This document shows positions 1-56,187 of a DNA stretch of 56,187 nt, one piece after another (the first letter of the stretch is position 1; every line of letters starts with the position of its first letter). The DNA is from Prorocentrum cordatum (lineage: Eukaryota). The notes under the pieces are model-generated. The model searched no databases, was not told where the DNA came from, and saw only the letters and a program-made list of their open reading frames with translations. Position numbers and translations under genes: made by a program. Location: contig CAUYUJ010000105.1 of assembly GCA_963575745.1 (NCBI GenBank), forward strand, positions 62,001 to 118,187, read 5' to 3'.

Positions 1-3
1 TCT

Positions 4-80
<77 letters not shown>
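1..80. repeat. (TC)n microsatellite
   Basis: Near-perfect TC dinucleotide run at the window start. Confidence 0.97.
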
Positions 81-83
<3 letters not shown>

Positions 84-296
84 CTGACTACTATTACCCC
101 CCCCCCCGCCCTCCGTCACCTCCCTCATCAGTTTCCGACCCCCTCCTCAGCGGGCCAACCGCTTTGCGCTCGCTTCCCGCCTGCCTCCCCATTTTGCTCC
201 TCAGCGGCCCAACCGCTTTGCGTGGGAGGATGAGGAGGGGGGGGGAGGAGCAGGAGGAGGAGGAGGAGGAGGAGGACGGACGGAATAACTATTTCG

Positions 297-319
297 TCGC
301 AGCCGTTTTTGGCTTCAAC
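297..319 (+). other. Degenerate dinoflagellate spliced-leader relic
   Basis: TCGCAGCCGTTTTTGGCTTCAAC aligns to DinoSL CCGTAGCCATTTTGGCTCAAG with a few substitutions and two 1-nt insertions. Confidence 0.45.
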
Positions 320-568
320 TTTTTTTGAATTCGCCCAACCGAATTCGAGAATTCGTTAAATGGCTGCCCGGGGTGCTCGCTGCGCCACGCGCGGCGCCCT
401 CGGCCCCGCAGCCAACATGAACGCGCGGCACTTCGCGCAGGACGTTTCCTGGTGGCATCGCTGCTGCCTGCAGTGCGTTCGGAATTGCCGAGCGAGCTTC
501 GGTGATGAGCATCGCTTAACCGAACCCTATCCCCATCTCGGTGGCCTTTTCTCCACTAGGGGATTTAC

Positions 569-632
569 CCCCCGACATGGGGATATAGGCGGAATGCCTG
601 GGGTTTCGGGGTGTATATCCCCATGTCGGGGG
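569..632. repeat. Perfect 19-bp inverted repeat with a 26-nt loop
   Basis: CCCCCGACATGGGGATATA (569-587) and TATATCCCCATGTCGGGGG (614-632). Confidence 0.92.
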
Positions 633-1570
633 CGGCGGGAGGGGGCGGGCTGGTGGGGGGCTACATGGGGTTGTTAGGTTAATCGATACTGAGGCGAGGC
701 GCTACTCACCGTCGACGCGGACACGGCCACGAAGCTCGTCGACGAGCGCCCGGCGATCGCGGCTCAGGCGCGCGCTGCCCAGGACGGCGAGAGAGACAGG
801 CACGCCAACCAGCGGCGACGGCTTCACTGAGCGAATCCGCGCGCCGCGCGTTTCGAATCGGGAGCCGTGCTCCCCGCCTGCACCCGCAGAGAAAAAGCGT
901 CGCGGAGGGCGACGCCTCCCGTCGAGGAGGCGCCGCGCGCAGTTCCTCCCCCCCCTCCCCTTCCGCGTTCTCCTCAGCGGCGCAACCGCTTTGCTTTGCA
1001 TGGCCCCTGAGGGGGGGGGGAAGAGCGGCCGAAACCAGACAGATCAGTGATCTATATGTTTTGGGCCCTCCTCCACCTCTTCCTCCTCGCCCCCCCCCTC
1101 CCCCCCCTCCTCCTTCTCCTCCTCCTCAGCGGGCCCAGCCGCTTTGCCTTGCAGTTTTCGCATGCATTTCCTCTTCCCCCTCCTCCTCCTCCTCGTCCTC
1201 CCCCGCCCCCCCCCCCTCCTCAGCGGTCTACCCGCTTTGCTCTGCAAATTCAGCGGCGCGGTCGCTTCCCGCGTTCGCGCTTCCCGTTCGCAGCCACTTG
1301 AAGGGCTTCCCGAGGCGACTGCCTTCGTCGGAAGTTCTCCCGCGCGCGCCGTGGCGCCCAAGCGCGTGGCGAAGAAGCGGCGTCAAGGAAAGGTTGCTTC
1401 GCTGCCTCGTGACGATGACGGCGATCATGCCGCTTCTTTTCCCATGCCCTCACATCATCTCTCCATCCAGGCGCAGCGGCGTGACCGCTTGGCACCCGGC
1501 CCCCCTCCCCCGCACCTCTTCAGGCGACGCTGCTGATGCTGCAGACGCAGCACAGGTCATCGCCAACGCG

Positions 1571-3453
1571 ATGATGACGACCTTGCCCAGCTTCTCCGAC
1601 GACAGCCCTGCTCCCATGGCGCCAGTGGCAGCTCAGAACGTGCTGCAGTCGCTCTTCCAGCGCCAGGCCGCGGCAGGCAGCCAGGATGCGCCAACCGAAA
1701 AGGCGGGGGACGCTGTCGCAGGCAGCCTTCAGCCAGCAGCAGGCGAGCCTGTCGGCGAACCCACCGACGCGCCCGTCGCCCGCGCCCCCGAGGTCGCGCC
1801 AGCAGAATCCCCGAGCGACGCCCGCCCGCCCTGTCCGCCCCAGCCCGAGGCAACCAAGGAGGCGACAAAGCCTGGCAAAGAGGCAGCAAGGGACACCCTG
1901 CCTGACAAAGAGGCAACAAAGGAAGAGACTGAAGAGGAGGCGGGCGAGGAGGCTGAAGATGAGGACGTGTCAGTGGAGCAGCTGTCGGACGACGACAAGA
2001 GGGGGGAAGAGGTTGAGGCCCTGCTCTCGCAGGGCGACCCGAAATGCTCCCAAGAAGGAAACGAATCCGCTTGCACCGGGTTGTAAGATCACCCATTGCG
2101 GCACGGTCATCACGCGTGCCGCGTGCAGGGTACGCGACCAAACACTTCGAAGGATTTTCGGCGGGTGGCCAATTGCGGAGTTCGACGAGCTCACCACGGA
2201 GGAGCAGGATCACTTCTACCAGAATTGCGGGTCAGCCGCTGCTGCTTGCCGCGACGCGATGAAGGGGATGCTGATGAATGTGCGCATGAAGCGCATCACG
2301 GAGACCCACACTGGGCAATTCCTGCCCTTGTCTGTGTACGAGAAGCTGGGATACAACACGAAAGATATTGAAGAGAAAACACAGGCTGCTGACATCGAGG
2401 ATCATCCAGTTCTCGGGAAGACGTACCGAGTTCAGATCCACGAGATCTCGGAGGCCAGGATCAAGGAGGTCATCATGCAGGAGAGCTAGAAAAGTTGGCA
2501 GCAATCGCAAGCGCAGAGCGTCAGCCTTCCTGGAGGCTGCCGAGGAAGCTGAAAAGCCGCAGAGCGCAACAGCGGCAGGAGCAGCAGCGGCGCTCGAGGA
2601 GGCCCCAGCGGAGCTGCCGAAGCAGAATGGCTCAAAGAAGCGCCAGCGCAGCAGCAGCAGCAGCGACAGCAGCAGCAGCTCCAGCTCCTCGAGCTCCGAC
2701 AAGAAAAAGAAAAAGAAGAAGGGCAAGAAGGGTAAGAAGGGCAAGAAGGGGAAGAATGGCAAGAAAGGCAAGAAGGACAAGAAGAACATGAAGGGCAAGC
2801 ACGATGACGAGGAAGAGCTTTCAGGGTCTGACGCGGGCCTCAGCCCAAAGGAGCTTGCGGCCAAGCGCAAGGCGAAGCTCGCAGCAGAGAAGAAGGCGGC
2901 CCGCGAGGCTGAGAAGATTCAGAAAGCCATGGACAGGGAGATGGCCAAAGAGGAGGCAGCCCGCAAAAGGCAGGAACAGAAGAAGCGCACCAAGGGCTTG
3001 CAGACCGTTAACTAGGTGCTGTTGGCGGTGAAGCCATTGCTGAAGAAGACGGGGGATCTTCTGCGCGATGAGCGCGCGAAGAAGGCGACGGAGTCAGATC
3101 GGATCTGACGATGGGGAGGGGGGGGAGGAGGAGGCGGAGGAGGAGGAGGAGGAGGCGGAGGAGGAGGCAGAGGAGGAGGAGAAGGAAGAGGAGGAGGAGG
3201 AGGAGGAGAAGGAGGAGGAGGGGGGAGTCGCCCCCTCTCATTTCAGGCGCCGACGACGTACACTGAGGAGGCCACCAAAAGGCAGAAGTTTCTGAATGAT
3301 GTTGTGGAGCATTGCAACAAGTGCCTGGAGGACGAGGAGGTCGTCCCAGACGTCAGGGAGGAGGAGGTTAAGACGGCTGTCAACTACATGACATCGTGGA
3401 TGAAGAATATCAAGGCTGCTTTCGAGACGCAGTCGTGGGCCAAGAAGAAGTGA
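1571..3453 (+). pseudogene. Disrupted transposon accessory ORF of unknown function
   Basis: Protein-like sequence runs through ORFs 1061-2086, 1686-2489 and 2368-3015 and on to KAAFETQSWAKKK* at 3453. It has an acidic/Pro-rich N-terminus, a core GQFLPLSVYEKLGY...HPVLGKTYRVQI, and a Ser/Lys-rich coiled-coil tail. It is broken by frameshifts near 2050 and 2490, a TAG at 3013 and a (GAG)n insertion at about 3112-3225. Confidence 0.6.
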
Positions 3454-3825
3454 TCCACTGGGGCTCTGGCCAGATCACTTCGGAGTAAGTCTCCATCGAC
3501 TCGTTGGATACCGATGGCATGACCGTGGCGGTAGCTACCTGGACTTTGAGCGTGCTTGCAGGGGCACACAGCGGACGTCACCGCTCTCGCGTAGGATTTA
3601 TAAGGAGCTCGTTGCTCCTCTTGCTAGCGTCGTATACATCGGGAGCTGCTGCGTTGCTCCTCTCAGCAGTCCGCGCCGATGCAGTTCCCATAGCAAACGC
3701 GCTTCCCTCCTCCCCCTCCCTCCCCCCCCCTCTTCCTTCTCCTCCTCCCCCCTCCCCTCCTGCACGAGTTGACCGCTTATCCCTCCTCCCCAACCACGGA
3801 ATACATCATGATGTTGTCGCACGCA

Positions 3826-3999
3826 GCAGCGGCATTGCCGCTTTGCTAATGATGGCGTTTTCACTTGCAGCGGCATTGCCGCTTTACTTGTAGTTGCATT
3901 GCAGCGGCATTGCCGCTTTGCTATAGTGATGTCCTTCTCAACTTGCAGCGGCATTGCCGCTTCGCTTGTATTTGCACCAGCGCAGCGGTCTGACCGCTT
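3826..3999. repeat. Cluster of five palindromic GCAGCGG-N5-CCGCTT units upstream of the transposase
   Basis: GCAGCGGCATTGCCGCTT at 3826, 3867, 3901 and 3945, and GCAGCGGTCTGACCGCTT at 3982. The spacers alternate between two related types. Confidence 0.9.
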
Positions 4000-4129
4000 C
4001 GTTACGCCTGCACGTTCATGCCAATGCCCCCTCTCAGCGCCGCCTCAACCGCAGCGCTGGCCCAGGCCAGCTTTCGCCCGAGCCAGCTCGGGCTCGAGCC
4101 AGTTTTTGATCGAGCCAGCCTCATCTCCG

Positions 4130-6159
4130 ATGAAACGTTCAAGCTCCGACGCGGGCGAGAACGTCTCCCAGAGGTCGCGCGCATTTGCTCCGCTGATTGC
4201 CTCGTTTAAAGCGTCGAACGCGGCAGTGATCGGCATTGCGCGCTGCTTGAAGGGGCAGCCAGAGATCATTGACGACGTGACGAAGTGGAGGATCAGAAAG
4301 GCTAACGATGAATTCGCATCAGAATTTCTGGATGCGCCAATACAGCTGAACTCGGCAAGCGGCACGGCCTTCGACATGCCCGTCGTCAATATCGCCAGCC
4401 TCCTTCAACACTGCGCTTCCGAATGTGCGAGCTTCAGAAATTTGCTGCCCACAACTGTAAGAAAATTCCCGTGCTCCCCAGCGGCGCCGCGGGACTTCAC
4501 ATTGTACTTCGATGAGTTCGTACCAGGCAATGTATTGCGGCAAGATAACAAACGCAAGACGCTCTCGTTTTACGGGAGCTTCCGCTCCTTCGGCCCTGAC
4601 GCGGTGTCGTGCGAGGACGCTTGGTTGCCTCTCGCTTTTGTTCGCCACACAGTGGTCGATAAGGTTGCGGGCAAGATGTCTGGAGTCGTTCGCCAACTGT
4701 TGCGACGACTTTTCATTGGCCCAGACAGCGCGTCGCAGAGGGGCGTCCTCATTGATGGCATTGGGCCTGGCGGCGCCCCTGCGCTCATCTTCTTTAAGCT
4801 GTCGAACCTGCTTTGCGACGAAGATGGCGCTAAAAATGCCTTGTGCTTGAAGGGCGCCGCCGGCGTAATCCCTTGCGCTCTGCGCAAGAATGTGCACGGC
4901 ATATGCGACCGCTCGGAGCCCCTGCTGTCAGCGCATGACAGGACGAGCACGCTGGTGCCCATTTCGTGCTCTGATCCCAACCTGTTCGACGCGCGCACCG
5001 CGGAGGACCTGTTCTTCTCCGCGGACCTGCTCCAGCGTCTGCAAGCCACGCTGCCCAAGGGCGCGTTCGAGGAGCAATGCAAGATGCACGGCGTTAATCA
5101 CGCGCCAGATGGTTTGCTATTGGACGCTGAGCTTCGCCAGCACGTGTCGCTGGACATGCACGCGTGCGACCCAGCACACTGCGTGATCATAAATGGGATC
5201 GCTCAGATTGAACTGAGTGAGTTTCTGTGCCGCCTCGCTGCCGTCGGCCTGACGTTGGAGCGCTTCAGGGACATCGCCAGCGCGCAGTGGCAGATTTGCA
5301 GCTTTTCAGCGACCAGCGGCATGCTGGACGCCAACGGGCTTTTCAGCGACCAGCGGCAAAAGCACTTGCAGACCAGCAAGAAATACAGCGCCAAGGCGAG
5401 CGAGATCATCGCGGCCGTTCCGCTCATTCGGTACGCTCTCGATGTACTTACCGCTGGGTCCGCTCAGTTCAAGCTGGACTTTGCAAAGGAGCTGGCTTCC
5501 TTTGCCGCGCTGGCCAAATCACTGTTTCTGTATTTGCTGGCCAAGAGAGGCGCGGCTGTGGCAGATGCTTGGGCCGTGGCGCTCCGCAACCACGCCGTGG
5601 CTTTCGAGTCTGCGTGCGGTGATTGCGGCATGTACATCCCGAAGTTTCATTTCTGCAGGCACCTGCCGCGACAGGTGCTCAGGGATGGGTTCGCACTTGA
5701 TACGCTTGTGACGGAGAGGTACCATAAAAAATCACTGCGGATCGCTGAATTCATCGACAACACGCGGTGCTTCGAGAAATCATTACTGACCCGAGCTATT
5801 GCCCTTCAGTGCCACGATGTGCAACATAATGTTTCATTTGGGAATGCCTTGGTGTGCGGCATCAAATGCAACGACGTCATGAACGTTTCGAAGGTCGTTA
5901 TTGCGGGTGGCTCTCGCATATCAGCTGGAGATATTCTGCGTATTGGTGAGAAGCGCTATTTATCCTCGGCGGTGCCGAGGAAGGCGGCAACGTGGCGTTG
6001 ATTGTTCAGGAGTTGCATTTTATTTGCCAGGCGTTGCCCAGCGCCTCGCGGCGGCGAAAGGACGACGCCCCGAAGTTCGCGCAGTGCGACTCCTTCATGG
6101 CACAGCCTCTCTGGACACATGAGGCTTCTGGAACGCTGTTAGTGGTGGATATGGCATAA
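4130..6159 (+). pseudogene. CACTA/Mirage/Plavaka (CMC)-like DDE transposase with a C-terminal frameshift
   Basis: ORF 3899-6001 (likely ATG 4130) shows the motif order typical of CMC/Plavaka transposases: LYFDEFVPGN, WLPL, LCDEDG..K..L.LKG..G..PCxxR (degenerate CxxC), DPAH, PKFHFCRHL..Q...DG......TERYHK. Coding-like sequence continues in other frames from about 5955 to a TAA at 6159. Confidence 0.72.
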
Positions 6160-6279
6160 GTACCCGCAGGCGCCGAAGTGCCTGCAAGCGTCGAGCGCTG
6201 GCGCGATTGCACTTGCCAGAGCATTTCCTGAGATTTATCGGCGCGACCGCTTCGCGAGGCTACCCAAGGGGAGACAAGG

Positions 6280-6860
6280 GGGCGAGGAGGAGGAGGAGGA
6301 GAGACAATCGGAGCGGCGCGACCGCTTTGCCACTTTGCGAGGCTATCCAGGGGGGAGCGGGGGGAAAGGAGGAGGAGGAGGAGGAGGGGGAGGAAGGAGC
6401 AGGAGGAGGAGGAGGAGGTGGAGGAGGAGGAGGAGGAAGAGGAGGAAGAGGAAGAGGAGGAGGAGGACGAGGAGGTTGAGGAGGGCGAGGACGAGGAGGA
6501 GGACGAGGAGGAAGAGCGGTGCGTCCGCTTTGCCCCTCATGCCCCGATCCTTCGCGCGCGATCGCTTTGCGAGGCCATCCAAGAGGAAGAGGAGGAGGAG
6601 GAGAAGGAGGAGGAGGAAGAGCAGGAGGAGGAGGAGGAGGAGGAGGAGGGCGAAGAGGACAAGGGGGAGGAGAACGAGGAAGAGGAGGAGGAGGACGAGG
6701 AGGAGGAGGGGTAGGAGGAAGAGGAACAGCGGCGCGTCCGCCCTGCCCCTTAAATTCTGATTCTGGGAATTACCGTTTTGCAGGTTATCCAAAAGGAGGA
6801 CGAAAAGGAAGAGGAGGAGGAGGAAAAAAGGAGGAGGAGGAGGAGCGGTGCGACCGCTTT
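6280..6860. repeat. (GAG/GGA)n low-complexity tract interleaved with AGCGG-N5-CCGCT motifs
   Basis: Purine-rich trinucleotide runs punctuated by GAGCGG...CCGCTTTGCC at 6312, 6515 and 6844, with an imperfect copy at 6728. Confidence 0.9.
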
Positions 6861-8099
6861 GCCTTTTCAGCTTCTTGGTTCCCTTCAGTTTTGCCGCTGC
6901 CATTGTCATCTCAGGGGCTACATGGACGCCTTGCGCGGGCCCAGAGCGCGACAAGAGGTTGTCATCCAGGGATTCGAACGCATTTGCCCTCCCTCCTCCT
7001 TCTCCTTAACCTCCCCTCCCCCGTTGGAGCGCAACGTTCTGGGCGTGATTAAAAAGGAAAGTTCTGAAGCGGCCAAACCGCTGCACTGTGCAACTTGCAA
7101 TATAAAAGCGGTCTGCCGCTGCGGAAAGTCAGGGGAAGAAGGAAGAGAAGCAAGTTGGTTTGTGATTTTTCTCAGAATTTGCATTTTTTTCATTTTCACT
7201 ATTTGTTTCATCATTTTTCACGATTTGTCGTTATTTTTATTATTATCACTATTTAACACTATTGTTTTCACTATTTTTTCATTATAGTTTACTATTTTTC
7301 TCATTTTTTAATACATGCTGATAGGATCCTATAGTGCACAATAGATATATTTAGTGTTTTACAGAGCCCCACCCGTCAAAGCACCCCCTCACCTCCGACG
7401 TTTTTGGGTGTTTCACGCCGGGCGTGGCGGTCGCCAGGCCGCCCTCGCCCCTTCCTGCGTGGGAGTTACATAAGGGGGAAACGCTCGCAAATTTTTCAAT
7501 CGGCGTTTCAGGGTGGTCTACGCCGTGCGCAGAGAAAGTGGCGTTCGTTGGCATGCGAATGGTGCCCGACGCGACAGCGGCCGTATGCGTCCGCACAAAG
7601 ACGTTGCTGCAAGGGGGAACTCTCGCCTATTTTCAAATTTGCGTTGCCGTCGTTTTCGAGAGGACAAAAGAAGACGAAAGCGCCTTCGTGGTTTGCCACG
7701 GTACGAACGTCAAGGTAATTATTACACCTGACGCGGCCAGGTACTTTTATATGTGCCCGTAGTGCTGCAGTCCAGGGGTCCAACGCGCGGGCGCAGAGAG
7801 TCGGGTGCGCGAAGCTGCGCCAACCTAGCCGGTTCCCAGGAGTGGGCGCGAAGCGTCACCCAAACATAACGCTCCCAGCTTACTCGTCCCATCTCGGTGA
7901 GTGGGCACCGCGGTCGGAGGTCGCGCAGCCAGTTCGTGTCCAGCGTGGCGAGAGCAAGTCGGCAGTGGTACTGGGAAGCGACGCATCTAGCATTGGTCGC
8001 CCTGCAAATAAATGTTTACAAGTCGCGTGTGCGAACCTGCGCGGGGGGCGGCGGCGCCGGCATGCACCGAAAAGATTCGAAACAGAGTGCAACAACGAC

Positions 8100-10004
8100 A
8101 TGGCATCAGGGGGTGGCAGTCGCGTGTCGATAGAGAGACAAAATCTCCAATCGGTTCAGACGTGGCTGTGTGGTGAGGGCGCGTTTGTGTGGGTGTATGA
8201 AGCGAAGGACGTGCAAGAAGTAATGACAGCCGCGTCGCGGCATAGATGGAAGCTTGGCGACAACCACGGCGTGTGCGCAGGAGCAGTTCTATGGATGTCT
8301 ACTAAACACGTTGCTCGCGTGGTCAGCGGGGGAGATGTGCTCGCGCGCGATGCTGTAGAGGGAGAAGCAGACCATGCTCCGCGGCTGCGTTCTTCGGTTG
8401 GGGGTAGCACCTCGGTACCATCATCCGATATCGCGCAGGCGTGGCCGACCTGCGCGGATGGTGCACGTGAAAGTGCCGATGTGGCAGGGGAAGAGCGGCA
8501 CGATACGGGAGGGGGCTCAACCGTGGAGCACATTCAGGCGAAAAGCCCAAACGAGAGCACAGTGTTGGAGCTCGTGCGACCCGGTGTGTCAGAAGCAGAG
8601 TTGGCGGCCGCGTTGCATGGTGACTCGGCTCAAGTCATGCTGGAGGACGGGGCCTGGGCGTGCGTTCAACATCGGATAAAGGGCATGCCGAACATTGGGA
8701 ATTCGTGTTTTGCAAACGCCGCATTGCAAGTGTTACTGCGCCTGGGGCCCATTCGGCACGCGGTGTTGCATCATCGACGCGGACGCAGCGTCCGACGGCG
8801 TCATCGATGCGGTGTGTGTGCATTGGCACAGCAGGCGGATCTGATGGGCGCAGCCGTGGGTGACCTTCCTGTGGATAAAAGCGAACAAGTACCGGGAGTT
8901 CGAGCGGTGCGCGATGGGTTGTTCCAGCGCGGTCGCATTGATGACTTTAGGGGCACTCGCCAATGCGACGCCAGCGAGCTGTGGAGCGCCTTAGTTGATG
9001 CTATCTGTGCTGCAGAGTCGAGTGCGTTGGCAGGCATGGGAATCCCGGCGCAGCACTACACACTAGTAGACGGGTCCATACTGGGAAGCACCATCCGTCA
9101 AAGGCGGTTCTGCGGCGGATGCGGTTGGGTGTCGGATGTTTACAGACGAGAACGATCCATGGTAATCCAAATGTGGGAATATACGGATATGTTGGGACCA
9201 GTTGGTCTTGAGCATCTCGTGGCGTTGGAATCCACGCGAGCCCAGCGCGGTTTGCCATGCCCGCATCGACCCGCCTTGCGAGACGGAGAGGTGTGGCATG
9301 GGTGCCCAGGCCCGTCGCAAACTCACGACGTGCCATCGGAGACACCTGCCAGATTCCTTGTTGTGGTCCTGAGCAGAAAAATGGCGGACGGAATGACTCG
9401 AGTGAATTCCCGCGTGATCGCCCCCAGGGCGTTCGAGTGGCCTGGCGCGTCGGGCTGGACATGCCAGCTCCACGGCGCGATTTGCCATCTGGAGCACCCA
9501 TCTCATTACGTCGCCTACTTCGACTGCCCCGGCGTCGGTGTCGCCAGGTTCGACGACAGCGAGTTGGCGCGGATGGAGTTCAAGGAATTTGCAGAGAGCT
9601 CGAAGAATCAGAGAGACATTGCCCTTGTGGCGTTTTCCAGGCACCGAACGGAAGCAGTCGTGCCGACAGATGGCGCCACGGAAGCGGCGTCGTCAACGGA
9701 AGGGCCGCTGTCGTTGGGCGACAGACCCCCAATGTCGCCATCAACAACCGACATGGAAAAAGCTACGCACGAGCTGGGTGGAGCGAGCCGTGGACATGCA
9801 GAATCCGTAGACGACGGCGGTGCTGCCAAAACGTCGCTGGGAAGCGAGATGGCTGTGGGCCGCGTCGATGCAGAGTCTACATCAACGCGCGCGCCATCGA
9901 GGGCAGGAGATGGTGCACATGGTGCGTCTCCGTCTTTGCATGGCGCTCCTGTCGGGAACCGTCAGCTGGAGGGGTCGCAGGGGCCGCCGAGGGGACGCGG
10001 GTGA
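8100..10004 (+). CDS. N-terminal part of the Helitron polyprotein containing a ubiquitin-specific protease (peptidase C19/UCH) domain, about 8682-9640
   Basis: Cys box GMPNIGNSCFANAALQVL (Cys at 8706), QCDASELW box, CxxC finger (FCGGCG), His box LHGAICHLEHPSHYVAY and FDDS. The catalytic C/H/D residues are all present. Confidence 0.8.
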   Translation: MASGGGSRVSIERQNLQSVQTWLCGEGAFVWVYEAKDVQEVMTAASRHRWKLGDNHGVCAGAVLWMSTKHVARVVSGGDVLARDAVEGEADHAPRLRSSVGGSTSVPSSDIAQAWPTCADGARESADVAGEERHDTGGGSTVEHIQAKSPNESTVLELVRPGVSEAELAAALHGDSAQVMLEDGAWACVQHRIKGMPNIGNSCFANAALQVLLRLGPIRHAVLHHRRGRSVRRRHRCGVCALAQQADLMGAAVGDLPVDKSEQVPGVRAVRDGLFQRGRIDDFRGTRQCDASELWSALVDAICAAESSALAGMGIPAQHYTLVDGSILGSTIRQRRFCGGCGWVSDVYRRERSMVIQMWEYTDMLGPVGLEHLVALESTRAQRGLPCPHRPALRDGEVWHGCPGPSQTHDVPSETPARFLVVVLSRKMADGMTRVNSRVIAPRAFEWPGASGWTCQLHGAICHLEHPSHYVAYFDCPGVGVARFDDSELARMEFKEFAESSKNQRDIALVAFSRHRTEAVVPTDGATEAASSTEGPLSLGDRPPMSPSTTDMEKATHELGGASRGHAESVDDGGAAKTSLGSEMAVGRVDAESTSTRAPSRAGDGAHGASPSLHGAPVGNRQLEGSQGPPRGRG

Positions 10005-10370
10005 GGCGAACGAGGCGCTGGGGGAAGCAGAAAGAAACGTTTTGCGAGTCGTATAGAACGAGCGCGACAGAGCCCACACATTGCTCGTCCATGATTTGTG
10101 GCCAGTCGCGCAGAAACGAGCCCGAGGCAGGCGCTGGGGCGACCGCGGGCGCAGCAGCAGCCAGCAACCTCAACGAGCCAGTGCAGGACGGTGCCGCAGT
10201 GGGTGCAGTCCCAGAGGCGGATACAACGCAAGAGATGTTTTTTTTGCAGCGCGCGTCAACCCAGCGCCGAATGATCCCCGACGAGCACGGGAAGACGCGG
10301 TGGCAACGGCTGCGAAGCTGTTGCGGGAGATCCCTACTGTGCCCGCGGATCCTGAAGACCTTAATATACA

Positions 10371-12237
10371 GTGGGGGGGGCAGCTTTGGTCGAGAACGAC
10401 GCGGTTGAACTGCCACCCCTTCACTGTGCTTTCCGAGGTTGCCCCTGGACTGGCGTAGACGAGTCTGAGCTTCTCAGCCATGTCGGCGTTGCACACAGCG
10501 ATGTCGTGCAGCCGATCGCGGACATGTATTCGCCCGCGCGCTCGCTGCACAAGCGAGCACTCACTGCTTACAGTGAAGTCGTCGCGCACGCCGTGCGGCA
10601 AGGAGCTCCAATATCGTCGCATGCGACGCATCGGAGAAGTCTGAAAGCACATGCAGAAACAGTGACACAGGAAAAGGTAGCATCGCCGATCTGTTCCATG
10701 TGCGGCTGTTCGTTTCCGTGGGTGTCGGGACGGAAAAATAATGATGCATCGTGGGGGCGAGTGTTTGAGAGCGACGCGCGGGATGGCAGTGGACTGACGC
10801 ACATGGGAGCAAGGTCTATGTGAGAGGTGCTTCAGGAATTGAGCCTCGCGGCATATGTGAGCCAGTGCAGGTATGAAGACGGGAACGATAAACTCTACCT
10901 CCAGAAGCACATCGACGAGTTCGACGACTGGACGGTGAATGTATGGTGCGCGTCGTCTATTGGAGTGCCTCGGGGCTACCTGGAGTTGGTATGTTGTCCA
11001 GAGGACCAGCGGTGCAGTGCTGCATGTCGGGCAAAGCGAGAAGTCTGTACTCAATGCGAGGTTCTGTTATGTCGGGAGTGCTTTGAAGGTGTATATACTC
11101 CGAAACGGGCGTGGAACGAAACGTCCCACGCGATGGTTCCAGTGATGCCTGCGCGATGCTTGGCGAACGATATGATGTCGTTGTACTGTCCGAAAAGCAT
11201 GTACGACGAGGGGATGGCCGTCATGGAGATGATTTGTTGCAGCCGGCGCATAACTGCCATGATCTGTTTCTCGTTGGAGGTGAAATGCCCGAATGTATTT
11301 GATTCCGTCGCTGGGATGCAGGAGACGCGAGTCGCGGCTCGGGGGAATGCAACCTCGTCCGCCCTCCCATGGCAGGGCATCTTGTCAGAGCTTCGGAGAA
11401 GGGTAGCGTCAGGTGAGCAGACGGGTGGTGCGCCTGTCCCGCGCGTGGGCCACGATCTCTCCCATGTTGTGCACATTTTGTTAAAGGTGAGTGACGCGAC
11501 GTCAAAGGATACCTTGCCGACATTCATTCATCAAGCCACCGCGCGGCGGGACGTGGTGAAGCACCACATCAAGAAGATGATCGCTAACGGGCATAGGGCG
11601 TACATGCACGTGGACGCTGCAGCAGTAGATGCTCGCGCCGAGCAACTTCCAGATAATGGCGTCCCGCCCGAGTTTGTGCGGTTGCTTCCGCGTGACAATC
11701 ATTTGGGTAAGATCATGGTGCAAAAGAAATCGGCGCCATCGGATGCGAAGCAGGCGACGGTGCAAGACGCTTGCGACGACATGGACCGAATAATTCCGAA
11801 CATGGTGGTCATGGAGAGATCATCGTTCAACGAGGTAGATGAAAACGCTATGACGGAAACAGCTTTGCAGCACATGACGCGCGGCGTTCATGAAGAAGGC
11901 ACGGACGGGCATTGTGGCGGTGGCGAAACCCCGCGTGCAGAAGAACGTGCGAGAGTTCTGTTCGCGTACGAAGCATGGCGGGATCATTTTGTCGCGATGG
12001 CTACCAGTCTATTGAACGACCAACACAATGGCCGCGTACGATGCACATGCAAAGGATTGTCGGAAATCGCGAGGCTCGGAGAAGCGTCGCAGCGGCACAA
12101 CCTGGTGCTCATGGACGTGAACGGACGGGGGACGTGGATGGGGAAAAGATGCGGTTGCGTCTCGTGGTGTCTCCAGGCACGGCCATGATGAGGCAGTTCG
12201 TTCCGTGGTTCTTCGGCGTCGCTTTTCCGTTATGTGC
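10371..12237 (+). pseudogene. Helitron pre-Rep region: C2H2/Cys-rich fingers and a DUF6570-like segment, with an in-frame stop and frameshifts
   Basis: HCAFRGCPW..LLSHV...H, ICSMCG, CCPEDQRC, CTQC..LCREC, LANDMM, ARGNAT..LPW and HQA..RRDVV...GH.AY. There is a TGA at 10821, and the frame shifts into MRQFVPWFFGVAFPLC. Confidence 0.65.
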
Positions 12238-12258
12238 TTTTTTCACTTTTTTTTTTTT

Positions 12259-12306
<48 letters not shown>

Positions 12307-12309
12307 CTT

Positions 12310-12362
<53 letters not shown>

Positions 12363-12481
12363 CTTTTTTTTTTTTTTTTGTTTTTCATTTTTTTTTTTTT
12401 TTTTTTTTTCTTTCTTTGTTTTTTTTTATTTTCACCCCCCTATTTTTTTTCTTTTTTTTTTTTTTTTCTTTTTTTTTTAGT

Positions 12482-12522
<41 letters not shown>

Positions 12523-12679
12523 CAAGTTATTTTTTTTTTTTTTTTTTTTGTTTTTTTCTTTTTTTTTTTTTTTTTTTTTTTTTTGTTTTCTCTTTTTTTT
12601 TTCTTTTTTTTTTTTTTTTTTTTTTACTTTTTTTTTTTTTTTTTTTTTTTTCTTGTTTTTTTTCTTTTTTTTTTTTTTT

Positions 12680-12734
<55 letters not shown>

Positions 12735-12747
12735 CTTTTTTTTTTTT
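12238..12747. repeat. About 510-nt noisy poly(T) tract interrupting the Helitron coding region
   Basis: Almost pure T with sporadic other bases. The flanks join into a continuous-looking peptide (GVAFPLC / FKF...GFDLPEW). Confidence 0.95.
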
Positions 12748-15111
12748 CAAGTTTGAGTAGCAGGCTTTGATCTGCCAGAATGGTCCGACGAAGTAGCCGA
12801 CACCGCCGTGTCGGTGAGGCACCCGCGTGGACTTCCGCTGGGACACGAATCATGACACGCCGCGTGGAATCTCAGCTCAGACGTGACTGGCGTTTCGGAT
12901 TCACGATGTCGTCCTTGTTGTACCAAAGCGCCTTAAATACGTCCCGAAGCATGCGACTGTTTGCAGATCATGAGCAGAGGGAGGACGAATCGGGTCGCGA
13001 CTTTACGTGTATGGAGGAGGCTGCCATAAGCATAGTAGCAGCACTGCGAGGCACGTGCCCAGATCCAGGCACTGGACAACGGCGCGCAGTGAATGGGGAC
13101 GTATCGAAGTTGAAATTCGTCACATCACTACCGGAGACCGCGCAGAGAATGGCGCGGCAAGCGCAGGCCATTAATAAGAAGATCGCAGGATCACATGAAG
13201 TACGTACAATTATGCCGTACGATGCCCACGCTGGTCGGGCGGTTCAAGGCGTCCCTGTATTTTCTACGATGTCCCCAGATGAAAGGCACAATCTCGTCAT
13301 GGCACGGCTGAGTAGATCGCGCCACAAGGACCCAGTCAACAGGCATCGGGTGCAGGAACAACAAGGCCCGTCGAATGGCGGATTGTTCGAGCCCGATTTT
13401 TCCAGCGCGTGCGGCGTGCCAATCGAGGGCGGGGCGGTGGAGGGTGACGCTGACGATGTTAACATGGCAATACCCATGGAGGTTGCATGCCAAAACGTAG
13501 CAGAAGCCACGGTGCGATTGGAGTGCTTGGCACGGGGTCCTCTGGCGTGCGTCGACGGCTTTCGCACAGTCGTAGGGCTGGTGCTGGAGCACCTGTTCGG
13601 GATTCGGTGGCGTCCGCGGTGTCCCGATTGTGATTGCGCAGATCTGGCAGGTAGTAACGCGAAACTGGTGGGCGGCTGCGCGGGGCGAGTGGACGGTGTG
13701 TACGGCTCCATAGAAGCTCAGAAATCCGCGGGCGGTTTACACCTGCACGCTCAGTTGTTCGTCCAATGCCTCCATCAGCACACGCCGCTGCACGAGATCA
13801 TTCGCCGTCCCCCTGACGAGCTTCAGCGTTTGACATGCGGCCACGCAGCATTTAAATGGGTGGCGTCGCGACAAGTATACGCAGATGTGGCGGAATGGCA
13901 GAGGCAGAAAGAGCAAGTCGAAAAATACTGGCCTGCGTATAAGGGCACGGAAGACTTCATTCAGGCAGAACCGTATCTGAAGCAGAGCGATGCGCAGGTG
14001 CAGCGAACCCTAGAGGGGACTCAAGAGCTCAGCTCAGAGGAGCGGGAGCGCTTCGAAATGGTGGTTGCGAAAGTAATTGAAATGTGTGCAGAGAGGCCAG
14101 GGATATCGTCAGAACCACGTACACAAGTGGAGCCATCGGCACTTTAAATTTGCGCCCTTGTTACACTGTCAGCGAGATGACGACCCATTGAAGTGCAAGA
14201 GCTTTTTCCCTCGGACGACATGGCTGGTGGAGAAGACCGTGCTTTTGTGTCCAGGCTTTCTGAAAGCCCGCTCCATGCCGCGTGGAGGGCGCAGGGATAT
14301 GACTGGATGCCTACGCGGGCCGCAAAATGAAGATAACCTGAACGGGACATTGCCTGCATTGTTGAGCGGCGGCCTTGGATTGAATTTCAACTCCGATGTC
14401 CAGCTCCCGTGCAGGTTCCCAATTTTGGAGCAGACGCACGACGGGGACGCATGCGCAGAGAGGTGTTGGGACGGCGCGGAGGTAAAATATATCGTGCTCG
14501 CGGCACAGCGCGCGCAGAACGCCCAAGCAGGCTATGCGTGCGACTATGGGGCGAAGCGTCTGGCGTCGTCATTCAACGAGGTGAAAGAGTGTAAGAAAGG
14601 ACACCATGCGTTGGCGGACAAAGTGAATGGGCGTAGCGCCTCCTACGTGGCGCACCGCCACATCACGCGGCTACTCTCGGATATGTACGGGAAAGGGATC
14701 GTGCGGTCCGCGCAAGAGAGTGTGAACCTGCGCGCGTACTCGGATGTGAGAGACGTGACAGCTGCGGAGAGTATTAAGGCGTCGAGGACAGCAATGGTCC
14801 CTCGGTTTGACATGGTGAGGATGGTAGAAAAGGAGTGTGGCGTGGCGCCGGAGCGATCGGACCCCGGCAGAGTTCATGTGCAACGCGATGGTAGGCGCGC
14901 AAAGAGGCCGCGCGCAGTCTCAAAGAATCCAGCATTCCTGTACGGCATGAGACCGTTGGATGCTAAATGGGCCCCAGAACTGCGGTACCTTTCTGTAAAT
15001 GATTTGTTTCCGATATTGGCGTATCGAAATGACAGAGTGGCCCACGAAGATAAAGAAAAGGAAAGAGGTAGCAGAGGAGGTCGAGCAAGACACGGAGGGC
15101 GAGGAGGATGA
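12748..15111 (+). pseudogene. Helitron HUH Rep endonuclease domain, frameshifted
   Basis: Motif 1 PVFSTMSPD, motif 2 YGSIEAQKSAGGLHLHAQLF (HLH at 13740-13748), QNHVH, CKSFFPR, NSDVQ, and motif 3 GYACDYGAKR (Tyr 14533 and 14545, Lys 14554). Confidence 0.85.
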
Positions 15112-16028
15112 ATGTCAGTATCACGCAATACTCACGGCGAGCGGCAAGACGAAGGTCCGGGAGGCACGGCAGAGGGGAGTGGAAGAAGCACCGCTTTTGG
15201 CAGGGATCGATTGTGTCATTCGCGGCGACGGTTGCGACGCGTGGGTAGCGTTCCCTGACGTTGAAGGCATGGAAACGACACGGCACAAGTGGGTGTTAGT
15301 TCGAAACGAGAGTCCGCGGAACCCGAGCTTTCACGGTGCACCACAGCCGAAGCATCGGCAAGGGGATGCAGATAGGAACGCGCTCATCTTGATGGCGTAT
15401 TTTCGATCGTTCACTCTGCAAGACGCAGATTTGGACGGGGTACCGAGGGTGCCAGAGTGGTGCACTGGTGAGAAGACGCTGGCACAAGCCGCACGTGAGT
15501 GGTTGGATGGCGGCCTTCCTTGCGAGGAATCGAAAATGTATGCGCAGAATTGCATGAGAGTCGTCGACGTGCGTCCCGAGGGGGATGACGCTGGGAGGAA
15601 GCACGACGATGACTTGTTCAGCGACGAAGATGTGGGCGCCGACGAGCTCGACGAAGGTGTCCGGCGGCGCGTGCACGTTGGGGGCACGCGCTTAGAGGAC
15701 GATAAAAGGGAAACGACAGGCGTTGTTGCAGAGGCGCGTCGCCTGAGTGCTGAAGCCATGGCGTCATCGACGCGTGTGTGGGGCCAAGAGGCGGGCGGGG
15801 ATGGAAGGAACCACAGAGGAGCGCGGGCGAGAACAGACGGGCGCGTAGAGGTGCCAGAGGCAGAGTTGAAGCGACGGGAAGCGGAAGCTCGGGCCTCTCA
15901 GACAAAGATGAAGGGTGACGGGTTGGAGGTGTGCGAAATTGAGGAAGGCAAAGTGAGACGGGTTCCTGCAGGCGGCGCTGGCGAGTTGCGGCGGGCTGCG
16001 CGGACCTAGCAGCGGACACGTCGTAGAT

Positions 16029-17790
16029 ATGAATGAGAAACATAGAGAAGTCGCAGGGAAAGTCATAGACCGGATGATCGCTGAGTGTCAGGAAGACGAG
16101 CGTACAATCGGCAGTTCGGAGCCGTTGCTGTGGACGCTGCACGGAGGCCCAGGCGCAGGGAAGGGCTTTGTGGTCGAGACCTTACGGGACACGTCTTCGA
16201 AGGAGTCATGGGCTGGGAGCGCGGTCTGGACTTCCAAGTGGCTGCGTTGCAAGCCACGAGCGCGCCCAGTCTGGATGGGCGCACGTTGCACGCCGCGTTT
16301 GGGATGACTCCGCGCAGCGCCAGTACGGAATCTGGTAAGAAGCGCGGAGAGCCAGGTGCAAAGAAAGTAGAAGCAGCGAGGCGAATTCAGCAGTGGCGTT
16401 GGCTCATCATCGACGAAATCAGTATGGTCAGCGCAAATTTTCTGGCAGAGCTGGATGCGCACTTGCGGTCTGTGATGTCGGCAGCGAGGCAAGGGAAGGT
16501 GGGCGCCAATAAGGTGGACCGTCCGTTTGGAGGTGTCAATGTGTATAATCTGCGAGGATTTCTACCAGTTGGAACCTCCTGGCGGAACTCCATTGAATGC
16601 GATTCCGACGTCGTGGGTACGGAAGGCGAGGCAGTATGCGCCAGGCGCCGAAGAAGATCATGGTCAGTACATATTCTGGGGCGAGGGGTCGGGGTCCGTG
16701 GCGGGGATGACGGAACTGGTAGAGTGCAAGCGTTTGGAAGAGAAGGACGAGTGGTTCCTGGCAGTACAAGATGAGTTCCGACGGGGAGCCCTGACCGAAG
16801 GGACGCACCAGTTTCTGCATGGGAAACCTACAGATGTTCCAGGGTCTTGGTTGGATGACCAGCCAATGTGTGGTTCGCTATCCTGCATGCAGAACGTGGC
16901 CTCTATCGCAATTGACAACGGGCTGGAGTGTGAACGGTGTGCAGAGGAAAGAAAGCGTCGATGTCTCGTAGCCACCAGTGCCGCAGACGAAGGGTTCGCA
17001 CTTCCACAATTTGTCGAAGCCACTGCCATTTATCCGAATCAGGATGTGAAATGCAAGGTAGCGCTGCAGCGGGCCGTGGACTGGGCTGCGTTCCGGAAGA
17101 AACAGTTTTCGTGGGCTTATGCGCGGGATAAGGCCACGCACGCTACGTGCCAGGAAAGGCCGTACACCTCAGCAGACAAAGTGCGGTGGCTCGGATACCA
17201 CGACAAGGCCTGTGCAGACATGCCTGGATGGTTACCGCTTGCTGTGGGCACGCCAGTTGTACTGACGGTCCATTTGGACAGATCAGAGAAGCAATTGCTA
17301 TGAGGGTGTCGCGCGACGATACATTCATGGTTGGTAGATGAAGAAGAAGAAGACGTGCAAGACGTGTCGTCGAGAGTCCTGCGTAAGATGCCGAGGCAAA
17401 TCGTGTTGGACTTTCACACAGAAAAAGTTGACGCTGAAAGGGATGCCGGGACCCGGGCTGCATCCCCTAGTCCCTCGTGCTCGGACGTGGCATCTGGACT
17501 CGCATCGAAAGAAGCCCGTGCTAGGAGTGAAACGGAGACAGTTTATGATTTCGCCTGGGCTGGCGTGCACGGTGCACGCAGCGCAAGGGCGAACGCTCGA
17601 CGCGGTAATAGCGGACTTGGAGGAAGGCAGAAACGTGAGTTGGATGTCGAGTTACGTGGCCATCACGCGCGTGAAGACGCGACAGGGTCTGCTCATATAT
17701 CGGCCATTTTCGAGACAGCCGCATACGCAAGGAGAACTGGACGGCACGAGGTTGTTGTTACAGAAGCTGCGGGGCGAAGCGTTACCGTGG
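16029..17790 (+). pseudogene. PIF1-family (SF1B) helicase domain of the Helitron, with several frameshifts
   Basis: Walker A GGPGAGK (16143-16163), TLHAAFG, Walker B IIDEISMVSA (Asp 16412), PFGGVN, DFYQLEP, RRQF...ACTVHAAQGRTLD and YVAITRV. These are spread over ORFs 16029, 16085, 16527 and 17338. Confidence 0.92.
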
Positions 17791-19059
17791 CCCGACATCG
17801 AGGAGAGGTTGATACCGCGAAAAACATGCGGGAAGTGTCGCAAGGTGAAGGAGAAAGCTGACTTCAGCACGACAGAGTTCGGCGCGAAGTCGGGGCCGAG
17901 CTTCTGCTGCGAGTGCACGAAGATGTTGAAGGGAGCAGGGGGGAAGTGGTGCACGACTTGTGACCACTGGGCCGAGATGGTCTCCAGAGTGGCAGAGGCC
18001 GAACCCGAAAGGAGCAGAGTGTCCGTGCGGACCAGCAAATGCGATAGGCGCGCAGGCCCATCATCCAAGAGGAGGTCGCGGAAAGAGTCTCACAAGTGGC
18101 AGGAGAATGTACGAGACCAATTCAAGATCCGTTGCGCTGATTGCTGTGAAATCCTCAAGACAGAGGCAGAAATTTCGGCGAACCAGTACGCGACGAAGGG
18201 CGCAGGGGAGAAGCTCTGCAAGAAGTGCGCAGGGAGAAGGAAAATCGGATGGAACAAGTGGAGTCAATCCCAGAAGGAAAAAGAGTGGACGAATGAAACG
18301 AACACTGCTCGACGAAATGCACGCCAGCAACAGCCGCTGAGGTGTTCGGCGTGCCCGAAAGACGCCGACGGAAGAGGGTGGGAATTCGAGAACACGACGC
18401 ATCTGACAAAATTGCAAGTTCAGAAATATTATTGCATGGGCGCGGACCATAGGCCAGTGAAATGCCGCGACTGCGACACGGATCACAAGCGATCCCGGTT
18501 GTTCAGGCGTTCCGCGTGCCCGACAGAAGCAGATGGGAGAGGCCGAGAGTTCACGGACAGGACGCATCTGACGGATAAGCAAGTGAAGAACTTCTTCGAG
18601 AAGGGCGCGGGCCATCGCCCAGTCATGTGCCGCACGTGCCAGGAAGAACGCAATCAGCCGCGAGCGCTCACGTGCTCGGCGTGCCCGAAAGAAGCATATG
18701 GGAAAGAGCAAGAATTCATGGACAGGACGCATCTGACATATTGGCAAGTGAAGCACTTCTTCCAGAAGGGTTCCGGCCATCGCTCGGTGTTGTGCCGAGC
18801 GTGCCACGAGCAAAGACAGGTAGCAAAGAAGTTGGAATGCTCCGCATGCCCCCGGAAAACGGACGGATCCAAACCTACGTTCACGGACGCCAGTCATCTC
18901 TCGAAAGACCAGAAGAATTATTATTTCCTCCGAGGCACTCCTGCGGTGTGCGCCACATGCCATAAGGCGGAACGGGCCCCTCCGAGAGAACCGCCGAAAC
19001 GCCCGGCGGAGGCGATCGACGAGCACGGCGGGAAACAACGCAAGTTGCAGGGAATCTGA
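17791..19059 (+). CDS. C-terminal Cys-rich Zn-binding array of the Helitron protein, including four 55-aa repeats
   Basis: Multiple CxxC pairs. CSACP-type repeats start at 18343, 18508, 18673 and 18838, an exact 165-nt period. Stop TGA at 19059. Confidence 0.8.
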   Translation, partial: PDIEERLIPRKTCGKCRKVKEKADFSTTEFGAKSGPSFCCECTKMLKGAGGKWCTTCDHWAEMVSRVAEAEPERSRVSVRTSKCDRRAGPSSKRRSRKESHKWQENVRDQFKIRCADCCEILKTEAEISANQYATKGAGEKLCKKCAGRRKIGWNKWSQSQKEKEWTNETNTARRNARQQQPLRCSACPKDADGRGWEFENTTHLTKLQVQKYYCMGADHRPVKCRDCDTDHKRSRLFRRSACPTEADGRGREFTDRTHLTDKQVKNFFEKGAGHRPVMCRTCQEERNQPRALTCSACPKEAYGKEQEFMDRTHLTYWQVKHFFQKGSGHRSVLCRACHEQRQVAKKLECSACPRKTDGSKPTFTDASHLSKDQKNYYFLRGTPAVCATCHKAERAPPREPPKRPAEAIDEHGGKQRKLQGI

Positions 19060-19079
19060 CCGCGAGTCGCGCGCGCGCC

Positions 19080-21007
19080 GTCTTCGGGGATCTCTGGTGC
19101 CGTCGTCAGCCCCTCGTGTCCCGTCTGACGCCCTCTTGGGCTGTTGAGAACGCACTCGTGGAGGATTCTTGGACGTCTTGGAGCGTTCTGTGGGGGCTCG
19201 GAACCTTCGACGAACGCATCTCGGAGACCCTCGGGGGGGCTCGTGGGGACTTCTTTTGCCGTCGAAGACGCCTCCGAGCGTGTTTTCGGGCCACCTGGAG
19301 CCCATGTGGAGCTTGGAGGCCTCTCGGAGCGCTCCAGGGGCGCCTCTGAACCCGTCTGGGGGCCCTCCAGGGATATGTGGGGCACCCTGTGAGGCGATTA
19401 TGGGACCGCTTGGGACTGGGTTGGGGGGCCTCGTGGGCCGTCGGATGCGTCGGAAAGCCCCGAAGCTGAATTTACGAAAAATGCGCGTTTCACTAAGAGA
19501 ATGGGCTAATTTCTGTCTCGGAACCTTCTGGCAACGCATCTCGGAGGCCCTGGGGGGGGGGGGGGGCTCGTGGGGGCGTCTTCTGCCATCCAGGACGCCT
19601 CGTGGCCCGTCTTTGGGCCAACTTGGGCGTCTTGGAGCGCTCGTTGGGCGCCCCAAACCCTTTGCGAGGCCTCCAGACGAGTCCCTACACGATTTTCCAA
19701 GGTTGCGCAAGATTTGTCAAATGTTTTGTGCAATTTTCGGGGTCTCCTGGTGCGCTCTTGGAACCGTTTTCGGAGCCCTCGGAGGCCGTCGTGGACGCCT
19801 CGGAGCCCGTCTTGGGGCCTTCCAGGGATATGTGGGAGACCCTCTGGGAAGCTTCTGGGACCGTCTGAGACTGGGTGTCGGGGGGCCTCGTGGGCCGCCG
19901 GGTGCATCGGAAAGGCCCGACGCTGAATTTATGAGAAAGTGCGTCTCACGAAGGGGATGGGCCAATTGTTCCGTCTCGGAGCCCTCTGGACACGCATCTC
20001 GGAGGCCCTGGGGGAGGGGGGGGGAGCTCCTAGGGGCGTCTTCTGCCATCCAGGACGCTTCGTGGCCCGTCGGTGGGCCAACTTGGGCGTCTTGGAGCGC
20101 TCGTTGGGCGTCCCAAGCCCATTGCGAGGCCTCCAGACGAGTCCCTACACGATTTCCAAGGTTTTGCACGACTTGTCAGAAGTTTTGCGCGATTTTCGGG
20201 GTCTCCTGGGGCGCTCTTGGAATCGTTTTCGGAGCCCTCTGATGCCGTCGTGGACGCCTCGGAGCCCGTCTGGGGGCCCTCCAGGGATATGTGGGACACC
20301 CTGTGAGGCGCTTATGTGACCGCTTGGGACTGGGTTGGGTGCCCTCGTGCGCCGTCGGATGCGTCGGAAAGCCCCGAAGCTGAATGTATGAAAAATGTGC
20401 GCTTCACGAGAGGAATGGGCAAACTTTTCCGTCTCGGAGCCTTCTGGAAACGCATCTCGGAGGCCCTGGGGGGGGGGGGCTCGTGGGGGCGTCTTCTGCC
20501 AGCCAGAGCGCCTCGTGGCCCGTCTTTGGGCCAACTTGGGCGTCTTGGAGCGCTCGTTGGGCGCCCCAAACCCATTGCGAGGCCTCCAGACGAGTGAGTC
20601 CCTGCACGATTTTCCAAGGTTGTGCACGACGTGTCAGAGGTTTTACAAGATTTTCGGAGCACTCCGGGAGCGCTCTCGGAACCGTTTTCGGAGCCCTCTG
20701 AGGCCGTCGTGGACGCCTCTGAACCCGTCTGGGGGCCCTCCAGGGATATGTGGGGCACCCTGTGGGGCGCTTCTGGGACCGCTTGGGGCTGGGTTGGGGG
20801 CCCTCGTGGGCCGTCGGATGCCTCGGGAAGCCCCAAAGCTAAATGTATGAAAAATGTGCGTTTCACCAAAGGGAATGGGCCAATTTTTCCGTCTCGGAAC
20901 CTTCTGGAAACGCATCTCGGAGGCCCTGGGGGGGGGGGCGCGTGGGGGCGTCTTCTGCCATCCAGGACGCCTCGTGGCCCGTCTTTGGGCCAACGTGGGC
21001 GTCTTGG
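19080..21007. repeat. Tandem array with a unit of about 458 bp (about 4 copies)
   Basis: The anchor CGCATCTCGGAG recurs at 19215 (partial unit), 19535, 19993, 20451 and 20911, giving periods of 458, 458 and 460. Confidence 0.92.
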
Positions 21008-21036
21008 GCCGATGAACCCCAAGGGGTCGGCGGATT

Positions 21037-25792
<4,756 letters not shown>

Positions 25793-26010
25793 GGGGGGAG
25801 CGGCGACTGCGACGATGACGACTCAATCGGACAAACGTTTCACACACGCTTACAGGGCCGACAGACTCTCGTTGACCCCACCTCCTGGTACCCATCTGTG
25901 TTTTTCCCATCCATCCTGTGGTGTTGGGTCATCGTTTTGAAGAGACGGTCCCCGCGTTTCTCCTTCATCCTCCCTCCTCCTCCTCCCCCTCCTCCATCCT
26001 CCTTGCGTTT

Positions 26011-28350
26011 CGCCCACCCAGTACAGCGCTTCGTGGCCTCATAGGGAGCTCCACCGGAGCCCCCAATGGGACCGTCCGCATGCACCCTGGAAGCCAAATT
26101 TTGCATCTTCACTCACCCAGTATGGCGACTCGTGGCTTCATAAGGAGTTTCACCGAAGCCCCCAGTATCAGCGTCCGCATGCGTCCCGGAAGCCCAATTT
26201 GGCATTTTCGCACACCCAGTACAGGGCTTCGTGGCCCCATTGGGCTCCACCAGAGCCCCCAGTAGGACCGTCCGCGCGCGTCCTGGAAGCTCAATGTGGC
26301 ACCGTAGGACCGTAGGAGCTCCACCGAAGCCCCCAGTGGGACCGTCCGCATGCGTCCCGGAAGCCCACGTCGGCGCGTTCACCCACCCAGTACAGCGTTT
26401 CCTGGCCCCCGAGTGATTTCCACCGAAGCTCCCAGTGGGACCGTCCGCATGCGACCGGGAAGCCCAATTTGGCATTTTCGTTCACCGCGCACAGCGTTTC
26501 GAGGCCTCATAGGGAGCTCCACCGAAGCCCCCAGTGGGACCGCCCGCGTGCGTCCAGGAAGCCCAATTTGGCATTTTCACTTACCCAGTACAGCGCTTCG
26601 TGGCCCCATAGGGAACTCCACCGAAGCCCCCGGTGGGACTGTCCGCATGCGCCCCGGAAGCCCAATTTGGCATTTTCACACCCAGTACAGCGCTTCGTGG
26701 CTCCATAGGGAGCTTCACCCAAGCCCCCAGTGAGACCGTCTGCGTGCGCCCCGGAAACCCAACTTGGCATTTTCACATACCCAGAACAGCGCTTCGTGTC
26801 CCCATTAGGAGTTCCACGATTGCCCCAGTGGGACCGTCCGCATGCGTCCCGAAAACCCAATGTGGCACTGTCGCCCACCCAGTACAGCGCTTCGTGGCCT
26901 CATAGGGAGCTCCACCGAAGCCCCCAGTGGGGCCGCCCGCATGCGGTCCACACGCACACACACACACACACATACACACATACACACATACACATACAAT
27001 TTTGCATTTTCACCTACGCAGTACAGCGCTTCGTGGCCCCATAGGAAGCTCCACCGAACCCCCCAGTGGGACCGCCCGCATGCGTCCTGCAAACCCAATT
27101 TGACAGTTCCACCCACCCAGTACAGCGCTTCGTGGCCTCATAGGGAACTCCACCGAAGCCCCCAGTATGACCGTCCGCATGCGTCCTGGAAGCCCGATTT
27201 GGCATTCTCACACACCCAGAGCAGCGCATCGTGGCCCCACAGGGAGCTCCACCGAAACCTCCAGTGGGACGGCTCGCATGCGCCTTGGAAACCCAATTTG
27301 GCACTGTCACCCACCAAGTGCAGCGTTTCGTGGCCCCATAAGGAGGAGCTCCATTGAACTCTCCACTGGGACGGTCCGCGTGCGTCCTGGAAGCCCAATT
27401 TGGCATTTTCGCCCACCCACGCTTCGATGCCCCATAGAGAGCCCCACCGAAGCCCCCAGTAGGACCGTGCACGTGCGTCCTGGAAACCCACCCAGTACAA
27501 CGTTTCGGGACCCCACTGGGAATTTCACTGGAGCCCCCAGTGGGGCCGTCCGCATGCGCCCCGGAAACCCAATTTGGCATTTTCACCCACCCAGTAGAGC
27601 GTTTCGTGGCCCCAGAGGGATCTCCACCGAAGCCCCCAGTGGGACCGTCCGCGTGCGTCCCAGAAGCTCAACTTGGCATTTTCAATTGATCAGTCCCACG
27701 CTTCGCAGCCCCATGGGGAGCTGTACCGAAACCTCCAGTGGGACGGTCCGCATGCGCCTTGGAAGCCCAATTTGGCATTTTCTCACCCACCAAGTGCAGC
27801 GCTTCGTGGCCCCGTAGGAAGGAAGCTCCAACGAAGCCCCCAGTGGGACCGTCTGCATGCGTCCCGGAAACCCAATTTGGCATTTTCAGTTGCCCAGTAC
27901 AGCGTTCCGTGGTCCCATACCAAAGCCCCCAGTGGGACCGTCCGCGTGCGTCGCGGAAGCCCCATTTGGCATTTTCATCCACCCAGTACAGAGCTTCGTG
28001 GCCCCATAGGGAGCTCCACCGAAGCTCCTAGTGGGACCGCCCGCATGTGGGACGCTGGCATTTTCACCCACCCAGCATGTACATCGCTTCGTGGCCCCAT
28101 AGGGAGCTTCACCTAAGCTCTCACGGGGACCGCCCGCATGCGTCCCACATACTTGCCCATAGTGATCTCCACCGAAGCCCCCAGTAGGACCGTCCGCGTC
28201 CGTTGTTACCGCCCGCATGCGCCCCCCCACCCAGTACAGCACTTCGTGGCCCCATAGGGAACTCCACCGACGGCCCCAGTGCTACCGCTCGTATGCGCCC
28301 CCCCCAGACCCAGCGCAGCGCTTCGTGGCCCCACAGGAAGTTTCACCGAA
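26011..28350. repeat. Minisatellite with a unit of about 98 bp, about 24-25 diverged copies
   Basis: Approximate consensus CCCAGTACAGCGCTTCGTGGCCCCATAGGGAGCTCCACCGAAGCCCCCAGTGGGACCGTCCGCATGCGTCCCGGAAGCCCAATTTGGCATTTTCACCCA. One unit carries a (CA)n insertion near 26950. Confidence 0.95.
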
Positions 28351-29132
28351 GAAGATATTCACAATTGCGGTACCCACAACTGCAGATGGTTGGGTCCCTC
28401 GCAAGGATACTTTTTTACAAGGGGCAGGTTTTGGGTTCAGAGAGGGCCCCTGGCCCCCGAACCAGCACAACATCGGCTCCCGCCGGACGCTTCCGCACTA
28501 TTTGTTCGAAGTCGCGCTCTCTCGCAGGCAGGATATCCGCACAATGTTTCCAGGAATCGCGCCCCCGCGCCTTCGGCACTCATGAATTACGCTTTCGCTT
28601 GAGTCTTCTCCAGATTTGCTTGGGAATCGCGCTATCGCTCGAGACTTCCTCGCGATGCATGTTGGGCTGACGCTTCAACGACCCGCCCGCTCGACCCGGC
28701 CGTCTGGGCCCGCCCGCCCGACCCGCCTGTAGGGTCCACCCGCCCCACCCGCCCGTCTTGGCTTAGCCGCTAGCGCTCCTGCGCCTGACCCCCTCTCCTG
28801 CTAATCTCTCTCGTGCTCCGTCCTTCTCCCTCCCCCTTGTCTCCTCCCTCCTCCCACCTTTCTTCTGTTTTACGGGTTGCGCCAAGTAAGTGCACGTGGC
28901 AGTTAAGGAAGACATATACCAAAGTGACCCCCCCCCCGCGACCCATCCGCGACCCACCCCGTGACCCATCCGCAACCCAGCCGCAACCCACCCCGCGATC
29001 CTGTCGCGACCCACCCTCGACCCACCTTGCGGCCGCCCTCTTCACTCTTATTCGCAACTGCGGGGTGCGACGTCAACTTTCGAAGAGCTGGACCGTCGAA
29101 AGTGTAAGTTCATGCATTTCTTCTTCCCCCAG

Positions 29133-30291
29133 GATTCTCGCCGATGCCCGAGCGCCAGGGCATGCTCGTCCTTCCACGGGGGCCTCGGACGAGATCCTGA
29201 GGGCCTCGGCTGGGCAGTGGTGCGCGTGGCTGCAGGGCCCCGAGTTCCCCCTGACGGGCTTCGAGCCGAAGGCAATCGTTTCTGACCAGCCCAAGCAGGA
29301 CACGGGAGCCGGGGTGGGCACGACTGCCGAGGACGACACCGACAAAACCGAGCAGGGTGAGCTCCGAAGACCCGATCTCCGAAGACCTTCGGAGGCTTCA
29401 TCGGAGGCATCAGGTGTATCGGGGTCGCCTCGAGAGGAGTCGGACAAACTGGCGCCGGCGCCAAACGCCGTGGCTCCACTGGTCATCCACAAAGGCTTTC
29501 ACGCCAAGGCGCTCCAGCACAGGCCTGTCTTTACTGGAACGAGGCCCTGCTTCCAGGGCCACTACTACTACGAGGTGAAGATATGCTACAACTTCGCTCG
29601 CTCGCCTGAGGATCTCTACTCGGCCCTCAGTACGGGCCAGGACGTCGACGACGAGACCAAGGCGAAAAAGGGAGGCGCGGGATCCATTGGGTGGAGCACC
29701 CCCGCGTTCTTGGGAGACCACCTTTTGAAAGGCGTCGGCGACGACAGGTTCTCGTGGGGCTACGAAGGCGGCAATCCTGGGAAGCCTGGTTTGATTAAAT
29801 TCTGCGGCAAGCGGTTTGGACCGAAGCTGGATCACGCGCTGCCCAAGTGGGAGGAGAGAATGGTCGTCGGCGTCGCGTGCTCCATCACAGATAGCCAGGC
29901 GAAGATGTACTGGACCCTGAATGGCGAGCTCTTTACTACTGATGAGCCAGACCCGGTCGACTTGTCTGTGTATTCAGAGCCCGGCCTCGTGCCAGCGATT
30001 TCCTTGCATGAAGGGCTCGAGATTCAGATCAACCTTGGCCCGAACTTCTGGTACGGGAAGAAAACAGGGAGCAGCCTGGTCACCCCGTGGGCTGGCTGCG
30101 AGCAGCCTTTCAAGCCAGTGCGGGCGCTCAAGGCGGGCGAGGCAGGCACCTTCGGGGCCACCATGCCGCAGAGGGTCCGCTCCGGCTCTGTGACTTCCGT
30201 GGACGGCGGCGAGGACACCGTGCGACCAGGCCCGGACGGCGAGGGCGCTGCCACGCTGCAGCCGAGTGTCCACGACATGGACCTGTGGAAG
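29133..30291 (+). CDS. Host gene exon A: SPRY (B30.2-like) domain; 5' boundary tentative
   Basis: GHYYYEVKI, SIGWST, GVGDDRFSWGYEG, W....VVGVAC, YWTLNG, LVPAISL and INLG.NF.YG. It has a pyrimidine-rich acceptor TTCTTCCCCCAG|G and a donor AAG|GA. Confidence 0.8.
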
Positions 30292-30402
30292 GACCTCATC
30301 CTCAGCATCATCCTCATCCTCTCCTCAGCCTCATCCTCATCCTCATCCTTCTCCTGATCCTCATCCTCATGCGCATCCTCATCCTCATCCTCATCCTCCG
30401 AG

Positions 30403-30906
30403 GGGCCGCCAGAGCAGGCAGCGTCTGGAACGGGAGCCGCCGGTGCGGCCGTCGCAGCCAGTGAGTGGGCTACTGGTGATTCTGCGGGGGAGTTGAGGAA
30501 GTGGGTGGAGAAGCACGAAGCGGCATTGAAGACCGGCGTCCACTTGAATCTGTCTGGCTTTCTGCAGGTTGAGACTCAACGAGGCGCCATGGCTGTAATC
30601 GCAAAGCTGCTGGACATCCTACTGGAGCGCAAAGCACAGATACACTCCATCGACCTGAGTCGCAACCCACAGCTGGGCCTGGACAGGGAGAGCCAGGACC
30701 GGGTCCTCCGCGCAGTGGCAAAGCTCATGAAGGACCCGAAGATCCCGCTAACGAAGGTGGTTCTCGGCCAGTGCAAACTTCAAAGCGATGACGCGCTGAA
30801 TACTCATTCGACGGGCCTCGGGTCAGTGATTGGGGCCTTGGACCCGACGCTACCAGACGGCTTCAGAGTGAATGAGCTCGATCTTAGTGGCAACGAGCTG
30901 GGAGAG
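30403..30906 (+). CDS. Host gene exon B: leucine-rich repeats
   Basis: HLNLSG, IHSIDLSRNPQLG, LTKVVLGQCKL and VNELDLSGNELGE. It is in frame with exon A after removing a 111-nt (ATCCTC)n GA-AG intron. Donor GAG|GC. Confidence 0.75.
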
Positions 30907-31068
30907 GCGATGCGTCACGTGTCCGACAAGAAAAAGGAGGATCACATAAGAGCAAACTGCATAAAACCAACAAGCTTTCGGAAGACCGCGCGTATTTAGT
31001 GGATTTGCGCTGGACCCCCCTGGCGGCGCGTCCGGCGCCGCCATTGGCGCGCTCCGCGCGCCAGGGAG

Positions 31069-31266
31069 GGGAGCCCAGCGCCGATCCAAGAAATCCGCGC
31101 GGACCTCCAACATGTCATGCTTGTGATGGTTTGCTGTCTGCCTCGCGAGGACGAGATGTTCGTCCAAGACCTGCTCCTGTCGGTCAGGACGCTCTCGCTC
31201 CAGGGCAACGAGATGAACTACCAGGACCTCCGCGGACTACTGCCTGGGCTCACGGGCAGTGCACAG
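31069..31266 (+). CDS. Host gene exon C: LRR
   Basis: Encodes ...VRTLSLQGNEMNYQDLRGLLPGLTGSAQ, with acceptor GAG|G (tentative) and donor CAG|GT. Confidence 0.72.
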
Positions 31267-32682
31267 GTCAAAGTGGTCAGGGATTCCGACCCCTGCAGGT
31301 CCCCAGACCCTAAGTTTCAGTCGGGCGTGTCCTTCTATGGGAGGAATATTCAGACAGAGTCAAAAAATTGTTTGCGGACGATCTTTCGACCATTTGCGAA
31401 TCTGTTCGATTATCGTGTGACTAGTTGTTATTTCTCCTCCAAAATCACCCTGTAGGAGGACATGCCCGACCTAACCCGAAGCTCTGGGCGTGGCAACCTT
31501 TCGTGCTGCGAGCTTTCTCGGCCGCACTCGGGCCCCTGGCGCCCTCCACTGAATCTATATCTGGCTCGGAGAATGCAGCAGAACGATAGGGTCCAGGGCC
31601 CTCGTCGTGGTCTTGCGCGATGCCGCAACTCGTTCGCAGCGTCGGGAGGCCCCCCGGGGGCCTCCGGAGGCCCGGAGAGGGCCGGCGCCGTGCGGAAACC
31701 CGCCCCCGTCGACCCTCGGGGCAGTGTTTTCCTCTCTGAGGTTCCGGCGAGTATGTGCCTGCATGGAGGGGGGTGGGGGGGGCAAAGAGGGGGGTGATGA
31801 CTAGGGGGGGGTGGATATCATGGCGGGGGCCATGATAGTTCCCCAGATCTCATGGCGCCTCTTCTTATTTCATTACGTCCCCGGCCCCCCCGCTGGGCCG
31901 CGCACATGCCGCCGGTCATGATTTGCATCCCCCCCCCTCTTGGACACCCCCCTCTTGGCCTCTCCCGAGGGAGGGGGGGGGTGCGCGGCGAGACCTTCCG
32001 CAAGCCGGGACTCAACTGCACGGCCTTTCGGTCCAGTGCCAGTTGAAAAGGCGGCGGAGGGGTGGGGGCCCAGACATCCAGCGCTCCAGTTTTGTCGATC
32101 TGTGGATCCCCCATGGCCTGGATCACTTCCCAGTGATCCGATGTCGTTTTTTATTTTCTTTTATTTTTATTGTTTTAATCAACACAGGGTCCCCAGACGT
32201 CCCGACCCTTTCCCCAGGACCAGTTTTTTATTTGGAGCCATTTCTTGACCGTCCTGGGGCCCGGCGGAGACCTCTAGAAACCTAAAGGGGCGAAACATTT
32301 CCGTCTTGATTTTTTCAGTACGTTGGATCTCTGGGTTCCTGAGTCGTTGTTGGACGGTCCTGGGGCCCGCTGAGGGCAATTTGTTGTTCGGAGCTTCGGA
32401 TTTCTGGGAGGACATCTGGACTTTACGCAGGCCGGGGCTCGCTTGCACGCCGGTTCGGCACCGCGCAGTTGGGAAAGGCAGTGGAGAGGAGAGGGGGAGA
32501 GGGGGGGAGGGGTACATGGAATTTCGACCCCCTCAGGGGGGGTTCGAATGCGCAAAGAGATGGCTCGAGTCGGAGGCCTGTAGAGGCCCGACAAGGGCCG
32601 AGGGCGCTGGGAAACGTACCCCCCGACCGACCCTTGAGAGCCGAGGGCGAAACCTCACGAGCAGCAGACCCAGAGATTTGAG

Positions 32683-33466
32683 TGTATATATATATATACA
32701 CATTCATATATGAATGTATGTATGTATGTATGTATGTATGTAGGTAGGCAGGTAGGCAGGTATGTATGTATGTATGTATGTATGTATGTATGTACGTACG
32801 TATGTATGTATGTATGTATGTATGTATATGTGTATGTGTATATATGTATGTATGTATGCATGTTTGCATGCATGTATGCATGTATGTATGTATGTGTATA
32901 TATATGTGTGTATGCATGTATGTTTGTATGTGTGTATGTATGTATGTATGTGTGTATGTATGTATGTATGTATATGTGTATATCTGTCTGTATGTCTGTA
33001 TGTATGTATGTAGGTATGTATGTATGTATGTATGTGTGTGTATGTCTGCATGTGCGTATAAATGTATGTATGCATGTATGTATGTGTATACGCATGTATG
33101 TATGTATGTATGTGTGTTTGTATGTATGTATATGTGTATGTCTGTAGGTATGTATGTATGTATGCATGTATGCATACATGTATGCATGTATGTATGTATG
33201 TTTGCATACATATATATATATGTGTGTATGCATGTATCTTTGTATGTGTGTATGTATGTATGTATGTATGTACGTATGTTTGCATGTATGTATGTATATG
33301 TGTATGTCTGTATGTATGTATGTATGTGTGTATGTATGTATGTGCGTATAACTGTATGTATGCATTTATGTATGTATGTGTATACGTATGCATGTATGTA
33401 TGTATGTATGTATGTATATGTGTATATGTATGCATGCATGTATGCATGCATGTATGTATGTATGTT

Positions 33467-33502
<36 letters not shown>

Positions 33503-35712
33503 CATGTATGATTGTATGTGTGTATGTATATATGTATGTATGTATGTATGTGTGTATGTATGTATGTATATGTGTAAGTCTGTATGTATGTATGTATGTA
33601 TGTGTGTGTATGTATGTATGTGCGTATAAATGTATGTATGCAGGTATGCATGTGTATACGTATGTGTGTATGTATGTATGTATGTATGTATATGTGTATG
33701 TCTGTATGTATGTATGTATGCATGTATGCATGCATGTATGCATGTATGTATTTATATAGATATGTGTGTATGCATGTATGCTTGAATTTGTGTATGTATG
33801 TATGTATGCATGTATGTGTGTATTCATGTATGTATATGTGTATGTCTGTATGTATGTATGTATGTATGTATGTGTGTATGTATGTGCGTATAAATGTGTG
33901 TATGCATGCATGTATGTGTATACGTATGTATGTATGTATGTTTGTATGTATGCATGTATATGTGTATGTCTGTATGTATGCATGTATGCATGCATGTATG
34001 CATGTATGTAAGTATGTATGTATATATACATATATATGTGTATGTATGTATGTTTGTATGTGTGTATGTATGTATGTATGTATGTGTGTATGTATGTATA
34101 TGTGTATGTCATGTATGTATGCATGTATGTGTGTGTAAGTAACTATGTGCGTATAAATGTATGTATACATGTATGTATGTGTATACGTATGTATGTATGT
34201 ATGTTTGTATGTATGTATCTATATATGTATGTATATGTGTATGCCTGTATGTCTGTATGTATGTATGTATGTATGCATGTATGCATGCATGTATGCATGT
34301 ATGTATGTATGTATGTATATATATATATACATACATGTGTATGCATGCATGTTTGTATGTGTGTATGCATGTATGTATGTATGTGTGTATGTATGTATGT
34401 ATGTATATGTGTATGTCATGTACGTATGTATGTATGTATGTGTGTATGTGTGTATGTGCGTATAAATGTATGTATGCATGTATGTATGTGTATACGTATG
34501 TATGTATGTATGTATGTATGTATTTGTGTATGTCTGTATGTATGCATGTATGTATGCATGTATGCATGCATGCATGTATGTATGTATGTATGTGTATATA
34601 TATATATATGTGTGTATGCATGTATGTTTGTATGTGTATATGTATGTATGTATGTATGTGTATGTGTATGTCTGTATGTATTTATGTATGTATGTATGTG
34701 TGTGTATGTATGTATGTGCGTATACATGTATGTATGCATGTATGTATGTGTATACGTAGGTATGTTTGTATTTATGTATGTATGTATGTATGTATATGTG
34801 TATGTCTGTATTTATGTATGTATGTATGCATGTATGCATGCAGGTATGCATGTATGCATGTATGTATGTATGTATATGTATATATGTATATATATGTATA
34901 TATAGGTATGCATGTATGTTTGTGTGTATGTATGTATGTATGTGTGTATGTATGTATGTATATGTGTATGTATGTATGTATGTATGTATGTGTGTGTATG
35001 TATGTATGTGCGTATGTATGTATATATGCATGTATGTATGTGTATACGTATGCATGTATGTATGCATGTATGCATGCATATGTGTATGTCTGTATGTATG
35101 TATGTATGCATGTATGCATGCATGTATGCATGTATGTATGTATGTATATATATATATATATGCATGTATGTTTGTATGTGTGTATGTATGTATGTATGTA
35201 TGTGTGTATGTATGTATGTATATGTGTATGTCTGTATGTACGTATGTATGTTGTATGTATGTATGTGCGTATAAATGTATGTATGCATATATGTATATGT
35301 ATAGTATGTATGTATGTATGTATGTATGTATGTATGTATGTTCATGTGTATGTCTGTATGCATGTATGTATGTATGCATGTATGCATGCATGTATGCATC
35401 TATGTATGCATGTATGTGTATATATATATATATATAAATGTATGTTTGTATGTGTGTATGTATGTATGTATGTATGTATGTATGTATGTATGTGTGTGTA
35501 TGTATGTATGTATATGTGTATGTCTGTAGGTATGTATTCATACTTGTATGTGTGTATGTATGTATGTATGTGCATATAAATGTATGTATGCATGTATGTA
35601 CGTGTATACGTATGTATGTATGTATGTATGCATGTATGTATGTATGTATGCATACGTGTGTATGAGTGTTTATACACATATATACATATATATATACACA
35701 TGTATATATAGA
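32683..35712. repeat. (TATG)n/(TA)n/(TG)n compound microsatellite of about 3 kb with higher-order periodicity (intronic)
   Basis: TATG-based array in which the marker GTGCGTATA recurs every 260-310 nt. Confidence 0.96.
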
Positions 35713-35823
35713 TATTTCGGAGTATGCCAGGGGAGGGCCCAGAACTGCTACCTCTGGTTCGTATGGGGGGCCTTGAGGGCTCCAAGAGGGTTCAAAAGGA
35801 GGCCCGGACCCCCCCAGAGGTCT

Positions 35824-37836
35824 CGGTGGGTACCAAATGGCACTTGGCAGCGACACCGACGACGACAGCGACAACAACCACGACGACGACGCCACCGACA
35901 ACGACTACGACGACACCGACGACGTCTCCAACGACTTCGACGACGACGACGACAACGACGACGACGATGACGACAACGACACCGACGACGACGACGACGC
36001 CGACGCAGACGACGACGACGACGCCGACGACGAGGTCGACGCCGACGACGACGACGACGACGACTACGACGGCGACGCCGACGACGACGACGCCGACGAC
36101 GACGACGACGACGACGGAGACGACGACGACTACGTCGCCAAAGAAGACGACGACGAGGGAGGAGGGAGGACGACGGCGGCGTCAACGACGACAACGACGA
36201 GGGAGGAGGGAGGACGGTGACGACGCGAACGACGAAGAAGGGGGGAGGACGGCGACGCCGACGACGACAACGACGAGGGAGGAGGAAAGACGAGGACGAC
36301 GACGACGACGACGACGACGGCGACGAAATAGGAGGGACAACGACGAAACGCCGACGAAGACGACGAGGGAGGAAGGACGACCACGGCGACAACGACGACG
36401 GAAACAACGACGACGACGCCAAGACGACGACGACGACGAGGAAAGACAGGACGACGACGACGGCGACGACTACGAGGGAGGAGGGAGGACGGCGACGACG
36501 ACGACGATGCAAGAGCGCGCGCGCACGCTTTTGTTGAAAGTCCGTGATGCGAAACCATGTGTTTTTGTATGTTTTTGGACACTCGATTTTGAAATCCTTC
36601 CGACACTGGAGGTTTTTGAAGGATTTCGGCATGCGCGCGCGACGACGCGCGCGTGCGCACTTCGTCCCATTCTTTTGCAGAGGATTCTCGCGACGGCACG
36701 CGCGCAAGGGCGTTCGAAAGATTTCGACATGCGCGCGCGAAGCCCGTTTGGTAGCATTTTTGGAAAATCTTGAGAATTTCTATGGTTTTCTGAAGATTTC
36801 GCAAGGGCGGGCGCGTAAGCTTTTTTTTGAAAATCACTGTTGCGAGACCCTGTGTGTGTTGTATGTTTTTTGGAAACTCGATTTTGAAATCCTTCCGAAA
36901 CCGAAGGTTTTGAAGGATGTCGGCATGCGCGCGCGACGACGCGCGCGTGTGCACATCGTCCCATTCGTTCCATCGGAGTTTTTGAATACTTATGATTTTT
37001 AACAAACGAGTGTGCGCATAGTATTTTTTGCAAAGGACGGCGGGGGATCGAAACCGGTTTGGCTGGGATAGTGTGAGTTCACAGATAGGATGGACATTTC
37101 GGGTCAGAACCCTATCTGTTTTACATAGGTTCCTGGGGGGTCTTTAACTCGGGGTGGGGAGGGTGGTAGAACCTATTATTTCTTCAGAAAAGAGAATCTA
37201 TATGGTGCAATTAATTTCTGTTCGCAGTGCGTTGTCCACTCCACTGCTCGCGCAAACATCCCACCCACCCACCCGCAACTTGGTTTGCAAAATCTCTTGA
37301 GACCGTGACGGTGGGTACCACATGGCGCTTGGCAACAACAGCGATGCCGACGACGACAGCGACAACGACGATGACGACGCCGCCGACAACGACTACGACG
37401 ACACCGACGACGTCCCCAACGACTTCGACTACGCCGACAACGACGACGACGCCGACACCGACGACGACGACGACACCGACGACGACGACGACGATGACAA
37501 CGACGACGACGGTGACGACGCCGACGACGACGATAACGACGACACCGACGACGACGACGACGACGTCAACGACGCCGACGACGACGACGACGACGGCGGC
37601 GACGACGACGACGCCGACGTCGACGACGACGAAGACGACAACGACGCCGACGCCGACGACGACGAAGACGACGACGTCGCCAACGAAGACAACGAGGAAG
37701 GAGGGAGGACGACGACGGCGACAACGACGACAACGACGAGGGAGGAGGGAGGACGGCGACGACGCGAACGACGAAGATGGAGGAAGGACGGCGACGCCGA
37801 CGACGGCAACGACGAGGGAGGAGGGAAGACGACGCC

Positions 37837-37874
<38 letters not shown>

Positions 37875-38785
37875 AATAGGAGGGACCGACGACGAGACGC
37901 CGACGACGGACGACGACGACGACGTGGGAGGAGGAGGATGGACGACCACGGCGACAACGACGACGGAAACGACCACGACGCCACAGAGGACGACGACTAC
38001 GAACACGAGAAAAGACAGAGGACGACGTAGGCGACGACGACGACGACGACGCGGGAGGAGGGAGGACGGCGACGACGACGACGACGACGCAAGAGCGCGC
38101 GCGCACGCTTTTGTTGAAAATCCGTGTTGCGAAACCTTAGGTTTTTGTAAGTTTTTGGACGCACGATTTTGAAATCCTTCCGAAACCGATGGGTTTGGAA
38201 GGTTTCCGGCAAACGCCCGCGACGACGCGCGCGTCTGCACTTCGTCCAATTTTTTGCAGAGGATTCTCGCGACGGCACACGCGCAAGGGCGTTCGACTGA
38301 TTTCGACATGCGCGCGCGCGAAGCCCGTTTGGTAGAATTTGTGAAAATCTTGAAAAACCTATGGTTTTCTTAAGATTTCGCAAGAGCTCGCGCGGAAGCT
38401 TTTTTAGCAAACCAGTGTTGCGAAACCCCGTGTTTTTGTACGTTTTTTGGAAACTCGCTTGCGAAATCCTTCCCGCACCGAAGATTTTTGAAGGATTTCG
38501 GCATGCGCGCGCGACGACGCGCGCGTGTGCACACCGTCCCGTGTTTGTGCAAGGGATTCGTGAACAAGTGTTATGTGGGAACAACAAATGTCACCGCATA
38601 GTGTTTTTTACAAGGGGACCTCAGGGCGGGGGAACCCGGCCTGGCTGGGATGGTGTGATTTCATACTTAGGATGGACGAGTGGTCCGAATCATATATGAT
38701 TTGCATACCCGAAAGGGGAACCGATAAGTCCTGGGGTGGGGGGGTAGAGTCTATTCTCCTTTCAGAAAGGAGAATATATGTTGTA
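35824..38785 (+). repeat. Two tandem diverged copies (about 1.4-1.5 kb each) of a composite element: (GAC)n tract, internal subrepeats of about 290 bp, hairpin tail
   Basis: Both copies start CGGTGGGTACCA.ATGGC.CTTGGCA (35824, 37309), share CAAGAGCGCGCGCGCACGCTTTTGTTGAAA, and end with CTATT...TTCAGAAA.GAGAAT (about 37172 and 38751). Confidence 0.85.
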
Positions 38786-39339
38786 CAATCTTGGCAGCGA
38801 CGAGGCGTCGACTGCGAGCACGCAGCCGCCAGACCGACACCCAGTTCCAGACGACGGGGGGCGTCGAGGCGGCGACAGGGCGGCGACGGCGAGCACGGAA
38901 CCGCCACACCGACACCCAGGCCCAGACGACGGGCGGCGACGAGGCGGCGACGGGGCGGCGACGGCGAGCACGGAGCCGCCAGGCCGACACCCAGGCCTAG
39001 TTCCGTAGGACAGAAGTACGAAACACTTAGTTCAAGCACTGTTTGGGGAACATCGGACTATCGCATGTTCAAGGGAGATCTTCCTTGACATCCAGGCGAT
39101 ACCTTTGTTCTCACTGGGCGTTTTCGTTCAGCCGCGGGTCACGGCACCATTGCAGATCGATCCGCTCGGAAAAATGCAGTGGAAATACTGGGTACGATGT
39201 TGCATCTTTTACGTAAAGTCGGATCTCAGGGTTCCTGGGAAGAATGAAGGGCTATCGGGCCCGATGAATGGGGCGGGCGAGGCGCCGTGAAGGCAGGCTT
39301 GCCCAAGTCTAAGACTAGCCCGTCCTCAGAACCTGGCAG

Positions 39340-39465
39340 GTCAGGGACATCCGGCTCGGGGACAACATCCTCGACGACACCGGCGCGGTCGAGCTGGCCA
39401 CCGAGCTGGGCTACAACCGCGAGTTGCGCGCGCTGGACCTGCGGAACACCACGATGTCGCCCAAG
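39340..39465 (+). CDS. Host gene exon D: 42-codon LRR exon, not in the ORF track
   Basis: VRDIRLGDNILDDTGAVELATELGYNRELRALDLRNTTMSPK, with CAG|G acceptor and AAG|GT donor. It preserves the 28-aa LRR register with exons C and E. Confidence 0.88.
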
Positions 39466-39477
39466 GTTTCGGGTCGG

Positions 39478-39759
39478 AGGGCGAGAAGGAGGTGGAGGAG
39501 GAGGAGGTGGAGGTGGGGGAGGGGGAAGAGAGTAAGGGAGGGGGAGGGAGAGCAGGGTCAGACGAAATCTGCTTCGGACGAGGGGGGATGAGGAGGAGGG
39601 GGAGAAGGAGGAACATTTGGAGCAGGGGGAGGGGGAGGAGGAGCAGGAGGAGGAAGAGGAAGAGGAGGAGGATGAGGAAGAGGAGAGGAGGGAGGCGAGG
39701 ACGAGGATGAGGACGAGGAGGGGGAGGCGGAGGATGAGGATGAGGATGAAGAAGATGGA

Positions 39760-39835
<76 letters not shown>

Positions 39836-40455
39836 CTGATGCTGATGCTGATGCTGATGCTGATGCTGATGATGATGATGATGATGATGCTGACGGTGAT
39901 TATGATGATGATGCTGATGATGATATTGATTGTTATCATGAATATGATGTTGAGGATGATGATGTTGCTGATAATGCTGGTGATGCTGCTGAGGAGGAGG
40001 AGGAGGAAATTAATAATAAGAATCCTAATAATGCTGATGCTGAAGATAATGATGATGCTGATGACGATTGATCACGATGATGCTGCTGATCTTGATTATG
40101 ATGATGGTGACTATGACGATGACGATGACGATGGCGGTCATGATGATGCTGCCGACGATGATGATACTGATGATGATGGTGATGATGGTTATGCGGAGGG
40201 TGATGCTGATGATGGTGATGATGATACTGATGATGATGCTGATGGTGATGCTGCTGACGATGGTGATGAATCTGATGATGATGATGATGACGATGGTGGT
40301 GATGTGTCTGATAATACTGTTGACCATGCTGGTGATAGTGATGATGATGCTGATGGTGATGGTGATGCTGATGATGATGATGCTGGTGATGCTGCTGCTG
40401 ATGATGATGATGATGATGATGCTGGTGATGCTGCTGCTGCTGATGATGATGATGG

Positions 40456-40491
<36 letters not shown>

Positions 40492-40955
40492 CGATGACGA
40501 CGACGACGACGAAGATGATGAGGAGGAGGAAGAGGATGACATTTGCTTTGGGGGGCTTTGGGTCGGACGGAATGGGTCTGAGGTGCAAGGTTTCCGGACG
40601 CCTCCGTAGGTTCCTCGGGATGCTCTCGAGCAGCTGCGCCTCGCAGAGAGCGCTCTGGGTGTGGAGGAGGAGCAGCAGGAGGAGGCGGACGAGGAGGAGA
40701 ACAGAGGGGGAGGGCGGGATGGGGAAAGGGGGGTACGAGACCTGATCTCCCTCCTCGTCCTCCTCCTCCTCCTCCTTCTCCTCCTTCCCCTCTTCCTCCT
40801 CCTTCTTCTCTCCTCCTCCTCCTTTTCCTCCTCCTCCCCTCCTCCTCCTCCTCCTCTTCCTCCTCCTCCCTGTCTCTGCTCCTCGTCCCCAAACCTGCCC
40901 CCTCTTCCCCCCTCTCCTCCTCCTCCTGTTCCCCCCTCCCCTCCCCCCTCCCCCT
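39478..40955. repeat. Compound low-complexity tract (GAG)n-(GAT)n-(GAC)n-(CCT)n
   Basis: Successive trinucleotide runs, intronic. Confidence 0.93.
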
Positions 40956-41497
40956 GCGGAGCTTGCCGCGTGCAGCCGGCTCCGGCCCCGCCGCCGGGCG
41001 CCTGCCCTCGCTGCACCCGCGCGGGGAGGCGCCGGGAGGCGCCAGGGAACCCGCGAGGGGCTGGTTCGCCCACCGCCCCCCTTGTCTCGGGGAAACGTAA
41101 GACTCGAGTACAGTCGGTGCCCTGAAGAAGGAACCCTTTTCGTTGGGGAGGGGCTCCGTGTTCCTTAATTGTTTCGCAGCTTGCCTCAGGTTTTCCTTAG
41201 GTTTTCGATACGAAATCGAAGTTCAACTTGTGGAAAATAAGGGCCTCGTTCTTATTTAGGGTTCCTTAGGTCAAGGCCCCGACTGTAAGCCGTACCTCGG
41301 GTTTGCCGGCTTCTTTTTTGACGAGCGCGTCCTGGTTTTTGGCGGTCCGTTTTCGCGGGATGTCTGCAGCGGGAGCCCGCGTCAAATTTCAGAGTGGGCC
41401 TCCTCATTTTTATGATGGCCCCCGTCAGGCCAAGCCGAGTCCCCCGTACCCGAGTCTGACGTCTCCCCGATTGTCGACGGCGGGCCCTGGGGGGGGG

Positions 41498-41626
41498 AGG
41501 TTCGAGCTGCGAGGTTCGAGGTCCGAGGTTCGAGCTGCGAGGTTCGAGCTGCGAGGTTCGAGCTGCGAGGTTCGAGCTGCGAGGTTCGAGGCTCGAGCTC
41601 GACGTGCGAGCTGCGAGGTTCGAGGC
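41498..41626. repeat. 14-bp tandem repeat GGTTCGAGCTGCGA, about 8 copies
   Basis: Directly visible tandem units with minor variants. Confidence 0.9.
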
Positions 41627-42046
41627 TGCTCTTTCCAGGCGTTTTCGGCCTCCTGCGGGGGCCGCTTTCGGGCCCGGGGGCCCCGGAGACTCGATCCGGG
41701 GTGAGAGTCCGAGTCGGATGGGCTCCTGGAGGGACTGGGGATCGGCGGCGCGCCTGCGGGGGGAGTGCGTAGGAGAAGGGATTCTCAGAAGGCGGCAGGC
41801 GGCGGGACTTCTCAGAAACCCTCGCGCCTTCTGAGCAGTTTTCTGTGTCTTCGGGGAAGGCCAGAGCGCGCAGCCCGACCGTGACCGCCTGCCGCTGGCG
41901 CTTCCGCCTGCGGCCGTAAAAAAAAGAAAAGAAGGCCAGAGCACTTTCCAGAACTCTGGGGGACTTCCGGGCCTTTGCCATCCCTCAGCCACGCGCAGAG
42001 GGGGGAATGCTTCTGAGAATCAACCCTGCTTCTCAGAAAGTTCGGG

Positions 42047-42049
<3 letters not shown>

Positions 42050-42112
<63 letters not shown>
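42050..42112. repeat. (TC)n(TA)n microsatellite
   Basis: Adjacent dinucleotide runs. Confidence 0.95.
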
Positions 42113-42115
<3 letters not shown>

Positions 42116-42129
42116 TGTGATCGGTTTTC

Positions 42130-43150
42130 TCGATTTGGGCCGAAGAGGCCCACATCTTTGATTTTCATTGTTTTTTTCGACGTGTTTCGGTTTCTCGTGT
42201 TCTCGACCTTCCGACGCTCCAAGACGGCCGACGACGCCCCCAAGACCGCTCCCAGACCGCCGAAGAGGCCCCCAACAGAGCCCCGAGACTGCCCTGGGGA
42301 ACCCGGAAATTACCCAGGAGGAGCCTCGGACGGCCAAGCTGGGCCAAAGAGCTGGGCCAAGGAGCGGAAGCGGGAGGCCCCAAGGCGCTCCAAGAGGGCC
42401 CAGCTGGCCCCAACGTGGCCCAGGGACGGGCCCATCACGGCCAGGACACAGCCCAAGAGGCCTCCAAGAGGCCCCAAGAGAGCCGAGAGGCGTCCCGAGA
42501 GAGCCCGAAGAGGCCCACATCCTTGATTTCCAGCTGTTTTTTCAATGTTTTTCGCTTCCTCGCGTTCTCGAGCTTCCAACGCTCCAAGACGGCCGAAGAC
42601 GCCCGAAGATCGCCCCAAGACCGCCGAAGAGGCCCTAAAAAGAGCACCAAGAGGGCCCCGGAGAGCTTGAAGACTGCCCAAGAGAGCAGCCCAAGATTGC
42701 CTGATAATCCCAGGAGAGGCACAAGATGGGCCCCAGAGCGGGAGCGGGAGACCTCCAGGCGCTCCAAGACGGCCCAGGTGATTCCAAGTGGCCCCAGGGG
42801 AGCTCAAGACGGCAAACACACAGCCCAAGAGGCCTCCAAGAGGGCCCAAGAGAGCTCCGAGAGACGTCCCGAGAGAGTCCAAAGAGGCCCAAATCATTGA
42901 TTTGCTTTGGTTTGCTTAATATTTTTCGCTTTTTCGCGGTCTCGAGCTTCCAATGCTCGAAGACGGCCGCAGACGCCCCCAAGACCGCCCCAAGACCGCC
43001 GAAGAAGCACCCAAAAGAGCTTCAAGATAGCTCCAGGGAGCTTGAAAATTGCCCAGGAGGAGCCCCAGACGGCCCAAGAGAGCCCCAGGACAGGCCACAG
43101 AGCGGGAGCGGGAGGCCCAAGGGCCATCCCAGACGGCCCAGATGGCCCGG
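42130..43150 (+). repeat. Tandem repeat of about 365-375 bp (about 3 copies) from a CCAAGA-rich dispersed repeat family
   Basis: The anchor CC(G/A)AAGAGGCCCA.ATC recurs at about 42140, 42505 and 42879. Related segments occur near 45300-45450 and 48660-49220, and inverted near 47760-48270. Confidence 0.8.
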
Positions 43151-44956
43151 GCCTCCCCCCTCCGCCCCTCCTTCCCTCCCGCCCCCTCCCCTTGCCTGCA
43201 TTCCCTCCTCTCTCTTCTTCCTCCCCTCACCCCTCAGCTTTCGTGCTCCTCCCTCCTCTCTTGGGACGGCCCGCCGGAGCGCCAGATAGGCCCCGCCAGA
43301 GCGAGCGGGGCATCGCTATACGCTATAATTTCACAAGTTGTTTTGCCCCTCCCACCCCTCAAGGGCGGCCCCGGCAGAGCGAGAGGGGTGTTGCTATACC
43401 ATATACAGTCCCTGTTTTGGTGTGCTCCTCCCACCGCACCCGAGGTAGCCCCGTCAGACCGCACGGGGTTTGGCTATACCATACTTTTCCTCAGGTTTCG
43501 TGCTCCTCCTTCCCCTCCTGGGCAAGCCCCGCCAGAGCGCCGGGGAAAACCCCGCCAGAGAGAGCAGGGCATCGCCACACCCCCCTCCCTCACCTCCTGA
43601 AAAGCTTTGCCAGAGCGCCAAGAAGGTACCGCCAGAGGCCCCGCCAGAGCTTCAGGCAGCACCATACATGGGATTTGCCAGGCAAATCATTGAGCATCCC
43701 CCGTGAGCCCGAACCTTGTGCTCCCACGGGTGCGATTATCCACGGCATGAGGTTTGGCGCGCAGCACAAAGAAGCTTCCCCACTCCCGTGGACGGATTCG
43801 ATAAACACTGATTGCAGAGAAGGGCAATGATGACCGGGACTGGGACATCTGCGCGCGCCTTCTGCAGATACCCGACAGCTCAACGACCGCTGAAAGCGAG
43901 AAGCCTGGATCACAAGGGAGAAGGAAAAACAATGCGCTCCCACGCGCACGCAACGAGGCCCCGAGCCAACCCCAACATCAGGATCCGGCGGATGTCTGCG
44001 TGACCGGGCATGGGGAAACCGAGCATATGTGCAAACACATTGAGTGTCATGACGGAGCAGACCGGAAGTGAAAGTGGAGAAAACAGCGCAGTGCGATAAA
44101 CCAATCAAATGCGGCAGCGAGATGGTGAGATACGCGGGAACGTGGCGCCCCGCGTTATGGCTGCGCGTTTCTTTGCGTCGATGGCATTGGCCCGAAAACG
44201 CTGGAAATCGGCGTTGTGGCCACAGCGGGGCTTACAGCGGCACCCGTGGCTCATCTGCGATTAGAACCTAAGCGCGCGCGTAGCGCGCGCGTGGGAGGCT
44301 CGAACATCGCCCCGCAAACATCCGAAAGGGCTTCCAGCGGCTTCCAGGCATTCCAAGAGTCTCAAGATGGCACAACAGGGTCCCAAGATGGCCCAAGAGA
44401 GCCCCTATGACGGCCCAAGATGGCCCCATGGCCCAAGACCCCTTCCGCAGCATTCCAAATCGTGACCCGGTCGTTCACGGAGACCGAGGTTGGAGGCAGG
44501 GTGGCCCGAGGACCCCCCCAGAGACTCCTAGAAGACGCCCAGGAGGCCTCCAGAAGGCCTTAGGAAAGCCTGAGAACTTCTGCGAGGCCCCCAAGAGGCT
44601 CTCTAAGGAGGGCCCCCCCGCAACAAAAAAATTGAGGAGGATGGGAACAATACGCAACGTATGCCGAGAATGAGGAAACATAACCATGGAGGAAGGAAAT
44701 CGGATCACATTATTATAACGGCGACGCCAGAAAAGGTGTTGAGAAGTTATCTCTGAATTGTCGGCTCGACATTCCTGCCATTCCGTCAGCAGACCAAACA
44801 TCAAGGACCAATGTGCATGTCGCGAAGCGCCAATGCAGTCTTGTATATAATAGAGAGATCGACAGAGAGAGAGAGAGAGAGAAACAACAAAAAAAAAATC
44901 AAACAAGAGAAACATAGTGAGAGAGAGAGAGAGAGAAATAAATACAAAAATAATAG

Positions 44957-44995
<39 letters not shown>

Positions 44996-45093
44996 AGGGC
45001 ACAGGGTCGCGCGCCTTCGCCAAGCTGCCCCGCGTCGCCACGGCTGCCCCGGGCCTCCCCGGGGACCCTCTCCAGCGGCCCGAGAGCCGCCCA

Positions 45094-45261
45094 GACGGTT
45101 CTGAGTGGCGTCGAAGAGACACAAGAAGATTTCAAGACGGTTTTGAGTGGCGTCGAAGAGACACGAGAAGACTTCAAGACGGTTTTGACTGGCGTCAAAG
45201 AGACACAGGAAGACTTCAAGACGGTTTTGGGTGGCGTCGAAGAGACACGAGCAGACGTCGA
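45094..45261. repeat. 42-bp tandem repeat, 4 copies
   Basis: GACGGTTTTGAGTGGCGTCGAAGAGACACGAGAAGACTTCAA-like units at 45094, 45136, 45178 and 45220. Confidence 0.92.
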
Positions 45262-46451
45262 GATGCCCTGCGTGGCTTCCGGACGGTTCGACGAGCGCTC
45301 CCCAGAGGGCCTGAAGACGCAAAAGCCAATGATTGCCGCTCGGTTTTCCAACTTTTTTGGGGCTCTCGACTTCTCGAACTTCCGACGCTCCACCGTCGAC
45401 GTCCCCAGAGGCCCCCGAGACCGCCCCAAGACGACCCAACAGGCCTCCAAGAGGGACACACCGAAGAGCGGGGAAGACAGGGAGGATGGGGAGAACGAGG
45501 AGGAAGAAGAGGAGGAGGTGAAGGAACAGGGATCCCTTTCAGGGAGACGCCGACGAGGAAAAGGATGAGTATAAGATGACGGGAAAAGGGGGAACGGGAA
45601 GAGGAGGAGGGGAAGGGGGCTGCAGTGGACCAGGGATGATGACGGCGATGACGCTAATGATGATGACGATGACTATGTCGACGACGACGCCGACGACGAC
45701 CAACAAGGTGTTGATAATGCGGATGATGATGCTGAAAAGCACGATGGCGACGATGGCGATGGTGATCACGATGCTGATGATAATGGTGATAATGATGATT
45801 GTTGTGATGGTGATGGTGAAGGGGACCATGACCATGACGATGACGATGAAGATGACGGGGGTGAGGATGACAATGATGACGATGATCATGACCCTAGCTA
45901 GAACTTGAGCGCGCGCGAAGCGCGCGCGATGGTTCTACAACCCTCGTCAAAAATAAACTGACGGATTCTGTTTTCGGTGATTGTATGGTCAGCGCTACTC
46001 CAATGCTGACGCTAGATGCTAGATATCTGACGTGGACGTAAGGGCTTCAAAAATCCGACGACCCCTCCGCAGCATTGAAGAACGCAGTTTCAAACAAGTG
46101 CCCGAGAAGATCGATCGTCGTGATTGCCAATTGCGTTTCTGTTTTTTTGACGAGGCTTGTAGTATATATATATATGTATATACAAAACTGCATTGGCACT
46201 GCGCGCCATGCACCTTGGTCCTTCGAGTTCCGCAATCAAGCGGAATGCGTGCGTGTGTACATGCGCGCATGCATGTATATATACACGCGCACGCGCATGC
46301 ACTTTCCGTATATATGTCTAGGTGCATACAATATACTTTCATTGTTGCGTGTGTGTATTCAGCGTACATGTGTACATATAGATATATGTGTGTGAGGGTA
46401 TGAACATGCATATGCAACTCGTACGTGCTTTGTCGGTGCACGCCCATATGT

Positions 46452-46514
<63 letters not shown>

Positions 46515-46609
46515 CCATGTATATGTATATAACTATGGATTTGCATACACATGCTTATCTCAGGCGGTAGTGGCTTGACCAGTTGCTCGGGGCATCTCGT
46601 AACTGAAAG

Positions 46610-47240
46610 GTGCGAGGGTTTCAGGCGAACATGGCCATATTTACCATGGGGCAATGCATCGCCGGGGTCAGTGTGCGAGGATGCCTCAAGCGAAAATGGC
46701 CTGAGCACTTCCGCTCAGGACAGACCGGAGCTCAGTGGCGCGAGGATGTCTCAAGCGAAAGTGGCGGAATACCATGGGGCAGGGCATCTCGGAACCCAGA
46801 GCTGCGAGAACGTTTCTAGCGAAAGTGCCCCGAACACCTCAGCTCAAGGAGCCCTGGAACGTAGAGTTGCGAGAAAGTCTCAAAGCGGAAGTGGCTAGAC
46901 GACCTTGGGGCAGGGCTTCTCCGAGGTCAGAGTCCGGAAGAGGTCTCAGGCCACAGTGGTCTGATTTCCTCAGTTCAGCCTTGCGAGGAAGTCTCAAGCG
47001 AAGAGCGGTCTGAACACCTCAGCTCAGGGCATCTGGAAATCCAGAGTTGCGAAAAGTCGCAGGCGAAAGTAGGCTAACCACGATGGTGCAGGGCTCCTCC
47101 GAAGTCAGACTTGCGAGACTGTCTCAAGTGAAATTGGCCTGAACACCTTAGGCCAGGGCGTCTCGGACTCCAGAGTTGCGAGGATGTCTTAGGCGAAATG
47201 GCGGGACCACTGCGAGGCAAAGCGTTTCCGAAGTGAGAGT
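46610..47240. repeat. Diverged tandem repeat of about 64 bp, about 9-10 copies
   Basis: A GCGAGGATGTCTCAAGCGAAA-like anchor recurs at about 46675, 46740, 46804, 46869, 46983, 47049, 47113 and 47178. Confidence 0.8.
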
Positions 47241-47494
47241 TGTGATGATACCCGGGCGAAGCGGATCTCACGACTCCCTCTTCCTCCTCCCCCTCCTCGT
47301 TTTCTGTCTGGGTGATACTCGCCAGTCGTCCTCCGCACTCCCCTTGCGTATAATTCCCTCTTCCTGTTTCTTCATTTTCTTATTCTCGTTCTCCTGGTCC
47401 ACATCCTCTTCCTCCTCCTCCTCTCGTCCTCATCCTCCTCCTGAGTTGCCGGCCGGGCCGCGCCGAGCAAAGCCGGCGGGCTGGCCGAAACGGG

Positions 47495-47529
47495 GACGAC
47501 GACGATAACGACGACAATTACGACAACGA

Positions 47530-47605
<76 letters not shown>

Positions 47606-47632
47606 CAGCGACGGCGACGACGACGACGACGA
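47495..47632. repeat. (GAC)n microsatellite
   Basis: Near-perfect CGA run. Confidence 0.95.
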
Positions 47633-49226
47633 TATTGCAGCAGTCGACGAGCTATTTGGGGCAATATTGTGGGGGGCATCCTCGGGCATCTTCGCTGCAT
47701 GCCAAAAACTTCAACGACTGGGTCACAATGTGGAATGCCATGGGAGCAAAATCAATGAATGTTGGCATTCGGAAACATCGTGGGGGTGTTTTCGGGGCCC
47801 TCGTGGGCAGTTTTGGCGCCTTCATGGGCCGTCTTGCGGCCTTCTTGGGCCGTCTTGGGGAGCTTGGGCCCGCTGGAGCCCCCTTTGGACCCATCTTGGG
47901 CACTTCCGGGGACCTCCCATGGCCCTTTTGGGTCTGTGCTGGGAGCCCTTGGGGGGCCTCTTGGGTCCATCATGGGCTGCCTTGGGGCTCTCGTGGGCGA
48001 TCGTGGGGCCGGGCTCGGCCGTCTTGAAGCATTCTTGGGGGCCTTTTGGGGCGTCTTGAGGCGATCGCGGGGGCTTTGAAGCCGTCTTGAAAGCTGATGA
48101 AATCCGAAAGCCGAATATGCTAAACTTGTTTTACGAAGGGAATGAGACGATTTTTGTGTTTTGAAGGCCCCTTGGAAAGCTTTTTGGGGTACCTTGGGGG
48201 TCTTTCGGGCCGTCCTGAATCAATTGGAGTCCCTCTTGGAGCGCTCTTGTGCTGTCTGGGGCCTCCCTTGAGCCTTTCTGATGACCCCTCTGATCGCTCT
48301 GGGTCTGCTGGCAAGGCGTTTGTGGAGACCCGGAAAGCCGGGTGACCTTTTCCAAGGACGTCCAAGGGAGCCCGAGAACCCCAGGTCCCCAGGATCCAGT
48401 TTTTTTGGGGAGGGGGGGGAGGGGTGACGGTTTCCCCCCCCCCGGGCTCGTAAAAATACAGGAAGAGGAATATGTAGAGAGAGATATGTATCGGAGAACG
48501 CCAAGGGCGGGCCCAGAACCACGGCCCGAGTTCGCATGGGGGCCCTGGGGGCACCACGAGCGCCCCCGTGGCCTCCACTGTGGCCCCGTAGGCGTGCAGA
48601 TGGCCCACAAATTGGCACGATAGTCTACCGGGCCAGTCCATCACACTCCAAGAGCGCCGAAGCGGCCTTATGAATGGCCTCCGAAGGTTGCCATGCTGCG
48701 CCAGGACGGCCTCGGGCAGGCTTCAGTAGGCGCCCGAGGCCCCAGACGAGTGCCCCTGGAGGCAAAAGTCGTTGATTTCGTTTGGTGTTTCCATGTTTTT
48801 GGGGTCCAGCACTTTTCGAGTTTCAGACAGTCGCAGACGGCCTAGGAGGCCCACAAGACCGCCCCAAGACGGGCCAAGAGGCCCCGAGGAGGGCCCCGGG
48901 ACAGCCTAACAGGGCTCCATGACAGCCCCAGGGGCGCCCAAGACGGCCCAAGATGGCTTAAAGACGGCCCCAAGATGGGCTCGAGCGGCTCAAGAGGGGG
49001 AGCATGAACCGAAATTTCGAGTCCTTCGTCCCAAGAGGCTCCCAGGAGGCCCCGAGAAGGCGCCAGGACGTCCTCGGGCAGGCTTCAGTGGGCGCCCGAG
49101 GTCCCAGACGAGTGCCCAGGGAGGCGAAAATTGTTGATCCCCCTTAGGTTTTTCAATGTTTTTCTTTGCCCTCCACTTTTCAAGTTTCCGACGCTCCAAG
49201 ACGGCCAAAGAGGCCTCCAACATCGT

Positions 49227-49245
49227 TCGTACATTTTGGCTCAAG
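49227..49245 (+). other. Dinoflagellate spliced-leader relic
   Basis: TCGTACATTTTGGCTCAAG contains an exact 14-nt match (CATTTTGGCTCAAG, 49232-49245) to the 3' part of DinoSL, preceded by CGTA. Confidence 0.7.
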
Positions 49246-49699
49246 TTAGGGCTCCAGCGCCTTCGGATTAAGATTTTGTTGTGTTTGCAGGTTGATCTAG
49301 CTGACTTGACGCTTACCGTTGCACAAAATGGACTCTTCATGTCAGTGCATCCATGATGATGAATAGTTCTAGACCTTCGTGAACCCTCACCCACTTCTGA
49401 CGACTGCAGGCGCTCCGCTGCTCCATCGCGCCGCGGGGGCGGCGTCAGTCTGGAATGGACCACCCCCCAGGACGGCCGACGGAAGTCAATTCCCCTTCAA
49501 GGATTGCAATAGCAACCGAATAGGGCGGTGGCGATTCGGAGATGGAGCAAGAAAGCTTCGGATTCAAGCTCCACTCGAAGAGTGATAACGTAGTTCTACT
49601 TTTAATACCATTCAGATATTGACGGGATTCTGGGTAGTTCTTTCAATCTAGGGATAAACCACCGGTATTCTCATGACGGTTACATTGCAACATGAACCA

Positions 49700-49880
49700 T
49701 AATCATTATTATTCGTATTAGTATTACTTCTCTTACAATCAGATTTTAATACAAGTATATTTTTATAATTATTATTACTATTCTTATTATTATAATTAGA
49801 GTGATAATTATTATTGGTATTGTAATTATTAGTATTATTATTGTTATTCTTATTAATATTATCATTATTATTATTATCAT
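49700..49880. repeat. Degenerate (ATT)n AT-rich tract
   Basis: TTA repeats with very low GC relative to the flanks. Confidence 0.85.
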
Positions 49881-50119
49881 GTACTGCTTTAGCAATAACT
49901 ACATCGTTTCATCGGACGGCGGCATTTGATCATTTTCCGCGTTCCTACGATGCCTCGCGGGCGAGAATGTTTATTTTCGCGATTCCGCCGTGCTGGAGAT
50001 ATCGCTCCGTGCGGGGTGGGCGCGGTATTTGGGATGGGGCCGGCGTGAGGACGGCTGTCAATGCTTAACGCTTCCTGAGCGAGCCAGCGCCTAGAACTTC
50101 AGTGGTTGATCTATCAGGA

Positions 50120-51290
50120 CCCGTGCACGTTTCTAAAAGCCAATGTGCGCGGCGCTAGGGCGAGAGCCATATTTTGAAACTGATCCGCCCTCAATCCGTA
50201 CAACTCGTGCACATGCGTATAGCAGATATGCGCGGCGCTACGGCGAGAGCCATATTTTGAAACCGAGCCGCCCTCAACCCGTGAAGCTCGTGCAATTGTT
50301 CTAATTGCGCGCGGCGCCAGGGCGAGAGAGCCGGATTTCTTGTGTTTTATATATACACATATATACATATATAATGTATGTATGTATGTACGTATGTACA
50401 TATGTATGTATGTGTATATATGTATATATAGACAAACGCCTTAAACCGTGAAACTCGTGCACACCTTGAAAAAACGAATGTACGCGGCGCTGAGGCGAGA
50501 GCTAGATTTTGAAACCGAGCCGCCCTCAATCCGTGAAACCAGTGCACATTAACAGCATGAGAAAACCATGTGCGCGGCGATGAAGCGATATATAGATTTT
50601 GAAACCGCGCCGCCCTCAATCCGTGAAACTCGTGAAAGTTTTTGAAGCGAGTGCGCGCAGCGCTGAAGCGATAGCAACATTTTGAAACCGTCCGTATTCA
50701 ATCCGTGAAGCTCTTGCTAATGTTCTCAGTGAGTGTGCGCGGCGCTAAGGCGAGAGCTAGATTTTGAATCCGAGCCGCCCTCATTCCGTGAAGCCCGTGC
50801 ACATTTTTGAAAACCAATGTGCGCGGCGTTGAGGCGAGAGTTAGATTTTGAAACCTTGCCGCCTTCATTCCGTAAAACCCGTGCACGTCTAATAAAGCGA
50901 ATGTGCGCTGCGCTGAGGCGAGAGTGAGATTTTGAAACCGAGCCGCATTCAACCCGTGAAAGCCGTGCACGTAAACGAATGTGCGCGGCGCTGAAGCGAG
51001 AGCTAGATTTTGAAACCAAGTCGCCCTCAACCCGTGGAACTCGTGCAACTGTTTAAAGCAAGCGAGTGCGCGCGGCGCCAAAGCGAGAGGTATATTTTTT
51101 ATGTATTAGAAAGAGCGGCCGCCCTCAATCCGTGAAACTCGTGCACAGGTAGAAAAGCGAATGCGCGCGGCGCGGAGGCGAGAGCTAGATTTTGAAACCA
51201 TCCCGCCTTCACTCCGTAAATATTTTGCATATTTTCTCAGTGGGTGCGCGCGACGCCAAGGCGAAACCTAGATTTTGAAAACGAGCCTGA
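50120..51290. repeat. Minisatellite of about 85 bp (about 12 copies) with an internal (TA/TATG)n interruption
   Basis: Approximate unit AATGTGCGCGGCGCTGAGGCGAGAGCTAGATTTTGAAACCGAGCCGCCCTCAATCCGTGAAACTCGTGCAC plus a variable linker. Confidence 0.92.
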
Positions 51291-52636
51291 AGTGGGCGGA
51301 TTGGTTTTTAGGTTTTGCTGTTTGCGCGATGCTATAAATATCACTCCGCTACTCACGCTACTCACCCACATGATTCTCTGGCGGTGCTAAGCTAACAAGG
51401 GGGGCTTAATACCTTTTAGGGGTATTCGAACCCATCTAGGAGGCCTCTAGACTTAGCGCTGTTATGGCCCCTCTTCGGGCTCCTGTGGATGATCGTCGAA
51501 CCGTCCCGACGCGTCGGAAGCACCACGGAAGCGGCAGTCAGCATTCAACCATGCTGGTTTTCTGTTTGATGTTGAGTGACTTTTATGGGGAATTTTTAGC
51601 GGATCCAGGGCCACTGGGGGCCGCATTGGTGCAGTCTTGCAACATGATGGAGGCCATAATGCACTATCTTGGGCTAGAGTGCGCCATATTGAAGGCCATC
51701 TTTGGTAACCCGAGGGCCAGCTTGGATCCATAGGGCCGCCCTGAACGCTCTAACTGGTCGCGGGGGGCCGTTCATCCTTGAAACGGGAATTGGTGGGCTG
51801 GGAGAGCTCACTCCCTAATACTCTCTAAACTACCTGATGCGTGACGATGAGTGAGTGGCTAGTGATTTGTTCAGGCTTGATGCGTGAGGATCGTCGGATC
51901 TTTGAGCGGGTCCTTGGAGCCCCCGTTGCGGCCTAACGCGTCGCCGAGCCCCAACTTGGCCGGGCGCTGGGCCAGCTCGAGGCGCGCCGGGCCCCGGGGA
52001 TTCCGCAGGCAGGGCACGTACTGCGAAGGCCTGCTGGGACCCCCGCTGGCGACCCCCTCCTGTGACCTGCCGGGACCCCCGGGGGGCGGTGTTCTGACCC
52101 GGGATTGCCCCCGCTCTCCCCTCCCCTTCCCCCCACCCAGCCCCACCACTGCCGCTGTTAAGGCCCAGTCCAGCGACCACCCCCCCCCTTTAAGTTTCGT
52201 TCCGTGCGTCGCCCGAGCGTCGCCCGTGCGCCGGCCCTGGTTTGCGCCTCTGTCCCGAACCCCAGCCTCCCAGAGTGCGTGGGGGGGGCGGAAGGGGTGG
52301 CAATGTGCCACCCCTTCCGCACCCCCCCCGGCAGGGAAGGGGTAAAGGGAAGGCGCTGCCCTTCGACTGAACTGCGACATTCCGTGTCCTTGTTTTTCAA
52401 CTTCCGTGGGACTGCCGACGATGACGACGCCAGCGTCTCACACACGCCGAATGGTCGGTGGATTTCCATCTGGAGGGGACGAGGCGGTGAGGTGACCCCG
52501 ATGCGTTGTTTTCATCGTTGCTAAATGTATTAGGGCGGGCGCAGCGTATAGGTTGATACCTATTCTGTTTCCGTAATCTCCTCGCGTGGACGCGCTTGCG
52601 GGCAGCGCCAGCGTCCCTTTCGAGTGACCCGACGAG

Positions 52637-52812
52637 GGCATCTTCGCGCTCACCTCCTGCATCACGCCGAGCCACAAGCTGTCGCACCTCAACCTGAGCT
52701 TCAACAACGTCGGTAAGGACGGCGCCTCGGCCATCGCGAAGCTGGTGAGCATCTACCCCCGGCTGACCCACCTGGACGTGACCTCTGCCGAGATCCCGTC
52801 CGAGGGCCTGAG
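52637..52812 (+). CDS. Host gene exon E: LRR
   Basis: GIFALTSCITPSHKLSHLNLSFNNVGKDGASAIAKLVSIYPRLTHLDVTSAEIPSEGL, with GAG|G acceptor and phase-2 GAG|GT donor. Confidence 0.88.
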
Positions 52813-53030
52813 GTCAGGGGCGATGTTAGGGGGGATAGGCTCAGGGGGAAGGTGCATCGACCCCAAATCGCCCATTCATCGCCAATATGGACCCTATAGC
52901 CCACACCACCCAGGAGCGTTGCGGATTTGCTATCGGGAGCCTATCGCCGATCTATCGTCGATGTATTGTCGATTCCAGGTCGATGTTTTCCCCCGAGCCG
53001 GCCCGTCCCCCCTGATGTTGCCGTCACGAG

Positions 53031-55378
53031 GGAGATTGTGGCGACCCTGATAACGGCGCCCTGCCAGCTGGAGACGCTCAAGATCGGTGACAACGAGCTC
53101 AACAACGAAACGGGCGAGGAGGTTGCGAGGTTCCTGAACTCCGGGAGCGCCAGCAGGAAGTCCCTCAGGTCGCTGGACCTCGGCTCGCGCTCGTCGTTCA
53201 CGCGGGGCTTCGAGGCGTGCGACCTCCTGAGGGGCTGCAGGGCCGCGCTGCAGAGCCTGGTCTTCCGTGGGCAGAGCCTCGAGGTCGAAGACCGCTGCAA
53301 GTTCATCTTTGCGGGCTGCAAGCACTGCATGGACCTGGCCAGCCTCGACGTGGGCCTGATCAAGATCGACAGGAGCGAGGGCTCGAAGCTGCGGGTGGGC
53401 AAGCTCTTCGAGAGGCCGCTGACGTTCCTGCTGACCGACGGCATGGCGGGAAACGACCCCACGAAGAGGGTGGATGCGGTGAAAGACTACATGGTGGTGT
53501 CGGCGTCGCGGATCGAGCTGATCGAGTTCTTGATCAAGCAGCGGAACGAGCCGCCTCGCAAGGGCGAGGATGGCAAGCGGGTGCGCCCTTTCGTGGACAC
53601 GCGGGACGCCATCAGCGCCATACATGGCATCGTGAGAATATGTAATGAGGACACGGATTGGCCACAAGAGCTCCGCGACTGGCGCACGAAAGTCGTCGAG
53701 CTGATGCTGGGCCCGACTGCTAAAGAGGGTTTCTGCGAATCCAGATTGGTGCAGCTGCCTGTGTGTACTGCCGTCCTGGCAGCAACGAGTGACGAGAAAG
53801 TGATCCACCACGCGAGCGTGCGCGAGAAGGTGGACGCATGGCAGGTCCGAGCCAAGGAGGACGGGAAGACCGTGCTGCAGGAGGCCATCGAGGCGGAGTG
53901 CTCCGAGATCGCCTGCCTCGTCGTGAAGCGGAACAGCGCGGTGAAGTCCGAGTTCCTGCAGGGGCAGGACAAGCAGGACGTGACGCAGCTGTACTCCTCG
54001 CTGTGCAGCACCGATGGCCAGCAGAAATTCGACCGCGAGCCCGACTACATCGGGATCAACGACCCCTCGGACGCGACCCTCCTGGTGCCCCTGCGAGCCG
54101 CGGCCTCGCGGGGCATGTGGCAGGTGGTGCATGCCTTGCGGCAGGCGGCCAGGTGCGTAGACGGCTACGATCAGAACGTGTTCGGCACGAAGCACAGGCA
54201 GCGCACCGTCTGGCACGACCTCGCGACGCCTGAGTGGAGTGCTGGGGGGCCGAAGGGGCAGCAGGGCCAGCAGTCCGTCAACGCCGCGGAGCAGATCAAC
54301 TGGGCGGAGGACCTCATCACCAAGGACTGCTCGCTCCTGGCGAAGGCCTACGACGACGAAGGGAGGCTTCCCCTGCACTGGGCTGCACAGAACAATCACC
54401 CGCAGCTCACGAGGATCCTCGTGGACCTCTACTGCCCAGGTTACGAGTACCTGCTGAAGAAGCGGGACCTACGCAATTTTAGCCCTCTGGAGTTGGCGGT
54501 GAAGCATGGTAACATTCAGACAGTGAAGGCTCTGGTTGCGGCAACCGAGCAGCACAGCAGCTTGACGAACTTGAGCATCACTTCGAGTTTCAAGAGAGAA
54601 GGCAACCCGTACCTCGACGACAACGAGGCTGGCTGGGGTGCGTCCAAGATCGCACGTTTCCTCTATTGGGTCTTTCGCAATGAGCCGTCCAGGAAGGAGA
54701 TCTGTTGGCCATGCAGTGCCTACCACCTTGTTCTGCTACAGATGAACGTCGTCATGAGGGGCGACCACACGGATATGAATGAAGGCTTGGATATCGACAG
54801 AAAGCACAAACACAAGGGGATATTTGGGCGAGTTTTGAGCCAGCAGTCTTCGATCCAGAGGAGGAAGCGGAAGCGGGGAAGAAAGGCGGCGCCAGATGAG
54901 ACGTCGAAGGAGATCATGCATGCGATCCGGCGCGGTGACGGGGTTACCTACAGAAGGTTATTCTTGATCCGGTACTTGTTGAAGAAGATGACGTTGTGGG
55001 TCGTCATCATGGGTATGCTTTTCCTCGTTGCACAGACAGTATTTGTTGGTGGATGGCTGTCGAACACGAGAATGTCTCCAGCGCTGACGCAACATGCGAC
55101 ATCATGGATGTTCGATTGGAACTTCGAGAAAAACGTTGTAGAATCTGAGGTTCCTTGGGAAACCGAGAAGTTCGCGACGACGTTCTACGACCTGTCGACG
55201 CCAGAAGACGTGTGGACGTTCATAAATGGCACTCTGTTCGGATTCATCTTTCCCGGCCTTGGGCCAGGCGAGGTCGGGTCTTCGTCTTTCTTGATAGGCA
55301 GCCCCGTGATCCAGATGGCGCCCTGGGTCTACGGTGACTGCGACACCCTCCTCATGAAGATCCCCAGGGTGTTCGAAG
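53031..55378 (+). CDS. Host gene exon F: LRR, ankyrin repeats, first TM helix and start of a polycystin/PKD2-like channel domain; 3' boundary tentative
   Basis: LETLKIGDNEL and LRSLDLG (LRR). DGKTVLQEA, DDEGRLPLHWAAQNNH..L..ILV and FSPLELAVKHGNIQTVKALV (ankyrin). Hydrophobic LWVVIMGMLFLVAQTVFV, then TFYDLSTPEDVWTFINGTL and FLIGSPVIQ, resembling the TRPP/PKD2 extracellular domain. Candidate donor GAAG|GC. Confidence 0.8.
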
Positions 55379-55987
55379 GCGGGGACTCATACCGGGCGTT
55401 CCAAGAATGGCTTCGCTTTTGGAGCGTCTCGCCTTCGGCGGAAGCGGGCGGAAGGCCGGCGGCAGGCGTCGGAAGAACCAAAAGCGGCGGGCCCGGTGGA
55501 AGTCAAATTGAGTCTTCGTCATTGTTGGATTATGGTTTCTTGGAGTCGCCCATGGCCTCCGTATCCTCTTGCTCCTCATACACCGTCGCGCCTTCCTCCT
55601 TCCCGAAGATGCGGAGGGGGAAGAAGGGTGGGAGGAGGAGGAGGAGGAGGAGGAGGAGGAGGAGGAGGACCAGTGCAAACCCAAGACGCATCAACGATGT
55701 TGAAATACACTATCCGTCCAAGACCCCTCTCCATAGCCCCCTTACAAGGGGTCAATTTCACAGGCCCAGTTGTGGGCGCGCCAAAACACCAGTCTTAGGA
55801 CTTCAACGGCACGAGTTAACCTGACTGTTAGGTCTTGGCGATCCCGAATCGTGCCAGATCACCGTTCTTGGGACTTCAGCACCGCGAATCGACGTAACTG
55901 TTGTGCCCTGACAACCCTGAATCGTTCCGAACACCGTTTCTAGTCACAAAACTATGAAGACCGATAGCAGTTTGTATGTTGTAATAC

Positions 55988-56187
55988 GAATGTGCGCGGC
56001 GCTGTGGCTTGAGCCACATTTTGAAAAGGAGCCACCCTCGATCCGTGAAGCTCTTGCATTGTTTAACGAATGTGCGCGGCGCTGAGGCGAGAGCCACATT
56101 TTGAAAATGAGCCGCCCTCAATCCCTGAAACTCTTGCCACTTTCTTGCAACGAATGTACGCGGCGCCAAGGCGAGAGCCACATTTCG
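55988..56187. repeat. Second locus of the 85-bp minisatellite family, running off the window end
   Basis: GAATGTGCGCGGCGCTGAGGCGAGAGCCACATTTTGAAA units matching 50120-51290. Confidence 0.9.

What the first reader, a model, noticed from the sequence alone, without database searches (positions are those of the whole stretch)
8100..19059. Helitron polyprotein carrying a USP (peptidase C19) deubiquitinase ahead of Rep-helicase
Seen: on one strand and without recognisable introns, an intact-looking USP catalytic domain (Cys box, QxDAxE, His box, FDD), then Zn fingers, HUH Rep motifs 1-3, a PIF1 helicase and a Zn-repeat tail, about 3,400 codons once frameshifts are bridged. Established: some Helitrons/Helentrons carry OTU-like cysteine proteases or an AP endonuclease. 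A C19/USP-fold protease is not the commonly described cargo, and no AP endonuclease is evident here. Inference: a distinct rolling-circle family that may use its own deubiquitinase to counter ubiquitin-dependent silencing or degradation, or to process its polyprotein.
Basis: partly seen in the sequence, partly recalled or inferred. Interest (0 to 1): 0.8.

Follow-up and report, generated by a model that had tools for sequence, protein, structure and literature searches.

The report
Dinoflagellate Helitron carrying its own deubiquitinase
This is a worn-out copy of a many-copy rolling-circle transposon (Helitron2-type) from a dinoflagellate-like genome whose giant transposase gene begins with a ubiquitin-removing USP protease, an arrangement already catalogued for this transposon group but seen here in a new host group and a new domain order.

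Summary
On the + strand, about 7920-19059, one collinear coding region reads: OTU-fold module, USP (C19) domain, C2H2-like finger, DUF6570, HUH Rep, PIF1-like helicase, CxxC zinc-repeat tail.

The window copy is damaged. It has about nine frame switches, in-frame TGA stops at 10002 and 10821 (plus a stop at the ~14062 junction), and a 501-nt poly-T tract inside conserved coding sequence.

The USP belongs to the element and is not a neighbouring gene:
- Relatives P0138/P0140 (54% identical) carry USP, finger and DUF6570 in one open frame.
- In run X1, 2197 contigs at 80-100% likeness cover the stretch, USP part included.
- Other copies differ by small indels at several of the window's frameshift sites.

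AlphaFold and Foldseek confirm a USP fold, and the catalytic Cys, His and Asp are present. In a 43-row tree the USP falls in a divergent 16-row group that holds every RepHel-linked USP found, including forms with the USP at the C-terminal end.

Novelty is limited. HELIANO (2024) already lists Pfam UCH among domains stably carried by HLE2 Helitron-like elements. Helitron VTD deubiquitinases are shown active.

New here: the dinoflagellate host, the in-frame N-terminal position, and the OTU-fold plus USP pairing. Termini and enzyme activity remain undetermined.

The parts
7920..19059 (+). Whole coding region of one decayed copy of the element (about 3,700 codons once frames are bridged). The element's termini were not determined.
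   Evidence: Collinear tblastn map of relatives. Profile of the N-terminal module. Stop TGA at 19057-19059.
7920..8400 (+). N-terminal module with an OTU-like papain fold. Candidate Cys in KCLQ (8010-8021) and candidate His in KHVARV (8304-8321). It begins upstream of the ATG at 8100, and there is no in-frame ATG back to the stop at 7716-7718.
8538..9707 (+). USP (peptidase C19) catalytic domain. Cys box 8700-8720, QCDASE 8961-8978, His box 9501-9521, FDD 9546-9560.
   Evidence: Pfam UCH 32.8 bits. USP36 match. AF2 pLDDT 88.3 and Foldseek USP hits at probability 1.0. Motifs kept in P0138 and in fragments at 41-85% identity.
9708..10380 (+). Poorly conserved linker with frame switches 3>2 (about 10000), 2>1 (about 10240) and 1>3 (about 10380), and a TGA at 10002-10004.
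   Evidence: tblastn of P0138/P0140. Other copies lack 2 nt at 10238 and 10373, both in 8-base homopolymers.
10422..10496 (+). C2H2-like zinc finger (HCAFRGC...HVGVAH).
   Evidence: Read from the translation. Conserved in P0138 and P0002.
10821..10823 (+). In-frame TGA inside sequence that P0138 reads through.
11145..11612 (+). DUF6570, which HELIANO proposes as a marker of HLE2 elements.
   Evidence: Window scores 22.5 bits against a 24.3 cut-off. The homologous stretch scores 32 bits in P0138 and 34.9 in P0139. The window is 60-63% identical to them there.
12247..12747 (+). Poly-T tract (501 nt, 86% T) interrupting the conserved motif DQFEPWYFGVAF...RHRR. One other copy skips 12226-12849.
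   Evidence: Joint 12225>12850 in X1.
12816..14970 (+). HUH Rep endonuclease. Motif 1 VFSTMSPDE 13257-13283, HUH HLHAQ 13740-13754, YACDYGAKR 14533-14559. Frame switch 3>1 near 14050.
   Evidence: 40 relatives at E<=0.001 with 34-42% identity, 33 of them carrying PF14214. Residue-level alignment with P0004.
16032..17970 (+). PIF1-like SF1B helicase. Walker A GGPGAGKG 16143-16166 has Gly where relatives have Thr. Walker B LIIDEIS 16403-16423. Frame switches at about 16190, 16544 and 17415.
   Evidence: Pfam PIF1 E 1.8e-8. tblastn map. Alignment. Indels in other copies at 16188, 16545 and 17422.
17827..18966 (+). C-terminal tail of about six CxxC...CxxC zinc-ribbon-like units, followed by the stop at 19057-19059.
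   Evidence: pattern. A 165-bp tandem at 18438-18770. Only a weak Atlas lead to the Stc1 domain. No Pfam hit.

Best explanation
The region is one decayed copy of a multi-copy autonomous Helitron-like element. It is of the HLE2 (Helitron2-like) type and has no AP endonuclease. The host is probably a Prorocentrum-like dinoflagellate.

In intact copies the single intron-less gene encodes one giant protein: OTU-fold module, USP deubiquitinase, C2H2-like finger, DUF6570, HUH Rep nuclease, PIF1-like helicase, zinc-repeat tail.

Rep and helicase carry out rolling-circle transposition. This is inferred from the established Helitron mechanism (recalled, not read here).

The USP domain is an old, retained component of the element. 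It most likely acts as a true deubiquitinase that strips ubiquitin from the transposase itself or from host factors it needs, protecting them from ubiquitin-dependent degradation or silencing. That is the role proposed for the OTU and VTD domains of other Helitrons.

Shown here: identity, architecture, fold, multi-copy state, and linkage of the USP to the element. Inferred: enzyme activity and its target.
For: Architecture and linkage:
- Pfam UCH, DUF6570 and PIF1 lie on one strand.
- Relatives map collinearly with abrupt frame switches.
- P0138 (1325 aa) and P0140 (1431 aa) have UCH 204-502 and DUF6570 1082-1238 in one ORF. They are 54% identical to the window in the USP and 60-63% in the finger-DUF6570 part, but only 33% in the linker.

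Multi-copy state:
- In run X1, 2197 contigs were laid on 6000-21000 (214/595/830/558 by likeness class), with cover in all 30 bins.
- Other copies differ by indels at 10238, 10373, 12140, 16188, 16545 and 17422, which are my frameshift sites.
- USP-ORF fragments at 41-98% identity come from several sources.

USP competence:
- The Cys, His and Asp boxes are kept in all rows that cover them.
- The AF2 model has pLDDT 88.3, and the top Foldseek hits are solved USPs.

Old element-borne lineage:
- In a 43-row tree, the window with P0138/P0140 has support 100.
- They lie in a 16-row side of a split with SH-aLRT 97.
- That side holds all RepHel-linked USPs found: P0142 (DUF6570-Rep-PIF1-UCH, 4575 aa), P0089 via P0159 (Pif1_2B-Exo_endo_phos-UCH), P0071 via P0153, and P0077.
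- 0 of the 27 rows on the other side carry Helitron domains.

Precedent: Helentron VTD domains cleave Ub-AMC and K48/K63 chains (PMC9741609, passages). UCH is listed in HLE2 (PMC11417382, passages).
Against: - No full-length intact copy was found. A search for proteins of 2506-5000 aa with a close USP returned none, and P0140 stops where the window's poly-T begins. One ORF from USP through helicase is therefore inferred by joining overlapping evidence.
- The closest Rep relative, P0002, has no USP similarity. None of the 40 Rep relatives lists PF00443, so the USP is not universal in this Helitron group.
- The window copy is itself non-functional.
- Termini, target site and any empty site are undetermined.
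- No activity data exist, and no target can be named from sequence.
Confidence: 0.6

Rival explanations
1. The USP is passenger DNA: a host gene fragment captured by the Helitron and carried along without any role in the element's life cycle.
For: Helitron-like elements are known for gene capture, and HELIANO treats the extra domains as captures (PMC11417382). Close Rep relatives lack the USP.
Against: The catalytic motifs and fold are kept across copies down to 41-54% identity, while the adjacent linker has decayed to 33%. The USP lies in frame with the transposase in P0138/P0140. It sits on a long stem inside a divergent group that is RepHel-linked in at least 7 of 16 rows, not among cellular USPs.
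Confidence: 0.15
2. The USP is a processing protease. Like USP-fold viral papain-like proteases (recalled analogy), it cuts the giant polyprotein into working pieces.
For: The protein is very long and multi-domain, with low-complexity linkers. Viral deubiquitinases often also process polyproteins (PMC9741609 introduction).
Against: There is no L-x-G-G site anywhere in P0138 or P0140. The only LRGG in the window (near 8035) lies inside the OTU-fold module and is not conserved in its relatives. The LHGG in the helicase is the Walker A loop.
Confidence: 0.1
3. The USP ORF is a separate host gene that merely lies upstream of a Helitron insertion on the same strand, as expected in one-directional dinoflagellate gene arrays.
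For: In the window the two parts are separated by stops and frameshifts. Run X4 covers Rep-helicase but hardly the USP.
Against: The same order occurs in one open frame in P0138/P0140. The USP part is as repetitive as the rest in X1. An X1 contig bridges 9920-10635 (table 8). Homology of the linker to P0138 runs through the frame switches.
Confidence: 0.03
4. It is a host gene family derived from a Helitron (a domesticated RepHel-USP) and no longer a mobile element.
For: No termini or target-site signature were found. A fragment 98% identical appears in a protein set labelled as a eukaryote's predicted proteins.
Against: There are thousands of contigs at graded divergence and decayed copies like this one. 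The catalytic Rep and helicase motifs are those of active elements.
Confidence: 0.05

Closest known systems
HLE2 Helitron-like elements with a Pfam UCH domain (HELIANO, Li et al. 2024, PMC11417382; passages and Table S11 row read)
   Same: RepHel with DUF6570 and a PF00443 domain stably associated with the element.
   Different: HELIANO reports UCH enriched in subgroups c and d, mostly from lungfish and axolotl, and counts it among 17 domains encoded in ORFs other than RepHel's. Here the host is dinoflagellate-like, and the USP is in frame and N-terminal to DUF6570-Rep-Hel. The words dinoflagellate and Symbiodinium do not occur in that paper's text or held supplement. Whether the USPs are the same lineage was not tested.
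Helentrons with VTD and/or OTU deubiquitinase domains (Erven et al. 2022, PMC9741609; passages read)
   Same: A cysteine deubiquitinase domain inside the RepHel ORF, sometimes two different ones in tandem. The proposed role is to protect proteins needed for transposition.
   Different: Those elements carry an AP endonuclease and VTD-class enzymes in animals. Here there is no endonuclease, and the enzyme is USP-class, preceded by a module that is OTU-like only by fold.
C-terminal USP forms found here: P0142 (DUF6570-Helitron_like_N-PIF1-UCH, 4575 aa) and P0159 (Pif1_2B-Exo_endo_phos-UCH, 2486 aa)
   Same: USP of the same divergent 16-row group fused in frame to RepHel.
   Different: The USP is at the other end of the protein. 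The RepHel is only distantly related to the window's.
Symbiodinium microadriaticum RepHel noted by Heringer and Kuhn 2021 (PMC8788227; one passage read)
   Same: A dinoflagellate RepHel without an AP endonuclease, structurally Helitron2-like, branching outside Helitron2 plus Helentron.
   Different: That passage mentions no protease or deubiquitinase domain. The relationship to the window was not tested.
Canonical Helitrons (HLE1, for example Helraiser; recalled)
   Same: HUH Rep with two tyrosines plus a PIF1-like helicase, transposing by a rolling circle.
   Different: HLE1 elements lack DUF6570 according to HELIANO. Pfam Helitron_like_N does not reach the window's Rep pieces.

Membership tests
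Helitron-like element (RepHel rolling-circle transposon) | HUH Rep domain with motifs 1-3, including two tyrosines | tested here: met
   VFSTMSPDE, HLHAQ and YACDYGAKR align with the matching motifs of P0004 inside its PF14214 hit. 33 of 40 Rep relatives carry PF14214. The window pieces themselves get no PF14214 hit.
Helitron-like element (RepHel rolling-circle transposon) | PIF1-like SF1B helicase C-terminal to Rep in the same gene | tested here: met
   PIF1 E 1.8e-8. Collinear map. Walker A and B present, with Walker A altered in this copy.
Helitron-like element (RepHel rolling-circle transposon) | Repeated, diverged copies in the genome | tested here: met
   2197 contigs of run X1 at 80-100% likeness over the stretch.
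Helitron-like element (RepHel rolling-circle transposon) | Defined left and right terminal sequences, a 3' hairpin and a target dinucleotide | tested here: inconclusive
   No convincing terminal inverted repeat or hairpin was found in 6500-21100. No second full copy was available to align.
HLE2 / Helitron2-type | DUF6570 N-terminal to Rep (HELIANO's proposed marker) | tested here: met
   The window scores 22.5 bits, under the 24.3 cut-off. The homologous, 60-63% identical stretch passes in P0138, P0139 and P0140.
HLE2 / Helitron2-type | RepHel falls in the HLE2 clade in a phylogeny with reference elements | not tested
Helentron | AP endonuclease (Exo_endo_phos) C-terminal to the helicase | tested here: not met
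   No such hit in any + strand ORF of 7719-20242 at E up to 10, nor in the flanking ORFs scanned. The tail consists of CxxC repeats instead.
USP / peptidase C19 | Profile match above the curated threshold | tested here: met
   PF00443 32.8 bits against 23.9.
USP / peptidase C19 | Catalytic Cys box, His box and Asp/Asn | tested here: met
   NSCFANA, SHYVAYF and RFDD are present. They are invariant or conservatively replaced (D/N) in P0138 and kept in the fragments that cover them.
USP / peptidase C19 | USP fold | tested here: met
   AF2 pLDDT 88.3, pTM 0.88. Foldseek probability 1.0 with TM 0.63-0.78 to USP21/18/36/46/1/12/7.
USP / peptidase C19 | Ubiquitin isopeptidase activity | not testable with these tools
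   Needs a Ub-PA or Ub-AMC assay.
OTU deubiquitinases (for the N-terminal module) | OTU fold | tested here: inconclusive
OTU deubiquitinases (for the N-terminal module) | Sequence-profile match to OTU | tested here: not met
   0 of 17 members hit Pfam OTU at E up to 10. A profile search of PDB sequences gave 0 hits.
OTU deubiquitinases (for the N-terminal module) | Conserved catalytic Cys and His | tested here: inconclusive
   The Cys of KCLQ is in 9 of 9 rows and sits at the N-end of a helix. The His is in 15 of 17 rows and sits at a strand start, but the two nearest relatives (P0042, P0045) have Arg. No acidic third residue was identified.

The most novel reading that the evidence does not exclude
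Helitron-like elements of the HLE2 group carry their own deep, divergent lineage of USP deubiquitinases. It is separate from cellular USPs and can sit at either end of RepHel. In this dinoflagellate family it is paired with a sequence-unrecognisable OTU-fold module, giving two deubiquitinase-type domains in tandem ahead of a rolling-circle transposase. On this reading, antagonising ubiquitin is a core and repeatedly re-solved requirement of HLE2 transposition (OTU, VTD and USP being interchangeable), not incidental cargo.
Probability: 0.4. Interest if true: 0.6.

Novelty: new variant of a known kind. Interest (0 to 1): 0.4.

Why it matters
Deubiquitinase domains recur in rolling-circle transposons, but only the VTD class has been shown active, and nobody knows what they act on. 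A USP-class enzyme fused in frame to RepHel, with intact relatives available for expression (P0138/P0140), adds a third enzyme class with well-developed assays and inhibitors. That could make the question of why Helitrons need to remove ubiquitin experimentally tractable. It also begins to describe Helitron-like elements in dinoflagellates, whose huge repeat-rich genomes are poorly annotated. The gain is incremental, because the Pfam-level association of UCH with HLE2 elements is already in print.

Tried and rejected
Searches and tools that gave nothing usable:
- No whole genome is held for the window.
- The metagenome contig scan with the USP alignment gave 13 loci (L001-L013) that match only the generic Cys box (20-30 residues). 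None is a close relative.
- A search for 2506-5000 aa proteins with a close USP gave none. The tool itself calls this weak evidence.
- The look-up of sequencing runs listed no RNA holder, so nothing can be said on expression from runs.
- In one search, run X4 gave almost no cover over 7503-11009. A part without cover is not evidence.
- The X4 joint 6302>17336 sits at AGA repeats and was treated as spurious.
- Earlier-findings look-ups by sequence, place and words returned nothing.

Features looked for and not found:
- No spliced-leader relic and no Rfam family in the window.
- No convincing terminal inverted repeats or hairpins.

The N-terminal module and the tail:
- ESM Atlas gave no usable hit for the N-terminal module. 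For the zinc tail it gave only sub-threshold Stc1 leads.

Ideas considered and dropped:
- I considered using codon positions of the variants listed as a selection test. Only 40 of 2229 variants are shown, and most are private to the window copy, so I dropped it.
- I considered that the frame switches were introns. I rejected this because the relatives' residues continue without gaps across each switch.
- I considered the poly-T tract as an intron. This stays unresolved, but it interrupts a conserved motif and one DNA contig lacks it.
Full report
**What is in the sequence**

The window is GC-rich (about 58%) and full of long simple and tandem repeats. No genome is held for it.

On the + strand, stop-to-stop frames between 7719 and 19059 carry these parts in order:
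- A USP domain: Pfam UCH, 32.8 bits against a cut-off of 23.9, nt 8682-9581.
- A C2H2-like finger at 10422-10496.
- DUF6570 at 11145-11612, 22.5 bits, just under the 24.3 cut-off.
- A Rep region with motif 1 (13257-13283), HUH (13740-13754) and YxxxY (14533-14559).
- A PIF1-like helicase (E 1.8e-8), with Walker A at 16143-16166 and Walker B at 16403-16423.
- A tail of about six CxxC...CxxC units, ending at the TGA at 19057-19059.

The USP reading is solid:
- The Cys box, QCDASE, His box and FDD are all present.
- The best solved-structure sequence match is USP36 (E 9e-8).
- An AlphaFold model built on a 36-row alignment has pLDDT 88.3 and pTM 0.88.
- Its top Foldseek matches are USP21, USP18, USP36, USP46, USP1, USP12 and USP7, at probability 1.0 and TM 0.63-0.78.

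**State of this copy**

Eight relatives were laid on the window by tblastn. Those that cover the Rep-helicase part align collinearly from 10225 to 18231. P0138 adds the USP from 8502.

The reading frame changes at about these places:

| Position | Change |
|---|---|
| 10000 | 3>2 |
| 10240 | 2>1 |
| 10380 | 1>3 |
| 14050 | 3>1 |
| 15000-15090 | 1>2 |
| 16030 | 2>3 |
| 16190 | 3>2 |
| 16544 | 2>3 |
| 17415 | 3>1 |

The relatives' residues run on across each switch. These are therefore small indels and not introns.

Further damage:
- There are in-frame TGA stops at 10002 and 10821 and a stop at the 14062 junction.
- A 501-nt poly-T tract (12247-12747) interrupts the motif that relatives read as DQFEPWYFGVAF...RHRR.
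- Walker A reads GKG where relatives have GKT.

Four of the indel sites lie in homopolymer runs. Some may therefore be assembly errors, but the stops and the poly-T tract are not of that kind.

**Is the USP part of the element?**

Four lines of evidence say yes.

1. A search restricted to long proteins found P0138 (1325 aa, 54% identical), with Pfam UCH at 204-502 and DUF6570 at 1082-1238 in one uninterrupted ORF. Its cluster mate P0140 (1431 aa) is the same. Identity to the window is 54% in the USP, 33% in the linker and 60-63% in the finger-DUF6570 part. That is a domain-wise pattern of constraint.
2. Contigs of four public runs were laid on 6000-21000 at 80% likeness or more.
   - Run X1 gave 2197 contigs (214/595/830/558 in the classes 99+, 95-99, 90-95 and under 90), with cover in all 30 bins, the USP part included.
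   - Other copies differ by indels at 10238 (-2, 6 contigs), 10373 (-2, 5 contigs), 12140 (-2), 16188 (+A), 16545 (-1) and 17422 (-1). These are my frameshift sites.
   - One contig skips 12226-12849, which holds the poly-T tract. One 1131-nt contig bridges 9920-10635.
3. The representative search returned short fragments of the USP ORF at 41-98% identity from several sources. One is labelled Prorocentrum cordatum, and two come from a EukProt set labelled Pyramimonas sp. CCMP1952.
4. Named Rep relatives come from Effrenium voratum and Polarella glacialis. The host is therefore most likely a dinoflagellate, probably Prorocentrum-like.

Against a universal association:
- None of the 40 Rep relatives lists PF00443.
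- The closest one, P0002, has no USP similarity.
- No protein of 2506-5000 aa with a close USP was found.
- P0140 ends exactly where the window's poly-T begins.

A single frame from the USP through the helicase is thus inferred from overlapping evidence. It has not been seen in one sequence.

**Where the USP comes from**

I built a tree of 43 near-complete USP domains (quick IQ-TREE, SH-aLRT support).
- The window groups with P0138/P0140 (support 100) on a long stem.
- That group lies within a 16-row side of a split supported at 97.

That 16-row side contains every RepHel-linked USP I found:
- P0142, a 4575-aa ORF reading DUF6570, Helitron_like_N, PIF1, then UCH at the C-terminal end.
- P0089, whose cluster mate P0159 reads Pif1_2B, Exo_endo_phos, UCH.
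- P0071, whose mate P0153 begins with helicase-end sequence matching P0142 3912-4033.
- P0077, likewise.
- More weakly, P0131, whose mate P0165 sits on a contig of the same length (17,208) as the RepHel P0011.

That makes 7 of 16 rows with direct linkage.

On the other side of the split, 0 of 27 rows carry Helitron domains. They score 120-240 bits on Pfam UCH and have cellular partners such as MYND, A20, CID, La and HEAT.

The sample is the hit list of one query and the tree is unrooted. This is a lead towards an element-borne USP lineage and not a proof.

**A missed domain**

Fourteen more distant short proteins, plus the near relatives P0042 and P0045, align with the first 100-130 residues of the ORF. 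The alignment continues upstream of the ATG at 8100 into the same frame, back to about 7920.

Evidence on what this module is:
- Pfam, a PDB profile search and the ESM Atlas do not recognise it.
- The listed Foldseek rows are likewise all OTU-type or TYMV PRO, but weak (E 0.28-2.3).
- A Cys in KCLQ (9 of 9 rows) sits at the N-end of a helix. A His (15 of 17 rows) sits at the start of a strand, as in OTU enzymes. The two nearest relatives have Arg at the His position.

I read this as an OTU-like fold of uncertain catalytic state. This copy has no in-frame ATG between the stop at 7716-7718 and 8100.

**How it most likely works**

Rep and helicase are the rolling-circle transposase. The mechanism is taken from established knowledge of Helitrons (recalled).

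For the USP I commit to a true deubiquitinase that protects the transposase or the host factors it needs from ubiquitin-dependent degradation or silencing. My estimate for this mechanism is about 0.5, given that the identity of the element is about 0.9.

Evidence for and against the alternatives:
- The retained catalytic residues and fold, the in-frame position and the precedent of active VTD domains in Helentrons support a working deubiquitinase (PMC9741609).
- Polyprotein processing is less likely. P0138 and P0140 contain no L-x-G-G site, and the window's LRGG is not conserved.
- The passenger-DNA and adjacent-host-gene readings are argued against by the conservation pattern and by linkage in other copies.

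**Comparison with what is known**

- HELIANO (PMC11417382; passages and one supplement row read) lists UCH PF00443 among 20 domains stably included in Helitron-like elements. It says UCH is almost exclusively in HLE2 and enriched in subgroups c and d, which come mostly from lungfish and axolotl. It counts UCH among 17 domains encoded in ORFs other than RepHel's. It proposes DUF6570 as an HLE2 marker. The words dinoflagellate and Symbiodinium do not occur in its text or held supplement.
- Erven et al. describe OTU and VTD domains in Helentrons.
- Heringer and Kuhn (PMC8788227, one passage) note a Symbiodinium RepHel without an endonuclease.
- Full-text searches were run for Helitron with 'ubiquitin-specific protease', 'ubiquitin carboxyl-terminal hydrolase', 'deubiquitin', 'dinoflagellate' and 'Prorocentrum'. 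Judged from listings, abstract starts and the passages I read, none describes a USP-bearing dinoflagellate Helitron.
- Repbase and Dfam could not be searched.

**Verdict**

The element is a new variant of a known kind. What is new is the host group, the USP fused in frame at the N-terminal side, and its pairing with an OTU-fold module. Its termini, its target site and any enzyme activity remain open.

Noticed in passing
window 7920-8400 (+): A conserved module with no sequence-level family assignment is shared with 14 more distant short proteins of unknown context (P0065, P0080, P0083, P0088, P0091, P0099, P0107, P0110, P0111, P0112, P0127, P0132, P0135, P0137). Its model resembles OTU deubiquitinases by fold. 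It may mark the N-termini of other mobile elements of the same host group.
   Followed up: partly
window 12247-12747: A 501-nt, 86% T tract sits inside a conserved coding motif. At least one other copy in run X1 lacks 12226-12849. It could be a microsatellite expansion, an insertion or an odd intron; this is unresolved.
   Followed up: partly
window 19341-21007: A 459-bp tandem repeat (3.6 copies) lies directly downstream of the ORF. In all four runs it is several times to tens of times deeper than the element, so it is an abundant satellite in its own right. Whether it belongs to the element's 3' part is unknown.
   Followed up: partly
window 21062-25793, 26008-28146, 32709-35650: There are very long simple and tandem repeats: (GTA)n of 4.7 kb, a 99-bp tandem array of about 2.1 kb, and (TATG)n of 2.9 kb.
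   Followed up: no
window 17827-18966 (+): The C-terminal tail has about six CxxC...CxxC units. The ESM Atlas gives only sub-threshold leads (0.86-0.87) to clusters where a minority carry the Stc1 domain PF12898. Pfam does not list it. This stretch is also the deepest part of the element in run X1.
   Followed up: partly
protein P0050 (3205 aa): One predicted protein consists of ten tandem, nearly identical USP domains. P0053, P0055, P0056 and P0086 have three each. These look like cellular USP genes in tandem arrays read as one frame.
   Followed up: partly
proteins P0142 (4575 aa) and P0159 (2486 aa): These giant single ORFs have the USP at the C-terminal end of RepHel. In P0159 it follows an AP endonuclease. 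The first 1500 residues of P0142 have no Pfam assignment.
   Followed up: partly
window 52900-55821 (+) and 28789-30354 (+): These are long open frames with ankyrin repeats (E 3e-11) and a weak SPRY match (20.8 bits, under its cut-off). They are probably host genes on the same strand.
   Followed up: no
window 16143-16166: Walker A of the helicase reads GGPGAGKG, with Gly where relatives have the Thr/Ser that follows the Lys. This is probably another inactivating change in this copy.
   Followed up: no
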